This document shows, one piece after another, positions 1 to 64,000 of a stretch of DNA of 64,000 nucleotides (within the stretch, counting starts at the first letter, position 1; each line of letters begins with the position of its first letter). The translations under genes were made by a program, and so were the position numbers. The DNA lies in contig NW_027103286.1 in NCBI RefSeq assembly GCF_902728285.1, forward strand, positions 3,356,497 to 3,420,496, given 5' to 3'. The stretch comes from Clytia hemisphaerica (taxonomy: Eukaryota). Under the pieces are notes generated by a model. That model ran no database searches. It worked only from the letters and a program-made list of their open reading frames with translations, and was not told where the DNA came from.

Positions 1-404
1 AAGTAGTTTTCAACATCAAAATTTAATGTTCTTTTGTTCTTCCAATTTGAGAATTTCACTTTGATTTGCTTAATTCATCAACCTCGACTTGTTTATACCT
101 GACTCGATTTTTACATGTGCAGCAGTGTTGCTTACCTCAAAAAATGTACAAGCTTAATAAACGCTTAAAGAATTTTCAATCAAATGCCTTGAAGACTTTC
201 AAAAAACGAACGTTTCCAAATTCATCTTTTACAATTAGAAATAAGACTTGGTTATTTTCTTTAATAAGAATTGTTGCTATCTCGCATATGTTTCCTGTTA
301 CTGATAAAATTACCTATATATAAAATCTTTCACATGGTGATGGTGTTATTGTCAACAATGTACTCAGTTTTTATGATTTATGAATAATTAGACTAAGAAG
401 CTCA

Positions 405-790
405 GTGCTTTAATAGATAACCAGAAAATCATTTACCACTTGGAACTTATTCTTTAGGTAGTGCTGGAGGTGTTGAATTTGACCCATGTGTTTCAATTTT
501 AGTAACACTCATTGGTAAAATTCCGGTGTTTTCGGGTGTTTCCGAAAGGGAAAATGACTTTAATGCTTTTATAGATAACTAGAAAATTATTTACCACTGG
601 AAACTTATTCTGTGGTGACACTCACTTTCTGTAAGGTGTCAATCACGTCCTGTCGTGTACTCAATTTCTGTAGTGTCACTCACTTTCTGTAGTGTCACTC
701 ACTTTCTGTAGTGTCACTCACTTTCTGTAGTGTCACTCACTTTTGGCATTGCTGGAGGTGTTAAAAATGTGCCAGCTCTGTCACTATCTC
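405..790. mobile_element. Partial MITE; same family as the element at 56872-57290. Has subterminal 20-bp tandem repeats (gtgtcactcactttctgta, x5 at ~655-745) and the terminal sequence gtgccagctctgtca.
   Basis: Direct comparison with 56872-57290: shared internal sequence (cttattctttaggtagtgctggaggtgttgaatttgacccatgtg...ggtgtttccga.agggaa.atgactttaatgcttttatagataac.agaaaat) and the same 20-mer repeat. The left end appears truncated. Confidence 0.6.
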
Positions 791-1089
791 ACTACTTATA
801 CATCGTTGGAACGGAAATTTTATGCTGATTATGGAAACCCGGGTCTTAAAAAGTCCATCCTGGACAAAATTGCAAACGAGGCTGGAGTTCGCACTCCGTC
901 GTGGTGTTTTTTCGATTTTACCTGTTTTAGAAAATTGCTTACTGTCGGCAAAGTTAAAGGTTTTAGAATTTCATTTTTTATGCAAAATGCTGTCAATAGA
1001 ATGTGTTAATAGAAAAAAATTCAAAAATGTCGAAAAAAAATTTTTTTGCACTCCATCTTGGAGGATTTTGGCAAAAAATCGATGTTTTT

Positions 1090-2155
1090 TCTTAAAATTC
1101 GTCAAAAACTAGTCATTATGAAATTATGTAAGAATAAGTCCAAAAATACTTTCCTGCTAAAAATACTATAAAAGAATAAGAAAGTATAACAAAATAAGGA
1201 AAAATCGGCTCAAAACGCTATTTTGCACTCCATCGTTGGTGTTTTTAATGAAAAAACGTGATTTTTGGTGTTTTTAAAAAAAATATAACATTTTCTAGCT
1301 TTTCTAGCTTTTTCTTTGATCTACGACTGGAAATCCTTTCTTTCTCTTAGAATCATTTTTATCAAACACAAAATGCTAAAATATTCTGAAAAATGACCCT
1401 CCTTCGCTGGGGTTTGAAGTCAAACTCAGTATTTTGTAAGCCAAAATTCAGTATTTTTACTTAAAATTCGTCAAAAACTAGTCCATAAACCACTGAAATT
1501 GTGTCAAAGTAAGTCCAAAAATACTATAAAAGAATAAGAAATAATAACAAAATAAAGAACAATCGGCTCAAAACGCTATTTTGCACTCCCCCGTTGGTGT
1601 TTTTATTGAAAAAACGAGATTTTTCGTGTTTTTAAAAGAAGATATAGCATTTTCTGGCTTTCCCTTTGATCTACCACTGGAAATCCTATCTTTCTCTTAG
1701 AATCATTTTTATCCAACACAAAATGCTAAAATATTCCGAAAAATGACCCTCCGTCGCTGGGGTTTTAAGTCAAATTCGGTATTTTGTAAGCCAAAATTCA
1801 GTATTTTTACTTAAAATTCGTCAAAAACTAGTCTATAAACCACTGAAATTGTCTCAAAATAAGTCCAAAAATATTTCCCTGTTAAATGTTTATAAACGAA
1901 TGAAGTATAGGAAATATAAAAGATGGCTCCAAATGCTATTTTGCACTCCTCTGTTGGCGTTTTCTTTGAAAAACGGGATTTTTGGTGTTTTTGAAGAAAA
2001 TATAACATTATTTAGACTTATTTACGAAGCTGGAAATCCTATGTTTTCCGCTAGAATTTTTTTTCCAACACATATGCAAAAAAATATGAAAAATCACCCT
2101 CCTTCGCTAGGTGTTAGGCCAAAGTTTAGTATCTTTGCTTAAATTTCATTAAGAA
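1090..2155. repeat. Tandem array of ~365-bp subrepeats (3 units), left arm of the foldback element.
   Basis: The blocks 'ttaaaattcgtcaaaaactagtc.ataaaccactgaaattgt.tcaaa.taagtccaaaaatact...ggctcaaaacgctattttgcactcc' recur at ~1100, ~1470 and ~1830. Confidence 0.75.
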
Positions 2156-3559
2156 CTAGTTATTATCCATTGAAATCAAGCTTAAGTGAGCTTTTTAAAG
2201 TCACAGAGGTTCAAAATGTTCCAACTTGGACCGGCTGCCGGAAAATTTTGCCACTGAAACTGTCTCCTCCAACAATCATCGGGAATGGTCGTTCACTCCC
2301 TGCATCACTGACTGATGCTGATGAAGTCTACAATATCTTGATCAATGTGGGGAAGATCCTACGTAATCTAGGACAACAAGATCAACGTGTTACCGTTGAC
2401 CCCCCCCCCTACTACAAAAGTACAAAAGAGTACCCAAATGGAACAATGCGAATGCGAATTTCAGGGTTTTCGGTGACACGGTATCGGGCTTTTTCTGTTC
2501 GGTATTTCGGTATTTTGTAAAATATGTACGGTATTTATATTCAAAATGCTGCTAGTGATGGTAATATACCCATAAAACTTCAGCATTTCGGTATTTTACC
2601 TATGGAATCTAGGTATTATTTCCGTAACTCTTCCTGAACTATATTCTTCATGAAGAATTTTCCAAAAATTACCTGCGGCGCTAAACTATCTTCAAATTTA
2701 GAAATTTACTAAGTACACCCCTGTTTCAAATACGTTTGGCACTTGTATACTTATCCAACCGTCATAGTCCTTAAACAAGTGAAAGCTTTGTTGTTTTGCT
2801 AAGTTTTTGTACTAACTTTAACGAATGTGATGGCACAGGAAAAAATCTTCAAATCCCAGGCCTGGAACATGGCCATTTTCGGGGTGGGAAATGTCCGTTT
2901 TCGGGGTTGGGATTTGCCCTGGAAAAGTGAAACAACTACAGGCCTGGTAAATGACCATTTCCCAGGCCTGGGATTTCCAAATTTCGGGGTGTATAATGAT
3001 GATTTTCCAGGCCTCATTTCCCCAATGAACTTAACTGAGAACTAAGTCAAAGATATCCATAAAAAGTAGCGTTTGAGGTACTTAGTTTTCATAAAAATAT
3101 CAGTCCAAAACATGGTGTAAAAATCGAAATTTTCTCCTGTCCCTGAAAACCACGGTTGCGACTCCTCCGTCACGAAAACCTCAGTTCCTCGATACTAATT
3201 GTACGTCGAAATTAAGTCATTCTTTTACCATATGCTGTGATCGGAAAATGTAAACTAAAACTACTACTACTACGTTTGAGTTACGACATTACGTCATTCA
3301 GATCCCACATTCATTCGCTTTGAAAGTCTCAGCAGGTAGTTATTAATGCTCAAAACTTATTTCAACAATATTTGTGCAGCTTAAACGCCTTATTTCCTCC
3401 ATTAAGCGCCACCATACCACCCCCTTGTAAGCGCTGTAACTAAGGTTTAAGTTTCAAAATAAGCGCCGCACCTCCCAATGCGGCTGGAAAGTGAAGAATC
3501 TTCAATAGCAATTTCGTCCTAAAATGTAAAAACCCAGGCGAAGGAGAGCAATTTTTCAT

Positions 3560-4560
3560 ATTTTTTTGCATATGTGTTGGAAAAAAAATTCTAGGAGAAA
3601 ACACAGGATTTCCAGTCGTAAATCAAAGGAAAACCTAAATAATGTTATATTTTCTTTAAAAACACCAAAAATCTCGTTTTTCAATGAAAACGCCAACGGA
3701 GGAGTGCAAAATAGCGTTTTGAGCCCACTTTTCTATTTTCTATACTTCATTCTTTTAAAAACATTTAGCAGGGAAATATTTTTGGACTTACTTTGACACA
3801 ATTTCAGTGGTTTATAGACTAGTTTTTGACGAATTTTAATTAAAGATACTGAATTTTGGCTTACAAAATACCGAATTTGACTTAAAACCCCAGCGACGGA
3901 GGGTCATTTTTCGGAATATTTTAGCATTTTGTGTTGGATAAAAATGATTTTAAGAGAAAGATAGGATTTCCAGTCGTAGATCAAAGGAAAAGCTACAAAT
4001 TGTTATATCATTTTCTTCAAAAACACCAAAAATCTTGTTTATCTAAAAACACCAACGGAGGAGTGCAAAATAGCGTTTTGAGCCCACTTTTCTATTTCCT
4101 ATACTTCATTCTTCGAAAAACATTTAGCAGGGAAATATTTTTGGACTTACTTTGACACAATTTCAGTGGTTTATAGACTAGTTTTTGACGAATTTTAAGT
4201 AAAGATACTGAATTTTGGCTTAAAATTACTGAATTTTGACTTAAAACCCCAGTGAAGGAGGGTCATTTTTCAGAATATTTTAGCATTTTGTGTTGGATAA
4301 AAATGATTCTAAGAGAAAGATAGAATTTCCAGTCGTAGATCAAAGGAAAAGCTAGAAAATATTATATTTTTTTCAAAAACGCCAAAAATCACGTTTTTTC
4401 ATTAAAAACACCAATGGGGGAGTGCAAAATAGCGTTTTGAGCCGATTTTTCTTTAATTTGTTATATTTTCTTATTCTTTTATAGTATTTTTAGCAGGAAA
4501 GTATTTTTGGACTTATTTTGACATAATTTCAGTGGTTTATAGACTAGTCTTTGACGAATT
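3560..4560. repeat. Tandem array of the same ~365-bp subrepeats in inverted orientation (right arm of the foldback element).
   Basis: Reverse-complement copies of the left-arm unit at ~3600-3850, 3900-4200 and 4200-4560. Confidence 0.75.
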
Positions 4561-5035
4561 TTAAGAAAAAACATCGATTTTTCGCCAAAATCCTCCGAGA
4601 TGGAGTGCAAAAAAATTTTTTTTCGAGATTTTTGAATTTCTTTCTATTACCCTATTCTATTGACAGCATTTTGCACAAAAAATGAAATTCTAAAACCCTT
4701 TACTATGCTGAGAGTAAGCATTTTTCTAAAACAGGTAAACTCGAAAAAACACCCCGACGGAGTGCAAACTCCAGCCTCGTTTGCAATTTTGTCCAGGATA
4801 GACTTTTTAAGACCCGGGTTTCCATAATCAGCATAAAATTTCCGTTCCAACGATGTATAACAACCCCATTCACCTTCTGGGTTAAGCAAAATTGCTATTT
4901 TGTGATTCTGCTCCCAGACTATAAAGTAGTACAATGTGTACTTAGCTCGAGGCTAATCAATATCAACTATTAATTACAAATCTATCTAGAAGGTTGATAC
5001 TCAAGATCAACTATTATTTACAAAGTAATTTAAAT

Positions 5036-7453
5036 TCAATCAATGAAACCAACGCCATGGATAAAAGTGCGACAGTTTCGGCAAGGACAAGTAGTGGGCC
5101 TCCATTGCTTGATTTCTTTTTTAAATTCATCTAGGTTTTTAAGTTTTTTAAAGTCATCGGGAAGGGTAGCCCAGATTTTAGGTCCCAGGAAAGCTAAAGA
5201 CGATTTTCCATTCATTTCACTTTCAACTACTCTACTACGAAAGGAATTCATTTTTCTCGTTTTGATCTTACATTGGTTTTTGAGAAATATTTTACTTTCT
5301 GATTCATTGAGTTTTGATTTAAATAGCTCTGTGGATAAGGATTGAATTGCTCGTTGATGGAAGGTGGAACTGTTGTCAAGTTTCAACAGATCATCGAATG
5401 ATGAGTTGTAGTCTGAGTAAACGATTCTCAAGCATCTTTTATGTAGATTGTTTATTTTATCCTCTAGAGCTCTGCTATGAAACATCCATATGAGAGGACA
5501 GTAATTGAAGTGGCATTTAATGAAAGCATTCATCAAGCGTTTCTTTTTTTCTAAAGTGAGATATGTGCTCATTCTGGCTAAGGCGGTTATTTTCAAACTA
5601 GCTTTCTTGCAAAGATTTTCTATATGCGATTCAAACGTCAAAAGATTATCGAAGGTTACTCCAAGAATCTTTGACGTTTTGGTATTGAAAACAGTTTCTT
5701 CTCTAATATTTAGATAGAGCGAGTCGTCAATGATGTTAACTATTAGCTGACATTTGTCAGCATTACCAACCATTTGATTAATCGAAAGCCATGTGAAGAT
5801 TTTTTCTGCTCCAGAGCTTAGTTTACCACTTACTTCAATCCAGGTAGGAGCACCAACATAGGGTGTCGTATCGTCCGCATAATTCGCAACCTTAGTATCC
5901 TCAATGATGAAAAAGAGGTCACAGATATAAATATTGAAAAACAGAGGGCCAAGGATTGATCCCTGGGGAACACCATCCTTGATCTTGATCCAGTTACTCA
6001 GTTCGTTGCCTACTTTTGTCCTTTGTTGCCTATTTTCTAGATAACTCTTGACTAACCCAGTGGAAAGGTCATCGAACCCGTATGCACTGATCTTTGCTAC
6101 AAGTAATCTGTGGCACATGCAGTCAAAGGCCTTAGAAAGGTCGATGAGCAGTGCCCCAAAAACATCTTTTTTGTCATTGGCTAGCTTCCAGAGCTCTTCC
6201 ATTGGGAGAAGAGAGGTTTGAGTGGAATATCCTTTCCTGAAACCACATTGTTGTTCATCAAAGTAGTGCTCAAAGTATTCTGATATTTGATTGTGATATA
6301 CTCTTTCGTAAATTTTGGATATTACCGGCAGTATACTTATTGGTCTATAGTTACTTTTATCGTTTTTAGAATTTTTCTTGTAGACTGGGGTGACTGTCGC
6401 GAACTTGGAAATGTTGGGAAAAAAGCCTGAGCTGAAGGAGTCATTTATGCTTATAGAGAAGCAGCTTGCAAATAAGTGAGAGTATTTTTTAATTATTTTC
6501 GCTGGTATATCATTTTCCGCTTGAGACTTATTTGTCTTAAGGTTACTAATTATCTTCTCTACTTCGTCTTCGGTGGTGTTTCTAAACTTGAAGGAGTTTT
6601 CATTGTTTGATACCTTTTCTTTTATTTTGAGTATACTAGGGTGGTTTCTAAAAAGCATTATTTCATTTTGAAGAATATTATCAGAAAGTTCATTGAGAGG
6701 CACTGGTTCTGTTGGTGGTTGATTGAGATCTAATTTTTCAGTGATATTTATGAAGAATTCATTAGACATTTTTGCAATTTCTTTATCATCTTTAATCAGT
6801 TCATCATTTTCGACTAAGGTTATTTTCTCACTTATTGGTCCTTTATTAGAGAAAAAAGGGCGCACAGTTTTCCAAAATCTTTTATTGTCAGTGATTTGCT
6901 TTTCATCCAGAGATTCATAAAATCTTCTTTTAGTGTTTCTCAGAAGATATAAGCATCGGTTTCGCTGTTGGTTGTAATTATATTTGTTGATGTTAGAGGG
7001 GTCTTTTCGTTTAATGTTATTAAGTCGAGATCGATGCATCATGGCCTTTCGTAGTGATTTTGTCATGAAAGGTTTATCATTACCTCTTAGTATTTTAGTT
7101 TTTATCGGTGCTTCAGCGTTTAGAAGATTTACTACACTTTTCATTTTATGTTCAAAGTTGCGATTCGACTCTAGTACTTGTGTTAAATGATTTTTGAAAA
7201 GATCTTCGTTAAGATTTTTGTAGCATCTATATTTAATGGCTTTAGGTGGACACTTTTCAAAAGTGGTTTTTAAGACGCTTATTGTGATGTTGTGAAAGTC
7301 CGATAGGCTATTAGATACAGAGGAAGAGCCCTGAAAAATTCTTTGGTAATTTGTTAGCATCAGATCAATGCATTTCGGATTTTCTGCGTTTTTGAAGCAC
7401 GTAGGTTCATTTATCAAGCTAGAAAGCTCCCTGCTAGCAAGAAACTCAGGCAT
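5036..7453 (-). CDS. LINE ORF2 reverse-transcriptase domain ORF (805 aa).
   Basis: ORF track plus RT motifs (FxDD/YADD box, QG box). Confidence 0.85.
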   Translation of the reverse strand: MPEFLASRELSSLINEPTCFKNAENPKCIDLMLTNYQRIFQGSSSVSNSLSDFHNITISVLKTTFEKCPPKAIKYRCYKNLNEDLFKNHLTQVLESNRNFEHKMKSVVNLLNAEAPIKTKILRGNDKPFMTKSLRKAMMHRSRLNNIKRKDPSNINKYNYNQQRNRCLYLLRNTKRRFYESLDEKQITDNKRFWKTVRPFFSNKGPISEKITLVENDELIKDDKEIAKMSNEFFINITEKLDLNQPPTEPVPLNELSDNILQNEIMLFRNHPSILKIKEKVSNNENSFKFRNTTEDEVEKIISNLKTNKSQAENDIPAKIIKKYSHLFASCFSISINDSFSSGFFPNISKFATVTPVYKKNSKNDKSNYRPISILPVISKIYERVYHNQISEYFEHYFDEQQCGFRKGYSTQTSLLPMEELWKLANDKKDVFGALLIDLSKAFDCMCHRLLVAKISAYGFDDLSTGLVKSYLENRQQRTKVGNELSNWIKIKDGVPQGSILGPLFFNIYICDLFFIIEDTKVANYADDTTPYVGAPTWIEVSGKLSSGAEKIFTWLSINQMVGNADKCQLIVNIIDDSLYLNIREETVFNTKTSKILGVTFDNLLTFESHIENLCKKASLKITALARMSTYLTLEKKKRLMNAFIKCHFNYCPLIWMFHSRALEDKINNLHKRCLRIVYSDYNSSFDDLLKLDNSSTFHQRAIQSLSTELFKSKLNESESKIFLKNQCKIKTRKMNSFRSRVVESEMNGKSSLAFLGPKIWATLPDDFKKLKNLDEFKKEIKQWRPTTCPCRNCRTFIHGVGFID

Positions 7454-8107
7454 TTTATGTTTGTCGATTTCACAATTGAAATCTCCCAGTAGTAAAAGGC
7501 GGTCATGATCTCCTATAGAATCAAGGCTATTTTGTAAAAGCTCTAAATGTGAATTTATATTGTCTACATGTGGATTATAAGAGCAACCCAGTAGCCATTT
7601 TTGCTTCTTCAGATTGACCTCGATGAATATAGCTTCATAATTCTTGTCTTTTAATACGAGTTTAGAAGGAATGATTGCCGTTTGAAACTTTTCAGATCCC
7701 CCTTGAAAATCGAATTAGAGAGCATCAACTGTACTTCTTTATGGCTCAAAGGCTGTCTCGCTCACTGGAAGAAAATGTGTAAGGTGCAAACCTTGGTAGC
7801 TGAATTTCAGTGTCTTTGTTTTGATTGCGCGTTCGATCTTTGTAGCGATTTTGTAAAGATGATTGATGTTTTCATTCAGCATTGGAACGATACTTAAAAG
7901 CAGGTTCACGTGATCGCCACTTGTGATGAACTGAAAAAAAGTGAAAATTAAAGCGAGATAAATATTTAGTTGCATTACTTGAAAAACTTCCTTAGAGCAA
8001 TCTGATATGAGTCTCGGGCACTTAAAGATTCCTATCTGAAAAGTTTCAAACGGCAATCTTGTACCCAGAGCCACTTGAACCACGTTTTCAATTTTACTGA
8101 TGGACAT
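5036..8107 (-). mobile_element. Non-LTR retrotransposon (CR1/Jockey/L2-like LINE). Carries an APE-type endonuclease remnant at 7454-8107 and a reverse transcriptase at 5036-7453; frameshifts between EN and RT indicate decay.
   Basis: RT motifs in the 805-aa ORF: FRKGYSTQTSLL, LLIDLSKAFDCMCH, ANYADDTTPYV, VPQGSILGPLFFNIYI. Upstream, in another frame: HDRLLLLGDFNCEIDK (the EN 'GDFN' motif); ORF 7739..8107 lies in the EN N-terminal region. Confidence 0.85.
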
Positions 8108-9059
8108 GATACCATTTTTTTATTCGTGAGTGCTATCAGAATCATAAAGAAGTGAACTAAAGAGACTGGGTTCAAGTTTGTTCAAACGGCTACAAAATAT
8201 GATCAGTAGTCTAGCTGAAAAACTGTACAATTTCAAATAAAAAATTCATACGTAAGTTAAGGGTCCCATTTTTGCATTAATTTTGGTCGCTATAAAAGTC
8301 TAAGTGTACATTGGTTTGATGGGAAAAGGTAAAAAAATAAGGATCGTCCGTTCTTTTACGACAGATACTTGATGGTAGAATTTGAAAGTTCTGCAAAGAA
8401 TAATAAAACATAACAAGGTACAAACCTCCATCATAAATCTTCCTTCTTCTCTTCGTTCCGTGAACTCTTGCAATGCTTTCAAAATGGTAGCTTTCAAATG
8501 TGAGATGGTGGATATCTTTTGGAAGGGGATTCCCAAGACGAATAGTTGTACGGTGTACAATTTACCGTTCACTTTCAAACAATCCCTGATGACGAAAAAA
8601 GATACAGAAGGCTCAAATATGGAATTAATCTGAATCGCAGACCTCTATAGATATATACTTCCTATAAGAAACTCTTTTCGCTAGAGGATGAGCAGAATCT
8701 TATATGCCTAGGTTAAACTAAGGGCAATTCGATAACTGATATTTTACACCCTTATCTCACACACCTTGGTAGAAATTTTCCTGTATAGTAATAATAGGGA
8801 ATTACTATGTTTTTTTGCAAATAGTGATCACCAATTTCAACATGTCTTATTTCCACACGGGATCATTTCCAAACGCGTCTGTCAAAATACCTCATTGGCC
8901 CATATTCGTCGCTGGCGTAAAAAGGGCCAATGGATAGGAATTAAATAAGGGTCAAGCTAAAAATGGGAGAATCAAGCTTTGGCGTAATAAAGACCGGCGT
9001 AAAAGGAGCTGGCGTAAAAATGGCCGATAGCATGGACGCTTGTTTAAAAAGTCAACGTA

Positions 9060-9810
9060 ATTATGTAAATCCTAGTCTCCTTCGTTTTCACAACTGGACG
9101 AAATAAGGGATTTCCAATCTTTACTTTCTTGTAAATATGGAAATATGACTTTTCTATATTTCCAATTCTGAAATTGATTGAAACATCATATTTCCAAAAG
9201 TTGGAAATATTTTGAAAATATGATTTTTCAGATTTGGAAATATTAAGCAGTTTCATGTTATTATCCGACGCGCGTAAATAGCGACATTTGATTGGCTTCT
9301 TTGCTGTCCAATATTTTCGAATATATAGCTTCCATGGAGGCTACATATTTCAAAAATTGACGTCACACAACGAGTTCAATGACAATTGAGCATCTTCTTT
9401 TTGACGTTACGTCACAAAATAAAAATAAGACTTTTGAATAAAAAACTACCAAGAAACCAGATTTACGAGCATATAAATTGGAATTATGTTTGAAAACGAG
9501 AAATATTTTAGCGATGAACGGATAATAAACCATTTATTTGGACGCAGTCTCATCCAATATGAAAAATATTGGGCTACGAGAAAAGATATTGGACTCGGCG
9601 AAGCCTCGTCCAATATCTTTTCTCGCACGCCCAATATTTTTGCATATAGGATTCGACTTTGTCCAATAACTGCTTAATATGGTATTTCCACAACTTTGGA
9701 AATATAGAAAAGTCATATTTCCATATTTACAAAAGTATATGGAATTATCATATTTTCAAGATATTTCCAGGATTGGAAATCTCTTATTTCGTCCAGTGCA
9801 CTCTACCTGA
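9060..9810. mobile_element. Palindromic MITE/foldback element with nested inverted repeats (outer arms ~9085-9250 versus 9660-9800; inner palindrome 9530-9660).
   Basis: gacgaaataagggatttccaatctttactttcttgtaaatatggaaatatgacttttctatatttccaa (9095-) versus the reverse complement of 9700-9790. The same peptide NFGNIEKSYFHIYK appears in ORFs on both strands (9044..9256 minus, 9659..10009 plus). Inner palindrome: ccaatatgaaaaatattggg / gagaaaagatattggac. Confidence 0.65.
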
Positions 9811-10858
9811 TAGGATTTTCAAAATCTTCGTCAGTCACTTCGTGTTTGTAATCATAAATCTCCATTTCGAACGATTCCTTCGTATAATTGCCATAGTAAC
9901 CAACTACACGAACAGGTACTTGTTTCTCACGCAGGTTGCCAAGGGAACTGATCTCGGTTACATTCTTCTGTGTGAAATACCATTCGATCTCGTTAAACCC
10001 ATCCTATAAAAAGTCCGGATGAAAAACATAATGTAACCAAAGAAAGTTCACTCAGTAAGTGGCCTGGGAATCAAATAGGGTTGTCCAAGATCATGCAATT
10101 ATTATTGAGTACTATAAGGTCGAGAAGAGAGAGGATTGAGCGAGCAGTCAAATAAACGAGCGGCTATGCGTAATAACAAGAGAAAAATTAATCCAAATAA
10201 GATTTGACGACAGTGACTTAAAAAACTATAACACTTAATACTTGAAATTTGCTCAAGCTTTTCGGTTTTCTTTAGCTGGTCATTTTTAGTCTACACAATA
10301 GACAGATCCAGGCTTTTAGGCCTTACTCTTGGTCTATAGGCGGCCACTAGTGACCCCCACCGGGAATCGCTTATTAATAGGTTTGAACATAATAGACAAA
10401 ATTCACAAAAGATGTTTATCAATAGAGATTTTAAATAAAAGAATGTTTAAAACACAGCTGATTGGCTTAGGGTTCGAAACTCTCTATTGTTTCATTAAAA
10501 CCTCAGTGCGCATGCGATTTATCTGGAGAATTTCAATATTCAAAACAAGAGCAGTGCTCATAGCCCGAAGAGTAGCAGTTTTACGCTCGAAACGAAGGAA
10601 GATATGACGTAGCCTAGTCATTTTGGAATTTGCGAAGGTGAGAAGAAAACATCTTACCTCTCCCAATTGATCACTTCTGTAGATCCATACATCACACGGA
10701 ACGCCGCGCACGAAACGTTCGCCTTCATATTTGAACTTATCTTTAAATTCTTTGAGGTGAAGGAAAGCTTCCCTGGCGTGAACCCAATGATGTTTGTTTT
10801 TGAAGTACGGGAAGCGTGTGGTTGCAAGGTCTTCGATCGTTTTGTTACGACATTTCAT
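9803..10858 (-). CDS. Two-exon gene for a 133-aa hypothetical protein. Exons 10658-10858 and 9803-10003, each 201 nt, are joined in phase 0 across a 654-bp GT-AG intron.
   Basis: ATG at 10858. Donor GAG|gtaagatg at 10658. Acceptor tttttatag|GATGGG at 10003. Stop TAG at 9803-9805. Product: MKCRNKTIEDLATTRFPYFKNKHHWVHAREAFLHLKEFKDKFKYEGERFVRGVPCDVWIYRSDQLGE + DGFNEIEWYFTQKNVTEISSLGNLREKQVPVRVVGYYGNYTKESFEMEIYDYKHEVTDEDFENPIR. No homolog recognised. Confidence 0.5.
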
Positions 10859-10959
10859 GGGTGAGAAAGATTCATATAAAATACCTGTGGAAGTGAGTGG
10901 GAAAATATATAATTGTTATGTTGGGTAAAAGAAAGTTCATCTGACTAGTTAAGCCCATG

Positions 10960-11530
10960 CTGTATGTAAAAGTAAGTTTGTGACCGCAGTCGAGGGCGAC
11001 GGAAGGGCGTCACTCTATTCCCTGGATTTCTCCAATTATCCTTTTACCCCTCTTTTTACTTGCTGAGTATAAAGCAGAGAGGTATGAAGTAGCATTTTGA
11101 AATGTTTGGTATGACCCGGCTAGTATCCGAACCCACAACCTTGGGTACCGTAGCAGGATGCTCTAACTGCATGGCATGGAACAGCGGCACTCCCTGCTAA
11201 CAGGAATGAAATATGATTGTCAATAACCAGGAACCCTAAAACACCCCTGTCTCACTGCCCCGGTCGATCTTCTTTCCTCAGTGGGGGTAAAAATCCATAT
11301 TGAAATCCAAATGAAGATAGAAATTCTATTGTTCCAAGGTTAAAAAATCCAGTGGCGGGGATGGTTATGGAGTGAAATTTTAAACATTGAATTTCAAGTG
11401 GGGATGAAATCAAAGTCAATTTCCCAGTGCAGCTAAAGTTTCAGGATATTTTCCCGACGGGGACGAAATTTTTGACAAATTTCCCAGTGGGGATGGGGTC
11501 CCGGTGGGTCTTTGACACAGGGGTGAACTA
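10960..11530. repeat. SINE-like segment with a tRNA-related box (ggttgtgggttcggatac on the minus strand, ~11120-11140), followed by ~5 copies of a ~40-45-bp minisatellite (..aatttcccagtgggga.g..).
   Basis: B-box-like GGTTCGGAT and TAGAGCA on the minus strand. Tandem units at ~11280, 11340, 11390, 11440 and 11490. No clean tRNA cloverleaf could be folded. Confidence 0.35.
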
Positions 11531-24700: not shown

Positions 24701-27012
24701 TAAAAGGGTTTAATCTAAGCTGTGGTGTATGAAGAACTTTGTTTTATAAAGTCAGAAATCGATTTATGTTCAAGTCACGGACACGAGTCTTCTGTAATCA
24801 GGTTATGCTGTGTTTTCTTCACTAAAATAGTAAGATTAACCCATCAGAGCCATATGGTTTACCAATAAATCTCTTTTTTTTCAAAAACAATTAATTTATT
24901 GGCTGAGTGATTTAATGTTGCCTACACCTAGCCTGTACAAAACTGTTTAGAAGGTTTGCCACACCGGTGCTCAAGATTGCCTGAATAAACAATTTTTAAA
25001 ATCTTGTATTAAAAAAAGCAAGGTAATATCTATAACATGGTAAAATTAATCTTTGTTTTGTGGAACTTCAGATCGTTTCAAGGGACAATCTTCCCCGTTG
25101 ACCTTCCACGATGAGCATCTTGCAGACTTGTTGAGGAAAGGCGTCATCAAACCTGAAGAGCAGAGTGAAGAAACTGCTTACTCAGCAACTTATAAAGGAC
25201 AGGGTGGTCGCGTTCTTGTGTTGTTGAATTATATCGAACATTATCGCATCATTGTGTCTACAAGAAAAGGCGATCTGAAGGTAAGTATTATTTATGATTG
25301 TTGTTTACATGTTTTTTGGTCAGGCTCGTGTATGCTTAAGTTCTCAAAGCATCCAGGCATAGCTTATGCTTATTATATGCTTATGAATCATGCTTATAAT
25401 TCACCCCGAGCCAAGTTTTAGCGAAATTTTAGAATTTTTTTAAAAATTTGCTCAGATTTGGGAGCAGTGGTAGCCGTGGAATGTCTTTTGTTCACTTGAC
25501 CTCTACCAAACCTTTTTAAACTGATAAAAAATGACACCTTCATATGCTTATAAGCGTTGTGCTTATAAAAAAACATGTTTTAGACAAAATATAGAGTACT
25601 AGACTCTTTACCTAGTCCAAGCAAGGGTTTGACACTATTTCCCGAGTTTGAGATTTGTTCTGTAGGCTATGTTTGCGAAAACTACCTACTCCTCTAACCA
25701 TTACAAGAAATATGAATAGTGCAAATGTAGCCAGTTATTTTCCAACGAATTCAAATATTTCTATCATTTCCAATTCTTAGCGATCATTTTCAGAAGCACA
25801 AAGCATTGTGTGTAGCATTGAGCAAGTGTTGACACCCAAGAACCTTTCATACGCTTTACACAAAAAGCTAGGCTACGTCAACCCTACGTCTATTGGACAT
25901 GCTTTCAATTGCCACGTGGAAGTCACCTTTCAGTGTCTCGAGGTAAATTAATCTCATTTGTAAGGAACGAGGTAATGGGCTTTTCATACATTCATGCATT
26001 CAGTCTTCTGGACAGATAAATAAGCTGGGAATGTTTATGTTCAAGCTCATGGTTTTCTTTGTATCATTTGAATTAAGGGAACTATTCACAGAATCCGAAA
26101 TGTTTGGCAGAAATTTGTAATTAGCAATATCCTTGATGAAGAAAAAGTTTAGTCCACCTGTTCATCAACTCAAAGGAGAGAAACTTTTACTACTTTGCAT
26201 ACATTTGGTGTTGAGCCTGATTTTTTGTTCTTCCTTCGTTATTGATTTGTTGTATTTCTTCGTTAACAGGATAAAGATGTATGCAAGTTCCTGAATGAGG
26301 AGGGGTTCGATGTCGTCCAAATAAGTAAGTATCTCAAATACAGAATATCTAGTTTAAGTTTTCTGCTCCAAGATTATGGCACAGGTATTAATTTTCTTTT
26401 TTGAAATAGAGAAAAACAGAATTTTATTGTACTATAGGGACCAACTTGACCTAAAACTTCCTTTTCTTCTTTCTTTCCTTCCTCTTCCTCTTTCATCGAA
26501 AGCCAATAACTGACTCGCACACATTCCCTTTCTTTCGTCTTTGAAAACACAGCATACAACAAACGATCGAAGAAGTACGTTTATCTCATCACAAACACCA
26601 AAGAATTCCAACAAGAGGTAAACAAAATTATTTACGTCATTTACTCGACATGGGGCAATGGGTTCGAGTGGAAGAGCACACTAAGAGCGTGGTAGTTCCG
26701 GGGAGGAGCCAGATTCTGAAATTCATCTGGAATTTCTTTCTACTTTGTTCTCTTTGGTTATGACCGTAAAACTAATCAAACCGTTTAGATATAAAGAATA
26801 TTTTCTGAGCATTGCAATTAAGGTTGAAGAAATGACAATGAGTTTGTTGTCTCTGTTTATCTGCAAAAATATTTTCTTATTTTACATTTTACCAGCTCAA
26901 GGCGATGAAGTCCATGGATTACATCATTCAGAAATTGAGAAAAATCGAGAACGAATTCGAGGAGGGATATCCTTACTACCATGAGCTGTTGGTTCCAGAG
27001 AACGATGCATAG
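18744..27012 (+). CDS. Ten-exon gene for a ~1690-aa protein. A 140-aa N-terminus is followed by a ~1166-aa low-complexity region (Q/P/T-rich repeats, then acidic) encoded by one 3.5-kb exon. The C-terminal ~380 aa form a phosphagen (arginine/creatine) kinase-like domain with a degenerate active site.
   Basis: Exons: 18744-19199 (ATG 18776), 19717-23214, 23398-23604, 24056-24236, 24538-24695, 25072-25280, 25781-25942, 26270-26324, 26553-26617, 26896-27012 (stop TAG 27010). All junctions are GT-AG and phase-consistent; CDS from ATG is 5076 nt = 1692 codons. Homology to arginine/creatine kinase: QEKHPDTIMNF ~ DKHPNKDFGDV; VQSFHITIRRCLANHNFPQLCTDAKSERV ~ [59 protein letters not shown] ~ [40 protein letters not shown] ~ HLGYVLTCPSNLGT; YLITNTKEFQQELKAMKSMDYIIQKLRKIENE ~ [33 protein letters not shown]. 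Confidence 0.75.
19800..20280 (+). repeat. Coding minisatellite: ~12 imperfect 39-bp repeats encoding (A/T)KQPTQ(S/P)T(T/A)QQP(T/A) units within the giant exon.
   Basis: Repeated caaacaacctactcaa(t/c)c(a/g)accacccaacaacctacccaa...; the same region gives spurious ORFs in other frames and on the opposite strand (20002..20283, 19713..19928, 20037..20231). Confidence 0.8.
23690..23935. repeat. Copy of the 'taagaat/aagaacat' short interspersed repeat family, inside an intron of the kinase-like gene.
   Basis: Motifs ctaagaatattcttaa and aagaatac.. similar to 31205-31450, 47520-47720, 51790-52040 and 55215-55500. Confidence 0.4.
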
Positions 27013-27539
27013 TTTTTGATGAAATATTTTGTTTATGAAAAAATGTTTTTGGAAGTAACTTGAAAATAAGGAAAACAGTTTTCGACAATTTCTTCCCCAA
27101 AGGTTAAGTAGACCTATAGTTATACACTAACCTCTAAAAAACCAGTGCAGGTAGTGTAGGAGCACGGATCCATTAGTGGATGCCAGCAGCCTTTGACTCT
27201 ACTTGCCATTAATGCCCATTAATATCAGATTGAATTTTCGTATGATGTATAATGTTGCAGTACAGGTTTTTTCATAAGAATGGTGTTTCTTATTTCATCA
27301 ATCACATATATTCTTAACTTCCTCTAATTTTTCTTGTACTCCGTCAAAGATGAAATTGTGTTATTATCAAAAGTCAAAATAATACCATTTACATTAATCC
27401 CAAGAGCGATAACGAAAAAGAAACTATTTTGTTTTGCATCCTCGTTTGCATCAAAACAATTTAATTGATATATGAATTTCTCAATTTTGATTTTAATTAG
27501 AAGACTGGAAGCGTCAAAACGAGCCGCAACATGTATCAT

Positions 27540-27660
27540 AAAGATCTGACTAGCCTAGTTAACTAAGCCCGTATTCACACGGCTAATGGCAATATAGCGT
27601 TTTCGGTGCTTTAAAAGGTTTTTTATATTTACGGATTTTAAGTTTGCCTTGGAGTCAGTC
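27540..27660. repeat. Dispersed repeat; an inverted copy occurs at ~52130-52260.
   Basis: tgactagcctagttaactaagcccgtattcacacggctaatggcaatatagcgtttttcggtgctttaaa...tttacggattttaagtttgccttgg is the reverse complement of ccaaggcaaacttaaaatccgtaaata...ccgaaaaacgctatattgccataagccgtgtg.cctagc...gggcttagttaactaggcta at 52130-52260. Confidence 0.7.
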
Positions 27661-28002
27661 CATGGCGTTCTAAATTCAAGGCCTAGCAAGCGTGCTTTGA
27701 CGTCAAAATCCTGTGGACCTAATTAATGATGTCATTGCAGTGTTGACGTCAAAAGAAAGAAAAAACTCAAGGTTTTATGTAGCCAGTACCCTCCCACAAA
27801 CCAAATTTTTTCTTTGTTTTATGGTCAGTTACTCTTTGAAGCGTTTGTCGAAAGTTATCGCTGTGCGGTGGAGGGGGACGTCGATTCCGTGCGCATTGGA
27901 GCTCAAAATGGTAGACCCTAGTAGTGCGGAGTTTAGGAGACAAAAAAAAAACAAAGGAATAATTATCGCAAATAACAATATTAAAACAAGGATGACTTTA
28001 CT

Positions 28003-30080
28003 ATGCCTGATAACATCGATCCTCTGAATCTCTTCAGAAAATCAAGTCTTAATATAGCTCATTTAAACGTGAATGGCCTTAGGTCGAAGCTTTATTTCTT
28101 AAAACTTCTCCTTCACCAAGAAAAATTTGATATTCGATGTCTGAATGAGACTAAAATTGACTCGACAATCACTGATAGTGAAGTCTCTATACCTGGGTAT
28201 TTACCCTGTAGGCTAGACCGCGAACATTCTTTCACGATGATTGATCCCAATTTTTCAAATAGCCCTCACGCTAAAGATTGTTCAATTGCTAATATTGGAA
28301 TAAGTGACCATTCAATTGTTTTTCAAAGAAGAGAGAAACCAATATCAATAGACCAAGGACCATAACCGCCAGGTCCTTTAAAAACTTCAACCAAGAGGCT
28401 TTTCTCGAAGACCTAGGGAATCTCGACTGGTCTGACATGCTCAACTCTACTAATGTAGACGAGGTGGCTGATATCTTTAACACCAATGTGCTAGATGTAC
28501 TTGACCGTTATGCTCCTATGGTTTAGAGAAGGATAAGTCATGATAGCCCTCCATGGGTCAACGAGGTACTACTTAATGTTGAAATTCTTAGCCGATCTCA
28601 ATCAGGTTTCCGAAACAAGTATTCAACTGATACAGCAGTTATTTGTGTGTCAGACTTTATATTAGAAGAGCTTGGGAAAGGGAAGTATGTTGGGACTGTA
28701 TTAGTAGATCTCAAGAAGGTCTTTGACACAGTAGATCATAAAATTCTTTTAAAGAAATTATTCTGCTATGGATTTAGGGACTCCTCATTCTCCTGGTTTG
28801 AATCTTATCTGTCAGACCGTCTTCAATGTACACTCCTAGGAGATACTTGCTCGGACATGATGAACGAATGCGCATACGGGGTTCCACAAGGATCGGTCCT
28901 CGGACCATTGTTATTTCTCCTTTATATAAACGATATTGGTCAAAGTATTCGACCTTCTGTGTTCCACTATCTTTACGCAGACGATACCATCATTGCTGTC
29001 AGTTCTGACTGCCCCGTGAGGCTTAGAAAAGATCTATCTGGCCAACTTTCTGAAGTCGGACATTGGTTCAGCCAAAATAAACTCACGGTAAACACGGGCA
29101 AAACCGAAGTCATATATTTTGGAAGAGCAAACAAACTGAAGGAATGCAAGAGGTTGGTCCCTATCCAATTTCAAGGCGACACTCTTGAATGCAAGGAGAA
29201 AATGAAATATCTCGGTGTCATCTTTGATGAAAACCTAAAATGGGATGCCCAGGCAATAGTGCTCGCCAGAAAGCCTATCTCAAACTAAACAAAAGGCATC
29301 TCTAGCTTTCTTGAAGATCACATGAAAAAAATGCTTTTAAATGCTCTTGTTATGCCACACATTACATATTGTTCCAATTCTTGGAGCACTATGTCAAAGG
29401 CAAACCACAACAAGTTTGATTCAGTCCTGAGCAACATCTCTAAAACCATGCCCATCAATAAGACACAAGTATGCAAGGACGTGAAGGTCGAACCGACATC
29501 GACCACCTTGTCAGGGGAGACTTTTGAAACTAAAACGACCAACATCCAAGACCATGCTCGTCTCGACATTGCTGCTAGGGGATTTTGGATTCCTGGCCAG
29601 AAGGCATTCTTCGACGTAAGGGTTTCAACCCAATCGCCAAAAAGTTCAGGAATTCCACTATCTCCAAAGCATGCAATGCAAACGAAAGGGATAAAAAGAA
29701 CATTTATAATTCAAGAATCATGAAAGTTGAGCAACGTCTCTAAAACCGTGCCCATCAACAAGACATTTGATCAGATTGTCGAATACAATAAAACACTGAT
29801 GATGTTCAAAGGGATGCGCAACATTGCGCCAAAATATTTGTGTGATCGGGTAAAGCCTGCTAGCGAGCGACATGAACGCCGCACTCGCTTTGCAAGAGAG
29901 AATAAAGTCTTTGTCCCTCTTTCCAAAAACACTTTTGCTAGTCGAACGTTCATTACCTCAACCACACATCTGTGGAACAATCAACCTTTAGAAATAAAAC
30001 AATGTGAATCCCTTTTATCGTTTAACACTATTTTTATTAGGGGGGTGTTTTCCACAAGCCTAGCACTCTTTTGCTAATAA
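28003..30080 (+). mobile_element. Decayed CR1/L2-like LINE (EN fragment 28003-28365, RT fragment 28647-29288, C-terminal region 29322-30077), with internal deletions and a short internal duplication.
   Basis: EN: LNIAHLNVNGLRSKL...IRCLNETK. RT: GTVLVDLKKVFDTVDH, AYGVPQGSVLGPLLFLLYIND, YLYADDTII. C-terminus: LNALVMPHITYCSNSWS. A duplicated block LSNISKTMPINKTQ (29440) / LSNVSKTVPINKTF (29730). Confidence 0.8.
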
Positions 30081-30844
30081 AATCTTTAACACTCTGAATG
30101 TTTTTTACCTTTAATACAGTATAATCTTATTAGCAGCATGTATACCAAATTTTACAATTATACACCGACCAGATCAGGTTTTATGGCTTTTTTTGTGCAG
30201 GCATATCATTAAACCCAGCTAAAACCCTGTAAAATTCCAAAATCTTAAATTTAGCATAACTTTTGATCTAGGCATCCAACTAGTCTACTCTCTCAACCGT
30301 AGAGAATGTTTAAATCATGTCCTCAGAATACTAAAAAGTGACCTTTGAAGTAACCAGTCATTTTCTTGACAAAGTGACACTATTTGACAAAAATATTGAC
30401 AGGGTCATTAAGTATGATGTCTATAAGTTTTGTTACACTTAATATTTTGATTATACTGAATGAGATGCCTTTAGTATGAATAGATAGAACTTGTGAGTAA
30501 GAAAAAATTAGGAAGGCCAGTTTTAGAGATATGAATCTAATCAATTATTCTATTGTCTTTATGCTGACAAAATGACTAATTTCGACAGAAATAACAATTT
30601 CTGATGATGAAATACAAAGCTTCTCAAACCTGTTTCAAAAAAGTTTGTGCCACTTATTATTTTGATGCTGATTATTATACAAAAGGATAGAAATTGACAC
30701 CATAATCAAGCTCCAAGAGCGTCGAAATGATTGTTTTACGTATTTGACACGTGGCTTTAAAGTAAATGAGACAGGGGTGAGCCTACTCTTCAATATGATA
30801 TACATTAAAATGGTTAGGAGAGACACTCTACGTTGGAGAAAGGG

Positions 30845-30910
30845 GAAAAACTCGATAACCCAAATTTATCTGGTCGCTGGTCGTGGTCGCCGGTCGTGGT
30901 CGCCGGTCGT
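30845..30910. repeat. Microsatellite-like tandem repeat (ggtcgccggtcgt, x4-5).
   Basis: ctggtcgctggtcgtggtcgccggtcgtggtcgccggtcgtggtcgacg. Confidence 0.8.
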
Positions 30911-31204
30911 GGTCGACGTTTAGAAACTTATTGCTTATCCCCTTATTGCTTACGCACATTTTGGATTGTGAGAAAAGTGACGACATCTGAGACCGCTTGT
31001 TGATTTGATTCAGCGAAAATGTGTCCCTGTGAAATTTGCACGGAACAGCGGAACACTTTTTTTTCATAAATCTACATCGTAATTATACTACAAAGTTTCG
31101 CAGATAATTGATCTAATTAAAAACTTGTTTTCTAATCTTCTAATGAAAAAACATTGAAAGCGATTATAATCTTTTCTTTCCGAATGCCTCAACGATTACA
31201 CGTT

Positions 31205-31450
31205 TTTATCCATAAGAACATCCAAAATTTTTGAAGCCTTCGGATGTTCTTAACTTTTTGAGTTTATAGCCTAAGAATATTCTTAACATGTTCTTGTTTT
31301 CACCGATTTTTGAGTATTTTTGTCCATTTGCCTAAGAAATCAGGTGTTTTAGAGTCCGCGAAGCCTTAAAATATTCTTAACCTGTTCTTAGTATTTTGGC
31401 CATCGAAGCCTTATGTTCTTGTATAGTTTGTTCTTATGGAAAAACGTGTA
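31205..31450. repeat. 'aagaacat' short interspersed repeat (MITE/SINE-like); other copies at 47520-47720, 51790-52040 and 55215-55500.
   Basis: Shared blocks ...gccttcggatgttcttaac...aaaatattcttaacctgttcttag.attttggccatcgaagc.ttatgttctt...aaaacgtgta... Confidence 0.65.
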
Positions 31451-31653
31451 CCGCGCACGTCTCAAAAACGTAATAAACAACCAACAAAAGAGGAACACTT
31501 TTACTTTCCACAGAGAGGAACATAGTTTAGGTATAAACTTACTTCTTTCTTTATGATTTTTGTTGTAAGAGGAACAAGGAAAGTATTTGAAAGTTACATA
31601 AATAAAAGTTGTGAAGGTCTTTTCTTATCATTTTAAACTCAACAAGACACAAG

Positions 31654-34600
31654 ATGCAGAGAATATTTTTGTTAGTGCTGGTCGTTGGATTGGCAGCTTG
31701 CCATCGAAGGCATAAAGGTAAGGAATTTTGAATGATTAGTATTTTTGAGCACTGTACTATGCAATTTGTTTTTAAGGAAACACCCACTTTGAAAGAAACA
31801 TAATCGGGTGCAAGAATTAGACAAAAGTAAGGGTAAGACATCACTTCCTGGACTAAATATTCACATTCCATAGACTTTGTCGGGACATTTCCGCTGTTTT
31901 TTTTAAGATAACCGGCCGAAAATTGTAAAGGGTTTTTTCCAGATTTTCTTTATCAGATTGGATGATGCTCGCCGGATATTTAGTCTTTTTTTCGCTGAAG
32001 AATAGCAGTGGAATTTTAGTCCGGAAAGTGAATGACAAGTGAATAACAATTTCGTTTTATAAAAAAATTATTTTCCTTCATTAGGGGGCAAAGAGAGATG
32101 GAGAGAGACAAATGAACGCTTATCATTCCAACTTCCAAACGGTAATGACTTAAATTTCATGAAATATTTTGATCAAAATTTAAAAACGAAGTACTGGAAA
32201 ATAAATTTTCCATCTGTTAGGTCGATTTCTAGCGTTTTCGAGCACTTTCTGAAAGTAACTTTTTCATTTAATCGAGTATAACTTTTGATCTAATGAATCG
32301 GAATTTTAAGATTTCGAGAAAATTAGTCTCAAAGAGAGGCGTACCCCCCGGGGGGGGGGGGGCACTCGATCTGAAATCGACCATACGTTCGGCCCAAAAT
32401 TTGGCTTCTAAAATCGGACCCTTACAGTGCAGTGAATTTCCATGAAAAAATCATACCCTTTCAGTGCACTTTTTAAAAATTTCTCGCCCGTAAGGGCGAA
32501 AATTTTTGCAATTTTCCAAGAAAATGTGGAAATTCTCCTCCAAAATTGACCAATTTTGTGATAATTTTACCAAAAAATTGGCCTTTTACCAAAATTTCCT
32601 ACCCTTACAGTGCAGTTCAGTGCAGTCTTGTAATTTCATACCCTTACAGTGCACTAGCTGAACTATGAAAAACCTACCCTTAAGGGCCGAACGTCTGGTA
32701 GGTCATTTACCTTGAGTGCCCCCCCCCCCGGGCGTACCCGCTACTTTTTCCTAAAGTCAAAGTTTCATCGATTACAGGATATTTGTTGAATCTCGTAAAT
32801 CAAGACAAATTACTATATAGATAAAATTAATCTTCCCTTACAGAATGTAAAATAGCTATCCATACCAGCGATGAAACATGTCAAAAGGATAGACTGACCG
32901 ATATTGCGAGGGCTCGATATTGGTACATACTTTCAAATGAAAACACCAACATTGATTTCCCTTTGGCTCATGAAATCCCATGGTTGGCCCATAACTTAAC
33001 GGCGGTTAATTACTATTACGCATTGGATCCATTCGAATCGCGATACATGGTACTTCTCAGCACCTGGATTTCCGCTATTATCACCACAATTACGCCAGCC
33101 ATAACCAAGGCTTTCGCAGGTGTCTCTTTCGAGTCCAACCAAGAGTATGTTGCGTGTTATGGTGCTTTCCAGAAGGCCATACAGGTACCAGGCCTAAAAC
33201 TTCTTACAAACGTAGTACATGAAGCAAAGGACTAAGGTCGTTTAGAATTCATGTAATACAGAAATATGGATGTTATATGATAATACAATACTTGTTAAGG
33301 GATATAATATTAGTTTGTATACAATTGACTATAATTTGTATACCATCATTTTTTTGCTTATTTTCTAAAATGTCTGAATTAGTCGTAGCATAGAGGTCAA
33401 TAGACCTGCGAAATATATTGCTATAAAATAAAATGCTAGACTAAGGATAATCAGGACTGGATAATATGAAGTTATGTATGATTTATAATGACAGTTTATT
33501 ATGAAGCTTAACCCTATTAGCCCCAAGCTTTTTTGACTTTTGTATCCCCAGGGGGGGGGGTAGAATCTACCACCGTCGATTATTTTCGATCTAGAAGAGC
33601 TATGGCCATGAAATTTGGTACAGATGTTCTCCATCATGATACAATTTTCCAGGAAGAAAAAAAAATTTGATTAAGTCATTCAAAAACTGATGACGTCATC
33701 ACAAAATTTCAACCTGTCGGAAAAAAGCCCAAATATATGGTTTACAAAAATGTATATTACAGTCGAACCAATAAAGATATTTCAATTATGTTTGAAGATT
33801 CTGAAAGATAAAAGACTGTTCTTTAACATAATTGCCGGTTTCGCAAATTCCATGAAGAGTTTTTCTTAAAATCTATGCTGAAGATGAGTAAAATTTTCAA
33901 AATTTGATGACGTCATAAATGATGACGTCAGCATTTTCAAAAATTTTCTTTTAATTTTTTAAATTTGTATTATCAATGCCTATCACGTGTCAAAATTTGA
34001 AAATGATTGAATAAATAGTTTAGAAGTTATCAGCACTTTAAAATTTTGAGTTTTAAGCGATTTAAGCTGGGTTTTATGTCATGTTTCACAATAAAGTCAT
34101 AAAACCTGATCTGGACAACCTATGACCCTAAAATTATGCACAAGTACTCGTAATAAGATTTTATTAAAAGTCAGAAAGTTTCAAATCGTTTGAAAAATTT
34201 TTCTCCGAGATATAAACAAAAGAACTCCAGCGTGGTAGATTCTACCCCCCCCTGGGGCTAATAGGGTTAAGAAGACTCCACTTTGGAATTTGTTTATGGA
34301 ATCCCATTCTCAGTAAAAAAAGATTCCTTTCACAGTATAAGACCACGTTCACACGCTACGTTCCGTTTCGTTCCAAAACGAAACGATTCCGAAACACTGT
34401 GTGAACGTCAAAATTGGAAACGTCAAAAAAGCAGACGTTACAAAGCAAAACAGATCGAAACGGTTTCGCTCCGCTATTTTCATTGGAACGGAACTGCTCC
34501 GTTTTCTTGCTCCGAAACGTTCCGAAATGAGTATGAGCACTTCCTATCCGTAACAATTACCCAACAAATACCACACCGGAGCGATACGAAAGCGTAACGT

Positions 34601-37600
34601 CTGAACATGGTCTTAGATTTAATAAAAACTTCTGTATTTTCAGGCGCTTCAAGCCCCGCAATACTTTGGCAATCCTGCAGAGTATCCCGACTTTACGGAT
34701 CACATCACCAATGGTTATTACCTGGAAGACGATGCGTTTGTTCAACGAAGACTTGCGGGACAATGTCCTTTCCTCATTCAAAAAGTCATCACTGAGGGTA
34801 AAAAACATCGCACATACGTTTGACTCTTGCTAATTCGAACTATAGAAATAATTTTTAACTGTTTTCCTCTTAATCGGATTATAGAAAGATTCGAATAATA
34901 TAAGATCGAATTAAAGAGAGCCGGCACTGCAGTGAAAGATATCCGAAAGGGTCCCAAAAAAGGAAACATCTGACGAAAATTGAACACAAAATTTCATCTT
35001 TTCACATCACCATTTCTTTTGTTCTCTCTGATTTTCATTTTTCAAATTTCCTGATTCATTATCCTCATTTATTGACAGGTGAGAGAGGGTTCAAGCTGGA
35101 CGATTTGATGCCTATGTTGAACCAAGACTTTTTTGAGACGTTCGAGATGAAATATTCCGATGAAATGGTCACCATGGAAGAGGTATTTAATAGACTAGTT
35201 TATAATCCTCGTAAGACAGTGAATATGGGTAGTGTATGATAATAGGATGGTTGTTAAGGGGTAACATTAGTTTTTATAAAGTACTATTATAGACTAAAAT
35301 AGACCTTATCGGAGTTTTCTATTTTTCTAAAAAAGCGAGGAATTCCTAAGAGATTTCTATTGTAATACACTTGAAACAATCCCACAATGCATCGCTTTTT
35401 CAGAAAAATCAAAAACTCCGATAAGGTCTATTTGTCCCTTCTACTATCTTTTGGTGATTTTCTACAGTGTCCGAATTAGTTTTCTCCAGTCGTTTGGTAC
35501 CTTCAATCATACATCAGAGTCTTCATGTAGCTCAAATTTCTTTAAAGTTTAAATACATTTTCCGAGCCTTCAGTTAAAGTGAAGTACTCTCTGAACTAGT
35601 CTGATTCGCAGACCTAAACAAACCACAGATGTGAATACCAGCAGCCTTTATCTGTTCTACATAACAGTTTTGCGTACCCTGCATGTGTTTGGGTTCTATT
35701 AGACTGGCGCGCCAGTCGGGCTGGAACGGTATCACACGGGAGAAGTGAGCGCAGGAGTTAGGTAAGTGTAGGAAGAAATTTTGTCGGCGGCAAGGGCTGA
35801 AAGCTGTTAATCAGCAGCCTCTCAGCAACTTTTACTTGTTCTCCTACGCAGCTCCTATTTCAGCAAACGCCGCCGCCTTTATGTTCCCACTCTCTGACAT
35901 GATTAATCAACAGACTAGTTTGCTAGTCTAGGGTTCTAGAAAAGGAGCTATATGGTTCACTAAAGTTCATATCTTAAAGGATCTTCCTTTCTGTTTCAGG
36001 CCATCAATCATCACCGTCTGTTCGTCCTCAATTTACCGAACATGAAGGACATCCAGAATGCACCGGACGCTCACGGTGATCTGTACACCGACCGTAAACT
36101 CTCTCCTCTCACTTCACCGATCTCATTCTTTCTGTTGGGAGATGATGGTTTGTTGAAACTGGTGGCCATCCAAAGATATCCCAAATCATGTAAGTAGACC
36201 TTTTCTTTTAGCTGAGCGAGACCAATCTTTTCTTTTCACCCTCTAAATTAACAGCTATTCACTTCCTTTTTAACGTTGTCGTTAAGCATCAACGTCTTTG
36301 AAGAAAATTGAAAATATCAGTACTTCAAATTCCTTATCGTTCCAGCTTCTGAAGTGTACACACCATCAAGTGAAAAGAACATCTGGTCGTTGGTCAAAGG
36401 AGAAGCTGAGCTCGCATCTGACATGTACTGTCAATCAAAAATTCACTTAGGAGGCGTTCATTTCGTGTCCACCATCTATTGTTTGTCCTTTAGACGACAT
36501 TTAAGCACCAAACACCCTCTCTACGATTTCTTTAAATACCATTGCGAAGGGACTGTCCCTCATATCACCACAGTCTTCGGGACTTTGACCACCCCCAATA
36601 GTTTGGGTAGCAAGCTTTACGGAATGGGAAGTGAAGGACTCGTCAAATTAGCCAAACAGAGTTATGATGAGAGAAATTATGAACACTCCACCTTCGACTT
36701 CTTCATTAGGGTATGTATTTTTTTCTACTTACTTTGGAGTCTATATGACACACAGGAACACTACTTTGTTCGAGTCACGGAAACTTTTAGATAGGGAACA
36801 AAGTTTAATAGGCATTGATTGTTAACTGAAGGGACAAGAAAACTTGTTCGAGTGAAGGAGACATTCGAGTTGTACAGGTGAGAGTTAAAAAGACTCGATT
36901 CTGTATACGTAAACTTTATTTTTAGGAAAGTCTCGAGGTGTAGTTTTTACCTTTATAGCGGTAATCGAAAAGAGGGGTAAATCACCGCACTCCATAGCAT
37001 AGTGAGCTCATTGTGGATATATAGATATGGTTAACCCTAGAATATGCTATCGTCTAAGACAAATCACCATCTAAGAAATAAGCCCAAAGCTGAAGAAAAT
37101 TCGCAAACAGGCTTTTTTGCTGAAAAGAGTTTACAACTGGTAGAGTTTGTCAGTCTTCGAAACTCTCCCGCCGATTTTTTTCTGTATACCGCCATAACGC
37201 CAAACCGCCCTATTTTCCCGCTTTTACTATCACTGTAGACGATAACATCGTCTAGGTTAACCCTCGCCAACCTTCTTTTTGTTTTACCAGGGTCAAGGTT
37301 TAGACGATACTCGAATCAAGTATTACCCTTTCCGTGAAGACGCCATTACATTGATGGGAGAGTTCAACATCTTCATTGAAAATCTTCTGAGGCGTTATTA
37401 TGGATCAAATTCTCATCGCGTCCGCGCGGACAAAGAATTGCAATCATGGGTGAACGAATTGTCCATTGATGGGAAAATTCAACCTGATGGCGGAAAAGGA
37501 AAGGTGAGAGAGTGAAGTCATTTGAAATTTATCCCTAGTTTTTGACGTCTAAGAATTAATTAGTCACAGAAGTGAACAATGAATCTGTCAATTGTTTTTA

Positions 37601-38786
37601 ACTTTGGACTACATCACAGAAAAATAGGGAACTTTACCGAGAAAACTTAATTACTACTTACCACAAGTCCTGAAAATTGTTCTTTCGATTCAACGCTGGA
37701 TGGTTTACCAGCAAATCAACTTGTGATCTCTAAAGACGAAAATTTATCTAATTTATCTACCTTTATCTAATTCCCTTTTTAGGTCATTGCTTTCCCTTCA
37801 TCTTTCCGTTGGCGAAGTCAGTTAAAGACTTTCTTGCAACGTTTCATGTGGATGAACATTTTTCACACGTCAGCAAATTATTACACACACCGAGATTTCC
37901 TACCAGCTTCTCCAAGTAAATTTTACGAACTGAACAATGGAACACAGCTCCCTTATCTTCAAGCACTCTCTGGAAAAGCATACAATGTTGTAAGTACCTT
38001 TTGTTGTAGTTAATCTAAATGATAAACTTCTGGGCAACCATTTCTTTGGGATATTTGTAATTACAACTTTCAGTCCTTTCTGCTACTAAAATTTGAGAAA
38101 AGAAACAACACAATTTTAATGATTTCGAAATTCAAACTCTGAGTGCCATAGTCGTTTATAATTCATCTAATACAGTAATATGTGTCTTACATGATAATTA
38201 CGATAATTGTTCCTGGATAAAACCGGTATCAGTTTGTCTTAACGACTGCAATTTGTTATTTTTTGCTTATTTCTCTTTACTATGTCTGAATTAGTCATCT
38301 AGCATACTACATTATAAGTGCCCAACTACTCTGTACCAGAAAGTAACGGGGTGGTACAGTCACTTTCGGTCGGGGTTGTGGACGGCGAAATATGTCGTTT
38401 TTATGAAATTTGTCGTTCTTTTTGTCTATTTTTAGTAATGCAGGATTCTTTAGATAAACCCCTCCACTCACGTTTATCATTTCTACGGAATTTTGAAATT
38501 AGTCCGTAGATATCCGGTCTGTATTTAAACAACTACGATTTTTTTCTTATAGGAATATATGAGATTCGAAGGAATGTTGAACAATTTCCGAGTGAACAGA
38601 ATTTTCTCATACTGGAAAGACATCACAAACCCGACATACCGACGAATTGTGCGCAAAGCTTTTTATCGTTTGAACACCATCGTCCAAAAGAAGTTAGAAA
38701 CAAGAAATGCTGAACGTAAAGCCAAAAATCAATTGGGTTATCAAATCATGGAACCAAAATGGCTGACGAATAGTATTCATATTTAA
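31654..38786 (+). CDS. Lipoxygenase gene A: nine exons, 623 aa, with a signal-peptide-like first exon, no recognisable PLAT domain and all iron-ligand motifs present.
   Basis: Exons 31654-31717, 32844-33184, 34644-34797, 35079-35182, 36000-36189, 36346-36710, 37291-37503, 37783-37989, 38553-38786. All junctions are GT-AG and phase-consistent; 1872 nt = 624 codons. LOX motifs: DDAFVQRRLAGQCPFLIQKV (DxxF..QRLAGxNP); SPISFFLLGDDGLLKLVAIQ; IHLGGVH (His-x4-His); FHTSANY (His-x3-Asn); ELQSWVNEL; C-terminal ...LTNSIHI with the terminal Ile iron ligand. Exon 1 MQRIFLLVLVVGLAACHRRHK is hydrophobic and signal-like. Confidence 0.85.
32335..32750. mobile_element. Palindromic MITE in LOX-A intron 1. Its TIRs contain C/G homopolymer runs (gcgtaccccccgggggggggggggcactcga...acgttcggccc) and the internal motif cccttacagtgcag is repeated.
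   Basis: Left 32339-32395 versus the reverse complement of right 32690-32748 (gggccgaacgtctggtaggtcatttaccttgagtgcccccccccccgggcgtacccgc). Confidence 0.65.
33512..34281. mobile_element. MITE in LOX-A intron 2 with ~45-bp TIRs containing a G10-11 run (cttaaccctattagcccca...ggggggggggtagaatctaccac).
   Basis: 33508-33570 versus the reverse complement of 34228-34281 (gtggtagattctaccccccccctggggctaatagggttaag). Confidence 0.65.
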
Positions 38787-39699
38787 AATATATCTAAAAT
38801 ATTTTTATAAATCTTTATAATCTTTATAGAAATGCTTACCCGGCAGCAAATCTTTGTCTTTAGTTTTGTGTAATTTCTCATTTTCTCATTTTTTTATTCT
38901 TGTTATTTTTCCTAAATACTTCATCTGAAAAAAATAGAAAGAAATAAAACGTAAGTTAACTACATCAGGTGTAAACAATATTTTGACTGACTCGAAAGCC
39001 CATACCGTCGACCCTGTGTATATCATACCCCCAACCCTCTGTGTGTTACCTATCAAGGAAGAATTTTTCACCAAAAATAATTTGCTCTTTTGAGCTTTTG
39101 AAACATAAAATAGGCGTTATTTGAAAAATATCATTTATTTTGTTGAGGTTGCAGTCTCAAACCTAATAATCAGTTTAGTCCTCATTTTGCAACATGCAGA
39201 TAAGACCTGACCTTCTCAAAAATTACAGTGCTCTGAACTATCTTTTCAACGGTATATTGTGTGTTAAATTTTTCTCGCAACCATTAAATTTTGGGAATTT
39301 TAGCAAATTCGTGAAAATCACGAAAAATTCTGGCTGCTAAAATTTCTGACATTAAAGCAATAAAATTAACTGTTAAGAATGAATATGTTAAATCGAGGAA
39401 TGCATAGGAGAACGAAATCACATCACAATCAAAATGAAAAGCGGATCGGATCGAAAGCGGAACAATTTTCAGGAAATGAGTAGTCTAGCAAGCTAGACGA
39501 CTAATTCAGACATATTAGAAATAAAGCAAAAAAGTAAATTTTAGTCGTCTATAAACCTTTGTGCACTAACTCCAAACAATAAAAAAAGTGTCAATATCGC
39601 AATTAAAATTTTTTCCTGCTCAAAAAAAATTCTTGAAAATAAAATGTGTGTGGATTTGTCTGTTAAAAATGTTTCATTTGAGTTGATTTTATTTTGAGA

Positions 39700-39940
39700 G
39701 TTTCAGGAGTTTGTTATTGCTTAATAAATTTTTTTCTCGCTACGCAAGTTTCTGCGTAGCTAGGCCCGGTATCTATAAGACTGGAACACCGGATTCTTCC
39801 AGTCGTTTATACAAACTAAATCCCGTATTATTATTTGTGTTTATTATTAGTATTACATGCATTATAAACGACTCCAGTCTAGGAAATGAGGAAAAAATTA
39901 AATTTTCGGACATGAAACTAAACTTCGCAAATCAGTAAAG
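39700..39940. repeat. Cluster of short palindromes in the LOX-A/LOX-B intergenic region.
   Basis: cgctacgcaagtttctgcgtagc (39738-39760); gactggaacaccggattcttccagtcgtttata ... tataaacgactccagtc. Confidence 0.5.
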
Positions 39941-40414
39941 AAATATCATAGATGTCAAATTCGATATTAATTGGCTTTTCGTCGGCGCGTTGATATATTT
40001 GAAACTTTTTTTGGACAACCTCTAAACGGGAATAAGGGTCCATGTTTACGATTTTTGAAAGACCTGTTTTCTACAACAAGGTAGTTTGAAAATTGATGCA
40101 AAGTTTATCTTGCTTATCATTTCGATCCAGAGAGGATTCTCATAGTAAGAGACCTGCCATGCTTATGGCCATCTTTTCAAAAGTTCCTTCAATATTTATC
40201 GTTTACCTAAGCACTAATCGGTCGATTTGGCTCAATTTCGTCATTATTTCAAGATTTGAGTAATCAAAATAATTTCAATGCCGAGTGAACTTTGGAAAGA
40301 TTAAGTTCGCACATACGGTCGTTTTTAAATCGATTGCCCCCGGGAATTTCGATGCTTTCAGACTTTTTGTTCTTTAAAAAGGTTCAAAATAGATATACAT
40401 TTTAAGAATTGAGT

Positions 40415-40680
40415 TTAGAGCCCCGAAGGGGCTAGAGATGAGTCTTCAACCTTTCTCAAGCAAGAAAAAGTGAAGCCTTAAGATTTGCGCCGCATTTAGA
40501 ATGACGGATTAAATCTAGCACTTTCTTTGTTATCACGTGGCATATTCTGGCGATATGTTTTACTTTCAATCTAGCGTTTGTGTGGAAACTACGCGGGTCA
40601 CGCATCTAGGATGGGAAATAAGTGGCTTCATTTCCCATCCAGGAGTCCCGTGTCTAGCCCTTGGGGCTTGGAAATCAATG
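40415..40680. repeat. Repeat with palindromic ends (agccccgaaggggct / agcccttggggct); its core is shared with 49840-49910.
   Basis: ttttactttcaatctagcgtttgtgtggaaactacgcgggtcacgcatctaggatgggaaataagtggctt at 40548- versus ttttactttcaatttggcgtttacgtgaaaaccacgcgggtcacgcattttggacgggaaataagtggcttt at 49840-. Confidence 0.55.
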
Positions 40681-41072
40681 ATTTTAATAGTATATGAGTT
40701 TCACCAATACATGTAAACTCGAATGCAGAAGCTTATTTCATTATTCTTTGGTAGAGCACTCACTAAAGTACCAAGGGCCATCAAAAAAATCAAAAAATGG
40801 TTCAAATGGCTCTGGGTGGGAGATTGCAAGCCAATACACCCGCTTTATCGCAACGTTAGCTTGCAACACACTTTGGAGTGTAAAAAAAGAGGTTTAGTCT
40901 TAATTTTCTAATATCAATTACGCATTAACTTGAAATCGAAAATGGGATTTCGGAATTAATATTTGTATCTTAGGTTAAATAAAGAAAATTATAAGATTAT
41001 TAAACGATTATTAAATAAGCGATAAATATGGACAAAAAAATCAAAATAAATGATAGCTTGGTTGAAACATTT

Positions 41073-44000
41073 TCAAATATGGACGCTATTTGTCAGCCAT
41101 TTTGGTTCCATGATTTGATAACCCAATTGATTTTTGGCTTTACGTTCAGCATTTCTTGTTTCTAGCTTCTTTTGGACGATGGTGTTCAAGCGATAAAAAG
41201 CTTTGCGCACAATTCGTCGGTATGTCGGGTTTGTGATATCTTTCCAGTATGAGAAAATCCTGTTCACTCGGAAATTGGCCAGCAAACCTCTGAACATCAT
41301 ATATTGCTGAAAAGGAATTTAATTTTCAAATTAATTATATAGATATGGTATTAACAAAACCCATGCGGCCAAGCGACCAAGCCCTGTAAACGGTCTAAGT
41401 TATAACCTAGGATTTGTAGATATAAAACACCCTATTGGTTTACTCAACTTTCAGCTGATAGTTTGAAAGTCTTCAAATGAAAACCACATAATGAGGCCCC
41501 CCCAGCGGTTGGCGTGATGGCGTGATGGAGGGTTTTTCGTGGCGTGATGGCGTGAAATTTTGAAAAAAAACGGCGTGATGGCGTGAAAATGAAGTGCCGG
41601 CGTGATCGTGAAATCGAGATTTTTTAGGCGTGATGGCGTGAAATTTTCAGTTCAGCGTGATCGTGAAATTATATTTATTAGTTGAATTGTATTTCTATGT
41701 CCATTTTAGCCAATTTAGAGGGTTTAAATTTCAAAATTTTCTTGGTCGGCCCTAACTATGGTGGGGCCTCCTATAGATTAGATTTCATTTTAAAACATAA
41801 AAGAAACGGTGCAAACAGTTCTATTCATCTGTCATTTATCCTTGTAACTTCTGATTGTTTTTAGCAGTTGCTAGCTAGTCTTCAAAATAAAGTCGAATGC
41901 TATGAGAGGGTCGAAAATTGAAATTTTTTCCCGTCAGCGAAAACCATGGTTGCGCTTTCTCCGTAACTAACATTTCCCTCTCTTTCTTAGATGCTTATTC
42001 TTAGATGCATCCAAGACATCAGGTCCTTTATTTCAGGAAAATATACATTTGTAGCAAAGCCATAAACAGAAAGAAGCAACAGGTTTATTATGAGGGTGTA
42101 ACTTAAGCAGATTGATCAAAAGAATCTGTGATGTTTAAACCATATTTTGGAAAAAAAGAGAGTAAATGAGGGCGATTTTAGCCATACTAAATTAAAAATT
42201 TCTCCTGTCGGTGCAAACCATGGTTGCGCCTCCTCGTTCCCCTTTTGAAAACTTTTCACGCTAATTCACAATTAATGTACTTTTAAAAGATTTCCATTAT
42301 TTTTACATGAGTTATTTTTCAAATTGAATTGAAATGGATCCCAAAATAGCACTTTGAACCCTTCAAAATTCAAAAATTTTCTCCGTTACCCAACCATGGT
42401 GGGCTTTGTCAATTTACTCAAACCGGTGCCCTTTGATGTGACCAGTTGTCCAACAATGTTTTATATGCATAAGTCAAGATTACGTCATTTTTCCTATCGG
42501 AAACACCCGAAAAAACTGGAATTTACCCCTGTGTATTACTAAAAATAGAAAAACAGATGTCAAATTTCTTCCAGATTTTTCGGGTGTTTCCGATAGGAAA
42601 AATGATATAATCTTGACTTGCTTACGCGTATGAGAATGCCGATGAAAAACTGATTAACGACCAAGCACATACCTATTTGTGTTTATATATAACAAAAATT
42701 ATGAGCATGAAAATAAATTTTCTAGGCGTAATGGCGTGAAATCGAAAGAAATTGGCGTGATCGTGAAAATCAAATTTTTCAGGCGTGATGGCGTGAAATC
42801 GAAAAAAAATTGGCGTGATGGCGTGAATTTTGGGTCCGCTGGGGGGGCCTCCATAATATACTCACAACATTGTAAAGTTTCCCAGTAAGAGCTTTCAATA
42901 AGGGCAGGTCTGTTCCATCTAGATTTTGATAAAGTCTAGTGGGTGAAGTTGGCATGAAATCTCTGTAATCAGGATAATTTGCTGAAGTGTGGAACAAGTT
43001 AATCCACAGAAAGCGTTTTAAGAACGTCCTCAACTGATCGCATGTTTCGAACTTTGCTGGAAAACCTTTCATCTAAATGAAATAACAATAGAGATATTGG
43101 CTGGGAAGAAGAAGAAGAAAATATAAGCGCGAAAACAAATTTCAGGTGTCGGAAGTGTATTCAAAGAGATACATGTAAGGAAGAAGGTCAAAAATTGAAA
43201 CTCTTCATTTTTAGCAAAACATTGTCTTGAGTTTCGAGTTTGGTAATACACTCTCAAAGCCAACGCAGACCTGTTACGCACTGGGAAAAAAACCCAAAAA
43301 TTAAACCCTGGTAAACAAATAATATCCAGTTGAAAAGCTTTAATTTGGAAAATGAGACATGGGTTTGGTGACATTTAAACACATTCCACACCTTTCCTCG
43401 CCCAGCATCAGGTTGAACCGTTCCTTCAGGCGACAACTCGTTAGCCCATGATTGTAATTCAGCGTCCCTGTGAATTCTTCCTCTTCTGTAATAAGTCTTG
43501 ATGATGTCATCGATGAAAGTCTCGTATTCTTTCATAATTTCTTTGACGTCATCACGGAAAGGGTAATATTTAATGTCCTCGTCATCCAAACCGTTACCCT
43601 GGAAACGCAAAATATTGGATTCTTTAAAACAAGATTCTAAGGGATAGTTTCAAAGTCGGTAAGAAATATTATGTACGCATTCTAGATCATATTATGAGTA
43701 AATTTACAATTTTGCATAAGCCATTTAGTTTAAAAAACTACCCCAGGTCAAATCTTAATAAAGGTAAAACGCCTTTACGCATTGTTCTTACCTCAATGAA
43801 ATCTTCATAAGTGTTGCTTTCATAATCTCGTTCTGCAAAAGCTTTTTGCGACAAATCAAGAAAACCTTGATTCCCGGTTCCGTAGATGACACTACCCGCA
43901 GCATTGGGTGTGGTCAAAGTCTCAAAGACTGTGGTGATATGAGGGACAGTCCCTTCACAATGGTGCTTAAAGAAATCATAGAGGGGGTGCTTGGTGCTCA

Positions 44001-46545
44001 AATGACGTCTAAAGGACAAACAGTAGATGGTGGACACAAAATGGACTTCTCCGAGATGTATTTTAGCTTGACAATAAAGGTCTGATGCCATCTCAGCTTC
44101 TCCTTTAGCTAAAAGCCAATTGGAACTTTCTGGTGTATCAACTTCGGATGCTGGAAAAAAAGAAAAGTTTTAAATACTAGCTTTCAGTTTATTATCTCAG
44201 TGCTTTGTAAAGTGATTGTGCGGAAAGAAATCTTTTTTTGTTTTATAGAATTACAATCGAGAAAAGATGTTTTCGTCAGTAGTTACTTGGATCAAGTTTC
44301 CTCTTCCACTCAAATCCCATACCTAATCAAAGATAGAGTTCAAACATACTTTGAACAGGATTTCTTTGGATCGCAACTACGTGTAAAAGTCCGTCATCTC
44401 CCAACACAAAGAACGATATCGGTGACTTGACGTCAGCAAGTTTGCGATCTTGCAATAGCGGTGCGAATACGTCGGGTACGTTTTTAATGCCCACCATTTC
44501 AGGGATGTGAAGTACAAACAATCGGCCGTCCTCAATCGCCTATAAATAAAAAATAAATACAAAGTTTTGAAAAGTTGAATCTTTCTCTATTTGATTTAAG
44601 GCAGCACAATAATGACTGGGTTCTAAGAGCCCCCCGAACGGTTTGTGTGATGACGTGATAAGGACTTTTTTGTAGCGTGATTACGTGATTTGGATTTTTT
44701 TTTGCGTGATTGCGTGATCAGAGGTCAAAACGTGATTACACGAAACGTAAAAATTTTTTGAGCCATGATACGTGATTTGGACTTTTTGGACTTCGTGATC
44801 ATGATTGAAGACAAACAATTGTGTCATATCGTGATCAGAGTTACCGCTAGGGGGAGGGGGGGGGCTGTTCTAAATTTATACTCGTCGCGAAAGCAATAGT
44901 TTAATAAAAAAGTATTTCTGGAAGAATTAAATTGTAATTACCTGTTCAATAGACACAGATTCTGTAGCAGAATATTTCATTTCAAAGTCTTCAAAGAATT
45001 TGGTGTTGACTAAAGGTTTCAAATCGTCCACGTGGTAGCCTTTGCCATCTGTAAGAAGAAATATTTTTCTGTTATTGAATTTAAAAAGAAGATATGGAGG
45101 AAGGTTAGCATATGGTAGTGTTCACTTCTTTAAAACTTCGTTGGGGAAAATTTTCGTCGGGGAAAAATTCGTCACTTGCTGGTAGTTGGTAAACGCATTA
45201 AGGCCGGGGAAAATTTTCGTCAGGGAAAATATTCGTCACTTATCCAAAATTTCGTCACTTTTTCCCGACGAAGTTTTCCCTGATAAGGGGCATACGAAAT
45301 AAGAAAAAAAAGAAAAATCATCTCATGAAGATTTCTTCAAGGTACCTTCATCATCAACGACTTTCTTCAAGAAGTAGGGACATTGACCAGTCAATCTTCG
45401 TTGAGTAAACGCCTCGTCAGTTTGCCAGTGACCCGTCAAAACATGGTCTGTGATTGTAGGGAATTGCGATGGGTTGGCAAAATATTGTGGTGCTTTTGTC
45501 GCCTACACCAAAAGAAGAAGTGAATAATTTATTTTTAAACATGAAATGTCGGAGAGAATAAAACTTCCAGAAATGTTCTAGAAAACTCTCAATGTGATTG
45601 AAAAGATAAGTAATATCGGGACACAACAAAATCATTTGTTCAAGTTGTGCAAATAGAAAAGCGCACAGATGAAGAGGACAATTAAGAAAAAGATTTTCTC
45701 ACCTGAACAGATTGCTGCCATGCTTTATAAGCAATCGCATATTCTTGCGGGCTTTCGAAAGAAGTCGTGTTAAAAGCAGCAGTTAAACCAGGGAAGACGG
45801 TGTTTAGCAATATGTTTGTCCACGTTTGAAGAAGCACTAAATGTCTCGATTCAAATGGATCCAAGGCGTAATAATATTTGGTTTCAGATAGATTCTGCGC
45901 TAACCAGGGAATCGTTGAAGCCAAAGGAAAATCAATGTTGGTGTTTTCATCGGAAATTTTGTACCAATATCGAGCTCTTGCGATATCGGTCAGTCGCTCT
46001 TTCTGACAGTTACGACGTGCACCGACTTTGACAGGACATTCTGATAAAAAAACGAGAAATGTTTAAAAAAATAACGACACTGAATTTTGACTCTTGGGAA
46101 AAATAAGATATAAAAAATATGTTTGACCCTTAACGCGTGAACCTTACTTTTGCCCTATTCCCTGTGTTAAGGCGAAAATTGGGCGGATTACGTTAGAAAC
46201 TTCAAATCACTCACCTCTTGGTATTGAAGTGCGACGAGAAGACCTGTGGGATCTTTTATTCTTCCAGCGTCCCAACACCATCTTTGTTAATTTTGCCAAA
46301 TCTTCGTCTAATTCTGAAATAGAAACAAAATTATAATCTTTAATACAAGTTGGCTGATAGTTTGAAAATGTTCCACATACTAATGATTAAAAGAGTTAAC
46401 TATCGTCACGCATGAAAATATTTCTCCTTTTTTAGGCCTGGGGAAAGACGTAAATTAAACAACACTTACTCGTTTCATCCTGGTGAAGTGTGGAATGACA
46501 TTGTGCTACCACCACACATGCAAGTAGCAGGGTTACAACCTTCAT
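41073..46545 (-). CDS. Lipoxygenase gene B: nine exons, 624 aa; a paralogue of LOX-A in convergent orientation, with a signal-peptide-like first exon.
   Basis: Exons (minus strand) 46470-46545 (ATG 46545), 45703-46040, 45346-45502, 44942-45048, 44350-44539, 43792-44150, 43392-43598, 42866-43072, 41073-41306. All junctions are GT-AG and phase-consistent; 1875 nt = 625 codons. Motifs: DEAFTQRRLTGQCPYF; WLLAKGEAEMASDLYCQAKIHLGEVHFVSTIY (His-x4-His); FHTSANY; ELQSWANEL; C-terminal ...LTNSVHI. Confidence 0.85.
41494..42850. mobile_element. Foldback-type element in the last intron of LOX-B. Its inverted termini (gaggcccccccagcgg / ccgctgggggggcctc) are followed by subterminal tandem 'ggcgtgatggcgtgaaat' repeats.
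   Basis: 41494-41680: gaggcccccccagcggttggcgtgatggcgtgatgg...ggcgtgatggcgtgaaatttt.... 42715-42850: ...ggcgtgatggcgtgaaatcgaaaaaaaattggcgtgatggcgtgaattttgggtccgctgggggggcctcc. The internal motif 'aaattttctcc.tc..aaaccatggttgcgc.tcctc' recurs at 41895, 42195 and 42370 (and at 3120). Confidence 0.6.
42480..42610. repeat. Hairpin (inverted repeat of ~45 bp with a ~40-bp loop).
   Basis: caagtcaagattacgtcatttttcctatcggaaacacccgaaaaa ... tttttcgggtgtttccgataggaaaaatgatataatcttgacttg. Confidence 0.7.
44625..44870. mobile_element. MITE related to the 41494-42850 element (gagccccccgaacgg...cgtgat-type repeats...ccgctagggggaggggggggg), in a LOX-B intron.
   Basis: Termini gagccccccgaacggtttgtgtgatgacgtgat and gttaccgctagggggaggggggggg; internal (c)gtgat(t/c)(a/g)cgtgat tandem motifs. 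Confidence 0.5.
45120..45290. repeat. Palindromic repeat (cgtcggggaaaaattcgtcac / gtgacgaaatttt..cccgacgaag) in a LOX-B intron.
   Basis: Inverted repeats of 'ttcgtcggggaaaa(a)ttcgtcac' on both sides of ~45210. Confidence 0.5.
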
Positions 46546-47519
46546 CTTGTCTAAAAATAAATCCGAAAACTCATACAATAGAATGTCGGTAAAGTGTTTC
46601 AGAAGAGTGATAATATTGAATTTTGAATAAATACAAGTCAATCAAAAACAGAACATACCTTGAAAACCAACTTCTCTGAAATGGATTTGAAATTTTGTAC
46701 TGAATTCAATTCAAATCCTTTTTATCTGTTTTGCCAATTAACATTGAACGCGAAGACACTTCTCCTAACCGCCTTTTTGTTGTTGAAAAAATGTTCCTTT
46801 CTGCAGAGATGTGGTTTCGAAAGGATTGTTAAGCCGGAAGAACGTGTTACCCGAACAACAAAAAGATATCACGATTAATTATCTCTGGAGGTCATTAAAA
46901 TAATTACCTCTGAAAGAGGAACACTTTTTTTTTAAAGGTATCCCAATATCATTCTGTAATTATTTTGTTTTGACGCAGAACGTTTCGCTCAAAGCACTGA
47001 AGTTTGCATTATTCTATTACCCTGCTAAAAAACCCACCTCTTTCTATGTTGAAATTCCAAGCGATATTGTCATAAACGGGAACATTTTACGATAAGGAAT
47101 GCAAAACTATCATGAACGGAGAACTTTTTCCAGGTTGAATTTCATCGTAAATAATAGTTTTCCTTGCTGTCAAGAAATACTTAAGGAAAGTTTACATTCT
47201 CAGAGATGTAAAAATTTCAATCCCCAATTTTCCTTGCTGTCGGCTTCTTGAAAACGTTTTACGTTTTTCCCAAAAAAAACTATTTGGCAAAGGATGCAAA
47301 TCTATCATTAGTAAATCTTAGAGAACATACAGCAACGAAGAACATTTTTCAAAAGCCATCTGCTAAATTTTGCGCATCAGTAGGCACTGCGTGAAATTGG
47401 GGAGTTTTCTCATTTTCAGCAATGTTGCTGGCTTCAATGGATTTTACAGAAGAACTGGTATGATTTTTTTGATGATTGAAAAAAGATCTGAAATCTTGAT
47501 ACATTAAAAGAACATTCAA

Positions 47520-47720
47520 AATATTTGGAGCCTCCGGTTTTCAGTTTAAAGCCTAAAAATGTTCTTAACCTGTTCTTATTATCACCATTTTGTGAGTATT
47601 TTTGTCTACTTTCCTACAAAAATAGGAGTGTTCTGAACTTGTTCTTAATACTGTATTTTGGCCATCGAAGCTTTATGTTCTTAATGTTTGTTCGTATAAA
47701 AAAAACGTGTATTTGATAAA
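47520..47720. repeat. 'aagaacat' interspersed repeat copy.
   Basis: aaaatgttcttaacctgttcttattatcaccattttgtgagtatttttgtc...ttttggccatcgaagctttatgttctt...aaaaacgtgta. Confidence 0.6.
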
Positions 47721-48362
47721 ATAAATGTTGTTTTACCGCATATCCGATACGCATAATTGGAAAAAAGTGATGGTGAATAGTCAATCGAGAAAAAAAAACG
47801 AGGTATTCTCGAAAAGGAAGATTTTTACCAATACATCATTACTTGATTAGTCATTAAGAATACATTACTTAATTAGTTATTAAGAACATAATTTGCAATG
47901 CTAAACAGGAAGATTTTTCCTCACCCACAATTATCCAAACACAATTTACGAATTATAATGAAAATTGTTGTCATGAAAGCTGATGAGAGAAAATAAAAAT
48001 TGTTGACTTTTTTGTAAGAGTGAGGGTAATTGAGTTTTTTAAAGCGCCCCGAATGATAAATAAGAATATTCAACTTTTTTAAAGCAGGACAATTCAAAGC
48101 TTTAAAATTTGCGAAGCATTAACTAGACTATGTAGAGTCTACTTCTGACTGAACTTTGCTTTCTGATGATTTTGATAGCGAGTCCAGTGAAGTAGACTAG
48201 GGATATTGCGATCTTGAATTTTTTTACCTTCGTTTTCAAAAATTACAACAAAACAACAAACCAATGAAATATATTGAAACCCCTAACTTAACTTAGGGTT
48301 CACAGCGCTATGACAAATAAAAAGTATAGTAAAAAACGAAAACATTAAGTGCAAATGATAAA

Positions 48363-49690
48363 CTAAATATAACTATCAATAACATTTTTCCATTCCACAC
48401 GATTCAAAGCTTTCCCATACCACTCACATTTCAATATACCAACTTTATTCAAACTTTTGTAAACTCCACGCCCATACGTGAATTCAGGGGCCCCGCGTGG
48501 GCGCCTTTCGCTAACCCAGCATGTCAGCATCTTACGGGGCAAACGATCAGAGGGCATTCGGGTTACGTGCCCTAACCAGCGTAGTTGGCGACGTGTAACA
48601 TATACATCAATAGAGAGCAAACCAGTGCGCTCAAGCAATTCAGCCGTCGAAATTCGGTGGGATCTCACATGATTTAAGTTAACACGGCATATGGTGCGGA
48701 CACAACGAGCATGAAAAACTCTCAACTTTCTATAAACAATTTCAGTAAGGCACCAGTGCTCAGAGCCATATAACAAAATCGCCAGAACAATGCCTTCGTA
48801 GACAGATTTTTTTGCTGCGAACGAAACATTAGTAGAACGGAATAAACAATTTCTCAAAGCTCCAAACGCACTGCTGGCTGCTTTTATTCTCGACTCGACG
48901 TCAAGGGTATCTTTACAATCACGCGATAGGATTGACCCCAGGTAACAAAAACGATCGACGATCGGCATATGGGATGCATCATCGATTTTGACATTACCAA
49001 GATTCGTATTATCGAAAGACAGGGGATCGGTATAGGTTTGGTTCGGAGCAGAAACAAACAAAATTTCAGATTTAGAGCTTTTCTCTTCGGTACCAACATG
49101 GATTTCTAGACCGAATCTTAGAAAATGCTTGACTAGTGGTGGAAGGTAGGTTTCGACAGAGCTTCTTGATGTGAATAGAACTCCGGTATCGTCAGCATAC
49201 TCAGAGTCCGGTAACGAAAACTGTTCACATTTTTTAGTTGAAGGTCGTCTACCGGTTAGGATATCGTCAAACTTGGTGTGAAAGATACAGACTTCTCGTG
49301 TGTGAGTGGTTCTCCAAGATATCATTACAGCAGCAAGGTAGAAAATGAAAAGGAGTGGACCCAGTATATCACCCTGTTTGACACCAATTATACTTTCGAT
49401 CCTTTTAGTGATGTCATTTACAACAAACTTAACTTCCACATTTGCGTGAAGTGATTTAAGCAGACGTACAAGTTTATCAGGGACACCAAAAATATATAAC
49501 ACTTCCCAGAGAAGCTCGCGCGGTACTCGATCAAAGGCTTTGACCAGGTCGAGAAATAATATCCAAGTCTCTTGGCCATGTTCCCTGCGCTTTTTCATTG
49601 CCATTTTTACTGTGAAGATCCCGTCAACACATCCACGCCCAGGACGAAAGCCGCACTGGGGTTCATGGTCAAGGATCTGCTACCACCTCA
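48363..49690 (-). mobile_element. 5'-truncated non-LTR retrotransposon fragment (RT domain, RTE/L2-like).
   Basis: 413-aa ORF 48363..49604 with FLDLVKAFDRVPRELL, GVKQGDILGPLLFIFYL, EYADDTGVLF. An upstream extension QILDHEPQCGFRPGRGCVDGIFTV (to ~49690) ends abruptly, as expected for 5' truncation. Confidence 0.85.
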
Positions 49691-50395
49691 AGCAAAGCCA
49701 AAAAATGGAATTGGCCAAATTACACCGGGCTCACATCAGCGCCATTCAGTTTATCAAAAAGCTATAAGTCCCCGGGCTACGCATTAACATTTCTTTGTTT
49801 TTAGCGGCATATTTTTCGAAACCGGGCGATGGGTTTTACTTTCAATTTGGCGTTTACGTGAAAACCACGCGGGTCACGCATTTTGGACGGGAAATAAGTG
49901 GCTTTGAAATCAATGGTGAAGGCATCCAAGCTCCCGCGGCCTCTTTCTTAATCCCCACGTCCAATGTCTATTGAACATAAAGCATGAGTTTTAATCACTC
50001 TTAGCCCTCGCTTACAGACCAGGTTCCTGATTCAATTGATAATACTATGATAATGTTTATTCAATTTATCCAAGAAAATTAAATAAATCCACTCCACTTT
50101 TTTGATCTTACTGGTATTTACACTAGGTAGTTTGATTGAACAGGTTTTTTTTCGTTTTTTTTTATTGAAGAGTAATCATTTAAATCAGTTTAATCGATCA
50201 AAATCAAGTTAAAATGGTAAAAGATAAAGGCCACTTTGATGTTGAAAATGCAAAATTATGTCCCTTATAACACCGGCTCTCAATCTACTGCGACCAAAAA
50301 ATAACGCTAATATCAGCCAGCGTAAAAAAGGACTGAGAAAGTATCAAAGTTATTGTTGGGGAGTCTTATAATAAGTAGCTTTCATATCCCATAGT

Positions 50396-51729
50396 TCAGG
50401 AGATACCAAGATATTCTCTGAGACATTTCGGTAGATTATCATTCAGAAAGGTGTCACTGAAACTTCTCAAGCAAGCCATTCGTGCGATATGTTTCAAGGA
50501 GATTTTCAAATGATTATATGGTGGAGTTACTTTCGCAAATTGTAGCACACTGTTTGGATTTCGGAATGCTATCTCCTGCATGTGTAAATTGAATGAAAAG
50601 TCACCAATCCATCTCTTGAAATCATGAATTATACTTTGTTCTCCCGATCCAAAATCATACAAATAAATTGACGCGAATCGTTTGTTTCCTCCTGGAGTGA
50701 CTTGAAGGCCAGTGATGAAGTACTGCCCAAAACATTCCACAACTTTGTTGAAAAAGATATGTTTTCCTTGGTAAAGCAAATTGATTATTTTCAATGGGAT
50801 AACCTCATTTTTGCTGTTGACTTGAAAGAATTTTAAGCTTTTTACCCTCGTTTTGATATCGCTCAAGTGCATAAAGAATACAGATTTTGACAAATGGTAC
50901 AACATTTGATCCTCGAAAGTCTCTTTTTCATCATCAATAGTCACTCGTTCAGCCAGAACTTGATTTCCTGAAAAATCGAAACCATATAAGAACGGACCAT
51001 ATAATCATAGTCGTGGATAAAAATTCTCTCCGAACTAATATCTATGGACAGCTGGAGATCTATGTGGGATGTGTCGAATGTACCGGGTTCGAAACTAAGC
51101 TCAGTACAATTACTCAGCACAACACGCTTGAAATGTGATAGCTTTGTCTTGTCCATTAAGACAATATCAGCCACAAAATTAAAACCACCGGTAGAAACAA
51201 GCACCATTAAGGCGTAACCATATTCTTTGGTTTTTCCCTGCCAAAAACATTGGATGCACTGCAAAGCTTTATATGGCTCCAGTTCAATGACACAATCCTC
51301 CGTTTCTTGAAAAGTGGTTGATACAATACTTCCTGGAGGAGCACCTAAAAGGTGTTTCATGCTTCCACTATGTAATATCAAAGGTTGGCTCCCATCTTCC
51401 AAAGTCGAAGGCTTCTCAAACACAAACCAACGATTAAGTGAAGCGTTATAGGGCCAATCACATTCTAAAAAATTAGAATCGTTCCACGTTGGTAATTTAA
51501 TCAAACTCATTTGTAATTTAGCTGTTTCCTCATTGAATGAATAAACAGCGATGACATGATCATCTGTGCTGTCCCATGGCCTGGTATATGAAGTATAATA
51601 TCTTCCAGAGCTGTCAAAGCCACACACAGTTCGGTATACGGGCGGGTCAAGTCCAGTCCACGTTTCTTTTGTCTCTACACATTCGGTGAGATGAGGTGGT
51701 AAGAACACTTGCCGTGGGTAAGCCAACAT
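50396..51729 (-). pseudogene. SOCS-box family copy 1, split into two overlapping ORFs by a frameshift near 50941 and ~13 bp shorter than copies 2 and 3; divergent (~60% aa identity) apart from its first ~25 codons.
   Basis: ORFs 50941..51729 (MLAYPRQVFLPPHLTECVETKE...) and 50396..50944 (...NHLKISLKHIARMACLRSFSDTFLNDNLPKCLREYLGIS) are collinear with the 448-aa copies but in different frames. Confidence 0.55.
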
Positions 51730-51789
51730 TCCTTTTTTGATATTTGAGGATTATCTTAACTCGTTTGCATTTTTATTCCTGAAAAAACA

Positions 51790-52040
51790 AAAACAGATTA
51801 TACGATGGCGAAAGTGTTAAGAACAAGTTAAGAACATTTTAAGGCTTTGGCGACTTTTAAACACCCGATTTCTTAGGAAAACGGACAAAAATACTCAGAA
51901 AATGCTGAAAATAAGAAAATAAGAACATCTTAAGAACATTTTTTGGCTTAAAATCAAAAAAGTTAAAAGCATCAGAACATCCGAAGACTTCAAAAATTTT
52001 GGATGTTCTCATAAAAAGAAGACGTGTATGGACTGGAGCA
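51790..52040. repeat. 'aagaacat' repeat copy (reverse orientation) just upstream of SOCS-box copy 1; the same repeat sits upstream of copy 2 (55215-55500).
   Basis: Reverse-complement match to the 31205-31450 family; 51730-52060 is ~95% identical to 55130-55500. Confidence 0.6.
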
Positions 52041-52079
52041 TAATAGGTCATTCTTCAGTAGCCTAGAAATCTAAGCTAG

Positions 52080-52260
52080 TTTGATTCAGTCACTTGGATA
52101 AATCTGATGGTTAAGTTGTGACTGAATAACTAGTATTCCAAGGCAAACTTAAAATCCGTAAATATAAAAAATCTTTAAAGCGCCGAAAAACGCTATATTG
52201 CCATAAGCCGTGTGTCCTAGCCTTGTGAATACGGGCTTAGTTAACTAGGCTAATTCTTCA
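52080..52260. repeat. Insertion of the 27540-27660 repeat family (inverted) in duplication unit 1; it is absent from the unit-2 paralogous position (~55500).
   Basis: See 27540-27660. The flanking sequence cattcttcagtacccttgacaataaat.atggattgattttttggcc is shared with 55501-55560. Confidence 0.55.
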
Positions 52261-53783
52261 GTACCCTTGACAATAAATAATGGATTGATTTTTTGGCCTA
52301 TTCCACAGAAAAATTAGCCTGTACCACCCCGAATGCCAACAGGCGATTTTGTCTTTTCTGCAAAGAAAAGTTTGGTACAAGTTCCAAAGAATGTATTTAG
52401 AGAATTGAGAGGGGTTACGCAAATGAAGACAGACAAACATTTTCATTGAAAGACTGACATGACAGGCAAGACTTGCAAGGTAGAAAAGTGCGTAAAATAT
52501 CGATGAATTTAAAAATTTCGTAGTCATGATTGATACCACGAGATAGAAAATGATATTAAGAGATTTACAAATTATGATAGGATATACAGTCATTGAAAGC
52601 GGAGAGTCTAACCTAAGATAGAGTGGTCTACCAGTTGTCATCAAACATCATAAAAGATGCGCCCAAGAGATGAAAATTTTCACAATGTCCAGAATTGAAA
52701 ATTAGATTTAAGTCTCAGACACAAAAAATGGCACCTGTTTGTGTAATTTACAGACCAGAATAGCAGGTTTGCAGGTTAAAGTGATTTTTTAAAAACCTTT
52801 TTAACAGTTTTTTTACTCTGCTTAAAGCTTTCAACAATACGTCAATGAATTAATTTTTGCTGGAGAATTTGATCGCTGACACTTGATTGATGTTCGAGGA
52901 ATGATTTTTTATAAATTCTTTTCCCTAACTTTCTCAGATTTTTGATGGACACTACACAATTTTCGCAGTGACTGCCGGGTGTGCCAGAAATAAATTAGCT
53001 TCTTGGATTTGATATTGTAGACAGTAGAAAAGAGATTTTTCAAAGTTTTTTTTCGGAATCAATCAGAAGAAACTTAAAATTTGGTGTATTACTTCTTAAT
53101 TTTACTGCATTAGTTTAAAAGTTATGTTCAAAAACTTAAAATGTCAATTCTAAAAAATCGATTTCATGCATCAGGAAATGTATTTCCATTATGTAAAAAG
53201 CACTTATTTACAAGGTTAGGCATCCCTGTAAATACATTCCATCATCTGTGAATCGAGATGAGCTGCAACAGTTTTGTGCAACTTTTGCAACTTCAAATTT
53301 TGTGAAAGTGAAACTCTCACCTTTCTCAACGATATGATGCACACACAGGAAAACTTTTGGAAATTCTTGGAAAGATGTTGAAAGATTTGTGGGGGTTGAA
53401 GCATTCTGCATCTTGCCCAAGGGGAAAAAACAATAGAGGTAAAGAAAGCAGAGTGTTACAAGGAGTAAGACTTTAAAATGTTTTGGCCTGCAAGTCCTTT
53501 CTCTCATAAATCGATACCCTTGTTTTTAGCCTTTTGACAATTTTTAAAAACTAACATTTTAGGTTTTTGAACATAACTTTTGAACCGATGAAGCAAAATT
53601 AAAAAGTAATACACAAAATTTTAAGTTAGGCTTTCTCTGAACGATTCCGAAACAGTCTTTGAAAAATAATGTTACTGCCTGCAATATCAAGTCAGCGAGG
53701 GTTACTTATTTCTGGCACACTCGGTATATATAAAAAAATTGTCAGAAACTTTGTTTTAAATTTACTCTAAATTTTGCGTCATT

Positions 53784-55130
53784 TCAAGCGAGTCCAAGAT
53801 ATTTACTGAGACATTTCGGTAGATTGTCCTTCAAGAATTCGTCATGAAAACTTTTCAAGCAAGCCATTCGTGCCATATGTTTCAAGGACATGTTTAAATG
53901 ATCAAAAGGAGAATTCACTTTTACGAAGCGTAGATAAGGGCTTGATAAATACATCAAACTTGCTGTTGGGTCAAAAAGCGCTATTTCCGCCATATGCCAA
54001 TTAATTGAAAAACCGTAAATTTCTCTTCTACAATCGTACCGGATCATCAGTTCTCCTGATTTGAAGTCGTACAAACAAACCGAATGAAATGGTTGGGAGC
54101 CTGCTTCTGAAGTGACTTGAAGGCCTTCGACAAAAAATTGATCAAAACATCCAACGACTTTGTGTAAAATAATATCGTTTCGTCCATGACACAAATTAAT
54201 TCTTTTCAATGGGATGACCTCATTTTTATTGTCGACTTGAAAGACCTTTATGCTTTTTGCCTTCGTGTCAACGTTCTCCAAAAAAACATAGAAGATCGAG
54301 TTTGACAAATGATATAAATCATTAAAATTCTGAACACCTTCCCTTTCGGAGATTGTGACTTCATAATCCATAAGGCGATTTCCCTCAAAATCAAAACCAT
54401 ATACCATACCATATTCATAATTATGAAGGTAAATTCTCTTAGAATTCATATCTAGCGATACACCAGAATTATGGAACGCAAACGTTCTAGGTTCGAAATC
54501 CATTTCAGTGCAACTGCTCAACACAACACGTTGGAAATGTGAAAGTCTTTTTTCGCCTATTAAAACGATGTCAGCCACAAAATTGTAACCACCAGGAGAT
54601 ACAAGCACCATCAAGACGTAACCATATTCTTTGGTTTTTTCCTGCCAAACACTATGGATGTAATGAAAAGCTTTATATGGCTCCAGTTCAATGACACAAT
54701 CCTCCGTTTCTTGAAAAGTGGTCGATACAATACTTCCTGGATAAGCATATAAAAGGTGTTTCAAGCTTCCACTGTGTAATATCAAAGGCTGGCTCCCATC
54801 TTCCAAAGTCGAAGGCTTCTCAAACACAAACCAACGATTAAACAAAGGATCATACGGAAAGTCATATTCATTATAGCGCAAGTTCCATGATGGTAATTGA
54901 ATTAAACTCACTTGTAGTTTATCTGTTTCCTCATTGAATGAATAGACGCTTATGATATTGTCACCTGCTTTATCCTCAGCTCCGCAATATACGGTGTAAT
55001 ATTTCCCAGAGCTGTCGAAGCCACTCATACTTATTTGCTGGGGGCGGTCAAGACCAGCCCACATTTCTTTTGTCTCAACACATTCGGTGAGATGAGGTGG
55101 TAAGAACGATTGACGTGGGTAAGCCAACAT
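53784..55130 (-). CDS. Intronless gene (copy 2 of a tandem triplet) for a 448-aa protein with a C-terminal SOCS-box-like motif and an uncharacterised ~400-aa N-terminal domain.
   Basis: Uninterrupted ORF with ATG at 55130. C-terminus ...SPFDHLNMSLKHMARMACLKSFHDEFLKDNLPKCLSKYLGLA resembles the SOCS-box consensus (SLqHLCR..I........LPLP..L..YL). Confidence 0.6.
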   Translation of the reverse strand: MLAYPRQSFLPPHLTECVETKEMWAGLDRPQQISMSGFDSSGKYYTVYCGAEDKAGDNIISVYSFNEETDKLQVSLIQLPSWNLRYNEYDFPYDPLFNRWFVFEKPSTLEDGSQPLILHSGSLKHLLYAYPGSIVSTTFQETEDCVIELEPYKAFHYIHSVWQEKTKEYGYVLMVLVSPGGYNFVADIVLIGEKRLSHFQRVVLSSCTEMDFEPRTFAFHNSGVSLDMNSKRIYLHNYEYGMVYGFDFEGNRLMDYEVTISEREGVQNFNDLYHLSNSIFYVFLENVDTKAKSIKVFQVDNKNEVIPLKRINLCHGRNDIILHKVVGCFDQFFVEGLQVTSEAGSQPFHSVCLYDFKSGELMIRYDCRREIYGFSINWHMAEIALFDPTASLMYLSSPYLRFVKVNSPFDHLNMSLKHMARMACLKSFHDEFLKDNLPKCLSKYLGLA

Positions 55131-55214
55131 TCCTTTTTTGATATTTGAGGATTATCTTAACTCGTTTGCATTTTTATTCCTGAAAAAACAAAAACAGATT
55201 ATACAATGTAAGGT

Positions 55215-55500
55215 GTGATCTACACGTTCTTTTCTATAAAGAACAAACTATATAAGAACATGAAGCTTCAATGGCCAAAGTGTTAAGAACAAGTTAAGAA
55301 CATTTTAAGGCTTAGGCGACTTTTAAACACCCCATTTCTTAGGAAAACGGACAAAAATACTCAGAAAATGGTGAAAATGAGAAAATAAGAACATGTTAAA
55401 AACATTTTTAGGCTTAAAATTAAAAAGGTTAAGAACATCCGAAGGCTTCAAAAATTTTGGATGTTCTCATAAAAAGAAGACGTGTATGGACTGGAGCATA
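55215..55500. repeat. 'aagaacat' repeat copy upstream of SOCS-box copy 2.
   Basis: As for 51790-52040. Confidence 0.6.
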
Positions 55501-55974
55501 ATAGGTCATTCTTCAGTACCCTTGACAATAAATTATGGATTGATTTTTTGGCCTATTCCACAGAAAAATTAGCCTGTACCACCCCGAATACCAACAGGCG
55601 ATTTTGTCTTTTCTGCAAAGAAAAGTTTGGTACAAGTTTCAAAGAATGTATTTAGAGAATTGAGAGGGGTTACGCAAATGAAGACAGACAAACATTTTCA
55701 TTGCCTAAAGACTGACATGACAGGCAAGACTTGCAAGTTAAAAAATTCGTAAAATATCGATAAATTTAAAAATTTCGTAGTCATGATTGATACCACGAGA
55801 TAGAAAATTATATTAAGAGATAAACAAATTATGATAGGATATACAGTCATTGAAAGCGGAGAGTCCTTTTTTATGAATTATAAAATTGTATAAAATGGTT
55901 ATTTTAAAAGTGTATAAATATTATGAAAATAATAAATAATTTTTTGCAAAATCCGAAATTTAAATATAAGATGG

Positions 55975-56340
55975 CATGGAATGAACCCCCCCCCCAGCCC
56001 GCAGGGGGGGGGGGCTATAACCAACATCTTCCTGAAAAGGCTGGGGGCTGGATTTTTTTTAAATTTCAGGGGGTACCTATGAACTCTGGGGGCACCTAAC
56101 TTTTATACAGTAAGGTCTGGGGGCTGGGGAACTATATTTTATATCTTGCTTTTATCTAACTATCATTATTCTTTTTAATTATAAAAATATACAATTTTTT
56201 CATTTCTTGACATATACTCAAGTCATAGAGGGTACCAATCACAGGGGGTACCTACTAACGTCTGTTGTTTGGGGGTACCTAAAATTCAGGGGGTACCTAT
56301 TTTCTTAGGAGTACCTAAACCCCTGGTCCATGCCATGGAT
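55975..56340. mobile_element. MITE with catggcatgg-type termini, C/G homopolymer runs and internal 'gggggtacct' repeats.
   Basis: gatggcatggaatgaaccccccccccagcccgcaggggggggggg ... repeated gggggtacctat/gggggtacctaa ... cccctggtccatgccatgg. Confidence 0.5.
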
Positions 56341-56871
56341 TGGGAATGATAAGATACTTTCATAATAGAATTTGATTGATTCAAATGACCACGTAAAAAA
56401 TATTCTCTCTTTGCAGTGAACTTTCTCAAATTGAATTGATCCCTTTTTATCTGGCTGGGGAGATAAGATAAGTATTAATTTTTATAATGCGTTCTATCAA
56501 ATAACTTGATAAATTCTATCAGAAGTTAAAAGGTCAAAAGCGAGCCATAAAAAATCTTCAACCTAAGATATATAACCTACCAGTTATGCTAAACATTACA
56601 GAAGTTATGCGCAAAAGATGAACATTTTCAAAGTGCTAGAATTGAAAATTAGATTTAATTAAGGACTTATTTACAAGGTTAGGCATCCCTGTAAATACAT
56701 TCCATCATCTGTGAATCGAGATGAGCTGCAACAGTTTTGTGCAACTTTTGCAACTTCAAGTTTAGTGAAAGTGCAACTTTTACCTTTCTCAACGATATGA
56801 TGCACACACCTAGGAAAACTTTCGGAAATTCTTGGAAAGATGTTGAAAGATTTGTGGGGGAGAAGTAGATT

Positions 56872-57290
56872 TATGACAGAGCTGGCACATACAGAAGGTG
56901 AGTGACACTACAGAAAGTGAGTGACACTACAGAAAGTGAGTGACACTACAGAAAGTGAGTGACACTACAGAAAGTGAGTGACACTACAGAAAGTGAGTAC
57001 ACTACAGAATGTGAATGACACCTGTGAACTTATTCTTTAGGTAGTGCTGGAGGTGTTGAATTTGACCCATGTGTTGCAATTTTAGAAACACTCATTGGTC
57101 GAATTCCGGTGTTTTTGGGTGTTTCCGATAGGGAACATGACTTTAATGCTTTTATAGATAACCAGAAAATTATTTACAACTTGAAACTTACTCTGTGATG
57201 ACACTCACTTTCTGTTAGGTGTCATTCACGTTCTGTAGTGTACTCACTTTCTGTATGTGCCAGCTCTGTCATAAATCTACTACCTGGGGG
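56872..57290. mobile_element. Complete MITE with ~30-bp TIRs (gaagtagatttatgacagagctggcacat / atgtgccagctctgtcataaatctactac) and subterminal 20-bp tandem repeats, inserted in duplication unit 3. The paralogous empty site is at ~53400.
   Basis: 56860 gatttgtggggg|a gaagtagatttatgacagagctggcacatacagaaggtgagtgacactacag(x5)... ...ttctgtatgtgccagctctgtcataaatctactac|ctgggggtagaggtattctgcatc. Unit 2 has gatttgtgggggttgaagcattctgcatc uninterrupted. Confidence 0.75.
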
Positions 57291-57717
57291 TAGAGGTATT
57301 CTGCATCTTGTTTATGCCCAAGGGAAAAACAGAAGTAAAAAAAAACAATAGAGATAAAGAAAACATAGAGTGTTACAAGGAAAAAGACTTTGTACTTTAA
57401 AATGTTTTGGCCTGCAAGTCCTTTCTCTCATAAAACGATACCCTTGTTTTTAGCCTTTTGACAATTTTTTAAAATTGACATTTTAGGTTTTTGAACATAA
57501 ATTTTGAACCAATGAAGTAAAATTAAAAAGTAATACACCAAATTTTAAGTTAGGCTTTCCTCTGAATGATTCCGAAACAATCTTTGAAAATCTTTCTGTT
57601 ACTGCCTGCAATATCTAGTCAGCGAGGGTAACTTATTTCTGGCACACTCGGTATATACAAAAAATTGTCAGAAACTATTTTATTTTAAATTTAGTCTAAA
57701 TTTTGTGTCATTTCAAC

Positions 57718-59064
57718 TCAAGCGAGTCCAAGATATTTAATGAGACATTTCGGTAGATTGTTCTTCAAGAATTCGTCATGAAAACTTTTCAAGCAAGCCA
57801 TTCGTGCCATATGTTTCAAGGACATCTTTAAATGATCAAAAGGAGAATTCACTTTTACGAAGCGAAGATAAGGGCTTGATAAATACATCAAACTTGCTGT
57901 TGGGTCAAAAAGCGCTATTTCCGCCATATGCCAATTAATTGAAAAACCGTAAATTTCTCTTCTACAATCGTACCGGATCATCAGTTCTCCTGATTTGAAG
58001 TCGTACAAACAAACCGAATGAAATGGTTGGGAGCCTGCTTCTGAAGTGACTTGAAGGCCTTCGACAAAAAATTGATCAAAACATCCAACGACTTTGTGTA
58101 AAATAATATCGTTTCGTCCATGACACAAATTAATTCTTTTCAATGGGATGACCTTATTTTTATTGTCGACTTGAAAGACCTTTATGCTTTTTGCCTTCGT
58201 GTCAACGTTCTCCAAGAAAATATAGAAGATTGAGTTTGACAAATGATATAAATCATAAAAATTCTGAACACCTTCCCTTTCAGAGATTGTGACTTGATAA
58301 TCCATAAGGCGATTTCCCTCATAATCAAAACCATATAACATACCAAAATCATAATTATGAAGGTAAATTCTCTTAGAATTCATATCTAGAGATACACCAG
58401 CATTACTGAACGCAAACGTTCCGAGTTCGAAATCCATTTCAGTGCAACTGCCCAACACAACACGTTGGAAATGTGAAAGTCTTTTTTCGCCTATTAAAAC
58501 GATGTCTGCCACAAAATTGTAACCACCAGTAGAAACAAGCACCATTAAGACGTAACCATATTCTTTGGTTTTTTCCTGCCAAACACATTGGATGTAATCA
58601 AAAGCTTTATATGATTCCAGTTCAATGACACAATCCTCCGTTTCTTGAAAAGTGGTAGATACAATACTTCCTGGAAGAGCACCTAAAAGGTGTTTCAAGC
58701 TTCCACTGTGTAATATCAAAGGCTGGCTCCCATCTTCCAAAGTCGAAGGCTTCTCAAACACAAACCAACGATTTAACAAAGGATCATACGGCAAGTCATA
58801 TTCATTATAGCGCAAGTCCCATGATGCTAATTGAATTAAACTCACTTGTAGTTTATCTGTTTCCTCATTGAATGAATAGACGCTTATGATATTGTCACCT
58901 GTTTTATCCTCAGCTCCGCAATATACGGTGTAATATTTCCCAGAGCTGTCGAAGCCACGCATACTTATTTGCTGGGGGCGGTCAAGACCAGCCCACATTT
59001 CTTTTGTCTCAACACAATCGGTGAGATGAGGTGGTAAGAACGATTGACGTGGGTAAGCCAACAT
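57718..59064 (-). CDS. Intronless gene (copy 3) for a 448-aa SOCS-box-like protein, ~93% identical to copy 2.
   Basis: ORF with ATG at 59064. C-terminus ...FDHLKMSLKHMARMACLKSFHDEFLKNNLPKCLIKYLGLA. Confidence 0.6.
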   Translation of the reverse strand: MLAYPRQSFLPPHLTDCVETKEMWAGLDRPQQISMRGFDSSGKYYTVYCGAEDKTGDNIISVYSFNEETDKLQVSLIQLASWDLRYNEYDLPYDPLLNRWFVFEKPSTLEDGSQPLILHSGSLKHLLGALPGSIVSTTFQETEDCVIELESYKAFDYIQCVWQEKTKEYGYVLMVLVSTGGYNFVADIVLIGEKRLSHFQRVVLGSCTEMDFELGTFAFSNAGVSLDMNSKRIYLHNYDFGMLYGFDYEGNRLMDYQVTISEREGVQNFYDLYHLSNSIFYIFLENVDTKAKSIKVFQVDNKNKVIPLKRINLCHGRNDIILHKVVGCFDQFFVEGLQVTSEAGSQPFHSVCLYDFKSGELMIRYDCRREIYGFSINWHMAEIALFDPTASLMYLSSPYLRFVKVNSPFDHLKMSLKHMARMACLKSFHDEFLKNNLPKCLIKYLGLA

Positions 59065-59719
59065 TTCTTTTTTGAAAATACTCTGAACTTTATTTCATAT
59101 TTATTATCACTAAAACAGAGAAAAATACAAAATAGACAGTTAACTCTCACTTATTCAAATTAGAGTGGGGAGTCCAATCTGTACCAATTATATACAGAGA
59201 GATTCAAATAATTGAAATTATTTTTTTAAGTAGGGTTTTCACTTGACAGGAACTGAGTATTTGTTCCAATTAAAGAAAGAATCCAATAATTAATATAATT
59301 TCCAATTAGCGAGAGTATCTGTATCTGAACTGTATCCACTGTAACTGAATTTCATATAAAGAAATGCTTCTCTGAGAAATATTAGCTTTATTCAATGCTC
59401 AATTGACCTAATGACTAGTGTCATAGGAAGAAGAAGAGTTGGTATTTTCATTCTAAATCTTGTCATTAAATGTACTGATAAGAACGAATTACTAAAATAC
59501 TAATCATCATTATCATTTTTCTTTTGTTCAACCTCTACAGTTATAAAACAAGCTGAATGCCAAAAGATTTCACAAGAAAATTATTGGATTTTATCGATTT
59601 TTAGTAAAAAGTTAAAAAATGATCTAATTAAACTTTACAAAAGTAAGATGTACGCATAGACTCTCATAATCCCAAATTAAACCATACAAAAGGAGATTCT
59701 TTCTTGTTTTTTTGGGTAT

Positions 59720-62297
59720 TTATACAGTCAATTCCTGTTTTACGGTGGTTTCAGCTGTCTCGTTCAAAGAAACAGCATTCTGTGCAGTTTTATTGAATTC
59801 TTTGCCTAACTGCTCAATGACACTGGTTAAGTATGCGGGGAGTGCTTTGAAAGGAGTCGTGGAAGGTGTGAAGAAATGATGACTTCTGCGTGCTAACAGA
59901 CGAAGTGCTTTCCATTGGAAGTTTGGTTTATTCACGATCTTGTATTCGTCCTCTATACCGGCTTCTGGATCTGCTTGTTCAACTGCTTCCTCGAAGAAAG
60001 GTTCCAGCTGTGGAAGGAATTTCAATCTACTCTCTGCTTTGCATGCCTCCATGTTATCTGACAAATGAGAAACAAAAGATGACTAAGTATTCGAAATAGA
60101 AGCTGTCCATCAGGCTTGATATTAATTTGGAGTAAAGCCTCATTGGATATAGACAGTAATCTCAAAACTTAGCCATGACCACCAGGTTTTAACAGAAAAA
60201 TCTTACTTAAAGATATAGTGGTCAAGCTAAAAGTTTTTAACCGCTTTAAAAAATTTCAAACTTACCTGGACAGAGGTTCCATAATTTGGTGAGTTCAGGT
60301 GTACCAAGATTGATCTTTTTCTTTGTGTTATTTAAGAATTCATCTCCTACACTTCTCTTCACACCTCGTGTCTTGACCATTCGTTTCCCTCTCATCACCT
60401 CTCGGACCTGAGGCTTTGGTGCAGTCAGCTTCTGTTCAGCTTTGGCAAAGGATTGGCAGCCTTCGTTCTTCCAAGAAATCCAGTTCTCCTCACGAGTTAA
60501 CACGTGTCGGACGACGTTTGCAAATTTCTTTCCTTTTGGAGGTGTATCGTTTATAATGCCATAAACACGATCAACCAACTCGTGAACCCAGAGTGATTGT
60601 TTCTCAAGCAGTTTATAATTGGCTTGTGTTTTAAACTTAACCTCGCCTGTCAAATACTGACACAAAATCAAGATTTGGACAAGGAAATATCGACGAAAAT
60701 TACTATCATTGATTTGAAGGTCCAACAACTTTTCGTTGGTAAGATATTTAGGGAAATAATCTGCGTTCCCGCTTGTGCTCATAATGTCAGCAAATGTAAC
60801 GTCGTCAACTGCATTGGATCCTCCTTTGCTGCGTTTCTTTTCGTTGTATTCGATCTTGTAGTTCTCAAACACATTCAGAATCTAAAATTCAAAAAGTATG
60901 ATAACAGTTGAAAATGCTAAAAAGACAAACAAGAAATTAGCCTACAATACTTTGAGCTGCAGGAGTTTGGTTAAACTGCCATTTAAAAACACTCAAAGCA
61001 GATAAGCTTTCAAGCACTTATAATCTCGGAACAGATTCTGATATTCTGCGCATGACACGCATTCACTCAAGAGAATCTGCCCAGGTTGGTGCACCGCTTT
61101 GATCTTTTCTCAAAATTACTGTCAAGCTATTTAAAAATTCTTCTCTGACTCTTTATCCCTTTAGGCATCTATTCCTTAACTTTTTATGCAAAATATCTCA
61201 AAGAGCCTAAAATGAGACCCCTCCCCCTCCTCTTATCTCAAGATTAAAGTTGTGCAATAAAGTTGGAAATTTGACCAGTAATAGATATTGCTAAATAAAG
61301 ATGATTTGCGAAATTTTTGGTCATCCATCATCCACACTGTTCAAATTTCACGAAACAATATAAGTCCAATAAAAATTTTTCAATCAAGGGAGAGGAGGGG
61401 GCTTTGTGCCTCCAAGATACGTGAAGGGTTAAAAGTCCTATAACTGTTGCTATACTAGGTAACCTAGACCATACTTACTTCAGTAACATAGTTCTTGAAC
61501 TTTTTCCATCCCTCTGGTTTGAAGCATTGGTTAGGCTGCCTGAAAAAATCCTGAAGGAACCAAAATCGATAATATAGATTGAAATCAATAGGACTTGCAA
61601 CCTCTGGGATGTCAGTATCGTTATCATCAAGGAGAGCCTCCATATTGAATTCCTCTTTGTTTTTCTTGTAAACAGTCAAGTTTTCTGTGTGAAACTGACT
61701 CATAATGTTCAATGCTGATTTCTCTTCCACTGGGAATAAACAAGCTAAGAACAGTTGAATGCGACCACAAAAGATAGTGTTCAGAGATTTTGAAAGTCTT
61801 CGAAGGATATCATTGCACATGCGCAATAGGTGATTTTTACCAAGTTTGAAAAAAGGTTCAGCTGTCCATATCTTAACATTGTCCTCTACAAAATTGAAAA
61901 GTTTTTCACATTCAGTCAATGTTAAGGCATCAAAAATATCACTCATCAATGTGATTGGAAGGTAGGATGTGCACTTGTTTTGTTGAGCGTGGAGAATAAT
62001 CATATTCAATGAATTTTGGAACAATGTGATTTTCTCAAATGATGTATCTCCATTCTTGACAATTTCCATGTCTGTGCCATCTTCGTTTTGATGGCCGACA
62101 ACAACACAACTATCTGTTATCTTACCAGCAATGAATTGTCGGAAAGCTTGATCTAACGCTGATTTTTTATCTGCATCACCACCAGTGCAATCATTCCACG
62201 TTTCCTCTATGACCTTATCACAATCATCGTTAGCTATCGAACGAATTGCTGACAGAAATTTTTCAACCGTCTCCACAAAATTTATTCCACTTGCCAT
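59720..62297 (-). CDS. THOC1: THO complex subunit 1 (THOC1/Hpr1) orthologue; three exons, 590 aa, with no C-terminal death domain.
   Basis: Exons 61479-62297 (ATG 62297), 60266-60881, 59720-60057; GT-AG junctions in phase (1773 nt = 591 codons). Matches to human THOC1: LLRMCNDILRRLSKSLNTIFCGRIQLFLACLFP ~ LLRMCNDLLRRLSKSQNTVFCGRIQLFLARLFP; YLTNEKLLDLQINDSNFRR ~ FLTSEKLMDLQLSDSNFRR; WISWKNEGCQSF ~ WNSWKNEGCPSF; TKLWNLCPDNMEACKAES ~ TRLWNLCPDNMEACKSET; FFEEAVEQADPE; WKALRLLARRSHHFF. Confidence 0.9.
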
Positions 62298-62769
62298 TAT
62301 CTTTTTTATATCTAATTTCTAAATATTGAAGAAAAATAAGACTTTAATCAGAGTTAAATTAGCTCATTATTCACTCAAATAAAGTGAAATTGGGGAGTTT
62401 TCTATCATGTTACATCTAGCCTGTAGTGCCATACACCTTTTTGTTTTGGTGGTACATATTTTTAAATGATTAAATTAGCCAAAATTTCCCAACCCCCTTT
62501 CTTTGATTCCCCCTACATTCCCATCCCCCAAGACTCTTAGGCAAATCTTGGTACCCCCCCCCCCATACAAAAGCTATTAAAAATATGACTATGACTTTAA
62601 AGATTTTTTTTGTTGATTTATTGTTTCAAAAAAAAAGACTCGTTAAATTAAAAGCTTTTGTCAAGTGCTGCTTAAAGTATGTCTAAAAAATATGTGAACA
62701 CTTAAAAAATTTGTGCCGGTTTATAGGCTTTAACAGAATTTAAGGAAAAAATTGTCAGTTTGACGGAAT

Positions 62770-62845
62770 CGGATACCCCCTAAAATGACTTGATTCATCA
62801 TGCTTTTTAAGGGGGGGGCCTTTAAGTATGATGAATCGAGTCATC
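62770..62845. repeat. Short hairpin with a G8 core.
   Basis: aaaatgacttgattcatcatgctttttaaggggggggcctttaagtatgatgaatcgagtcatctta. Confidence 0.6.
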
Positions 62846-63120
62846 TTAGTGCGGGAAGTGGAAACGCAAAACAACGGTAGGCCATACACTGTATTCCTTC
62901 TTGTGGTTCTCTTGCTTTTCGAAATTATATGGAATGGAATATAAGGATATAGTGACTTCCGGGGGCACAAAATGGTTGGCTTCTAGGGGGAAGTGAATCT
63001 TTGTACTGTTAGACTTTCTAGGACTACTGAAATTAAAATGATGAACGTGACCCTACATGGGACTTGTGGAGGTTAAAAAAGGTACTCTGACCTGGTGCAT
63101 CCCCATAACCCATTTTGCTC

Positions 63121-63925
63121 TTGAAGAATGGGCAGGTCTAAAACACCTAATACTTACTACCTAATACTTACTACCTAATACTTAATATTTACTATATATA
63201 CCTCAAAATCGCTGGAAAATACCTTTAAAATAATCAGCATGCCAAACATGACCAAATCTGAAATTTTGGTGTTAAAAAAATTTCAAGTTTTTGTCTTACA
63301 GCGTTTTGAAGACATGAAAATATTTTCTCTCTTTTTTCTCTTCACTTCATTTTCCCGCGCTTTTTCTATGAAGTTTACAGACTACACACATTTTGTCGAG
63401 AGACACAGAATCAGAAGAATCAGTTGATATATGAGAAAGACAAAGTCCTAGAAACCAATCTCAAAAAGTAGTATGACACTTTACTCGATATGATGCAGAT
63501 AAATACAAAAAGGATACAATTAAATGACCTAAATAACGTTTTAGCAATTTTGATCTTTATAAAGGAGACAGGGATGTATAAGAATAACTGATTTTAGATA
63601 TTTGCACATGTGTTCTTATAATTAAATCAAAGTCATAATAGAGCAGTAAAAGGAAGAAAAACTAGATAAAGATAATAACCTTTTGCTTTAAAGTACTTAT
63701 ATGAGGCAAAGAAAATATTTACTTTAATATTCAAATATTCTTTTAGATAACACATTCCACGAAACTAATTTTCTTAGAATATAAATTTCGAACAGGCGAA
63801 GGAGAGCCAGGGCCTGGAAGTTCTGGTCTGTAAAGTATCCAAACGGATTAGGTAGTCAGTATTAGGTATTAGGTAGTAAGTATTAAGTAGTAGGTATTAG
63901 GCCTTTTAGACCTGCCCCTTGAAGA
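63121..63925. mobile_element. MITE/foldback element with ~55-bp TIRs (gggcaggtctaaaa..cctaatac.tactacctaatac...) and a 9-10-bp target-site duplication cttgaagaat.
   Basis: Left: gctcTTGAAGAATg|ggcaggtctaaaacacctaatacttactacctaatacttactacctaatac. Right: gtattaggtagtaagtattaagtagtaggtattaggccttttagacctgcc|ccTTGAAGAATatag. Confidence 0.75.
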
Positions 63926-64000
63926 ATATAGAAATGTAAGATTTATATGTGGCACTTTTTAGCCTTAAAGCAAGGACAAAAGTCAAGACAACAGTCTTTT

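Follow-up and report, generated by a model that had tools for sequence, protein, structure and literature searches.

An internally deleted, probably AcademX-type DNA transposon with the shape of a foldback element in Clytia hemisphaerica

The window analyzed here (the whole stretch of 64,000 nucleotides from Clytia hemisphaerica) carries a pair of long inverted arms around a central segment (Table 1). The first-pass annotation had described a 4-kb foldback-like structure at 795–4870, with ~365-bp tandem subrepeats, three per arm and mirrored, and both the structure and its subrepeats were recovered by arm alignment and tandem-repeat detection. The right end needed correction, the family terminus being at 4921, ~60 bp farther out, so that 61 nt of the right arm had been left outside. 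The inverted repeat (796–2107 vs. 3538–4860) could be followed in one gapped alignment of 1340 columns with 90.1% identity, and each arm consists of a terminal domain of ~290 bp and three tandem subunits (333–369 bp each, once anchored). Tandem Repeats Finder gave a period of 350 at 1159–2009 and of 359 at 3527–4569, and the left array extends ~55 bp more inward, to about 2192. In a single-strand DNA fold of the region, 1207 of the 1375 bases of the left arm paired with the right arm (MFE −1384 kcal/mol). The subunits are position-specific orthologues, both between the arms and between copies found outside the window, and no further copy of the arms was detected elsewhere within the 64 kb. Scanning the window with Rfam and for tRNA genes gave no hits. 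The pseudo-ORF that had been noticed on opposite strands of the arms is present on both, without signs of coding constraint: nonsynonymous changes exceed synonymous ones in all pairs, and two outside copies have in-frame stops. The 131-aa arm stretch used as a protein query had no indexed relatives.

Table 1. Features of the element and its immediate flanks, in window coordinates.
Feature	Position	Strand	Remarks
Left flank hexamer ACTACT	791–796	.	Exact complement of AGTAGT at 4925–4930, with both hexamers in register about TAA, the presumed target site; read from sequence
Left arm terminal domain	797–1085	+	Family terminus incomplete, its outermost ~62 nt being absent
Left arm start block TATACATCGTTGGAACGGAAATTTTATGCTGATTA	start of 797–1085	+	Invariant across all copies
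Left subunit 1 (369 bp)	1086–1454	+	92% to right subunit 1; 89–90% to subunit 1 of L001/L002
Left subunit 2 (350 bp)	1455–1804	+	89% identical with right subunit 2, but 92% with left subunit 1, which indicates local homogenisation
Left subunit 3 (333 bp), divergent, innermost	1805–2137	+	87% to right subunit 3; 74–79% to other subunits
Partial fourth subunit, arm-derived	2138–2184	+	Abuts the transposase fragment; same junction in L004
Academ (AcademX-type) DDE transposase remnant, assigned by homology	2185–2400	+	Exhaustive search, tblastn and published-domain matches
Poly-C and filler, then block 2431–2454	2401–2456	+	Block colinear with L004/L009 (96%)
Remaining centre	2457–3526	.	CGGTATTT-type short repeats; local palindrome 2843–2984
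Right subunit 3	3527–3845	-
Right subunit 2 (359 bp)	3846–4204	-
Right subunit 1 (365 bp)	4205–4569	-	93% to L001 subunit 1
Right arm terminal domain	4570–4859	-	Mirrors 797–1085 (94% over 319 nt)
Outermost terminal module, right arm only	4860–4921	-	Ends in the family terminus 5'-TAGTCTGGGAGC (4910–4921); shared with L001–L003
TAA, candidate 3-bp target site duplication (TSD)	4922–4924	.	Left copy missing wholly or in part, together with the module
Five GCACTCC boxes, left arm	891, 1048, 1225, 1583, 1943 (span 891–1949)	+	Candidate transposase-binding sites
Five mirrored GCACTCC boxes, right arm	3701, 4060, 4419, 4602, 4759 (span 3701–4765)	-

The centre, described earlier as a unique middle segment, is not without features, as it contains a transposase fragment at 2185–2400. 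An exhaustive search with 2143–2517 recovered 42 relatives at E ≤ 1e-3 (32–83% identity), some of them inside proteins of 300–700 aa. The ~72 codons left correspond approximately to residues 569–640 of a 703-aa relative (P0005) and include a “VPxWTG...IGNxRSLPA...VTVD” block, in which the second catalytic Asp presumably lies, and at the nucleotide level they are 84% identical to a coding copy (L005). Pfam, NCBIfam and PDB sequence searches left the protein family unclassified; for the element as well as for its ORFs and relatives, Pfam detected neither a MULE or other transposase domain nor THAP or Tnp_P_element matches. The AlphaFold model of another relative (P0044) was poor (pLDDT 61) and a Foldseek search with it uninformative. 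The family was recognized by local blastp against the published alignment of Academ transposase domains (Kojima, 2020, PMC7165386, Data S3), in which the window fragment matched the Academ-1_Ami domain with E = 5e-11 and its relatives reached values from 3e-39 to 4e-17 (P0040 3e-39, P0044 4e-31, P0005 4e-28). Non-helicase (AcademX-type) domains scored 72–132 bits, against ≤27 bits for AcademH. By these sequence matches the remnant is classified as an Academ-superfamily transposase of AcademX type, not AcademH. As to whether the centre (2155–3545) is element-specific, a check proposed in the first-pass annotation, 2185–2400 and 2431–2454 recur in a marine-metagenome contig (L004), compared with which the window copy is short of a further ~110 bp of coding sequence at 2401–2456. 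The following ~1.07 kb (2457–3526) have no detectable relative and no demonstrated relation to the element; the idea of a centre composed of decayed subunits was rejected, and the similarity of L009 to the centre past 2456 fell within the null, not above chance.

Outside copies were found in Tara Oceans and marine-biofilm metagenomes, and arm sequence was present on independent contigs from four other datasets. Exact-pattern scans with two conserved words found neither of them in JGI metagenomes, GTDB genomes or IMG/VR, collections with little eukaryotic DNA. The right arm was 90% identical to the outside copy L001, equal to the arm-to-arm identity. L004 is colinear with window 1665–2400 across the arm/centre junction, and L005 differs upstream of the exact point at which L004 and the window share their junction. 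Another contig (L006, 6.9 kb) encodes the transposase family, with only ~45–55% identity to the window family, and its C-terminal catalytic block (orf443) matched the published Academ domains with E = 2e-21. It has inverted ends (4–73 vs. 6714–6783, 96%; 224–518 vs. 6626–6907, 72.5%) and an internal repeat with a 362-bp period (3–73 vs. 365–436, 86%), and the contig stops inside its arms. That Academ coding sequence goes with arms built from subrepeats is suggested by one coding contig (L006) together with the L004 junction. Another relative, L011, is a complete element of 6331 bp whose coding region matches all three ORFs of L006 colinearly. Its terminal inverted repeats (TIRs) are ~165 bp long and without subrepeats, so that the foldback shape is not shared by the whole clade. 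In both L006 and L011 a conserved C-terminal ORF, Cys-rich in its tail, follows the colinear transposase ORFs, and no helicase ORF was seen. The only PDB matches of this C-terminal ORF were to human EXO1 (XPG family), at the H3TH motif and with E = 0.12, and Pfam gave no significant match, so that its identity as an XPG nuclease is weakly supported.

The arms carry a short motif, GCACTCC, with 10 of its 14 window occurrences inside them. The relaxed form GCWCTCCYYC appears once per subunit, in mirrored orientation between the arms, and its counts are 7 for the window (0.42 expected) and 4 for L006 (0.01 expected), an enrichment that is partly circular, as the motif was defined after inspection of both elements. 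All arm-bearing loci carry it, and the coding-only L005, L007 and L008 do not. By analogy we consider it a candidate transposase-binding site.

The first-pass annotation had proposed to define termini and TSDs from other copies in the genome. The right terminus could indeed be placed at 4921, where the homology of L001–L003 ends, three independent loci that carry the 62-nt module and diverge directly outside TAG; a perfect TSD was seen in the relative L011. Within the window the terminal word TAGWCYRGGAGC has a single occurrence (4910–4921), and it is also found at both ends of L011. The termini of the window family, 5'-TAGTCTGGGAGC...(GCTCCCAGACTA-3'), are nearly identical at the terminal word to those of L011, 5'-TAGACCAGGAGC...GCTCCTGGTCTA-3', and both have the 5' pyrimidine and 3' purine that are a trait of AcademX. 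The family ends in TAG...CTA. In the window the right end is followed by TAA (4922–4924) and the left terminus is gone, while L011 has a perfect ATA/ATA duplication at the homologous position, i.e., a 3-bp TSD in a complete relative. A TSD of 4 bp (TATA) fails in L011, and no direct repeat of 8–10 bp was present at either candidate boundary pair. The left arm appears to have lost its outermost ~62 nt. The possibility that the missing module lies elsewhere in the window was rejected, and so was an origin of the outer 60-nt module by duplication and divergence of the inner terminus (the alignment score equalled the shuffle mean).

Several other explanations have to be weighed. Inverted duplications are a known long-read artefact, and a palindromic chimeric read or a collapsed repeat could in principle give such a structure. 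The probability of this is practically nil, since the arms have diverged, differing at 10% of positions plus indels; besides, 1.4 kb of unique sequence lie between them and arm sequence appears on the independent contigs already mentioned. The name Foldback (FB)-type used in the first-pass annotation implies FB/Mutator, a membership that was not supported. The locus has the structural hallmark of FB, long TIRs built from subrepeats around a middle segment, and most foldback elements are considered Mutator members (Dias et al., 2014), in which case the Academ fragment would be a passenger or a nested insertion. However, no MULE or other Pfam transposase domain was detected in the element and its relatives, there is no 8–10-bp TSD, and the TAG...CTA termini correspond to those of a complete Academ element whose TSD is 3 bp long. 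Moreover, the arm/Academ junction is common to another copy (L004), and Academ coding sequence with repeat-built inverted arms is found again in the independent L006, whose protein is so distant. An FB/Mutator origin is thus largely refuted, and we regard it as extremely unlikely.

It is also very unlikely that the arms are independent insertions or arrays of a dispersed satellite-bearing repeat that came by chance to lie head-to-head around unrelated DNA including an old Academ fragment. The identity between arms (90%) is not above that of the right arm with L001, the terminal module is on the right arm and missing on the left, and ~1.07 kb of the centre lack a demonstrated link to the element, points that speak for separate insertions. 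Against this, there is no other arm fragment in 64 kb, the arms contain the same three differentiated subunits in register and end within ~50 bp of the same point, in L004 the arm meets this transposase fragment at exactly that base, and the arms of L006 are inverted around its coding region. The shared junction, the position-specific subunits and the inverted arms of L006 uphold the earlier claim of one mobile element instead of two satellite insertions. The boundaries leave more room for doubt. The copy might be intact and asymmetric, with one end at the inner block (TATA followed by CATCGTTGG, from 801) and the other at the outer one, or with both ends inner (801–4855), a 4-bp TATA TSD and a left arm that never had the 62-nt module. 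TATA is found before CATCG at 797–800 and after both candidate right ends (4856–4859 and 4920–4923), 4-bp TSDs are possible in AcademX, and the inner block, where conservation between copies is highest, is similar to the published termini of AcademH-6/8_CVi (CATCGTCGGAACCC). We still consider an asymmetric copy unlikely: the 62-nt module is found in three independent loci with divergence immediately outside TAG, the same terminal dodecamer ends a complete relative with a clean 3-bp TSD in which the 4-bp reading fails, and with the TAG...CTA terminus the ACTACT/AGTAGT flanks fall in exact register around TAA.

We conclude, with good confidence, that 797–4921 is a single, internally deleted, non-autonomous cut-and-paste DNA transposon of AcademX type and foldback shape. 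The architecture, the family of the coding remnant, the shared junction, and the termini and TSD of the relatives are direct observations, from which the following history can be proposed. The autonomous ancestor would have encoded a transposase of >1500 aa, an XPG-like nuclease and a Cys-rich finger (compare L006 and L011), most of this coding sequence having been lost. The TIRs of the element have grown to ~1.4 kb, each with a terminal domain of ~350 bp (the 62-nt end module plus ~290 bp) followed by three subunits of ~360 bp, and such long subunit-built TIRs produce the foldback shape. [quoted passage not shown] Autonomous copies from the genome of the window itself were not seen. The transposase of autonomous relatives would mobilise the copies in trans, cutting at TAG...CTA and inserting with a 3-bp duplication, and the GCACTCC/GCWCTCCYYC boxes, one per subunit, might be multiple binding sites that give specificity to end recognition. 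The window copy is old, as its arms are 10% diverged, and it is probably immobile because its left end is without ~62 nt.

Foldback transposons are hotspots of rearrangement, and their classification is difficult since most copies no longer have the transposase. Here, a 72-codon remnant, a shared deletion junction and termini conserved in complete relatives tie the foldback shape to the little-studied Academ. This supports the published idea that the shape is convergent, arising by TIR elongation in unrelated superfamilies, and extends the range of Academ TIRs from ≤575 bp, non-repetitive, to ~1.4 kb built from subrepeats. For annotation, such arms should not be classed as satellite DNA or “FB/MuDR” from shape alone, and a testable candidate transposase-binding site is provided. 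More tentatively, and with the odds rather against it, an AcademX lineage may have evolved foldback elements independently, conserving the ~360-bp period and the GC(A/T)CTCCYYC box from the window family to L006. If so, there would have been selection on a phased transposase-binding array, not neutral growth of a satellite, perhaps for a higher-order synaptic complex or two-nucleosome phasing. Academ would then be the third superfamily with foldback elements, after Mutator and P, and the binding-site array could be tested directly.

The Academ superfamily goes back to Kapitonov & Jurka (2010). [quoted passage not shown] In agreement with this, the remnant and its relatives are homologous to X-type transposase domains, the relatives encode transposase, nuclease-like domain and Cys-rich tail, all on one strand, and the complete relative has a 3-bp TSD and 5'-T...A-3' termini; the occurrence in marine animals or samples is shared as well. 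The difference lies in the TIRs. Those reported for Academ reach 526–575 bp, with internal tandem repeats not mentioned (PMC7165386), unlike the ~1.4 kb made of three ~360-bp subunits found here, in a copy that is a deletion derivative with ~72 codons. Among the publications consulted, no Academ element with such an architecture was found. KolobokP composite elements were rejected as a parallel, their long terminal repeats being direct, not inverted. The satellite-carrying non-autonomous Helentrons of bivalves are likewise dispersed in marine invertebrates and have short internal tandem arrays (PMC7492417), but they lack long inverted arms and depend on a rolling-circle (HUH) enzyme, in contrast to the mirrored arrays and DDE transposase described here. 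Helitrons and Helentrons are recognized by the lack of TIRs, by 5'-TC and 3' hairpin plus CTRR ends and, in autonomous members, by Rep/helicase, and the arrays described here lie in 1.4-kb TIRs.

In FB and Tetris of Drosophila and Tm1 of nematodes, a middle segment likewise lies between long TIRs that contain tandem subrepeats (~220-bp repeats in Tetris; PMC4079207, PMC3169594), their copies are largely non-autonomous, and they are potential seeds of satellite arrays and rearrangements. These elements are assigned to Mutator, with TSDs of 8–10 bp, whereas here the remnant, the termini and the TSD of the relative are of Academ type. Galileo, a P-superfamily element of Drosophila, is also a non-Mutator DDE transposon with a foldback-like shape and very long, internally repetitive TIRs. 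It differs in its P/THAP transposase and 7-bp TSD; THAP, a P-type transposase and a 7–8-bp TSD were not found here, the TSD of the relative being 3 bp. THAP sites in the tandem repeats of its long TIRs bind the transposase biochemically (Marzo et al., 2013, PMC3688188; PMC3573991), a binding that for our element we infer. The likeness extends to the position of the first binding site, ~70 bp from the end in Galileo, compared with 62–64 nt from the end for the invariant block (801–835) here, and to the defective state of the majority of Galileo copies.

The first-pass annotation had described inverted arms built of tandem subunits, three per arm, and this architecture is real. Positions 796–2107 and 3538–4860 form one long gapped inverted repeat (90.1% identity over 1340 aligned columns), and each arm contains tandem repeats with a period of 350–359 bp. 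The subunit borders, set by anchoring on the best-conserved 23-mer, are listed in the table; a non-repeated terminal domain of ~290 bp completes each arm outside these units. Folded as single-stranded DNA, the two arms are predicted to pair over 1207 of the 1375 bases of the left arm (MFE −1384 kcal/mol). No sequence similar to the arms was found elsewhere within the 64-kb window, and the element contains no ORF longer than 116 aa.

Public metagenome assemblies annotate the terminal "pseudo-ORF" as a protein, and in this way we found three contigs carrying outside copies of the arm, L001 from Tara Oceans and L002 and L003, which appear to be one locus from two other marine datasets. They were 86–90% identical to the window arms, in register. 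Nonsynonymous changes exceeded synonymous ones in every pair compared and there were in-frame stops in L001 and L002, indicating a pseudo-ORF free of coding constraint. Subunit 3 of each arm was closest to subunit 3 of the opposite arm (87%, vs. 74–79% to any other subunit), while subunit 1 of both arms and of L001 and L002 formed a group at 89–93%. These identities, subunit by subunit, indicate that the arm architecture was inherited. Left subunits 1 and 2 (92% identity) show what we read as local homogenisation. The flank at 1–150 of L002 resembles a coding exon with a GT splice donor at its end, and therefore this copy is probably located in an intron.

The centre carries what we identify as the remnant of an Academ transposase. 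When the stop-free stretch 2143–2517 was used as query in an exhaustive HMMER search, 42 relatives were found at E ≤ 1e-3 (32% to 83% identity), some of them within proteins of 300–703 aa. They share the conserved blocks DNGDY...SSQHVTN, VPxWTGF...IGNCRSxPAxPTD, VTVDExxY and RLGGFHRxKNF. Neither Pfam, NCBIfam, PDB nor a low-confidence AlphaFold model provided a classification for them. Academ transposase domains were taken from Data S3 of Kojima (2020; PMC7165386) and compared locally. They matched three of the protein relatives (P0040, 3e-39; P0044, 4e-31; P0005, 4e-28), orf443 of the related coding contig L006 (2e-21) and the window fragment itself (5e-11). Non-helicase (X-type) Academ sequences scored 72–132 bits, vs. 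≤27 bits for AcademH. The window holds a single such remnant, at about 2185–2400.

Arms and centre belong together, as indicated by contig L004 (856 bp), which spans the junction: it is colinear with window 1665–2400, with subunit sequence on one side and the transposase fragment on the other. In a three-way alignment, arm-derived sequence was common to the window and L004 right up to AAGCTTTTTAAAG, upstream of which L005, a coding copy 84% identical to the remnant at the nucleotide level, carries coding sequence, and from this we infer that the window copy and L004 descend from one internal-deletion derivative. A further stretch of ~110 bp retained in L004 has been lost from the window copy, with colinearity resuming at 2431–2454. 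Beyond 2456 (about 1.07 kb) the apparent similarity of the centre to L009, another L004-type fragment, was not above chance. Three features lie in this part of the centre: short repeats of the CGGTATTT type (2470–2620), a local palindrome (2843–2984) and, at 3121–3231, a weak match to a distant part of the window (42189–42308; 67% over 120 nt).

Three ORFs follow one another in the 6.9-kb contig L006: a long transposase-like one, one with a ...TDMALEQ... block, and one that combines an XPG-like motif with a Cys-rich tail. Such an arrangement is reminiscent of the Academ superfamily; a three-domain protein of this layout has been described for the AcademX lineage, together with 3–4-bp TSDs and 5′-pyrimidine/3′-purine termini (Kojima, 2020; PMC7165386). 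L006 has inverted ends (4–73 vs. 6714–6783 at 96%; 224–518 vs. 6626–6907 at 72.5%) and an internal repeat with a period of 362 bp (3–73 vs. 365–436 at 86%), of which about 1.4 periods are visible because the contig stops inside both arms. A complete element was found at 7835–14165 (6331 bp) of L011, which comes from a 212-kb contig, with a perfect 3-bp TSD (ATA/ATA), termini 5′-TAGACCAGGAGC...GCTCCTGGTCTA-3′ and TIRs of ~165 bp that have no subrepeats. All three L006 ORFs have colinear counterparts in its coding region (8e-108, 6e-89, 1e-103). For the C-terminal ORF, 43% identical between both and with a Cys-rich tail, human EXO1 was the only protein matched in the PDB. EXO1 is a nuclease of the XPG family, and the similarity covers the H3TH motif; at E = 0.12 it is not significant, although it points the right way for an XPG-type nuclease. 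In L011 the complete copy is preceded, at a distance of about 1 kb, by a separate 1.2-kb element of nested inverted repeats (5680–6860).

The outside copies also define the right terminus. Beyond the inverted repeat, 62 nt are common to L001–L003 and the right arm only, and past that point the flanks are unrelated. The window has a single instance of the word TAGWCYRGGAGC (4910–4921); L001–L003 have one each, where homology stops, and L011 has two, one at either end of the complete element. From these occurrences we place the right end at 4921, followed by TAA, and not at 4870 as first annotated. In the window family this outer end reads 5′-TAGTCTGGGAGC (window and L001) or TAGTCCAGGAGC (L002), almost identical to the L011 dodecamer. 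The start of the left arm, at TATACATCG, is abrupt and would fit a deletion at TA microhomology that removed 65 nt, namely TAA and the 62-nt module. The flanks ACTACT (791–796) and AGTAGT (4925–4930) are perfect complements of each other and stand exactly in register on either side of the presumed TAA target, a complementarity that the L011 flanks lack.

A less favoured reading would have the element end at CATCG, with a 4-bp TATA duplication. The block CATCGTTGGAACGGAAATTTTATGCTGATTA located there (801–835 and 4821–4855), 64 nt from the end at 4921, does not vary among any of the copies and is similar to the termini CATCGTCGGAACCC published for the oyster families AcademH-6_CVi and AcademH-8_CVi, which are of a different Academ lineage. 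However, the TATA reading fails in L011, and we prefer the end at 4921.

The arms also carry candidate binding sites. GCACTCC was found 14 times in the window, 10 of them in the arms, five per arm in mirrored orientation. The relaxed form GCWCTCCYYC had 7 occurrences in the window, against an expectation of 0.42, and 4 in L006, against 0.01; the four in L006 are mirrored and lie within or adjoining the arms. This form recurs at subunit spacing in every arm-bearing locus and is absent from coding-only contigs. Since both elements had been inspected before the pattern was defined, it is a lead and not proof.

Around the element the window is eukaryotic, as judged from LINE-type reverse-transcriptase ORFs and an exon of THO complex subunit 1 (THOC1), the only recognisable host gene seen; there were no Rfam or tRNA matches across it.

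Features located in the window (strand where given)
Feature	Position	Strand	Evidence and remarks
19-bp minisatellite (TTCTGTAGTGTCACTCACT, about 7 copies)	608–743		Directly left of the element; within a locally duplicated segment of ~160 bp (411–495 vs. 569–783)
Left arm subunits	1086–1454, 1455–1804, 1805–2137		23-mer anchoring
Right arm subunits	4205–4569, 3846–4204, 3527–3845		23-mer anchoring
LINE-type reverse-transcriptase ORF	5036–7453	−	RVT_1, 1e-29; begins only ~110 bp right of the element's end
1141-aa ORF	19797–23222	+	No Pfam match; unusual composition (GC 0.44, AT skew +0.33)
LINE-type reverse-transcriptase ORF	48363–49604	−	RVT_1, 5e-15
Two 448-aa ORFs	53784–55130, 57718–59064	−, −	No Pfam match; equal length, 3.9 kb apart; look like a tandem duplicate
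THOC1, long exon	61464–62297	−	efThoc1, 1e-50

In the searchable literature the combination of "Academ" and "foldback" was not found, and the papers that bring together Academ, tandem repeats and TIRs do not, judged mainly by their titles and abstracts, describe elements of this kind. The longest Academ TIRs in Kojima (2020; PMC7165386) are of 526–575 bp, and tandem or subterminal repeats are not mentioned there. The initial interpretation as a Foldback (FB)-type transposon is partly supported: the element is a transposon of foldback shape that falls outside the FB/Mutator group. This shape is already thought to arise independently across superfamilies, most cases being placed in Mutator, with Galileo (P superfamily) as an exception (Dias et al., 2014).

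Follow-up and report, generated by a model that had tools for sequence, protein, structure and literature searches.

In a 64-kb window of the Clytia hemisphaerica genome (the window being the whole stretch of DNA that was analysed) there are two intact lipoxygenase paralogues, LOX1 on the forward strand and LOX2 on the reverse strand, and the reading favoured here, with a probability of roughly 0.68, is that they are transcribed, bacterial-type lipoxygenases which lack a PLAT domain and enter the secretory pathway. Since they are PLAT-less and carry a predicted secretion signal, it is probable that they work outside the cytosol as lipid-oxidising enzymes, and, if they are indeed secreted, they would differ in this respect from the animal lipoxygenases characterised so far; to our knowledge, no characterised animal lipoxygenase acts outside the cytosol.

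Gene Structure and Annotation

LOX1 occupies 31654..38786 (+) from ATG to stop, in 10 coding exons (31654-31717, 32085-32141, 32844-33184, 34644-34797, 35079-35182, 36000-36189, 36346-36710, 37291-37503, 37783-37989, and 38553-38786) that encode 642 aa. LOX2 occupies 41073..46545 (-), with its ATG at 46545 and its stop at 41073, and its 10 coding exons (46545-46470, 46313-46215, 46040-45703, 45502-45346, 45048-44942, 44539-44350, 44150-43792, 43598-43392, 43072-42866, and 41306-41073) encode 657 aa. All junctions are GT-AG, in 18 of 18 introns (9 per gene), and the translations are 100% identical to XP_066920200.1 (LOX1) and XP_066920211.1 (LOX2), both encoded on the same 3.97-Mb Clytia contig. 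The RefSeq names of these proteins are purely automatic, that of LOX2 being “5-lipoxygenase-like.” The genes are convergent, and the 2286 bp between their stop codons (38787..41072) must contain both 3′ UTRs, in agreement with the tail-to-tail arrangement, 2.3 kb apart (stops 38786 and 41073), described in an earlier reading made from the letters of the window (hereafter, the sequence-only reading).

That reading had also placed the two start ATGs correctly, at 31654 and 46545, and its 9-exon models could be rebuilt exactly (623 and 624 aa, GT-AG throughout), but each of them omits one small in-frame exon. In LOX1 this is exon 2 (32085..32141, +; 57 nt, phase 1-1), which encodes the variable basic linker GGKERWRETNERLSFQLPN and was located by tblastn with the transcript-derived protein P0001, its splice sites being present; in LOX2 it is the exon at 46215..46313 (-; 99 nt, phase 1-1), encoding LDEDLAKLTKMVLGRWKNKRSHRSSRRTSIPR, a peptide that recurs in P0218, from RefSeq, and in P0221, the protein of a de novo mRNA contig. 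Consequently, exon 1 is not spliced directly to the exon beginning with “EC,” as had been proposed, and neither does it end right after ...ACH or ...QCH, the real GTAAG donor lying after 64 or 76 nt; no isoform of 623 or 624 aa is on record for LOX1 or LOX2.

The two proteins are 61% identical. At the nucleotide level, identity reaches 91.9% in a tract of the last exon (38554..38788 in LOX1, +, forming an inverted repeat with 41305-41071), as against 57–74% in the other nine exons, and the high-identity tract is confined to that last exon; within it, codons 11-74 show 0 nonsynonymous and 6 synonymous differences, and a comparison of this kind suggests that it is probably a gene-conversion tract. 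The description of the introns as packed with MITEs goes further than the window allows, three foldback elements having been found in it; intra-window repeats cover ~18% of the locus, with the paralogous exons counted in.

The N-Terminus and the Entry Signal

Both genes begin with a signal-peptide-like first exon, as the sequence-only reading had noticed, the calls being made with a simple heuristic (n-region charge, uncharged h-run, and small -3/-1 residues). The predicted signal peptide of LOX1, MQRIFLLVLVVGLAAC (31654..31701, +), has an n-region charge of +1, an uncharged h-run of 13 aa and small residues at -3 and -1, with a likely cleavage between AAC and H; that of LOX2, MKVVTLLLACVVVAQC (46498..46545, -), would be cleaved between AQC and H. 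The same tripartite layout, with an uncharged h-run of 9–18 aa at or near the N-terminus and small -3/-1 residues, is common to 21/21 family members examined, and a signal-peptide-like start is present in every clade member with a trustworthy N-terminus; no further TM-like segment was found in LOX1 or in any of those 21 members. AlphaFold models the signal segment of LOX1 as a helix, beyond which comes a disordered linker (pLDDT <50 at residues 19-37). The linker of LOX2 contains the dibasic sites KNKR and SRR, which resemble propeptide processing sites.

It could be argued that this segment is an uncleaved signal anchor or some other targeting signal, or that the true N-terminus lies upstream, in which case these would be ordinary cytosolic or membrane-anchored lipoxygenases, given that the call is heuristic, and that the missed exon in the earlier models makes annotation errors possible in principle. 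However, the h-regions are merely 12–13 aa long, too short to span a membrane, and small -3/-1 residues come next; the transcript-derived and RefSeq proteins begin at the same ATGs, with no upstream exons encoding a PLAT domain, and the orthologues from at least nine cnidarian genera begin in the same way; an in-frame stop lies 14 codons before the LOX1 ATG, and PLAT-coding sequence is absent from the 64 kb. This explanation is thus largely refuted, and we consider it very improbable.

The Absence of PLAT and Its Replacement

Pfam recognizes both proteins as lipoxygenases (PF00305, 74.1 bits for LOX1 and 70.4 bits for LOX2; cut-off 23.6), and no other family was found in the Pfam search of the pair, which bears out their identification as lipoxygenases. 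A home-made PLAT HMM, which recovered 4/4 held-out PLAT lipoxygenases (E 8e-41 to 2e-7), had no match in the whole window (2836 six-frame ORF segments; best E~1) or among 22 family proteins (best E=13), and in the AlphaFold model (pLDDT 90.4, pTM 0.88) the N-terminus is all helical (51-67, 92-101, 103-130, and 139-154). Because Pfam, the PLAT HMM and the AlphaFold model all agree, the PLAT domain is absent, as the sequence-only reading had claimed. Nevertheless, its argument that there would be no room for such a domain fails, because the stretch from signal peptide to RLAG motif measures ~145 residues, and a length of no more than 656–731 aa suffices for the PLAT-bearing relatives in the set.

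What occupies those ~145 residues is, according to profile alignment and the predicted model, helical and homologous to the N-terminal part of bacterial lipoxygenases: in hhalign the N-terminal region matches the bacterial profile with 95.8% probability (E 7e-9, 96 columns), vs 0.2% for the PLAT profile. The match begins at a loop between two cysteines, C42-x10-C53 in LOX1 (CKIAIHTSDETC; 32846..32881, +), at the place of the bacterial N-terminal SLPQxD motif, and CPVKVGARRNC in LOX2 (46006..46038, -). Both cysteines of the loop are present in 20/20 cnidarian-type members and absent elsewhere, C195 and C332 co-occur in 11/11 hydrozoan-type members, and the covariation of three pairs (C42-C53, C195-C332, and C349-C370) is strict. 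There is, furthermore, an N-glycosylation sequon, N91-L-T in LOX1 (32993..33001, +) and NLS in LOX2 (45894-45886, -), kept at that site in 14/20 clade members.

The Catalytic Domain

Both proteins contain the iron-ligand motifs that had been reported, namely HLGGVH/HLGEVH, HTSAN and an Ile at the C-terminus. The metal-site helix of LOX1, C332-x4-H337-x4-H342-x17-H360-x8-H369, together with C349 and C370, lies at 36429..36545 (+), and its LOX2 equivalent at 44073-43957 (-); HTSAN, with the ligands H524 and N528, at 37864..37878 (+) and 42991-42977 (-), respectively. In the best PDB sequence match, coral 11R-LOX (3vf1, 7e-20), the ligand His and Asn residues align, H337 and H342 coinciding with iron-ligand His that are (nearly) invariant among 116 lipoxygenases. 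The carboxylate of Ile642 (codon 38781..38783, +; Ile657 in LOX2, codon 41078-41076, -) is expected to be the fifth metal ligand of LOX1.

The substrate-channel motif DxxFxQRLAGxNP is recognizable as FVQRRLAGQCP in LOX1 (34737..34769, +) and FTQRRLTGQCP in LOX2 (45409-45377, -), but with an extra R and with Cys (C195 in LOX1) for the Asn of “NP”; of the 94 lipoxygenases that are neither of the family nor from Sycon, 88 have N at position 195, and 74 have H at position 332, which is Cys in hydrozoan-type members. Cysteines at two such highly conserved positions could, judging from the alignment, alter catalysis. Hence the idea that LOX1 and LOX2 are secreted without being classical dioxygenases, acting instead as eLOX3-like hydroperoxide isomerases or as lipid binders with weak or no oxygenase activity, since Cys has taken the place both of the Asn in RLAGxNP, which is near-universal, and of the first His in the five-His signature. 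A third Clytia paralogue, P0003, bears the name “hydroperoxide isomerase ALOXE3-like,” which could be cited in the same sense, but it is automatic and carries no evidential weight. Against this idea, which seems to us improbable, all five metal-ligand positions are kept in 11/11 hydrozoan-type members, the His of position 332 is not among the five ligand positions identified, and the lipoxygenase fold is predicted by AlphaFold with high confidence.

A Cnidarian Clade and the Destination of Its Enzymes

Members of the family are found in Hydra, Clytia, Sanderia, Nematostella, Exaiptasia, Acropora, Montipora, and Stylophora. In a rough NJ tree on 510 columns, in which some distances are saturated, the cnidarian proteins, Sycon and one bacterial clade are grouped apart from all other lipoxygenases in the set, including the PLAT-bearing ones, in 90/100 bootstraps; by sequence, LOX1 and LOX2 belong to a cnidarian-wide clade allied with sponge and bacterial enzymes and not with the PLAT-bearing animal lipoxygenases. 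We found no paper that describes this cnidarian clade. Several relatives are fused to extracellular modules above the Pfam cut-offs (P0011, TSP1 and FN2; P0016, FN2; P0026, EGF), and P0017 has a weak EMI match.

These fusions bear on an unlikely alternative, that LOX1 and LOX2 enter the ER and are never released, their lipid targets being found in an organelle lumen, for example that of secretory granules, nematocysts or an endolysosomal compartment. The evidence of signal peptide, disulfides and sequon fits any luminal destination equally, the dibasic sites of the LOX2 linker can be read in this sense, and a Clytia cell-atlas preprint places lipoxygenase expression, individual genes unspecified, in granular, secretory-like planula cells. 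However, a C-terminal retention signal is impossible, as the C-terminus must be a free Ile carboxylate, and matrix-type modules (FN2, TSP1, EGF) in relatives point to the extracellular space.

Under the favoured reading of entry into the secretory pathway, we infer signal-peptide cleavage, disulfides, glycosylation and actual secretion, as well as catalytic activity, substrate and biological role, according to the following scheme. The pre-protein would start with a 16-residue cleavable signal peptide, from exon 1, and continue with a linker, variable, disordered and basic, that the remainder of exon 1 encodes together with exon 2. Next would come a short loop shut by two cysteines at the bacterial SLPQxD position, then a helical N-terminal segment (residues ~51-154) in place of PLAT, and finally a full catalytic domain whose metal ligands are H337, H342, H524, N528 and the carboxylate of the C-terminal Ile. 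The signal peptide would direct co-translational import into the ER and be cut after Cys16; there, the disulfides C42-C53, C195-C332 and C349-C370 would form and Asn91 would be glycosylated. The enzyme would then be exported or kept in secretory granules and, at that site outside the cytosol, would oxygenate free or esterified polyunsaturated fatty acids with O2, making no use of the Ca2+/PLAT membrane docking of cytosolic animal lipoxygenases.

Comparison with Known Lipoxygenases

The coral 8R-/11R-LOX and human ALOX5 and ALOX15B share with the Clytia proteins the catalytic fold and the metal ligands and are their best PDB sequence matches, but they have an N-terminal PLAT/C2-like domain and no signal peptide, and form a separate, distant clade; the coral lipoxygenases and ALOX5 are regulated by Ca2+. 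Fungal MnLOX (Gaeumannomyces 13R-MnLOX, Magnaporthe; 5FNO, 5FX8) are eukaryotic, PLAT-less, secreted glycoproteins with a signal peptide, although they are very distant in sequence (E ~2e-4), belong to another lineage and use Mn as metal. In heterokonts such as the brown algae, signal peptides can belong to plastid targeting.

The secretory targeting of a lipoxygenase had been called unusual, which holds for animals but not overall, because the PA-LOX of Pseudomonas aeruginosa is secreted, holds a phospholipid in its active site and oxidises membrane lipids (PMC5764228), and, among the prokaryote-like lipoxygenases that brown algae (Saccharina, Ectocarpus) possess, several have predicted signal peptides (PMC5712309). 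These algal lipoxygenases resemble the Clytia genes in being eukaryotic genes of bacterial type, and differ in not being animal. PA-LOX/LoxA (4G32, 5IR4), also PLAT-less and a PDB sequence match (4e-14), is a precedent, at the level of function, for lipoxygenase action beyond the producing cell; it is, however, bacterial, superposes more poorly (rmsd 10–12 Å, TM 0.62–0.66) and falls outside the nearest bacterial clade.

The best structural matches in Foldseek are the entries of the Cyanothece sp. PCC 8801 mini-lipoxygenase CspLOX2 (5MED/5MEF/5MEG; target TM 0.78–0.80, vs 0.66–0.69 for PLAT-bearing lipoxygenases), an enzyme that lacks the C2-like domain which eukaryotic lipoxygenases commonly have (PMC5437038), albeit prokaryotic, with a deposited chain of 569 aa and only ~18% identity in the structural alignment. 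By profile score, the nearest non-animal relatives (158–215 bits) are the uncharacterised bacterial “SLPQxD...PNSTSV” lipoxygenases of Nitrospira, Pyrinomonadaceae and Pseudohongiellaceae (P0033-P0053), which share with LOX1 and LOX2 the homologous N-terminal helical region and the bootstrapped clade, but have no signal-peptide-like start (N-terminal hydropathy <=1.5), few cysteines and a terminal Val after the STS motif, whereas 9 introns interrupt each of the Clytia genes.

Gene structure of the lipoxygenase pair

The two genes, called here LOX1 (+ strand, 31654–38786) and LOX2 (− strand, 46545–41073), were delimited in the window, whose G+C content is about 36%, by cross-aligning the stop-free segments of both strands and then setting the boundaries by reading the junctions. 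The strand-against-strand alignment gave nine colinear paralogous coding blocks, at 31.6–38.8 kb on the + strand and at 46.5–41.1 kb on the − strand, from which the 9-exon models of 623 and 624 aa proposed in the sequence-only reading could be rebuilt exactly, with all introns of the GT-AG type and intron phases shared by both genes; the starting positions proposed for them, 31654 and 46545, are both ATG codons. The ends of the stop codons, at 38786 and 41073, make the pair convergent with 2286 bp between the two genes, as the tail-to-tail arrangement with a spacing of about 2.3 kb had anticipated.

Those models had, however, spliced exon 1 directly to the exon beginning with “EC”, while the nearest database proteins, which are from Clytia hemisphaerica itself and are 642 and 657 aa long, carry an additional peptide between the hydrophobic start and that exon. 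Using tblastn and inspection, a small exon was located there in each gene, of 57 nt in LOX1 (32085–32141, + strand) and of 99 nt in LOX2 (46313–46215, − strand), both bounded by AG...GT and in phase 1 on both sides, and it is because of these phases that the frame of the earlier models survived the skipping. Exon 1 stops at a GTAAG donor after 64 nt (LOX1) or 76 nt (LOX2), so that it covers the hydrophobic segment and a handful of polar residues. With all 10 exons, the translations show 100% identity to RefSeq XP_066920200.1 (LOX1, “uncharacterized protein”) and XP_066920211.1 (LOX2, “polyunsaturated fatty acid 5-lipoxygenase-like”), which share one 3.97-Mb contig; the exon-2 peptide is also encoded by de novo assembled mRNA-sized contigs (P0221), and no exon-skipped isoform was found among the members of the database cluster. 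Between the transcript-derived LOX1 protein P0001 and the LOX1 of the window there are 14 residue differences, which are presumably allelic.

The genes are, then, already publicly annotated, and what is new is the interpretation of the clade to which they belong. Bacterial contamination is ruled out by the nine spliceosomal introns of each gene and by the chromosome-scale RefSeq contig of Clytia on which they lie, neither of which corresponds to prokaryotic encoding, and pseudogenes by the intact ORFs and the conserved ligands.

Probable paralogue conversion, copies and neighbouring elements

The final exons of LOX1 and LOX2 (38554–38788, + strand, and 41305–41071, − strand) share 91.9% nucleotide identity, against 57–74% in the other nine exons; the tract of high identity is limited to this last exon, where codons 11–74 show six synonymous differences and no nonsynonymous ones. 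To judge from the sequence, the pattern suggests gene conversion between inverted repeats with 2.3 kb between them. A copy of LOX2 (RefSeq protein P0218) with 98.6% identity, XP_066919919.1 (P0002), is found on a different 3.47-Mb contig, and may represent either a haplotig or a segmental duplication of recent date.

The introns had been described as packed with MITEs, and three intronic MITE-like foldbacks were indeed found, at 42471–42619 (arms of 51 nt, 94% complementary), 35297–35433 (48 nt, 90%) and 32331–32749 (31 nt, 71%), but such packing is weakly supported within the window. A non-LTR retrotransposon reverse-transcriptase ORF lies upstream of LOX1 (28647–29288, + strand; Pfam RVT_1, 96 bits), and two further ORFs are putative reverse transcriptases by the motif YADDT alone, one of the non-LTR type upstream of LOX2 (48363–49604, − strand) and a more distant one of 805 aa (5036–7453, − strand). 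The window also holds three tandem copies of an intronless ORF of about 448 aa (50396–51729, 53784–55130 and 57718–59064, all on the − strand), two of them intact and closely alike by eye and the third broken by a frameshift or stop; an uninterrupted ORF of 1141 aa with a Q/T/P-rich, repetitive N-terminus (19797–23222, + strand), which coincides with a G+C peak of 0.44 and an AT skew of 0.33; and two short ORFs with signal-peptide-like hydrophobic starts, one of 206 aa (12127–12747, + strand, MKLVTICFLFLFIQLGEC...) and the other of 154 aa (14754–15218, − strand, MMKFVLFVLVLGLSRSFA...).

Lipoxygenase identity and metal site

By sequence and by the predicted model, LOX1 and LOX2 are assigned to the lipoxygenase superfamily. 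PF00305 is the sole Pfam match, with 74.1 bits for LOX1 and 70.4 for LOX2 (cut-off 23.6), and in sequence comparison with solved structures coral 11R-LOX (7e-20) and 8R-LOX rank first, followed by human ALOX15B and ALOX5, and then by Cyanothece mini-LOX and PA-LOX. The catalytic fold is predicted by AlphaFold with a pLDDT of 90.4 and a pTM of 0.88, and all 50 PDB matches listed by Foldseek are lipoxygenases, with E-values of about 1e-18 or lower.

As metal ligands we took the two His of H-x4-H, the His and Asn of HxxxN, and a C-terminal Ile or Val carboxylate. The iron-ligand motifs reported previously bear this out, in that H337 and H342 (HLGGVH), together with H524 and N528 (HTSAN), align with the ligand positions of 3vf1 and the C-terminal residue is Ile (I642; LOX1 numbering throughout), and all five positions are kept in all 11 members of the hydrozoan type. 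The lipoxygenase signature His-x4-His-x4-His-x17-His-x8-His (PMC5712309) appears here as C332-x4-H337-x4-H342-x17-H360-x8-H369, and is therefore incomplete, the first His being replaced by Cys in all hydrozoan-type members at a position outside the five ligands. Nor does the canonical substrate-channel motif ...RLAGxNP, attributed earlier to both proteins, occur in them, the actual sequences being FVQRRLAGQCP (LOX1) and FTQRRLTGQCP (LOX2).

The canonical RLAGxNP is retained in the anthozoan-type proteins P0013, P0015, P0016, P0019, P0020 and P0026, whose C-termini are Thr or Ser (...NGIQT, ...NSVHT, ...NSIST); Ile or Val occupies the C-terminus in 76 of the 94 other lipoxygenases of the set, and in the Exaiptasia protein two of the ligand positions are occupied by Lys and Thr.

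Absence of PLAT and the helical N-terminal segment

The sequence-only reading held that these proteins leave no room for the PLAT domain, but about 145 residues lie between the predicted signal peptide and the RLAG motif, and PLAT-bearing members of the set measure only 656–731 aa. As length does not exclude the domain, its absence was put to five direct tests. Neither LOX1 nor LOX2 has a PLAT match in Pfam, and a Pfam scan of joined ORF segments across the 6.6 kb upstream of LOX1 found no PLAT, only reverse transcriptase; hidden upstream PLAT exons are rejected. A home-made PLAT HMM, trained on 11 PLAT-bearing lipoxygenases and able to recover four of four held-out controls (E from 8e-41 to 2e-7), gave, as its best E, about 1 over the whole window (2836 ORF segments from six frames) and 13 over 22 family proteins. 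In profile–profile alignment (hhalign), the N-terminal region matched the PLAT profile with a probability of 0.2%, and the N-terminus of the nearest bacterial lipoxygenases with one of 95.8% (E 7e-9, 96 columns), in a match that opens at the SLPQxD motif, whose SLPQ spelling is retained in several cnidarian members.

The AlphaFold model, which was built for P0001 (near-identical to LOX1) from a 27-sequence alignment, an 8-sequence run having reached only a pLDDT of 72.5, places helices at residues 51–67, 92–101, 103–130 and 139–154, and contains no beta-sandwich. Among the Foldseek PDB matches listed, the best are to the PLAT-less CspLOX2 of Cyanothece (target TM 0.78–0.80), with PLAT-bearing lipoxygenases at 0.66–0.69. 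Taken together, the Pfam, HMM, hhalign and AlphaFold/Foldseek results indicate that the claim of no PLAT was right, if not for the reason of length; its place is filled, on the profile and model evidence, by a helical segment of bacterial type.

Probable secretory-pathway features

The signal-peptide-like start noted earlier is present, by a simple heuristic (h-run, −3/−1 residues, hydropathy), in both proteins and in all the relatives examined, 21 members including those of Sycon. In all 21 there is an uncharged h-run of 9–18 residues, which typically starts among the first eight residues in the cnidarian members and later in Sycon, followed by small −3/−1 residues (AAC|H in LOX1, AQC|H in LOX2) and next by polar sequence, with no second TM-like hydropathy segment; among the bacterial relatives no signal-peptide-like start was found. 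Three Cys pairs covary strictly. C42/C53 and C349/C370 are both present in 20 of 20 cnidarian-type members, the former being missing from every other lipoxygenase of the set and the latter found in only a few others, and C195/C332 is confined within the family to the hydrozoan type, all 11 of whose members have it, and is missing from Sycon as well. Of the 94 lipoxygenases left, 88 have Asn at position 195 and 74 have His at position 332. A sequon for N-glycosylation recurs at one shared position in 14 of the 20 members, and several relatives bear extracellular modules above the Pfam cut-offs: TSP1 and fibronectin type II (FN2) domains N-terminal to the lipoxygenase in P0011, an FN2 insertion downstream of the RLAG motif in P0016 (Montipora), and an EGF domain in P0026 (Exaiptasia), to which a weak EMI match in P0017 (Nematostella) can be added.

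The signal-peptide-like starts, Cys covariation, sequon and extracellular modules together make a cytosolic location very unlikely, and they would fit export and luminal storage alike.

The exon-2 linker of LOX2 (residues 26–58; 46313–46215, − strand) contains the dibasic or furin-like sites RWKNKR and RSSRR, and may be a propeptide; the corresponding linkers of the relatives are variable, basic or His-rich.

Family, clade and possible origin

While a word-indexed homologue search returned just 7–8 relatives, even with a profile, an exhaustive HMM search, run over 1.84 billion representative proteins, found more, with 2488 lipoxygenase matches. The top tier (above 275 bits) is clearly separated; for most of its full-length members the alignment spans everything between the Cys-loop and the C-terminus, and its named members belong to the hydrozoans Clytia (three paralogues) and Hydra, the scyphozoan Sanderia, and the anthozoans Nematostella, Exaiptasia, Acropora, Montipora and Stylophora. 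The second tier consists of two proteins of the calcareous sponge Sycon ciliatum, below which come bacterial lipoxygenases of Nitrospira, Pyrinomonadaceae and Pseudohongiellaceae.

A rough neighbour-joining tree (116 lipoxygenases, 510 columns, 100 bootstraps), based on simple distances, some of them saturated, gave a bootstrap of 100 to the hydrozoan-type clade, 83 to all cnidarian members with one eukaryotic-looking protein (P0035), and 62 to these together with Sycon. In 90 of 100 replicates the cnidarian, Sycon and Nitrospira/Pyrinomonadaceae/Pseudohongiellaceae-type proteins formed a clade apart from all other lipoxygenases of the set, including those bearing PLAT. Such a tree would support a cnidarian clade not inside the canonical animal one, rather than a resolved history.

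The most far-reaching reading, to which we would assign a probability of roughly 40%, is that Cnidaria, and probably calcareous sponges too, carry a lineage of bacterial-type lipoxygenases, ancient and encoded by the animal genomes, that work outside the cytosol and would be the first secreted animal lipoxygenases. They could act on lipids that are extracellular, bound to the matrix or derived from prey or microbes, with possible roles in building the theca or matrix, in defence or in external oxylipin signalling. The lineage would have reached animals either by horizontal transfer from bacteria at a very early date or by descent from a pre-PLAT ancestral form since lost in bilaterians.

Possible mode of action and comparison with known lipoxygenases

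The best-supported mode of action for LOX1 and LOX2, with activity, metal, substrate and role all inferred, is the following. The pre-protein would be imported into the ER and its 16-residue signal peptide removed, the part encoded by the exon missed earlier would form a disordered basic linker (pLDDT below 50, residues 19–37), and up to three disulfides together with glycosylation may stabilise the fold of what would be a non-haem metal dioxygenase acting, outside the cytosol, on polyunsaturated lipids. As there is no PLAT, access to membrane and substrate would have to depend on the helical N-terminal segment, for which we take as a precedent PA-LOX, described in PMC5764228 as secreted, with a phospholipid bound in the active site, and as oxidising membrane lipids. 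A cell-atlas preprint on Clytia describes secretory-like planula cells of a “putative eicosanocyte” type, in which several lipoxygenases occur together with allene-oxide-synthase-like P450s and whose marker genes overlap the bulk RNA-seq of theca-bearing tissues; the preprint and its supplements give no lipoxygenase gene identities, and this cell type is thus not tied to LOX1 or LOX2.

In a full-text literature search of incomplete coverage, no animal lipoxygenase was found to be described as secreted or as lacking PLAT. The oxidation of lipids in extracellular or luminal space is so far known for the bacterial pathogen enzyme PA-LOX and for the secreted fungal MnLOX; if the cnidarian clade does combine a signal peptide, disulfides, a glycosylation site and fusions to matrix-type modules, early-branching animals would carry it out as well, and a genetic handle on cnidarian oxylipins would become available. 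The characterised animal lipoxygenases are cytosolic and dock to membranes via their PLAT/C2-like domain. For this clade, automatic naming as “5-lipoxygenase-like” or “ALOXE3-like” misleads, in the first case because the proteins lack PLAT, are very unlikely to be cytosolic and do not group with the canonical animal enzymes.

Among eukaryotic lipoxygenases the C2-like/PLAT N-terminal domain is described as a common feature (PMC5437038; PMC7436259), and brown algae have prokaryote-like lipoxygenases, several of them with predicted signal peptides (PMC5712309). The canonical animal enzymes have this domain as an N-terminal beta-sandwich, whereas LOX1 and LOX2 are without it; the former lack a signal peptide, whereas the N-terminus of the latter is signal-peptide-like by our heuristic; and in the rough neighbour-joining tree LOX1 and LOX2 fall outside the canonical PLAT clade. 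The bacterial mini-LOXs of the CspLOX2 or SLPQ type, in contrast, have in place of PLAT an N-terminal helical segment to which that of LOX1 and LOX2 is homologous, and the architecture is that of the bacterial type, but in the form of intron-rich animal genes.

Follow-up and report, generated by a model that had tools for sequence, protein, structure and literature searches.

The terminal coding exons of two old, tail-to-tail lipoxygenase genes of Clytia hemisphaerica share a 186-nt core that has very probably been homogenised by interlocus (ectopic) gene conversion. Both genes, here termed A and B, lie within the 64,000-nt stretch of DNA that we analysed (the window, to which all coordinates refer). 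Conversion between their last exons, as put forward in the original prediction, is supported by a local collapse of dS, by controls from the unlinked paralogue C and from a conserved block of exon 7, by a flip in topology and by a core with 0 fixed differences between the two genes.

The window carries A and B as intact, adjacent and convergent genes, each with ten coding exons that were located by tblastn and a search for GT/AG junctions. Gene A extends over 31654..38786 on the + strand (exons 1-5: 31654-31717, 32085-32141, 32844-33184, 34644-34797 and 35079-35182; exons 6-10: 36000-36189, 36346-36710, 37291-37503, 37783-37989 and 38553-38786). Gene B occupies 41073..46545 on the - strand (exons 1-5: 46545-46470, 46313-46215, 46040-45703, 45502-45346 and 45048-44942; exons 6-10: 44539-44350, 44150-43792, 43598-43392, 43072-42866 and 41306-41073). 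Translation of the rebuilt models yields a 642-aa product for A, identical to XP_066920200.1 (P0010), and a 657-aa product for B, identical to XP_066920211.1 (P0014). The 2,286 nt between the two stop codons (38787..41072) contain both 3'UTRs. This spacer shows no similarity between its A and B sides and no convincing ORF; a gene or structured element within it was rejected, since the ORFs found there are short and chance-like.

The two proteins match the Pfam profile PF00305 with 73.9 bits (A) and 70.1 bits (B) at a cut-off of 23.6, and their closest relative in the PDB is the coral 11R-lipoxygenase 3vf1 (E = 8e-20). Lipoxygenases bind their iron through the histidine pair of an HxxxxH motif, the histidine and asparagine of an HxxxN motif and a C-terminal isoleucine (or valine). 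In an alignment of eight sequences, H337, H342, H524 and N528 are invariant and fall into HxxxxH and HxxxN patterns. Together with the isoleucine that ends both the A and the B protein, these residues are presumably the iron ligands, judging from the sequence. Typical animal lipoxygenases also carry an N-terminal PLAT/LH2 domain. No PLAT/LH2 beta-barrel was matched at the N-terminus of either protein at E <= 0.01, and both N-termini are hydrophobic and resemble signal peptides. The lipoxygenase family to which A and B belong has been reported as expressed in 'putative eicosanocyte' cells of the planula (bioRxiv 10.64898/2026.02.16.705741).

A repeat search recovered an inverted repeat (I2) with arms of 238 nt at 38551-38788 and 41071-41308 that are 92% complementary and have 2282 nt between them; direct comparison of the arms gives 19 mismatches. 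Within the arms lie exon 10 of A (38553..38786, + strand, with a TAA stop) and exon 10 of B (41073..41306, - strand, with a TGA stop). Each measures 234 nt including the stop and encodes the last 77 aa, ending in ...TNSIHI and ...TNSVHI respectively. The peptides originally quoted for these exons, EYMRFEGMLNNF... and QYMMFRGLLANF... followed by the same residues except for I/V, are correct. The accompanying description of the terminal exons as a near-identical inverted repeat holds for the 186-nt core and fails for the exon ends, which show the same background divergence as the gene at large. The core comprises nucleotides 30-215 of exon 10 (38582..38767, + strand, in A; 41092..41277, - strand, in B). 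Its edges are sharp, and A and B differ within it at only 4 of 186 nt (97.8% identity), all four differences being synonymous (A 38600, 38621, 38669 and 38694; B 41259, 41238, 41190 and 41165). The unconverted 5' end of A exon 10 (38553..38581, + strand) differs from its B partner (41278-41306) at 10 of 29 nt, and all ten differences are fixed between A-type and B-type alleles. The unconverted 3' end (38768..38786, + strand; B partner 41073-41091) shows 4-5 differences, including I/V and TAA/TGA, and past the exon the 3'UTRs of the two genes cannot be aligned to each other. A 50-nt core probe matches the window at exactly two places, with no third copy, as against 0 in 100 shuffles. Permutation of the longest near-identical segment gave p = 5e-5 when only synonymous codons were permuted and p <= 5e-4 for all nucleotides. 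Both tests exclude chance as the origin of the repeat.

Elsewhere the paralogues have diverged, in agreement with the earlier description: the other exon pairs share 51-70% of their amino acids and 60-74% of their nucleotides, with 59% amino acid identity over exons 3-9. Synonymous and non-synonymous divergence between A and B was determined exon by exon with the NG86 method. Exon 10 has a pS of 0.204, a dS of 0.24 and a pN of 0.046. The individual exons 3-9 reach a pS of 0.56-0.78 and a pN of 0.19-0.31, with dS ranging from 1.0 to saturated. The dS of the last exon relative to the other exons had been proposed as a test that could refute conversion, and the contrast of 0.24 with 1.0 to saturation leaves conversion unrefuted. 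Dividing exon 10 sharpens this picture, with a dS of 1.59 in the exon-10 flanks, 1.56 in exons 3-9 and 0.11 in the core (Fisher p = 3.6e-11). The core value reflects 4.0 synonymous differences over 38.3 synonymous sites and is accompanied by a dN of 0. Moreover, at conserved amino acids A and B use identical codons at 59 of 67 positions in exon 10, versus 169 of 309 elsewhere (p = 1e-7).

The relationships among the paralogues change at the core. We compared topologies through protein identities rather than a model-based tree, with paralogue E represented by its protein only. Over exons 3-9, identity is 64% between B and E, 59% between A and B and 56% between A and E, with B-E ranking first in 981 of 1000 bootstraps. 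At the start of exon 10, over 10 aa, the order is unchanged (B-E 70%, A-B 50%). Identity in the core is 100% for A-B and 73% for B-E. Lipoxygenase trees and dates for Clytia that include the last exon would consequently be wrong, as A and B look like sisters there though B is nearer to E elsewhere. Among the unlinked Clytia paralogues, protein identity in the core amounts to only 52-73%; thus only the adjacent inverted pair has been homogenised.

Wild alleles provide a view of the core beyond the reference. Three metatranscriptome samples yielded three wild B alleles, in all of which the core is flanked on both sides by B-specific sequence; two of the three were assembled concordantly by JGI and Logan. 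Relative to the reference, the wild contigs show a pS of ~0.06 and a 6-aa indel, so that their source may be a sibling species or a diverged population. Wild B alleles show the state of window A at 4 of 4 core differences versus 17 of 620 in exons 1-9 (p = 1e-6), and their cores lie 3-4 nt from window A and 5-8 nt from window B. A further contig, L003, consists of gene-A intron 3 and exons 4-9, a core resembling that of window B, and the 3' end of B followed by 124 nt of its 3'UTR. Across six alleles, exons 4-9 hold 402 fixed and 0 shared A-B sites and the core 0 fixed and 3 shared, the three shared polymorphisms resting on L003, which is possibly chimeric with a core that may derive from B reads. 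Allelic pS in B amounts to 0.105-0.168 in exon 10 versus 0.055-0.066 in exons 1-9 (p = 0.008-0.36 depending on the allele), an increase that would be expected if conversion brought in variants. The core dS of 0.11 between A and B is of the same order as this reference-versus-wild allelic pS of 0.055-0.066, so the conversion can be called recent, in line with the original prediction. A protein search with A exons 9 and 10 found no short wild fragments with an A-type 3' end, and the full listing of the A and B protein clusters contained no further alleles.

These alleles also bear on the number of events. A single replacement, by conversion or by an unequal or inversion-type crossover, with the four core differences as later mutations, differs from our preferred reading just in how many events took place. 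If L003 is disregarded, each of the four differences is explicable as a segregating B variant, the ancestral state being that of A: T69, C117 and C142 occur only in the window B allele, and G48 is also present in L009 and L010. We nevertheless consider a single replacement improbable, since the allelic diversity of B is 2-3 times higher in exon 10 than elsewhere in the gene, B alleles are mosaic at site 48, and, with L003 accepted as it stands, both genes contain the T117-T142 as well as the C117-C142 haplotype. We infer, with moderate support, that the exchange recurs. The earlier claim of ongoing conversion is upheld to the same moderate degree, as without L003 one recent conversion followed by mutations in the window-B lineage also fits.

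A still less probable account, which we regard as very unlikely, replaces exchange with selection, combining protein constraint with a nucleotide-level function such as a regulatory element within the exon, a structured mRNA or a long dsRNA arising from read-through of one gene into the other. Exon 10 does encode the conserved C-terminus, and family-wide its amino acid identity lies ~10 points above the average. The P0005 locus of Hydra has the same exon structure, and its terminal exon is likewise the best conserved in protein (74-78% vs 43-61%); no adjacent paralogue was found within 10 kb on either side of it. Conservation in the family can explain part of the protein identity between A and B, but not their synonymous identity. 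When compared with the cDNA of the unlinked paralogue C (L001 = P0003; 58% amino acid identity), exon 10 has a saturated pS of 0.84 for A and 0.80 for B, values within the range of the other exons, and it is thus under no general synonymous constraint. As an internal control, the exon-7 block A334-383 is 92% identical in amino acids, yet retains a pS of 0.47 (p = 5e-4 vs the core). On these two controls, protein constraint alone was rejected. The low core identity of the other Clytia paralogues and the topology flip relative to paralogue E also speak against selection. Nor does constraint predict that the sites differing between A and B should be polymorphic and share their alternative states across the two genes. 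With regard to dsRNA, a read-through RNA carrying both arms would form a duplex with a computed energy of about -375 kcal/mol. However, there is no sign of read-through: the one AATAAA in the spacer is situated 157 nt past the stop of A, and in the wild B contigs 98-155 nt of sequence follow the stop before the contig ends.

An artefact of the reference, through assembly collapse or a misplaced terminal exon, can practically be dismissed. Assemblies are notoriously error-prone at near-identical repeats, and a further gene similar to B exists in the reference on another contig (P0002). However, the flanks of the two exons are unique and cannot be aligned with each other, each exon retains its own diagnostic 5' and 3' ends, and the 2019 gene models (P0001, P0016) and independent wild transcripts (L004, L007-L010) contain the same exon joined to gene-specific upstream exons and a gene-specific 3'UTR.

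Gene conversion is the molecular mechanism that we infer for the core. It would proceed by non-reciprocal copying from one inverted copy to the other during homologous recombination repair. Of all homologous segments of A and B, the terminal exons lie innermost, at a distance of only 2.3 kb, so that pairing could take place in a single chromatid or between sisters. The tract may end where divergence of the flanks stops extension of the heteroduplex, given that the exon ends are ~35% diverged and that intron 9 and the 3'UTRs are unalignable. The core resembles the B-E rather than the A-E comparison in its 73% identity to paralogue E, which weakly suggests B as the donor and a B -> A direction of transfer.

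In line with the original proposal, the inverted repeat could reasonably act as a substrate on which the 2.3-kb spacer would be inverted. The sole candidate for an inversion product is L003, which is indistinguishable from an assembly chimera, and a reciprocal product with a B 5' part and an A 3' part is absent among the six B alleles. That the core is an active crossover site, with the spacer inversion segregating in wild Clytia and L003 representing a gene A transcript from the inverted haplotype, strikes us as possible but doubtful. If true, the two lipoxygenase genes would trade their last 6 codons and stop codon together with the entire 3'UTR upon inversion. A small structural polymorphism would then reassign post-transcriptional control, exerted through the 3'UTR, between enzyme paralogues.

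Interlocus conversion between inverted adjacent paralogues has been described for the hsp16 and hsp70 inverted pairs and for fog-2/ftr-1 of C. elegans (reviewed in PMC3966223) and in Drosophila (PMC3924832). As in those cases, A and B are neighbours in opposite orientation, diverged genes with a short near-identical tract (tens to hundreds of bp), polymorphism common to both loci and raised allelic diversity in the tract. Unlike them, the Clytia paralogues are very old (dS saturated, 59% amino acid identity) and are cnidarian lipoxygenases, and the tract lies inside one exon with unalignable sequence on both sides. We found no earlier description in the literature of conversion in cnidarian lipoxygenase genes.

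The human RHD and RHCE genes are also tail-to-tail paralogues, between which exon-sized segments are exchanged by conversion in cis. They are young and ~97% identical throughout, with ~30 kb and a gene between them. A and B share with this pair the arrangement in which the 3' ends face each other, whereas their similarity covers 186 bp only and their spacer measures 2.3 kb. In the palindromes of primate Y chromosomes, intrachromosomal conversion acts from arm to arm, and the arms are near-identical over kilobases to megabases, non-coding sequence included. A and B resemble them in being inverted, homogenised and separated by a short spacer. A large palindrome was rejected for the Clytia locus, as the introns and 3'UTRs of A and B share no similarity and the other exon pairs are 70-80% complementary.

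The case is one of ordinary interlocus conversion in adjacent inverted paralogues, a textbook process that it illustrates without opening a new question. It provides a compact natural example of a conversion tract that persists in paralogues otherwise saturated with substitutions. In practice, the shared 186-nt core makes short reads, probes, 3' tags from scRNA-seq and transcript assemblies of these two genes prone to mis-assignment and chimeras.

Interlocus gene conversion between the adjacent inverted paralogues A and B is the best reading of the similarity of their terminal exons. The original prediction of recent conversion between these exons is supported by a drop in synonymous divergence, by alleles from wild transcripts and by four controls. 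Gene A (31654-38786, + strand) and gene B (46545-41073, - strand) are lipoxygenase genes of 10 exons each in the hydrozoan jellyfish Clytia hemisphaerica. A query built from the conserved open segments of the window matched Clytia lipoxygenases, and with these as guides both gene models were rebuilt with canonical GT/AG introns. The translations of 642 aa and 657 aa are identical to XP_066920200.1 (P0010) and XP_066920211.1 (P0014), respectively, which lie on the same 3.97-Mb NCBI contig. Both proteins match Pfam PF00305, and alignment shows that the lipoxygenase iron ligands, at the His/His/His/Asn positions and the C-terminal Ile, are conserved in both. At its N-terminus each has a hydrophobic segment resembling a signal peptide (MQRIFLLVLVVGLAAC / MKVVTLLLACVVVAQC; exons 1-2, 31654-32141 and 46215-46545), and a profile search found no PLAT/LH2 domain in either protein, the Pfam match starting around residue 180. 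The same architecture, an uncommon one among animal lipoxygenases, recurs in every Clytia and Hydra relative that was retrieved. The two genes are convergent, with 2,286 nt between their stop codons, and an ORF check of this spacer revealed nothing convincing encoded.

A repeat search of the window recovered inverted arms of 238 nt (38551-38788 and 41071-41308) that are 92% complementary, whereas seven further exon-pair repeats of A and B reach only 70-80%. The arms correspond to exon 10 of A (38553-38786, +) and exon 10 of B (41306-41073, -), for which the peptides originally quoted are correct. The predicted inverted repeat of about 235 bp therefore exists, but its near-identity is limited to part of the exon. 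Exon-10 nt 1-29 contain ten A/B mismatches, nt 30-215 contain four and nt 216-233 contain five (one in the stop codon and four ahead of it). Given this uneven spread, the near-identical element is a 186-nt core (A, 38582-38767, +; B, 41277-41092, -) with 97.8% identity, in which all four differences are synonymous. The ends of the exon have diverged to the same degree as the remainder of the gene. A 50-nt core probe matched the window exactly twice, at the A and B cores, and found no match in shuffled sequence.

Nei-Gojobori counting between A and B places the drop in divergence precisely in this core. Across exons 3-9, pS is 0.56-0.78 and pN 0.19-0.31 per exon, with dS ranging from 1.0 to saturated (pooled: pS 0.656, pN 0.272, dS 1.56). 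Exon 10 as a whole has a pS of 0.204, a pN of 0.046 and a dS of 0.24, and the core a pS of 0.104, a pN of 0 and a dS of 0.11 (4.0 synonymous differences at 38.3 synonymous sites; p = 3.6e-11 against exons 3-9, Fisher's test). The last-exon dS thus lies below that of the other exons, as originally proposed, whereas the 16 flanking codons of exon 10 give a pS of 0.66, a pN of 0.214 and a dS of 1.59. Among codons that encode the same amino acid in both genes, 59/67 are identical in exon 10 compared with 169/309 elsewhere (p = 1e-7), and the longest run of identical synonymous codons is also significant (p = 5e-5, permutation test).

Wild Clytia transcripts were collected from marine metatranscriptomes through a metagenome-contig scan and a protein-cluster listing. 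They comprise three B alleles from three samples (L004; L007/L008; L009/L010, the latter two with JGI and Logan assemblies in agreement) and one A-type contig, L003. In exons 1-9 the pS between window B and the wild B alleles is 0.055-0.066, and every one of these alleles carries B-specific sequence on either side of the core. Nevertheless, wild B alleles show the window-A state at all four A/B differences of the core, as against 17/620 elsewhere (p = 1e-6). Among six alleles, exons 4-9 contain 402 fixed A/B differences and 0 shared polymorphisms, compared with 0 fixed differences and three shared sites in the core, the strictly shared sites depending on L003. In the core, window A and the wild B alleles are separated by 3-4 nt, window B and the same alleles by 5-8 nt; core sequences are therefore not sorted by gene. 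Within B, exon 10 shows an allelic pS 2-3 times that of the other exons, significantly so in two of three alleles, as expected for a by-product of conversion. In exon 7 of gene B (43990-44010 region, protein TVFETLTTPNAAGSVIYG), a 6-aa deletion relative to the reference (TVFESAGTVIYG) is present in 3/3 wild B alleles (P0013, P0017, P0019), and for this reason the wild contigs may derive from a divergent population or sibling species. A third, B-like gene (XP_066919919.1, P0002) lies outside the window, on a separate 3.47-Mb NCBI contig. It differs from window B by 9 aa, including T630A within the core, has no A-like partner on record and may represent either a haplotig or an additional copy.

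Short tracts, shared polymorphism and higher diversity within the tract are known signatures of interlocus conversion, for which nematodes, flies and humans offer well-documented cases (PMC3966223; PMC3924832). The A/B core is a new, clean instance of this known process. Our literature search found no earlier description for Clytia lipoxygenases; a 2026 preprint (bioRxiv 10.64898/2026.02.16.705741) says only that lipoxygenases are expressed in planula cells that putatively produce eicosanoids. When two genes lie tail to tail, their terminal exons are the nearest homologous segments, and here the paired exons are 2.3 kb apart for exon 10 versus at least 4.9 kb for other exon pairs. Exchange plausibly persists in exon 10 alone because its copies are closest, and the sharp core edges may reflect heteroduplex rejection by the diverged flanks. 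Conversion is likely, although not proven, to be ongoing: once L003 is set aside, the data are also compatible with one recent event and later mutations in the window-B lineage.

Formally, the inverted repeat provides a substrate on which the spacer could invert, and L003 (1-1685) aligns to 34550-38786 and 40950-41306 with an A-type 5' and a B-type 3' part. It begins in gene-A intron 3, is A-type across exons 4-9 and exon-10 nt 1-29, and continues with a window-B-like core, B-type final codons that end in a TGA stop, and then 124 nt from the B 3'UTR. A crossover within the core would give gene A exactly this arrangement, and a de Bruijn assembler switching between A and B reads inside the common core could produce the same contig. 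L003 is thus either an assembly chimera or a transcript of a crossover or inversion haplotype. The reciprocal B5'-A3' product is absent among six B alleles, and we regard a real spacer inversion as possible but rather unlikely.

Nucleotide-level constraint on the core, including through read-through double-stranded RNA, could also be invoked, as the repeat arms would pair at about -375 kcal/mol. However, this explanation lacks transcript support, and the outgroup comparison, the topology and the polymorphism data all contradict it. Four independent controls (an outgroup paralogue, a conserved block, tree conflict and restriction to the adjacent pair) argue for exchange instead. When compared with an unlinked Clytia paralogue, represented by a metatranscriptome cDNA (L001, P0003; XP_066927166.1 falls in the same 90% cluster), exon 10 has a pS of 0.84 (A) and 0.80 (B) and 58% amino-acid identity, all within the range of other exons, which indicates no general synonymous constraint on exon 10. 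Over exon-7 residues A334-383 the two proteins share 92% of their amino acids, yet pS is 0.47 (p = 5e-4 versus the core). Across exons 3-9, a third paralogue on a different contig, E (P0020, XP_066931969.1), is closest to B (B-E 64%, A-B 59%, A-E 56%; 981/1000 bootstraps), as over the initial 10 residues of exon 10 (B-E 70%, A-B 50%), whereas core identity is 100% for A-B and 73% for B-E. This last value agrees more closely with the B-E trend than with the A-E one, a weak hint from sequence that B may have been the donor. Core identity among other Clytia paralogues is 52-73%; the adjacent inverted A/B pair is the only homogenised one among those compared. An assembly artefact as the source of the similarity is contradicted by the gene-specific flanks of both exons and by independent transcripts that agree with the gene-specific structure.

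The pS of the exon-7 block (36400-36600 / 43900-44100) is itself lower than in most other exons (0.6-0.78), which could reflect older conversion or codon preference. Clusters of GGCGTGATGGCGTGAAAT-type short repeats occupy gene-B introns (41513-41660, 42708-42829 and 44642-44718). Upstream of each lipoxygenase gene lies a reverse-transcriptase-like ORF, the remains of non-LTR retrotransposons (28003-29723, + and 49263-49658, -; ~26% protein identity to each other). The GC and AT-skew anomaly at 20-24 kb is explained by an uninterrupted 1141-aa ORF (19797-23222, +) that is probably one large exon belonging to an unrelated gene; the N-terminus of this ORF is repetitive and Q/T/P-rich, with tandem repeats of 24-108 nt at 19763-20250. 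Dispersed repeats that are 80-86% identical (31256-31350, 47538-47632 and 51842-52018; also 40549-40628 and 49825-49904) are probably small transposable elements, and one copy lies within the A/B spacer.

Follow-up and report, generated by a model that had tools for sequence, protein, structure and literature searches.

Two introns of a minus-strand lipoxygenase gene of Clytia hemisphaerica hold insertions with short inverted ends and internal tandem repeats, here called elements 1 and 2, which raises the question of what kind of DNA they are and how they might have moved. A first-pass annotation of the 64-kb stretch analyzed here (hereafter, the window) had described them as foldback elements or MITEs. 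We consider it likely that both are non-autonomous class II cut-and-paste transposons with terminal inverted repeats (TIRs), belonging to one family that C. hemisphaerica shares with related marine organisms. It comprises short MITEs, about 220-370 bp long, and a form of 1.36 kb.

Two insertions in lipoxygenase introns

Element 1 extends from 41493 to 42851 (1359 bp) and is delimited by perfect 16-bp inverted ends, GAGGCCCCCCCAGCGG. The left terminal inverted repeat (41493-41508, plus strand) matches this sequence exactly and is 100% complementary to the right one (42836-42851, minus strand), which is likewise an exact match and reads CCGCTGGGGGGGCCTC on the plus strand. In the 64-kb window, the sequence occurs exactly twice, with 0 mismatches each, as compared to 0.05 occurrences expected by chance. 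Thus, the inverted C-run/G-run ends proposed in the first-pass annotation were confirmed by an exact 16/16 inverted match, and the element itself exists as described, except that each of its earlier limits (41494-42850) was one base off. Identical copies of CATAAT, read from the sequence at 41487-41492 and 42852-42857, form its target-site duplication.

Inside the left end lies a subterminal array (41511-41672, plus strand) of six head-to-tail units, GGCGTGAT(GG)CGTGAAAT plus an A/T-rich spacer, which are 26-31 bp apart. The first of them starts 20-21 nt away from the terminus, and all other copies read agree in this. The right subterminal array (42725-42829, plus strand) has four units, oriented like those of the left array, and shows 95% identity to the right end of L034, a copy from a marine metagenome. 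The interior (41673-42724, plus strand) is non-coding and collinear with L034. We found no long open reading frame (ORF) in any frame of element 1, and its six-frame translations gave 0 matches to Pfam. Positions 99-443, 790-933, and 1093-1248 of L034 align in order to element 1 with 75, 87, and 95% identity, respectively. With an end that is 95% identical and an inside that is 75 to 87% identical, the termini and arrays are thus better conserved than the interior.

The interior also carries a motif of which three copies had been noted before. The motif is real; however, it is present four times, always on the plus strand: at 41713-41787 (the weakest match; nhmmer E = 1.8e-15), 41902-41977 (E = 1.5e-20), 42177-42253 (GGTGCAAACCATGGTTGCGCC; E = 5.6e-17), and 42354-42423 (variant stem CCCAACCATGGTGGG; E = 2.8e-14). 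Folding of the individual copies, including the third and the variant fourth, predicted a hairpin. The further copy previously reported in another element of the window was also found, as a lone copy (3112-3184, plus strand; E = 5.3e-17) in the center of a foldback at 796-4860. The latter has arms of up to 406 nt with 91-94% complementarity and is a genuine foldback of another family, unrelated to elements 1 and 2; all that it has in common with element 1 is this one motif of 50-75 bp. In addition, element 1 contains a nested palindromic element of 149 bp (42471-42619) with 51-nt arms that are 94% complementary. It is missing from the matching part of L034 and has relatives elsewhere in the window (476-558 and 57059-57141); it is a secondary insertion that lies outside the transposon family. 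An Rfam search over 41300-45000 returned sub-threshold matches of miRNA precursors to this palindrome and nothing else.

Element 2 (44627-44867, plus strand) is a degraded short form of 241 bp. Its left end, GAGCCCCCCGAACGG, and its right end, CCGCTAGGGGGAGGGGGGGGGCTG, are degraded versions of those of element 1, and it is flanked by a perfect duplication of TTCTAA (44621-44626 and 44868-44873). The first-pass annotation had not mentioned the flanking duplications of either element. The presence of an element here had been correctly recognized, while the limits assigned to it (44625-44870) had to be revised. Its interior consists of about six units of a variant, (T/A)GCGTGATT(A/G)CGTGAT, all in the forward orientation. 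The same variant is common to the Tara Oceans copies L063-L066, and over 160 bp element 2 is 76% identical to L045, a short metagenome copy.

The exons of the host gene are 93-100% identical to the C. hemisphaerica lipoxygenases XP_066919919 and XP_066920211. The neighboring paralogue, LOX-A, has introns at both of the same codon positions, without these elements, and the two host introns measure 194 and 149 bp once the inserts are subtracted. A splice donor, GTGAGT, lies at 42865-42860 on the minus strand, next to the exon end placed at 42866 by tblastn. The right CATAAT of element 1 occupies intron positions +9 to +14, and the donor is 14 nt outside the element; the element ends themselves contain no splice signals. 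Both copies landed in pre-existing lipoxygenase introns and are spliced out with them. The insertion targets of the family are A/T-rich intronic and other sites, and none of them contains an RNA gene.

One-directional arrays and copies at unrelated loci

The subterminal direct repeats with a CGTGAT core, already pointed out in the first-pass annotation, were corroborated both by a motif scan and by Tandem Repeats Finder. Allowing up to three mismatches, GGCGTGATGGCGTGA occurs 12 times in the window (0.33 expected); 11 of these occurrences fall within elements 1 and 2, and all 11 are on the plus strand. Tandem Repeats Finder reported arrays with a period of 29-30 at 42725-42827 and 44642-44718, the right array of element 1 giving periods of 30 and 57. 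No further copy of the family was found in the 64-kb window, where a resemblance at 37166-37222 is weak and unconvincing.

Beyond the window, we read ten more copies as DNA on marine metagenome contigs (L034, L045, and L063-L070) originating from JGI, Tara Oceans, and other ENA marine metagenomes. These share the termini and the repeat arrays and lie at unrelated loci with differing flanks. A metagenome scan for the motif pair yielded 61 contigs, among which only L034 and L045 were relatives; the remaining ones were rejected as GC-rich sequences or octamer microsatellites. A translated search with the frames of element 1 gave a single weak match, P0015, which is a real relative, and searches seeded with it retrieved read-through ORFs; in total, the protein collection contains 45 such read-through translations. 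No relatives were found in three scans of viral collections (two were empty, and the third returned one contig without the family termini) or in a scan of prokaryotic genomes, which gave four chance matches without arrays.

Comparison of the 12 copies revealed a strictly organized array. Each unit of about 30 bp holds a bipartite site, GCGTGAT-NN-CGTGA, and 100 of the 101 units are forward while one is reverse, with the same direction at both ends of the element. The modal spacing is 30 bp (45 of 86 spacings measure 29-31), and each of the 11 copies in which that end is present has its first unit at nt 20-22. The one-directional array confers a fixed polarity on the element. Next to one terminus come TT(T)G and the first site, at nt 20-22; at the opposite end, about 9-22 nt separate the last site from the terminus. 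Plausibly, the subterminal repeats are putative transposase binding sites, as had been suggested before; in favor of this reading, the units keep a strict 30-bp phase, the first one lies at a fixed distance from the terminus, and the ends are better conserved than the interior.

The family ends, of about 16 bp, read 5'-GAGG, then six to nine C, then AGCGG (ATAGG or AGGGGG in other subfamilies), and the GAGG(C)n tips are kept in all copies with intact ends. Perfect 6-bp flanking duplications are present at three unrelated loci, namely, at element 1 (CATAAT), element 2 (TTCTAA), and L045 (CTAGTG), the chance of each perfect match being estimated at ~4e-4 for the local base composition. Near-perfect duplications flank L070 (5/6) and L066 (4/6). 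Six metagenome copies have no clean duplication, so the 6-bp rule comes from three perfect and two near-perfect cases; the missing duplications could possibly result from age, from erosion of the ends, or from chimeric short-read assembly across the repeat. The short forms, that is, element 2 and its metagenome counterparts, measure 222-369 bp and are thus below the ~800 bp size of MITEs. At 1359 bp, element 1 exceeds the size of a MITE, so that non-autonomous long form is the more suitable name. None of the copies read has coding capacity. With the same termini and arrays at unrelated metagenome loci, target-site duplications, and this lack of coding capacity, the earlier proposal of a transposon family with other copies held up.

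Alternative origins, mobilization, and superfamily

Several other origins could be considered for these sequences. In foldback elements, the two halves are long inverted repeats of subrepeats that snap back on each other. The termini of the present family are indeed inverted and rich in G and C, and element 2 folds better than its shuffled versions (z = -4.6), the source being local hairpins of the CGTGATTACG-type variant. However, the arrays at both ends run one way (100 units against one), pairing between the two ends of element 1 is limited to 16 nt, and L045, the intact and cleanest short copy, folds like shuffled sequence (z = -0.37). The true foldback at 796-4860 in the same window looks quite different. 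The foldback label initially given to the family was therefore dropped, and we regard this origin as very improbable. A local minisatellite that is immobile, lies by chance between short inverted sequences, and was duplicated inside the lipoxygenase gene would agree with the interiors of the short forms, which are essentially tandem arrays with a period of ~30. Such an origin is hardly conceivable given that the same ends are found with different flanks on unrelated contigs from several sampling projects, that the perfect 6-bp duplications vary between copies, and that the register of the array relative to the termini is identical in all copies.

The intronic location of both elements, with element 1 beginning 14 nt after a splice donor, might also suggest introner-type elements, that is, transposons that created their own introns. 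This appears extremely unlikely, because LOX-A has both intron positions without the elements, splice signals are missing from the element ends, each intron retains 149-194 bp of its own sequence, and L045 is situated downstream of an ORF and not in an intron context.

For the preferred reading, a non-autonomous cut-and-paste transposon, the following mechanism can be proposed. A transposase encoded elsewhere in the genome would be supplied in trans and would bind the phased GCGTGAT..CGTGA sites through a sequence-specific DNA-binding domain; because 30 bp correspond to about three helical turns, all sites would be presented on one face of the helix. The enzyme would then synapse the two unlike ends and cleave at the GAG/CTC tips, and reinsertion with a 6-bp staggered cut, followed by repair, would produce the 6-bp target-site duplication. 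In the window and in the copies read, we found no transposase gene with the family ends, so both the mobilization in trans and the superfamily are inferred.

Among the known superfamilies, the hAT6 group of hAT would best account for a 6-bp duplication combined with short inverted ends and subterminal repeats, and we put this assignment forward tentatively. An autonomous partner of this group would encode a BED zinc finger, an RNase-H-like DDE domain, and a hAT dimerization domain. The usual hAT tip is YARNG. The GAGGC tip of the family agrees with it at position 2 (A) and position 3 (purine), while the G at position 1 and the C at position 5 do not. It is somewhat more conceivable, although still short of probable, that the elements are the same kind of non-autonomous transposon from a superfamily other than hAT, either a Mutator-like lineage or one that is undescribed. 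In line with this, the tip departs from YARNG and reads 5'-GAG...CTC-3', and Mu-type ends start with GAG/GRG. Mutator-like elements typically make 8-11-bp duplications, however, whereas all clean cases here show a duplication of 6 bp; IS256/MuDR taken together are reported to make duplications of 4-10 bp (PMC10045372).

The other 6-bp-duplication superfamilies that we checked, IS3EU and Dada, do not fit, which also speaks for a superfamily other than hAT. IS3EU elements end in TA..TA or TAYGG (PMC10045372, PMC12730594), and IS3EU/GingerRoot was rejected because, in spite of the matching duplication length, the family termini are GAG..CTC and not TA..TA (TAYGG..CCRTA). Dada elements are without inverted ends and target small-RNA genes (PMC3706591); they were ruled out by the clear TIRs of the family and by the absence of RNA genes at its insertion sites. 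A Polinton-like reading was considered and set aside. Judged by sequence, the combination of a GAGG(C)6-9 tip, a strict 6-bp duplication, and polar bipartite arrays phased at 30 bp appears to match the diagnostic termini of no superfamily that could be verified. The family may even represent a so far undescribed hydrozoan lineage of cut-and-paste transposases, whose ends would be recognized by cooperative binding to a one-directional array and not to inverted repeats, a proposal that we consider unlikely.

The family is new but of a known transposon kind; it is ordinary mobile DNA, and nothing points to a host function. It makes up 1.6 kb of two lipoxygenase introns in C. hemisphaerica, a developmental model, and its ends and duplication length are defined well enough for genome-wide masking and for a transposase search. 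Judging from its perfect termini and duplication, element 1 seems to have inserted fairly recently; the family may therefore remain active, and its insertions may differ between strains. Being strictly polar and phased with the helix, the arrays illustrate cleanly how natural transposon ends can be asymmetric. If the transposase is found, they would also lend themselves well to work on the reading of such arrays. Each unit contains two GCGTG cores, and GCGTG is the core of bHLH-PAS response elements; speculatively, dispersed copies could seed clusters of such bHLH-PAS-type sites in genes.

Comparison with known systems

hAT families with 6-bp duplications, named hAT6, have been described (Kapitonov & Jurka 2007, as cited in PMC12730594). 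hAT6 elements, and hAT-derived MITEs in general, share with the Clytia family a 6-bp duplication, short TIRs (~16 bp), subterminal repeats, and the existence of non-autonomous animal derivatives. In contrast to these, the sites of the Clytia family form a strict one-directional 30-bp array and not scattered short motifs, no BED or hAT-dimerization transposase is linked to its ends, and its tip, GAGGC, agrees only in part with the YARNG that is usual for hAT.

A possible parallel for the function of the arrays is provided by the hAT transposase Hermes, which binds asymmetric, precisely phased subterminal repeats through its BED domains, an arrangement that is needed in cells (PMC10368747). Sequence beyond the inverted repeats is required, and the exact phasing of the sites relative to the terminus matters (PMC10368747). 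As in the Clytia family, short repeated sites are placed asymmetrically at the two ends, and by analogy Hermes may serve as a working model for the role of the Clytia arrays. The details differ, as the Hermes sites are 4-bp AAGT/AAGC motifs with irregular spacing and an 8-bp duplication, whereas those of the Clytia family are 14-bp bipartite sites at 30-bp intervals with a 6-bp duplication.

Foldback elements, such as the one at 796-4860, also combine inverted termini with internal subrepeats; however, their arms are long and inverted, while the Clytia family has only ~16 nt of inverted sequence and direct subrepeats. DTC84 of the clam Donax trunculus is, according to its published description (PMC3879986), similarly a short non-autonomous element of a marine invertebrate with tandem repeats between end modules. 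Compared with DTC84 on the basis of that description only, the Clytia repeats come as close as 2-4 nt to one terminus and contain the best-conserved sequence, and thus look like end-recognition sites and not like a satellite-like core.

Elements 1 and 2 in lipoxygenase introns

We found that GAGGCCCCCCCAGCGG has exactly two matches in the window, at 41493-41508 and 42836-42851 and in inverted orientation (0.05 expected by chance). Thus, this pair bounds element 1, a transposon-like copy of 1359 bp (41493-42851). Element 2 (44627-44867, 241 bp) ends in eroded versions of the same termini. When up to three mismatches were allowed, GGCGTGATGGCGTGA matched the window 12 times against 0.33 expected, with 11 of the 12 matches inside the two elements, and Tandem Repeats Finder reported arrays with a period of 29-30. 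The repeat units fill the subterminal arrays of element 1 (41511-41672 and 42725-42829) and much of element 2 (44644-44840). The arrays of element 1, with six units on the left and four on the right, all run one way, and its ends are not equivalent. These results bear out the shared inverted ends and direct tandem repeats described in the first-pass annotation; both of its elements stand, while their exact bounds had to be moved to the positions given here. Each element is flanked by a perfect 6-bp direct duplication, CATAAT for element 1 and TTCTAA for element 2, which that annotation did not mention.

Both elements are intronic, as had been proposed, and lie in LOX-B (about 46545 to 41076, minus strand). 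Its joined exons at 41076-44539 are 98% identical to Clytia hemisphaerica lipoxygenases, with XP_066919919 and XP_066920211 as the matching proteins and single exons up to 100% identical to the latter. Element 1 occupies the intron separating codons 580 and 581. The donor GTGAGT (42865-42860) follows an exon end at 42866, and the CATAAT copy beside it covers intron positions +9 to +14. This intron measures 1559 bp, or 194 bp without the insertion; the intron holding element 2 (between 44935 and 44540) measures 396 bp, or 149 bp without it. The paralogue LOX-A (31654-38783, plus strand) has introns at both matching positions (37990-38552, and between 35191 and 35997), neither of which holds the elements. 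Thus, elements 1 and 2 are insertions into pre-existing introns, and we rejected the idea that they created them. The annotated lipoxygenase protein is spliced as though the elements were plain intron sequence.

A further LOX-A intron segment (37166-37222, minus strand) weakly resembles the subterminal array (ACCGCCATAACGCC...; E about 0.008), which may reflect either chance or an ancient, eroded remnant of the family. XP_066919919 and XP_066920211 are >90% identical and come from separately annotated contigs of 3.47 and 3.97 Mb; they may represent haplotigs or a recent duplication. LOX-B of the window (41076-46545) is slightly closer to XP_066920211.

A dispersed family with polarized, phased arrays

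Copies outside the window were sought in public marine metagenomes and protein collections, as well as in prokaryotic genomes and viral contigs. When metagenomes were scanned for pairs of adjacent repeat units, 61 contigs were recovered, of which two, L034 and L045, were clear relatives; the remaining 59 were rejected as GC-rich or octamer repeats. The L034 copy has the terminus ...GGCGTGATGGCGTGAATTTTGGGTCCGCTGGGGGGGCCTC and a flank that differs from that of element 1, and its interior is collinear with element 1 in three ordered blocks of 75%, 87%, and 95% identity. L045 carries a complete short form of 266 bp with the same 16-17-nt ends and CTAGTG on both sides. This perfect copy lies just downstream of an ORF (589-1650, minus strand) for a secreted-looking protein of about 30 RRPWGT repeats, and may fall within a 3' untranslated region.

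Because all three reading frames are open on the TCACGC strand, we searched the translated elements against protein collections and retrieved P0015, encoded on a Tara Oceans contig. With P0015 as a query, we obtained 14 representatives, and a profile built from these detected 45 proteins, every one a read-through translation of such elements. At their start, the C-run end appears in translation as PPGG, PPSG, or PPQR, and the G-run end closes them as LWGG, RWGG, or TAGGA. Seven further contigs were then retrieved and read as DNA; the L064 copy adjoins a reverse-transcriptase ORF. Prokaryotic genomes yielded only chance matches without arrays, and the viral contig scans no relatives. The first-pass annotation had made its family depend on other copies with these termini, and such relatives are present in public marine metagenomes. 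The family is thus real, dispersed, and split into subfamilies, distinguished by the linker of the bipartite site (GCGTGAT-GG-CGTGA, GCGTGAT-TG-CGTGA, or GCGTGAA-TG-CGTGA).

The shared anatomy was derived from 12 DNA copies, each oriented with the motif reading GCGTGA. At one end, the sequence GAGG(C)6-9 A(GC/TA)GG TT(T)G runs directly into the first site; in all copies possessing this end, that site begins at nt 20-22. At the opposite end, the last site is followed by 9-22 nt and a G-run terminus. The units are oriented almost uniformly (100 forward, 1 reverse), and neighbors are spaced by exactly 30 bp in 30 of 86 cases and by 29-31 bp in 45 of 86, a phasing of about three helical turns from site to site. 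Termini and arrays are better conserved than the interior, at 95% against 75-87% in the comparison of element 1 with L034. Long ORFs are lacking from every copy, and element 1 translated in six frames gave no Pfam match. The short forms are essentially two joined ends with only putative binding sites in between. The 1.36-kb form shares with L034 an additional non-coding stretch of about 1 kb, indicating that this form was itself copied. Every repeat unit (41511-41672, 42725-42829, 44644-44840) holds two GCGTG cores. The bHLH-PAS response elements (xenobiotic and hypoxia) have this sequence as their core; a role of the arrays as clusters of regulatory sites would be purely speculative.

Perfect 6-bp duplications flank three copies (element 1, element 2, and L045), and imperfect ones flank L070 (5/6) and L066 (4/6). 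L064 has lost its GAGG tip, the left ends of L067 and L068 are eroded or missing, and the flanks of L063, L065, and L069 showed no matching duplication. The copies without a match all come from short-read metagenome contigs of diverged elements, for which age or chimeric assembly across the repeat is a plausible cause. Where the duplication is clean, the G and C beside it are part of the inverted repeat (5'-GAG...CTC-3'), and thus its length is 6 rather than 8.

Foldback structure, internal hairpin motif, and neighboring repeats

The label "foldback" given to these elements earlier did not hold: the arrays are direct, and in element 1 end-to-end pairing is confined to the 16-nt termini. The intact short copy of L045 folded no better than shuffled sequences (z = -0.37). 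Element 2 did fold better (z = -4.6), through local hairpins of its CGTGATTACG-type variant rather than a snap-back of two arms. A genuine foldback element lies at 796-4860, with inverted arms of ~350-bp tandem units (up to 406 nt, 91-94% complementarity) around a ~1.4-kb center; a short internal hairpin motif is all that it has in common with element 1.

This 50-75-bp motif, reported earlier as three copies recurring near 3120, is real and does recur there (3112-3184, within the foldback center and the lone window copy outside element 1), but element 1 has four copies (41713-41787, 41902-41977, 42177-42253, and 42354-42423); L034 carries it at 95-169, 356-430, and 864-938. Each copy contains an imperfect palindrome centered on CCATGG, with AAAATTTCTCC in front of it. 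Its stems occur as GGCGCAA(A)CC ATGG TTGCGCC or as GTTGCCCA(A)CC ATGG TGGGCAAC, with complementarity kept by changes on both arms. With only about three independent versions, this apparent covariation is suggestive at most. A single-stranded DNA hairpin was predicted for seven of the eight copies, the best in L034 (-8.5 and -11.0 kcal/mol).

A 149-bp near-perfect palindrome with 51-nt arms (42471-42619) is absent from L034 and was set aside as an element of its own that lies nested within element 1; Rfam gave only sub-threshold miRNA-precursor matches. It has relatives at 476-558, 57059-57141, and 38405-38442, and an ~85-bp module of it is common to two loci beside 19-bp tandem arrays in opposite orientations (608-743 and 56890-57021). 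ORFs with YADD-type reverse-transcriptase motifs (5036-7453, 28647-29288, and 48363-49604) point to retrotransposon copies around the lipoxygenase pair. Three tandem paralogues of an intron-less ORF (50396-51729, 53784-55130, and 57718-59064, minus strand) encode 448 aa when intact, starting MLAYPRQ.FLPPHLT.CVETKE.

Proposed mobilization and comparison with known superfamilies

Together, these data define a real family of non-autonomous terminal-inverted-repeat transposons of a hydrozoan, with no previous characterization in the searchable literature. It gave no sign of a host function, and is notable for end-site arrays that are unusually regular and point in one direction. For its mobilization, we propose that a transposase supplied in trans would bind the bipartite sites, and that this binding would probably be cooperative along one helical face. 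The transposase would then pair the two unlike ends, cut at the GAG/CTC tips, and integrate the element with a 6-bp stagger.

Mutator-like ends start GAG/GRG, but the duplications of these elements are longer than the 6 bp seen here, and Polintons have long inverted repeats with AG..CT tips. Duplications of 6 bp are made by Polintons (PMC10045372) and by IS3EU/GingerRoot, whose ends are TA..TA or TAYGG (PMC10045372, PMC12730594); Dada lacks inverted ends and inserts into small-RNA genes (PMC3706591). The normal hAT duplication is 8 bp, with hAT5 and hAT6 groups of 5 and 6 bp recognized and placed among animal hAT lineages (PMC12730594). Short inverted ends and many subterminal sites, both typical of hAT, are present in our family, whereas its tip GAGGC departs from the usual hAT pattern. 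Given this departure, and because no transposase was found among the family copies and relatives searched, the family may instead belong to another or an undescribed transposon lineage. Our best guess, a tentative one, is that the family may belong to hAT6, because it combines 6-bp duplications, short inverted ends, and many subterminal sites, and because Hermes offers a precedent: its BED domains bind subterminal repeats that are asymmetric in arrangement and precise in phasing, and in cells each end must include about 220 bp (PMC10368747).

Follow-up and report, generated by a model that had tools for sequence, protein, structure and literature searches.

A tandem array of three β-propeller–SOCS-box paralogs in Clytia hemisphaerica, candidate Elongin-BC receptors with a chimeric middle copy

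The locus

The window analysed here, a stretch of 64,000 nt of Clytia hemisphaerica DNA whose sequence has no N gaps, carries three tandem copies of one gene, all on the minus strand. Copy 3 (57718..59064, minus strand) is an intact 448-aa ORF encoding a β-propeller and a putative SOCS box; it lies on the THOC1 side of the array and has a 5' flank of its own. The neighbouring THOC1 gene is multi-exon. Copy 2 (53784..55130, minus strand) is also an intact ORF of 448 aa, and copy 1 (50396..51729, minus strand) carries one frameshift. The similarity between the copies is well above chance (BLAST E = 0), and a search of the whole 64-kb window returned no additional copy beyond these three.

The proteins of copies 2 and 3 match at 418 of 448 residues (93%), with 96.7% identity at the DNA level; copy 1 is 54–69% identical to copy 2 in protein, depending on the segment, and 74% in DNA. 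An earlier note on this DNA had placed three minus-strand copies at these coordinates, two of them intact and about 93% identical and the third divergent and frameshifted, and had quoted the C-terminal sequence; all of this is borne out. It had also given a spacing of about 3.9 kb, which holds from copy 2 to copy 3 (3934 bp, start to start) but not from copy 1 to copy 2 (about 3.40 kb).

The frameshift is the sole lesion of copy 1. It consists of two extra bases (equivalently, a 1-nt deletion) at 50999..51000 (minus strand), inside the string 'gattatatgg', and it splits the gene into two ORFs, 51729-50941 and 50944-50396. The N-terminal 243 codons (51001..51729, minus strand) encode, as far as the frameshift, the same sequence as UniProt A0A7M5TQR3, and the remaining 200 codons and the stop (50396..50998, minus strand) include the SOCS box. 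When 51001-51729 is joined to 50399-50998, a stop-free frame of 443 aa is restored. The exact copy-2 and copy-3 proteins were not found in public protein sets, Clytia's included.

History of the array

The repeat unit had been described earlier as extending, boundaries included, over all three copies. The array is not a simple threefold repeat of gene plus flanks, since flank sharing differs between the copies. The 5' flank of copy 1 (spacer U1, 51730..53395, minus strand) is duplicated as that of copy 2 (spacer U2, 55131..56860, minus strand), with 2.8–4.2% mismatch and several indels, and the two are 97–100% identical near the ATG. What copies 2 and 3 have in common is the coding sequence and the 3' flank (53425..53783 for copy 2, duplicated as 57340..57717 for copy 3, both on the minus strand, 6.4% mismatch). 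The 5' flank of copy 3 and the 3' flank of copy 1 are each unique to their copy, and the spacers bear distinct TE-like insertions.

In copy 2, which is a chimera, upstream sequence of the copy-1 type is joined to coding sequence of the copy-3 type. Informative sites switch partner between positions -1 and +18, which maps the recombination junction to 19 bp (55113..55131, minus strand). Upstream of it, copy 2 agrees with copy 1 at 31/31 informative sites; from position +18 of the CDS on, it agrees with copy 3 at 364 of 382 sites and with copy 1 at 18. Such a junction is the signature of unequal crossing-over.

The array probably arose in two steps. In the first, an old duplication, copy 1 split off from the common ancestor of the other two copies (dS about 0.75, dN/dS 0.35). 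In the second, which is recent, the near-identical 5' ends of the two paralogs took part in an unequal crossover that produced a third copy, about 3–6% divergent, and left the middle gene with the upstream region of copy 1 fused to the coding sequence of copy 3. Between copies 2 and 3, dN/dS is 0.75, which is indistinguishable from neutrality (P = 0.45), so one or the other of them may be decaying.

It is very improbable that copies 2 and 3 are the two haplotypes of a single gene, placed in tandem by the assembler. Their 3–6% divergence and several indels would fit the heterozygosity range of marine invertebrates, and both proteins are absent from public Clytia protein sets. Nevertheless, the boundaries of the blocks fall precisely where the paralogs are homologous, at the 5' ends shared by copies 1 and 2, which NAHR predicts and an arbitrary join does not. 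The absence of gaps or N runs across the locus, the different TE-like insertions of the spacers and the distribution of the 382 informative CDS sites also speak against false duplication.

The coding sequence of each gene lies in one exon. The earlier note had proposed a retrogene origin on this ground, that is, insertion of a processed copy at this place followed by tandem triplication of a uniform 3.9-kb unit. The CDS is indeed uninterrupted in 3/3 copies, compared to the multi-exon THOC1, but the idea fares poorly and is improbable. No poly(A) tract, and no A run longer than 6 nt, is present within 400 nt of the stops of copies 2 and 3. Downstream of copy 1, at about 230 nt, there is an A run of 9 nt, nothing unusual for DNA of 36% GC. 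Each ATG is preceded, at about 50 nt, by a polypyrimidine-AG acceptor-like site, which two environmental homologs have as well; this points to an intron in the 5'UTR or to SL trans-splicing. The repeat units are unequal, and DNA-level crossing-over with a mapped junction accounts for the newest copy. The coding sequences of the two environmental homologs are uninterrupted too, so retroposition, if any, is older than the family and not specific to this locus.

The N-terminal domain

The N-terminal domain, in which the earlier note recognised no known fold, is a divergent seven-bladed β-propeller. This is seen in an AlphaFold2 model of the copy 2 sequence and in fold searches made with it: about 400 aa form the blades and the ring is closed by the N-terminal strand. 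None of 34 family members has a WD40 Pfam signal (PF00400) at E<=1, a single one shows a weak match to ANAPC4_WD40 (E 0.22), and the best PDB profile match of the family is a WD40 blade of ATG16L1 (E 0.024). Among the fold matches is KLHDC10, a propeller-type CRL2 receptor whose structure was solved bound to Elongin B/C (9d8p).

The C-terminal domain

The SOCS box of copy 2 covers residues 415–446, SLKHMARMACLKSFHDEFLKDNLPKCLSKYLG (53793..53888, minus strand); those of copy 3 and copy 1 lie at 57727..57822 and 50405..50500, respectively, on the same strand. Solved SOCS boxes have a three-helix topology. The structure prediction of the C-terminus is in line with the earlier assignment in that the AlphaFold2 model of copy 2 has three short helices, one in the BC box (416–427) and two in the cullin box (430–436 and 439–444), with a pLDDT over the box of only 66–76.

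The search with the Pfam SOCS_box profile (PF07525, gathering cutoff 23.5 bits), whose failure the note had named as a refutation, went against the window copies. The whole window proteins gave no match, and only 1/34 whole family proteins did (E 0.14). When C-terminal fragments were used, copy 1 reached 13.1 bits (E 0.11) and copy 3 12.5 bits (E 0.19, model positions 4–38 of 39), both below the cutoff, and the copy 2 fragment had no match. PF07525 is nevertheless the only Pfam family that recurs in the C-terminal fragments, with 15 of the 34 members matching at E<=10 (best E 1.9e-4).

[quoted passage not shown] In the controls, 150 column shuffles score 8.8±2.1 (maximum 15.3) and a reversed control 10.9, compared to 31.3 for the real alignment. 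Single sequences perform weakly in the same comparison (10.7%, E 0.003 for copy 2; 57.6%, E 1e-4 for copy 1). In a PDB search the SOCS box of ASB8 aligned end to end, but not significantly (E 1.3), and UniProt lists one paralog from Clytia as 'SOCS box domain-containing protein'. The SOCS-box assignment therefore holds at the level of the family profile, which supports a divergent SOCS-box homologue at the C-terminus; it does not hold at the PF07525 threshold for the window copies.

The C-terminal helices could be the degenerate relic of a SOCS box, in which case the proteins would be plain propeller scaffolds or binders without ligase function. The sub-threshold Pfam score of every window copy, the replacement of the BC-box cysteine by alanine and the incomplete LPΦP motif would agree with this. 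It is unlikely, however, in view of the conservation of the box, which is the best-conserved part of the protein: paralogs are 52% identical within the box, as opposed to 20% within the propeller, a receptor-like pattern, and L, K, R and P are invariant. A relic would decay; conservation of this degree points to a binding interface under strong purifying selection. Moreover, alanine at the cysteine position is within the published consensus (PMC3355856) and is found in ASB8, a protein with complexes deposited in the PDB.

BC box and cullin box

The motif common to the family, [STN]LKHx[AS]R[LM]x[CV]L...YLxxxLPxxLxxYLG[IL], conforms to the consensus of the BC box, (S,T,P)LXXX(C,S,A)XXXΦ (PMC3355856), and includes a cullin box 12 residues downstream. 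Columns 6–15 of the family alignment read S/T/N, L (34/34), K (34/34), H, x, A (26/34) or S (4/34), R (34/34), L/M and A, and the Φ position is C in 25/34 or V in 7/34. The BC box of copy 2, S-L-K-H-M-A-R-M-A-C, agrees with the consensus. The canonical cysteine is replaced by alanine, which the consensus permits (PMC3355856), as in ASB8.

The cullin box is less typical. The LPΦP motif, stated to be required for Cul5 binding (PMC4812663), is reduced: the aligned positions are x-[N/R/K/H]-L-P, so that only the third and fourth (ΦP) are kept. The fourth-position proline, P30, is invariant in the family, and the downstream xxLxxYL is present. The Cul2 box is defined as ΦPXXΦXXXΦ, 8–23 residues C-terminal to the BC box (PMC3355856), and L-P-K-C-L-S-K-Y-L begins 12 residues past the BC box. 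This pattern has no discriminating power, because canonical Cul5 boxes satisfy it too. The Cul5 specificity put forward earlier is therefore not established: with LPΦP reduced to x-N-L-P, the Cul2-box consensus is fitted equally well. Both Cul2 and Cul5 have been reported in the cnidarian Nematostella (PMC2785787).

The box could accordingly be functionally of the VHL type (BC box and Cul2 box), the proteins being CRL2 receptors which recruit Cul2-Rbx1 instead of Cul5. This is a less likely possibility. The family L-P-x-x-L-x-x-Y-L, 12 residues past the BC box, fits ΦPXXΦXXXΦ (PMC3355856), the first 'LP' of LPΦP is swapped for variable polar residues and N/R/K/H (PMC4812663), Cul5 binding was not detected for SOCS1, which has an incomplete Cul5 box (PMC4812663), and KLHDC10, a propeller-type CRL2 receptor with Elongin B/C, is among the fold matches. 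On the other hand, the profile as a whole resembles that of SOCS boxes, whose BC-to-cullin-box spacing and terminal YL it shares; the proline singled out as the most important of LPΦP (PMC3355856) is the invariant P30; and the looser Cul2 pattern is also satisfied by Cul5 boxes.

Comparison with known receptors and proposed function

The architecture, in which the SOCS box comes directly after a seven-bladed β-propeller, is that of WSB1 and WSB2, two CRL5 receptors (the comparison is based on the SOCS-box protein domain scheme of PMC4812663). Both kinds of protein have a propeller of about 400 aa, a C-terminal box of about 35–40 aa and a similar size, and by analogy a role as substrate receptor may be presumed for the Clytia proteins. 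The differences are that the Clytia family has no WD40 Pfam signal (0/34), has alanine for the BC-box cysteine and has an incomplete LPΦP; it is also expanded in one lineage. The WSB family is large and pan-metazoan, whereas an exhaustive profile search with the Clytia family found just 62 relatives, so that no orthology to WSB was detectable by this search.

ASB8 has the nearest solved SOCS box by sequence, with the pattern TLKxLAR...LPxSLKEYL and alanine at the BC-box cysteine. In ASB8 and other ankyrin-SOCS-box proteins, unlike the Clytia ones, ankyrin repeats bind the substrate, and ASB8 has a full LPLP motif. The KLHDC propeller is a six-bladed Kelch propeller. The likeness to KLHDC2/3/10 and other VHL-box CRL2 receptors lies in the fold match to a propeller-type receptor bound to Elongin B/C (9d8p) and in the Clytia LPxxLxxYL, which fits the Cul2-box consensus (PMC3355856); they differ in that the Clytia box resembles SOCS boxes overall.

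Based on the succession of a seven-bladed propeller and a divergent SOCS box, it is proposed that these genes probably encode adaptors, specific to the lineage, which select proteins for ubiquitination. The substrate would be bound by the propeller, while the SOCS box would attach to Elongin B/C and to Cul5 or Cul2, together with the RING protein that goes with the cullin. As with WSB1/2, the proteins would then serve interchangeably as substrate receptors in a cullin-RING ubiquitin ligase of the Elongin-BC type. Taken as a whole, three tandem propeller–SOCS-box paralogs, acting as Elongin-BC receptors and arrayed in two steps, are the best explanation of the data (probability of about 0.7).

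The F-box and MATH-BTB families of nematodes combine a conserved docking module with a rapidly diverging recognition domain in many paralogs, with tandem duplicates and occasional pseudogenes, and a role in biological conflict has been proposed for these expanded adaptors. The Clytia family likewise has a conserved module, presumably for docking, a diverging domain, many paralogs, tandem copies and an occasional pseudogene, but the module is a SOCS box and the family is far smaller (tens of genes). A more speculative and rather unlikely reading is that of a fast-evolving, hydrozoan-specific receptor family reshuffled by unequal crossover, which would target viral, transposon or non-self proteins, or gamete- or stage-specific regulators, and whose atypical cullin box would reflect a distinct cullin preference.

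Family distribution and significance

The exhaustive profile search, run against 1.84 billion representatives, returned only 62 matches, many of them full-length (420–480 aa); the encoded proteins are of about 450 aa. Clusters with an organism name comprise at least 11 paralog clusters, all from Clytia, and the rest are environmental contigs. The family is thus restricted, as far as is visible, as the earlier suggestion of a lineage-specific family would have it. Most of its members are labelled "uncharacterized".

The locus is a clean case of gene birth via unequal crossing-over, in which the promoter region was swapped between paralogs. The catalogue of SOCS-box/Elongin-BC substrate receptors, to which the proteins would belong, gains an undescribed family restricted to one lineage; this is a new family of a known type of ligase adaptor, which leaves the understanding of the ligase mechanism unchanged. 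With at least 11 divergent paralog clusters in addition to the present array, it shows that a cnidarian expanded this class of SOCS-box adaptors independently. Clytia being a genetic model, the family provides candidate E3 receptors that standard domain annotation has overlooked.

Gene copies and neighbouring genes

The three minus-strand copies described in the earlier note are recovered by the ORF list, a repeat finder, self-BLAST and tblastn, none of which reveals a further copy in the window; the window has no N gaps. Copy 2 (53784-55130, minus) and copy 3 (57718-59064, minus) are intact ORFs of 448 aa, and the identity of about 93% attributed to them is confirmed (418 of 448 residues, 93%; 96.7% in DNA). 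Copy 1 (minus) is indeed divergent and frameshifted: its coding sequence (CDS) is 74% identical to that of copy 2 at the DNA level, and a single frameshift at ~50999-51000 splits it into the ORFs 51729-50941 and 50944-50396. The spacing is not uniformly ~3.9 kb, as had been stated, but ~3.40 kb and 3934 bp.

When the two parts of copy 1 are rejoined (51001-51729 and 50399-50998), they form a stop-free frame of 443 aa. The frameshift is the sole lesion and the historical dN/dS is 0.35, a pattern that a very recent pseudogene or a sequencing error could each explain. UniProt carries only a truncated model of copy 1 (A0A7M5TQR3, Clytia hemisphaerica), which is identical to the N-terminal ORF and ends at the frameshift. 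No public protein set (collection of 15 billion sequences) contains the exact protein of copy 2 or of copy 3, and a look-up that covered copy 2 returned no gene call for it; the two intact copies thus appear to be unannotated genes. A copy-1-like environmental homolog, P0001, which shares 70% DNA identity with copy 1, has a frameshift too, at a different site: on its contig L002 (1040-1364) the ORF ends after codon 313, and the remainder, including the start of the SOCS box, lies in another frame.

The immediate upstream neighbour of copy 3 on this strand is a multi-exon gene for THOC1 (THO complex subunit 1; 59720-62297, minus), whose exons include 59720-60064, 60246-60872 and 61464-62297. 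The Pfam family efThoc1 matches three consecutive ORFs of this gene with E-values of 1e-50 to 6e-15, over model positions 5-483 of 490. Retroelement ORFs with reverse transcriptase (Pfam) are found at 5036-7453 (minus; RVT_1, E 1e-29), 28647-29288 (plus) and 48363-49604 (minus; RVT_1, E 5e-15), the last just downstream of copy 1; these elements are probably non-LTR. An uninterrupted 1141-aa ORF at 19797-23222 (plus) is rich in Q, P and T, and its N-terminus carries reiterated 'QPTQ/ATQQ' motifs. It has no Pfam match; GC rises locally here (0.40-0.44), and the AT skew is strongly positive. Two small ORFs of 206 and 154 aa (12127-12747, plus; 14754-15218, minus) have hydrophobic, signal-peptide-like N-termini and no Pfam match either.

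The N-terminal propeller

The N-terminal ~400 aa had been left unassigned, as strand-rich repeats. A PDB search with a single sequence gave no match, and the full-length family profile gave only a marginal one to a WD40 blade of ATG16L1 (E 0.024), next to RecU and NSF-N, which are noise. A weak whole-protein Pfam match to PLAT (E 0.03) was judged spurious because it falls within blades 5-6 of the propeller and is shared only by the two near-identical window copies.

A first AlphaFold2 model, built on a 5-sequence alignment, was unusable (pLDDT 47). The model obtained with a 34-sequence alignment is confident (pLDDT 83.8, pTM 0.84) and assigns the region to a seven-bladed propeller: the strand-rich repeats correspond to seven four-stranded blades, followed by short helices at 416-427, 430-436 and 439-444. 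In this model, an N-terminal strand apparently closes the propeller. The blade count is based on the secondary-structure string of the model and on fold matches.

The C-terminal SOCS box

Whether the C-terminus matches the Pfam profile SOCS_box (PF07525) depends on how it is searched. A whole-protein Pfam scan finds no SOCS box in the window copies, and among 34 family members only one whole protein matches (E 0.14). With C-terminal fragments, SOCS_box matches 15 of the 34 (best E 1.9e-4), and no other family is matched by more than one of them. The window copies themselves stay below the cutoff of 23.5, with 13.1 bits for copy 1 and 12.5 bits for copy 3, both over model positions 4-38 of 39, and no match for copy 2. 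By the profile check proposed in the earlier note, the result is mixed: sub-threshold for the window copies but recurrent across the C-termini of the family.

For a profile-profile comparison, the reference consisted of nine human SOCS boxes and that of ASB8, taken from the PDB search; all ten exceed the Pfam gathering cutoff (25-65 bits). The family C-termini align with it in hhalign with 93.4% probability (E 2.6e-7, 33 columns), SLKHxAR pairing with SLQxLCR, and LPxxLxxYL with the second half of LPLPxxLxxYL. The score of 31.3 compares with 8.8±2.1 (maximum 15.3) for 150 column shuffles of the reference and with 10.9 for the reversed control. Single sequences align weakly (copy 2, 10.7%, E 0.003; copy 1, 57.6%, E 1e-4). 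In the PDB search with the C-terminal family profile, the SOCS box of ASB8, the nearest solved one by sequence, is the only entry aligned end to end, not significantly (E 1.3); the top matches, Izumo1 and C-S lyase, cover only the 'F..YL..LP' stretch and were judged to be chance matches.

The family motif, [STN]-L-K-H-x-[AS]-R-[LM]-x-[CV]-L-...-Y-L-x-x-x-L-P-x-x-L-x-x-Y-L-G-[IL], in which L, K, R and P are invariant, agrees with the BC-box consensus (S,T,P)LXXX(C,S,A)XXXΦ (PMC3355856). AlphaFold2 places its three short helices at this C-terminus, where a helix pair had been anticipated. UniProt independently names the Clytia paralog A0A7M6DRM4 "SOCS box domain-containing protein". We conclude from these comparisons that the C-terminus is a genuine but divergent SOCS-type Elongin-BC/cullin box.

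Cullin partner and probable function

The BC box would be compatible with the proposed recruitment of Elongin B/C; the cullin may be Cul5 or Cul2. Cul5 binding is said to require the LPΦP motif (PMC4812663), of which the family keeps only the last two residues. The same stretch also agrees with the Cul2-box consensus ΦPXXΦXXXΦ and with its placement 8-23 residues after the BC box (PMC3355856), so that a Cul2-type reading, as in KLHDC and VHL-box receptors, would also be possible. The cnidarian Nematostella has both Cul2 and Cul5 (PMC2785787).

The mean identity among paralogs is 52% in the SOCS box and 20% in the propeller. Pairing a conserved module for docking with a recognition domain that has diversified is what one would expect of interchangeable substrate receptors. 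The proteins are thus most likely substrate receptors of an Elongin B/C-cullin-RING ligase, by analogy with WSB1/2, the closest known architecture, which also combines a propeller and a SOCS box: the conserved C-terminal box would dock the ligase while the diversified propeller would recognise the substrate.

Origin of the array

Between copy 1 and copies 2/3, dS is ~0.75 and the dN/dS of 0.35 points to long-term purifying selection. Between copies 2 and 3 there are only 44 substitutions (dS 0.042); the dN/dS obtained from them, 0.75, is compatible with neutrality (P = 0.45) and above 0.35 (P = 0.03).

Copies 1 and 2 have nearly identical 5' flanks, despite the 74% identity of their coding sequences, whereas the flank of copy 3 is unlike theirs. 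All 31 informative sites at -60 to -1 join copy 2 with copy 1, while 364 of 382 from CDS position +18 onwards join it with copy 3; the switch falls within ~19 nt (55113-55131) that all three copies share without a difference. The parts of the duplicated block have diverged to a similar degree (spacer 2.8-4.2%, CDS 3.3%, 3' flank 6.4%). This pattern is what is expected when a single unequal crossover joins two older tandem paralogs at their 5' ends; the event duplicated ~3.4 kb and gave the middle gene the upstream region of copy 1.

The unequal spacing is accounted for by indels and TE-like insertions that came later. The copy 2-3 spacer alone contains a ~420-bp foldback or MITE-like insertion (56864-57281) with internal tandem repeats and ~90-bp inverted termini (56864-56952 and 57192-57281, 89% identical); this insertion explains much of the difference between 3.4 and 3.9 kb. 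A dispersed ~185-bp repeat (77-82% identical) occurs at 52975-53158 in U1, the spacer forming the 5' flank of copy 1, and inverted at 53540-53724 and 57464-57651, within the 3' flanks of copies 2 and 3. A further weak repeat connects 47509-47711 with 55221-55467 and with 51860-51953.

A retrogene origin had been proposed for these intronless copies. No poly(A) remnant was found, and each ATG is preceded, at a distance of ~46-50 nt, by a polypyrimidine-AG acceptor-like site (51779, 55180 and 59110 for copies 1, 2 and 3). Such a site also precedes the uninterrupted coding sequences of two environmental homologs (L001, ~1-9; L002, ~46-57); having a single coding exon is therefore characteristic of the family. 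This speaks against retroposition at this locus, and any such event would be ancient. The sites suggest either a 5'UTR intron or spliced-leader trans-splicing, the latter reported for the Clytia/Hydra ancestor (PMC3273482). The leaders of copies 1 and 2 contain a 4-codon uORF plus stop (ATGCAAACGAGTTAA). An operon-like polycistron running from THOC1 through copies 3 and 2 to copy 1 was also considered, as all four genes lie on one strand and each has an acceptor-like site, but was set aside in view of the spacers of 2-2.6 kb.

Distribution of the family

Word-indexed homolog searches gave only 2 and 4 matches, one of the 2 being copy 1 itself. The family was recovered only when 1.84 billion cluster representatives were searched exhaustively with an HMMER profile (E<=1e-3); this yielded 62 relatives, many of them full-length (420-480 aa) with the same motif at the C-terminal end. 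The suggestion of a lineage-specific family holds among the named members, all from Clytia hemisphaerica, in a name look-up that covered ~22 of the 62 matches; they form at least 11 clusters with less than 50% mutual identity, most of which carry TCONS identifiers of transcript models. The other relatives come from environmental contigs in ENA, JGI or Logan. Literature searches on this propeller-SOCS-box family in Clytia or cnidarians turned up no relevant paper.

The family is thus new and lineage-restricted, but its kind is well known. It helps the annotation of Clytia, and the array is a neat example of unequal crossing-over, with no mechanistic surprise.

Follow-up and report, generated by a model that had tools for sequence, protein, structure and literature searches.

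The Clytia hemisphaerica locus described here is a tandem array of three related genes on the minus strand, arranged in the order THOC1, C, B, A. On sequence comparison, copy B is a chimera, pairing an upstream region of A type with a coding body and 3′ flank of C type. It probably arose by one unequal crossing-over between two older paralogues, as an anti-Lepore-type product. The window (the whole 64,000-nucleotide stretch analysed) contains no Ns and carries the three copies as follows:

50396-51729, minus strand: copy A (copy 1 of the first-pass annotation), with homology to B and C along its entire length.
53784-55130, minus strand: copy B (copy 2 of the first-pass annotation), the proposed hybrid gene, with an intact 448-aa ORF.
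57718-59064, minus strand: copy C, a third copy, with an intact 448-aa ORF.

Copy A has a +5-nt frameshift near 50993-50997 that splits the reading frame into a 262-aa ORF (50941-51729) and a 182-aa ORF (50396-50944). The C. hemisphaerica UniProt entry A0A7M5TQR3 (262 aa) is identical to the first of these and, for annotation purposes, is the product of a frameshifted gene. No entry for copy B or C was found in the protein database searched, though both genes are intact; the two share 96.7% nucleotide and 93.3% amino acid identity across the CDS. The 5′ flank of C abuts the last exon of THOC1, making C the first gene of the array, with an upstream region of its own. ENA contigs L001-L003 carry further paralogues at ~70% identity. 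The paralogue on L001, outgroup copy D, provides the control for synonymous divergence, and a second outgroup copy is designated E. The first-pass annotation, which did not use copy C, proposed a chimeric duplication or a conversion boundary close to where the coding sequence starts. The kind of event was correctly recognized, but the third copy changes the reading: the chimera is copy 2 (B), not copy 1 (A).

The upstream regions of A and B match closely:

51730-52608, minus strand: 5′ flank of A, matching the B flank at 96.7%.
55131-55865, minus strand: 5′ flank of B, the counterpart of 51730-52608.

Across these flanks, 22 of 667 aligned nucleotides differ (3.30% divergence), and A-B identity over the whole CDS is 73.6%. 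Self-BLAST and MAFFT sliding windows confirm the match. Next to the start codon, 51730-51807 of A and 55131-55208 of B are 98.7% identical, with a single mismatch across the 78 nt nearest the ATG. Further out, 51805-52067 of A aligns to 55271-55525 of B with 13 mismatches over 252 aligned nt, or 92% identity when gaps are included, and a final segment matches at 96.1% over 359 nt. E-values of 1e-34 to 1e-168 lie far beyond chance. The match is interrupted by a 62-bp indel (present in B at 55209-55270, missing from A) and by an A-only 185-bp insertion (52068-52252) flanked by an 11-bp direct repeat. The ~95% match originally noted between 51690-52060 and 55090-55500 holds once the 62-bp indel is set aside, but it is longer than first described, reaching 52608 in A and 55865 in B.

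The sharp drop in A-B identity early in the CDS is also real. A maximum chi-square test places the change-point at CDS nt 85 (A 51645, B 55046; chi2 = 139), with mismatches at 29 of 752 positions to its left and 67 of 215 to its right. The rest of the gene, initially given as ~60% identical, is not uniform: identity is ~67% outside a tract at 51166-51436 of A that reaches 91.5%. Sliding windows and the change-point test together exclude uniform divergence between the two copies on realignment, and sliding-window identity and GENECONV-type tests support the idea of a conversion or chimera.

In three-way sliding windows, A and B are 94-100% identical in the flank and 55-80% over most of the CDS. 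B and C reach 94-100% across the CDS and 3′ flank, and in the 5′ flank they stand at 33-48%, the level of unrelated sequence. Beyond position -11, the 5′ flank of C is either unrelated to those of A and B or only ~62% identical. The two halves of B are equally diverged from their putative parents, at 3.30% for the flank and 3.27% for the CDS (44 of 1347 positions, B against C), and equal divergence on either side of the start codon is what a single event predicts. The same relationship extends over two complete duplication units:

51730-55130, no strand assigned: unit X1, consisting of the A upstream region, the spacer, and then the B 3′ flank and CDS; collinear with X2.
55131-59064, no strand assigned: unit X2, consisting of the B upstream region, the spacer, and then the C 3′ flank and CDS.

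X1 and X2 align collinearly along their full length as eight blocks, with breaks only at copy-specific insertions or deletions, including X2-only insertions at 55866-56559 and 56861-57284. Their divergence is uneven, at 1.1-5.8% per block within the CDS and 20% in one 103-bp spacer block. Collinear units, a switch of parent within homology at paralogous positions, and equal divergence of the two halves are all features expected of unequal crossing-over.

Such units could also be produced by assembly, if X1 and X2 were two haplotypes of a single unit misplaced in tandem, leaving two genes in the animal. Assembly pipelines that merge haplotypes are known to introduce false tandem duplications. 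For the published Clytia draft, short reads were assembled with the haplotypes kept apart and merged at a later stage (bioRxiv 10.1101/369959). An artefact is nevertheless very unlikely. X1 and X2 differ by 3.3% and by five indels of 62-694 bp, compared with a polymorphism of ~0.9% reported for the inbred strain (bioRxiv 10.1101/369959). The unit joins contain no Ns, and the units end at paralogous gene positions. A false join would have needed to run through an exact overlap of just ~18-28 nt, compared with a k-mer of 91 reported for the draft, if the window comes from that draft (bioRxiv 10.1101/369959).

The shared A-B flank contains two elements of note:

55221-55486, no strand assigned: the 'aagaacat' repeat region, a copy of a ~265-bp dispersed repeat.
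55180-55197, minus strand: a polypyrimidine tract followed by CAG, resembling a splice acceptor, ~-50 from the ATG, as read from sequence only.

The counterpart of the repeat in A (51808-52028) is truncated at its 5′ end by the 62-bp deletion, and further copies, both inverted, lie at 31197-31450 (82%) and 47509-47711 (69%). The splice-acceptor-like signal has its A counterpart at 51779-51796, and a similar signal occurs at -46 to -56 in C and the two outgroup copies. A TATAAT upstream of the ATG, reported in the first-pass annotation, is indeed present at -73 to -68 in both A and B (51797-51802 in A) and is absent from this position in C and the two outgroup copies. That annotation offered selection on a shared promoter or 5′UTR as one explanation, in which purifying selection would preserve the similarity of the two flanks as the coding regions drifted. 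The near-absence of mismatches immediately upstream of the ATG, along with the TATAAT and the acceptor-like signal, fits this proposal, which is nonetheless hardly credible. Identity of 95-97% persists for ~0.9 kb, straight across the dispersed-repeat copy, and the flank divergence of 3.3% equals the synonymous level between B and C (pS 0.041). C, D, and E keep the conserved N-terminus yet have only the acceptor-like signal in common with A and B, lacking both the flank and the TATAAT, and coding sequence drifting faster than 0.9 kb of non-coding flank is implausible. Recent common descent rather than constraint thus explains why the flanks of A and B are nearly identical, and neither 'aagaacat' nor 'TATAAT' should be taken as a promoter element.

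Within the coding region, A resembles B and C closely in two short patches:

51645-51740, minus strand: patch 1, positions -11 to +85, with counterparts at 55046-55141 in B and 58980-59075 in C.
51166-51436, minus strand: patch 2, approximately codons 99-188, with counterparts at 54570-54840 in B and 58504-58774 in C.

The high identity of codons 1-25 is common to all three copies. In patch 1, A differs from B at 7 of 96 positions and from C at 9 of 96 (7-9% diverged), and B differs from C at 2 of 96. In patch 2, A is 7.4-8.5% diverged from B and C, with 33% divergence on either side. Synonymous sites follow the same pattern, with A-B pS of 0.12 in codons 1-25, 0.54 in codons 26-100, 0.09 in codons 101-175, and 0.61 in codons 176-420. 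Against outgroup D, pS for both A and B is 0.45-0.75 in every region, patches included. Fisher tests of patch against the rest yield p = 4e-4 and 3e-10 for A-B and are non-significant for A-D. Sawyer-type permutation gives p <= 2e-4 for patch 2 (CDS alignment columns ~300-566) in both A-B and A-C, and is marginal for patch 1 (p = 0.04 for A-B, 0.19 for A-C). Low-divergence tracts flanked by high divergence, with synonymous sites also low and controlled by an outgroup, are characteristic of interlocus conversion. Patch 1 would be an older, short ectopic conversion tract, and patch 2, judged by these statistics, is a second and statistically the strongest conversion tract between A and B/C.

Interlocus (ectopic) gene conversion between tandem duplicates is known from, among others, a Drosophila survey (Osada and Innan 2008, PMC2588116). 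Like such tracts, the short Clytia tracts (~96 and 271 nt) show a sharp fall in divergence, synonymous sites included, lie within strongly diverged paralogues, and are found by Sawyer-type and synonymous-site tests; unlike them, those in Clytia are called without orthologue-based phylogenetic incongruence. One Clytia tract coincides with a peptide motif under protein-level constraint, so that constraint and conversion overlap.

The recent junction in B would fall inside the first of these patches:

55113-55141, minus strand: putative recombination junction interval in B, -11 to +18 of the ATG, equivalent to 51712-51740 in A and 59047-59075 in C.

The last upstream site at which B agrees with A but not C is -2, and the first at which it agrees with C but not A is +18. 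C regains at least 90% identity to A and B at -11, and these sites together place the recent junction within -11 to +18. The switch from A-like to C-like sequence in B lies inside the 96-nt patch, over which A-C identity is 91%, and the two homology breakpoints fall within ~30 nt of each other at paralogous positions. A-B divergence rises from 3.3% in the flank to 10.3% in nt 18-75 (Fisher p = 0.02), but this step rests on only six differences, so the exact junction is not firmly placed; the contrast between the flank and nt 1-75 is marginal (p = 0.054). When polarised with D, three of the six A-versus-B/C differences in nt 18-75 (+18, +68, and +73) are derived jointly in B and C, suggesting that codons 6-25 of B come from the C lineage. 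The boundary initially proposed within the first 80 nt of the CDS captures a real A-B step, but the step at codon ~25-28 is not the recent junction. It more plausibly marks where the older conversion tract ends on its 3′ side.

A crossover near CDS nt 85, followed by a short B-to-C conversion of -11 to +85, would give B the same hybrid origin but with the A flank and A's first ~28 codons. We regard this placement as unlikely. It agrees with the position of the A-B change-point, with the two B-C differences across the 96 positions, and with the marginal flank contrast. However, nt 18-85 contain 7 A-B differences, whereas a divergence of 3.3% would predict ~2-3, and B equals C at all seven; the jointly derived states in nt 18-75 also count against it. 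Moreover, in the absence of a prior conversion, A and C would be only ~77% identical there, as D is, and would make a poor crossover substrate.

It is also decidedly unlikely that no crossover took place and that B, a member of an old three-gene array, was overwritten by two long conversions abutting at the start codon, with C donating the CDS and 3′ flank and A donating the 5′ flank (or B donating it to A). Short conversion tracts do exist in the array, and the A-B/B-C identity pattern alone cannot tell conversion from crossover. Two conversions, however, would have to be independent tracts of at least 0.9 kb and at least 1.9 kb that jointly span the whole unit, abut to within 30 nt, and are of equal age (3.30% versus 3.27%), with the spacer collinear as well. 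One crossover accounts for the whole pattern.

Under the favoured single crossover at the start codon, A and C would be the original pair; outside the two patches their nucleotide divergence is ~33%, with synonymous sites near saturation. Ectopic gene conversion, indicated by the synonymous-site statistics, would then have homogenised -11 to +85 and codons ~99-188 between A and C. Subsequently, A on one chromatid may have paired out of register with C on the second and crossed over inside the first homogenised tract (-11 to +18). The resulting chromatid would carry C, then the hybrid, then A, an anti-Lepore type of non-allelic homologous recombination (NAHR) product, with the upstream region of B drawn from A and its coding body, 3′ flank, and spacer drawn from C. 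Such a crossover duplicates the whole start-to-start interval (~2.8 kb at that time) in tandem. After the duplication, four insertions and one 62-bp deletion accumulated across the units, and A gained its +5 frameshift. The homology available today is ~96 nt at 91-93%, with exact runs near the junction of only ~18-28 nt. This is small for classical NAHR, and template switching at microhomology during replication would be an equally good fit.

Hybrids of the anti-Lepore type formed by unequal crossing-over are known from human delta/beta-globin anti-Lepore and from red/green opsin and CYP21A2/CYP21A1P chimeras. The Clytia array has the same gene order (upstream parent, hybrid, downstream parent), and its hybrid likewise appears to combine the 5′ part of the downstream gene with the 3′ part of the upstream gene. 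The entire inter-gene interval is tandemly duplicated, and the junction lies at paralogous positions. Unlike these examples, the Clytia junction is at the very start of the CDS, so the B protein is C-type almost throughout and the exchange affects the upstream region alone, and homology at the junction is tens of nucleotides. The Clytia event is also fixed in the assembled genome and old (3.3%) rather than a segregating disease allele, and no reciprocal deletion product is seen in the one assembled genome.

The AlphaFold model of B (pLDDT 82) predicts a beta-propeller followed by three short C-terminal helices (416-427, 430-436, and 439-444), and its Foldseek matches include KLHDC10-EloB/C and the DCAF1 WD domain. 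In this predicted arrangement, B is like WSB1 and KLHDC10, beta-propeller substrate receptors of cullin-RING ligases with a SOCS/BC box. The consensus for the family, SLKHxARLACL...LPKCLxxYLGI, looks similar to a BC box combined with a Cul5 box, and one Clytia paralogue is named 'SOCS box domain-containing protein' in UniProt. Unlike receptors of the WSB1/KLHDC10 type, the Clytia family does not reach the Pfam SOCS_box (PF07525) threshold, with no match at E <= 0.01 in B, C, or 23 family members. The best score, 13.1 bits (E = 0.12, against a cut-off of 23.5), came from the C-terminal 47 residues of copy A scanned alone. A profile of the family C-terminus searched against the PDB found no SOCS-box protein chain. 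The named homologues are all from Clytia, and the remaining ones lie on ENA contigs.

Judged from sequence, B would place a C-type protein under any cis-signals in the upstream region of A. One tentative reading, which we hold as a long shot, has two branches. Either the array records a regulatory swap in fast-evolving, maybe hydrozoan-only, beta-propeller/SOCS-like putative ubiquitin-ligase adaptors, with B replacing a decaying A, or it is expressed through spliced-leader trans-splicing. If the swap is real, patchy, repeated conversion and a dN/dS of ~0.75 would mark a diversifying birth-and-death family, like immune or self-recognition genes. If trans-splicing at the conserved acceptor-like site near -50 applies, the 'promoter' flank would be irrelevant. 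The locus touches no open question in the field and is ordinary gene-family dynamics, a common mode of family growth. As a worked example of tandem-family growth it is clean and datable, with four layers of history: first an old duplication, then short ectopic conversions, next an unequal crossover apparently seeded in a converted patch, and last the insertions, a deletion, and a frameshift in one copy.

Three tandem copies of the gene, all on the minus strand, were recovered by tblastn of the window with a 448-aa ORF as query: copies A and B, compared in the first-pass annotation, and a third, C. THO complex subunit 1 (THOC1) lies 5' of C with respect to transcription, its last exon ending ~650 bp before C's ATG, and every gene from THOC1 through A is on the same strand. 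GC content of the window is 36.6%, close to the 35% of the Clytia hemisphaerica genome (bioRxiv 10.1101/369959). With the exact UniProt match of A's ORF (below), this identifies the window as hydrozoan nuclear DNA, to which promoter concepts from bacteria are not applicable.

Gene array and other features of the window
50396-51729, minus, copy A (tblastn)
53784-55130, minus, copy B (tblastn)
57718-59064, minus, copy C (tblastn)
59720-62297, minus, THOC1 exons (3 ORF pieces matching Pfam efThoc1, E = 6e-15 to 1e-50)
48363-49604, minus, reverse-transcriptase fragment (Pfam RVT_1) downstream of A
5036-7453, minus, RVT_1 ORF (Pfam), retrotransposon copy or fragment
28647-29288, plus, RVT_1 ORF (Pfam), retrotransposon copy or fragment
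19797-23222, plus, 1141-aa ORF with a direct repeat inside it, close to the start (19804-20041 vs 20014-20257, 74% identical)

Pfam gave no match for the 1141-aa ORF. At 796-4860 there are sizeable repeats, both inverted and tandem, with 77-90% identity.

The 5' flank and first codons of A match those of B at ~95% across the span first described, with a 62-bp indel (self-BLAST; MAFFT sliding windows), and the match extends far beyond it, reaching 52608 in A and 55865 in B with the 185-bp A-specific insertion as its sole break there. Mismatches number 22 over 667 aligned flank positions (3.30%) and reach 26.4% in the coding sequences, with a sharp step close to the position originally proposed (maximum chi-square change-point at nt 85 of the CDS, chi2 = 139). 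Adding C to the comparison led to rejection of A as the chimera. Across the CDS and 3' flank, B and C share 94-100% identity, differing at 44 of 1347 CDS nt (3.27%), and the A-C difference is exactly equal in size to the A-B difference. The 5' flank of C is unrelated to that of A and B (33-48% identity); identity rises to ~62% at about -60 to -12 relative to the ATG and to at least 90% from -11 on. Because its flank matches A, its CDS and 3' flank match C, and the C flank is unrelated, B is a mosaic whose upstream region is of A type and whose body is of C type.

Within the coding sequence, A shares two low-divergence patches with B and C. Patch 1 (-11 to +85) is 7.3% diverged between A and B and 9.4% between A and C. 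Patch 2 (about codons 99-188; A 51166-51436, B 54570-54840, C 58504-58774) is 8.5% and 7.4% diverged, respectively, making A 91.5-92.6% identical to B and C there and 67% identical on either side. Divergence is 33% between and after the patches. Synonymous divergence (pS) drops at the same places between A and B, and not between either copy and D (L001), an outgroup paralogue on an ENA contig.

Synonymous divergence (pS) along the coding sequence
Codons 1-25: A-B 0.12; A-D 0.66, B-D 0.72
Codons 26-100: A-B 0.54; A-D 0.50, B-D 0.71
Codons 101-175: A-B 0.09; A-D 0.56, B-D 0.57
Codons 176-420: A-B 0.61; A-D 0.63, B-D 0.53

Fisher tests of patch versus rest gave p = 4e-4 and 3e-10 for A-B and were non-significant for A-D. 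In Sawyer-type permutations of variable sites, the internal fragment had p <= 2e-4 in both A-B and A-C, and the N-terminal fragment p = 0.04 (A-B) and 0.19 (A-C); no other segment of the array carries as strong a gene-conversion signal as patch 2. Both patches are best read as short stretches homogenised by ectopic conversion between A and the lineage of B and C, and both probably predate the B/C split. Protein constraint explains part of the similarity over codons 1-25, as the N-terminal peptide ML[AP]YPRQxFLPPH[LV]TECVET is kept in two distant copies, D and E (E being L002, a second outgroup paralogue); pN there is 0.07-0.09 in every pair. As sole cause of the N-terminal identity it was rejected, since synonymous sites in the D and E comparisons are free (pS 0.66-0.72) and A-B pS is 0.12.

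Around the ATG, the last site at which A and B agree against C is -2, and the first at which B and C agree against A is +18, with more at +22, +23, +54, +68, +73 and +78. Polarisation by D, whose contig is ~70% identical to A, B and C, marks the states common to B and C at +18, +68 and +73 as derived, so codons 6-25 of B probably come from the lineage of C. A recent junction within B 55113-55141 is favoured, not proven: p is only 0.02 when the flank (3.3% diverged) is compared with nt 18-75 (10.3%). Statistical support for placing the junction at the ATG and not at nt 85 is marginal; the rival history, in which the exchange lay at nt 85 and B afterwards converted C, is unlikely. The initial reading of a conversion tract or chimeric duplication was right in kind, but the chimera is B, its junction would lie at the ATG, and the step at codon 25 probably marks the limit of an older conversion tract.

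BLAST with short words aligns the two start-to-start duplication units, X1 (51730-55130) and X2 (55131-59064), as eight collinear blocks over both units, interrupted solely by copy-specific indels. Divergence is 1.1-5.8% per block, except for a MITE-adjacent 3'-flank block (8.5%) and a 103-bp spacer block (20%).

Insertions and deletion in the duplication units
A flank, 62-bp deletion
52068-52252, 185-bp A-specific flank insertion, MITE-like, with the 11-bp direct repeat ATTCTTCAGTA at both ends and 18-nt imperfect inverted repeats at its termini
52712-53197, 486-bp insertion specific to X1
55866-56559, 694-bp insertion specific to X2, with a C10/G11 palindrome and several GGGGGTACCTA motifs
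56864-57281, ~420-bp MITE or MITE-like element in X2, in which terminal inverted repeats of 40 nt match at 98% and a 19-nt unit occurs six times

The 185-bp insertion has a partial copy at 27551-27653, and the MITE, present in the 3' flank of C and absent from that of B, has another copy at 443-672; no further copies of the 694-bp insertion were found within the window. Most of the X1 spacer insert at 52776-53158 corresponds, in inverted orientation, to the 3' flank of B itself (53540-53770, 77-86% identical), the pair making up the arms of a large inverted repeat on either side of 53159-53539. The 20%-diverged spacer block (52609-52711 vs 56560-56660) is collinear, and the adjoining blocks of the unit are 3-5% diverged.

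A single unequal crossing-over between C and A probably accounts for these data. Starting from an ancestral pair of C and A, an exchange inside the homogenised patch at the start codon would duplicate the entire inter-start interval and yield the order C, hybrid (A upstream region and C body), A. Such an event would account for X1 and X2 being collinear and equally diverged (3.3%) on either side of the junction, for both homology breakpoints falling together, and for C keeping its own flank beside THOC1. Globin genes provide a known counterpart of the C-hybrid-A order, the anti-Lepore configuration. With so little homology at the junction, template switching is just as possible as a mechanism. 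Overwriting of an old B by two abutting long conversions is a distinctly unlikely route to the same mosaic, requiring coincident ends and equal ages. Haplotype mis-assembly is very improbable: X1 and X2 are separated by 3.3% divergence, which exceeds the reported polymorphism of about 0.9% (bioRxiv 10.1101/369959), and by five indels of 62-694 bp, and Ns are absent. A search for orthologous loci elsewhere yielded only three short ENA contigs (ERZ27264644 / ERZ27264675), holding D, E and a further family member, L003, with no usable far flank of A/B or C type.

Selection on a shared promoter, the other explanation first offered for the flank identity, is scarcely credible: the flank diverges at a neutral rate, includes a dispersed repeat and is not common to C, D and E. 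The 'aagaacat' repeat, earlier listed as part of the matching flank region, belongs to this dispersed-repeat copy (B 55221-55486, ~265 bp), with two other inverted copies in the window at 31197-31450 (82%) and 47509-47711 (69%). The TATAAT box is present at -73 to -68, but is limited to A and B. A model with one transposable element inserting separately in front of A and of B was also rejected, as identity is unbroken through unique sequence, 5'UTR and ATG, and the junctions are identical. A polypyrimidine tract ending in AG lies 46-56 nt 5' of the ATG in 5/5 homologues (A 51779-51796; B 55180-55197; C about 59110-59125; L001 about 40-57; L002 about 99-115). It resembles a 3' splice site and could be a cis-splice acceptor or, because hydrozoans use spliced-leader trans-splicing (PMC3273482), a trans-splice acceptor.

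AlphaFold modeling of B (pLDDT 82, pTM 0.84) predicts a beta-propeller with three short helices C-terminal to it, and Foldseek matches are propellers, among them KLHDC10-EloB/C and DCAF1. An exhaustive HMMER search retrieved 49 representative relatives; those named are all from Clytia, one carrying the UniProt name 'SOCS box domain-containing protein'. Pfam detected no SOCS box in B or C, and none at significance in whole proteins, C-termini or 23 family members; the C-terminus of A scored 13 bits against a cut-off of 23.5. The C-terminal consensus SLKHxARLACL...LPKCLxxYLGI is similar to a BC box plus Cul5 box, and a search of the PDB with the C-terminal profile found no SOCS-box chain. A role as a SOCS-box-like cullin-RING adaptor is plausible but unproven.

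Several copies are disrupted. The A ORF (50941-51729, minus, 262 aa) matches UniProt A0A7M5TQR3 (Clytia hemisphaerica) exactly, and that entry is a truncated product: a +5-nt indel relative to B and C near 50993-50997 shifts the frame to a TGA at 50941-50943, leaving ORFs of 262 aa and 182 aa. Because the second frame is still open over 182 codons, the lesion may be recent, polymorphic or an assembly error. A short intron rescuing the frame around 50980-51010 was rejected on inspection, a spliceable frame-restoring segment being absent. D and E are disrupted paralogues, ~70% identical, with an in-frame TAA stop and two ORFs, respectively, and an internal deletion in L003 joins the N-terminal motif straight to the C-terminal part. 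Between B and C, dN/dS is 0.75 (33 non-synonymous, 11 synonymous), and differences are unevenly distributed (the first 450 nt hold 13, the middle 450 nt 26 and the last 447 nt 5), as if the 3' third had been homogenised afterwards or the middle of the propeller were under diversifying selection. Together, the copy states and the B-C dN/dS appear consistent with birth-and-death evolution of a fast-evolving family. The locus displays textbook tandem-array dynamics.

Follow-up and report, generated by a model that had tools for sequence, protein, structure and literature searches.

Non-autonomous hAT elements are typically similar in size to the element described here and combine long terminal inverted repeats (TIRs) with subterminal repeated motifs, and hAT insertions are recognised by an 8-bp target site duplication (TSD) and YARNG tips. 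The P superfamily, with its Galileo-like elements, produces TSDs of 7-8 bp, and its THAP-type transposase binds subterminal repeats. In Galileo of Drosophila, which is Foldback-like, direct tandem repeats lie in the inverted termini and their number varies by arm and by copy (PMC3573991). Tandem repeats within TIRs that are unequal between the arms are a known feature of Galileo and of other elements, and for such repeats a role as secondary sites of transposase binding has been proposed or shown; short Galileo derivatives made of two TIRs are common (PMC3573991). Among cnidarian MITEs, past mobility was recognised from a filled and an empty site for the piggyBac-derived CMITEs of Acropora, which are ~100 bp long, with 13-14-bp TIRs, a CC[C/T]T tip and a TTAA TSD (PMC2872659). 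In MSITEs (e.g. Microuli from Aedes) the inverted repeat begins a few nt inside the ends, and the MSITEs cited make TTAA TSDs (PMC2872659). The usual TSD of IS3EU / GingerRoot elements is 6 bp, and complete IS3EU families end in TA..TA (PMC10045372). A full-text literature search found no paper on MITEs of Clytia.

We analysed a stretch of 64,000 nt from Clytia hemisphaerica (hereafter the window; 36.6% G+C, no Ns), in which LINE-type reverse-transcriptase ORFs and exons of THO complex subunit 1 are present. The element under study, copy A, lies in the 3' flank of one of two duplicated intronless genes (unit 3), and the other duplicate (unit 2) carries the same site empty; a second family member, copy B, was found near the beginning of the window (Table 1). 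Copy A is best read as a MITE of ~0.42 kb, a non-autonomous DNA transposon with TIRs; this reading draws on its structure, its sharp boundaries with a duplicated target, the uninterrupted paralogous site and a second copy at a dispersed locus. That such an element inserted after the duplication of units 2 and 3 is the reading we favour, with a probability of roughly 0.85.

Table 1. Positions of copy A, its target sites, the duplicated units and related elements in the window.
Feature	Position	Strand	Remarks
Copy B, second family member	406..795	+	5'-truncated and rearranged; right end directly next to the foldback (start 796)
Palindromic element	42471-42619		149 bp; arms of 51 nt, 94% complementary
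Duplication unit 2	53198..55141	-	448-codon intronless ORF 53784-55130 and ~590 bp of 3' flank, without the MITE
Empty target TGGGGG, paralogous unit 2	53390..53395	+	
Duplication unit 3	56661..59075	-	448-codon ORF 57718-59064 and 3' flank with the MITE
Left target copy TGGGGG	56855..56860	+	read directly; identical to 57285-57290 and to the single unit 2 copy
AGA, 3 nt between left TGGGGG and TIR	56861..56863	+	1/3 positions pairs with ACC 57282-57284
Left TIR, AGTAGATTTATGACAGAGCTGGCACATACAGAAGGTGAGT	56864..56903	+	98% complementary to 57242-57281
Left subterminal array, 7.0 x TACAGAAAGTGAGTGACAC	56890..57021	+	first unit overlaps the inner TIR
Non-repetitive core	57022..57197	+	no homologue among predicted proteins
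Right subterminal array, ~3 degenerate inverted 19-bp units	57198..57259	-	
Right TIR	57242..57281	-	pairs with the left TIR
ACC, 3 nt between right TIR and TGGGGG	57282..57284	+	
Right target copy TGGGGG	57285..57290	+	from direct reading and alignment

The inverted-repeat core of copy A spans 56864-57281 (418 bp). Its TIRs measure 40 nt and are complementary at 39/40 positions (98%), and a 26-nt TIR core gave 0 matches in 100 shuffles. The first-pass annotation had placed the element at 56872-57290 with TIRs of 30 bp; that interval misses the first 8 nt of the left arm and overshoots the right arm by 9 nt, and the length of the TIRs was likewise revised. The subterminal tandem repeats that it had described were recovered, with a measured period of 19 bp in place of 20 bp. 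The unit TACAGAAAGTGAGTGACAC is repeated 7.0 times on the left arm (TRF period 19, 95% matches), and ~3 degenerate copies stand in inverted orientation on the right arm, where TRF reported 3.0 copies with a period of 18 at 57202-57259. In total the 19-mer was counted 13 times, compared to a mean of 0.01 in 100 shuffles, and the innermost stretch of each TIR is itself the first 19-bp unit of the array. Folded as a single strand, copy A gives a long hairpin (-107 kcal/mol, z = -15.4).

Copy A is without coding capacity. The longest stop-to-stop frame of its 176-bp core is 56 codons, which is of unremarkable length and open in both copies; a protein search with this frame found no homologue, and Rfam gave no match within 56600-57500. 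The element combines three of the features by which MITEs are recognised: terminal inverted repeats, a small size without coding (418-424 bp depending on the tips, under about 800 bp) and a TSD that is single at the empty site. Further marks of MITEs are numerous homogeneous copies dispersed through the genome, of which two lie in these 64 kb, and an autonomous partner with shared termini. Part of the core (57059-57141) resembles the loop and one arm of the palindromic element at 42471-42619 (77-84% similar); either a chimeric MITE core or descent shared with another small repeat family could account for this.

The empty site was characterised by comparing the two duplicated units. In a self-comparison of the window, unit 2 and unit 3 were collinear and on the same strand on both sides of the insertion, with 95.5% identity between 53198-53395 and 56661-56860, and 94.9% identity between 53425-55141 and 57340-59075. 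When the two 3' flanks were aligned globally (MAFFT), unit 2 showed one gap of 430 nt, followed in size by an indel of 20 nt. The initial claim had been that unit 3 carries a MITE in a block that is uninterrupted in unit 2, and pairwise alignment of the two target regions had been proposed as a check; with collinear flanks, corresponding positions and this one gap, the claim was borne out. The hexamer TGGGGG forms a perfect direct repeat at the two edges of the gap and is single in unit 2. Unit 2 reads GATTTG-TGGGGG-TTGAAGCATTCTGCATC, and unit 3 reads GATTTG-TGGGGG-AGA-(inverted-repeat element)-ACC-TGGGGG-TAGAGGTATTCTGCATC. A perfect 6-nt repeat that bounds the insertion, together with a single TGGGGG at the empty site, is the expected signature of a TSD; in one register, a 6-nt junction repeat would arise by chance with a probability of about 2e-4. 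A short (c)tggggg duplication had been suggested from the flanks, and its TGGGGG part is perfect over 6 bp, the C-extended 7-bp form containing one mismatch.

Copy B had been reported as a 5'-truncated member at 405-790 next to a large foldback, and it does abut the foldback, with boundaries at ~406-795. Over 443-672 it is 92.6% identical (7.4% divergence) to copy A at 57026-57255. Its right terminus is recognisable (...ATGTGCCAGCTCTGTCACTATCTCACTAC) and ends at 795. Copy B has neither the left TIR nor the left array; the stretch found there instead, 406-452, partially duplicates 565-611. Its right arm holds 7 copies of the 19-bp unit (array 608-743), compared to 3 on the right arm of copy A, which means that the unit number on this arm varies within the family. 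The flanks of copy B are unrelated to those of copy A. This demonstrates that the sequence has dispersed outside the segmental duplication, the two family members in the window being 56 kb apart. Beyond these two and the partial relative at ~42.5 kb, a search of the window with nhmmer and a fuzzy TIR pattern revealed no further copies. None of the metagenome contigs scanned held an exact match to a 30-nt double repeat unit or to a 22-nt core, and viral contigs scanned with the TIR core gave no match either.

The second copy bears directly on whether copy A is mobile at all. An element made up largely of a 19-bp array and the same array inverted could in principle be a local, non-mobile hairpin or minisatellite, formed by an inverted duplication and expansion of the 19-bp repeat. 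However, copy B shares the core, the 19-bp unit and the terminal sequence with copy A at a distance of 56 kb and between unrelated flanks, and the boundaries of copy A are sharp and bear a direct repeat of the target. We consider a local origin of this kind extremely unlikely, and the transposon reading is followed below.

On the most economical reading of the junctions, the element would be 424 bp long (56861-57284), its 3-nt tips would be imperfect and its TSD would measure 6 bp. The AGA at 56861-56863 is then probably the imperfect outer tip of copy A. The outermost 3 nt on the two sides (AGA / ACC) are non-complementary, which is unusual in a young insertion. At the right end, copy B reads ...TCTCACTAC(T) where copy A reads ...TCTACTAC(C); since copy B ends with ...ACTAC(T) at the matching place, at least the AC at 57282-57283 belongs to the element. 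The TSD is perfect over 6 bp, the 7-bp reading GTGGGGG/CTGGGGG has one mismatch, and the 8-bp reading GTGGGGGA/CTGGGGGT has two; tips and TSD length are both read from a single junction pair, that of the one intact copy.

The termini and junctions were compared with the standard superfamily signatures, none of which clearly matches a 6-bp TSD (or one of 7 bp with one mismatch) together with 3 unmatched terminal nt. The TA duplication of Tc1/mariner (Stowaway-like) elements was not seen at the junctions GGGGGAGA/AGTAGA and TCTACT/ACCTGGGGG. Were an internal TA the TSD, unit 3 would have to contain 18 additional nt absent from unit 2, and copy B shares sequence past that TA. For PIF/Harbinger (Tourist-like) elements a 3-bp TWA duplication is expected, and the flanking triplets are AGA/ACC or GGG/TGG. 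For Mutator / Foldback elements, with TSDs of 9-10 bp, the 9 nt adjacent to the arms read TGGGGGAGA and ACCTGGGGG, which do not form an in-register direct repeat. The piggyBac signature (TTAA TSD, CC[C/T]T tips) does not fit, TTAA being absent from both junctions. Copy A resembles the Acropora CMITEs as a cnidarian MITE with a filled and an empty site, and differs from them in its size (418-424 bp), its 40-nt TIRs, its TGGGGG duplication and its junctions without TTAA. Its inverted repeats begin inside the ends, as in MSITEs, but by only 3 nt, perhaps because the TIR tip is imperfect, and the duplication is not TTAA.

The remaining candidates share at least one property with copy A. A 6-bp TSD is the length found in IS3EU / GingerRoot, but the termini are AGA.../...ACC and not TA..TA, and when the element is bounded by TA (56866, 57279) the flanking hexamers GAGAAG and CTACCT do not match. 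The size, long TIRs and subterminal repeats recall non-autonomous hAT elements; the tips GAAGT.../...ACTAC do not fit YARNG and an 8-bp TSD needs two mismatches, although in a single copy this weighs only weakly against hAT. In architecture copy A is Galileo-like, with 7 repeat units on one arm and 3 on the other, and with 7 on the right arm of copy B; the 7-bp reading of its TSD, GTGGGGG / CTGGGGG, has one mismatch in the single copy from which it can be read. Galileo TIRs extend from hundreds of bp to more than 1 kb, and the Galileo TSD is 7 bp; the Clytia element has arms of ~60-160 bp and a perfect TSD of 6 bp.

Units 2 and 3 are about 95% identical and 1.5 kb apart, and they are not arranged head to tail; the breakpoints of the duplication are 53198/56661 and 55141/59075. 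The duplication extends over the ORF, ~12 nt upstream of the ATG and ~590 bp of 3' flank. The two ORFs are both intact and differ at 44/1344 sites (3.3%), with dS 0.042 and dN/dS about 0.75, and neither gave a Pfam hit. An origin of the duplication by retroposition was not supported, no poly(A)/poly(T) being present at the 3' boundary (poly(T) on the plus strand was checked). The MITE lies 437 bp past the stop codon of the unit 3 gene, and AATAAA occurs 34 nt after that stop; the element may or may not be transcribed as part of this gene.

The order of events was judged from these two paralogues without an outgroup, and insertion after the duplication is the parsimonious order. The first-pass annotation had taken the empty site to date the insertion after the segmental duplication and to show recent mobility of the family; the first point holds as parsimony and not as proof, and the second holds relative to the unit 2/unit 3 duplication only (dS about 0.04), without reaching to current activity. 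The opposite order, in which the element was ancestral to the duplication and was then precisely lost from unit 2, would require two events, and one of these would have to restore the target base for base. Routes for such a loss would be excision with exact repair, deletion between the TGGGGG copies, for which these two copies offer microhomology, or gene conversion with an empty allele as donor. In most cut-and-paste superfamilies an excised element leaves a footprint behind, and unit 2 contains exactly one TGGGGG and no footprint. In favour of a loss, the target block has no outgroup paralogue inside the window, the older paralogue, unit 1, being without it, and the divergence between copies A and B is not below that between units 2 and 3, so the family is not obviously younger than the duplication. 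Weighing these points, we regard a precise loss as unlikely, and insertion into unit 3 after the duplication as the better account.

The filled and empty sites could also be an allelic presence/absence, if units 2 and 3 were haplotypes of one locus that the assembler had placed in tandem. In outbred marine invertebrates ~95% identity falls in the range found between haplotypes, and the identity of the two units, with many small indels, lies within it. The shared segment is, however, only ~1.95 kb long, ends ~12 nt upstream of the ATG and has differing sequence on either side, which makes it unlike a collapsed or expanded haplotig. The window is without N gaps, and a third, older paralogue (unit 1, 74% identical) indicates that this gene family duplicates locally. 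A mis-join of haplotypes is for these reasons very improbable, and we treat units 2 and 3 as true paralogues.

Unit 1 is split into two ORFs (262 + 182 aa) and is probably a pseudogene, though its 262-aa part is annotated in UniProt: the 262-codon ORF at 50944-51729 is identical at 262/262 aa to the C. hemisphaerica entry A0A7M5TQR3, which marks the sequence as hydrozoan nuclear DNA. An exact-protein look-up with both 448-aa ORFs, the 262-aa UniProt entry and an 805-aa LINE ORF matched no record. The three local paralogues of the intronless gene lie at 50395-51807, 53784-55130 and 57718-59064; they have no Pfam domain, and a SOCS-box-like C-terminus was noticed by eye. Upstream of units 1 and 2, 51805-52608 and 55221-55865 are 92-96% identical, though the genes themselves are only 74% identical. 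These upstream regions also match an inverted sequence at 31197-31450, and 27551-27653 was grouped with them; they look like a dispersed repeat family rather than a conserved promoter.

The target of the MITE in unit 2 lies within the 381-bp loop of a 750-bp inverted-repeat element (52975-53724), whose arms of ~184 nt (52975-53158, 53540-53724) are 77-86% complementary. The left breakpoint of the duplication, 53198, falls inside this element, and unit 3 retains a partial copy (56661-57651) with only part of the loop and the right arm (57464-57651). Since the target is inside an older inverted-repeat element, the MITE insertion is nested. The target had been called a conserved non-coding block; it is the loop of this element, and as an older repeat it gives no evidence of a conserved regulatory element.

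The transposition of copy A can be outlined on the general model of DDE transposition, from which the transposase, the binding role of the 19-bp motif and the 6-nt staggered cut are drawn. The element would carry only the cis signals for transposition, namely the 40-nt TIRs and the arrays of 19-bp motifs inside each end. A transposase encoded elsewhere in the genome would act in trans by binding the TIRs and the 19-bp motifs, the latter serving as putative secondary binding sites; within the 64-kb window, no transposase ORF bearing these TIRs was found. The enzyme would pair the ends and excise the element, and integration would follow from a staggered cut, with nicks 6 nt apart, at a G-rich target, where gap repair would duplicate TGGGGG. 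The recipient site would have been in the 3' flank of the 448-aa gene, in one member of a young pair of paralogues and presumably after these had been duplicated.

A MITE insertion of this sort is an ordinary event and leaves current understanding unchallenged. The empty paralogue fixes both the target and the size of the duplication, and thereby provides an internally controlled case of transposition in Clytia hemisphaerica, in which the insertion can be no older than the divergence of the paralogues allows (dS about 0.04). The element can be used as a seed for TE annotation and possibly as a presence/absence marker. The combination of a 6-bp G-rich TSD, inverted repeats that begin 3 nt inside the ends and expandable 19-bp arrays might also point to a DNA-transposon lineage that is uncharacterised in cnidarians and perhaps still active in laboratory strains of Clytia; we consider this improbable. 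Were the family still active, the element would be a naturally occurring insertional mutagen in this model jellyfish, or might serve there as a vector.

Other repeats were recorded in the same window. The foldback element next to copy B spans 796-4860 and starts directly after the end of copy B at 795. Its arms (796-2107 and 3538-4860) are inverted and 89.6% identical, its termini are TTATACATCGTTGG...CCAACGATGTATAA, and it contains internal tandem repeats of 350-360 bp (1159-2009, 3527-4569). The junctions are compatible with a TA duplication, T/TA/TACATCG...CGATGTA/TA/A, and the foldback was probably inserted beside or into the tip of copy B. Remnants of LINE-like retrotransposons with RVT_1 were found at 5036-7453, 28003-29723 and 48363-49604, the 805-aa ORF lying directly after the foldback. 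An ORF of 1141 codons at 19797-23222, which gave no Pfam hit, has at its start an imperfect coding tandem array of 24/84/108 bp (19763-20250) that encodes Q/P/T-rich repeats.
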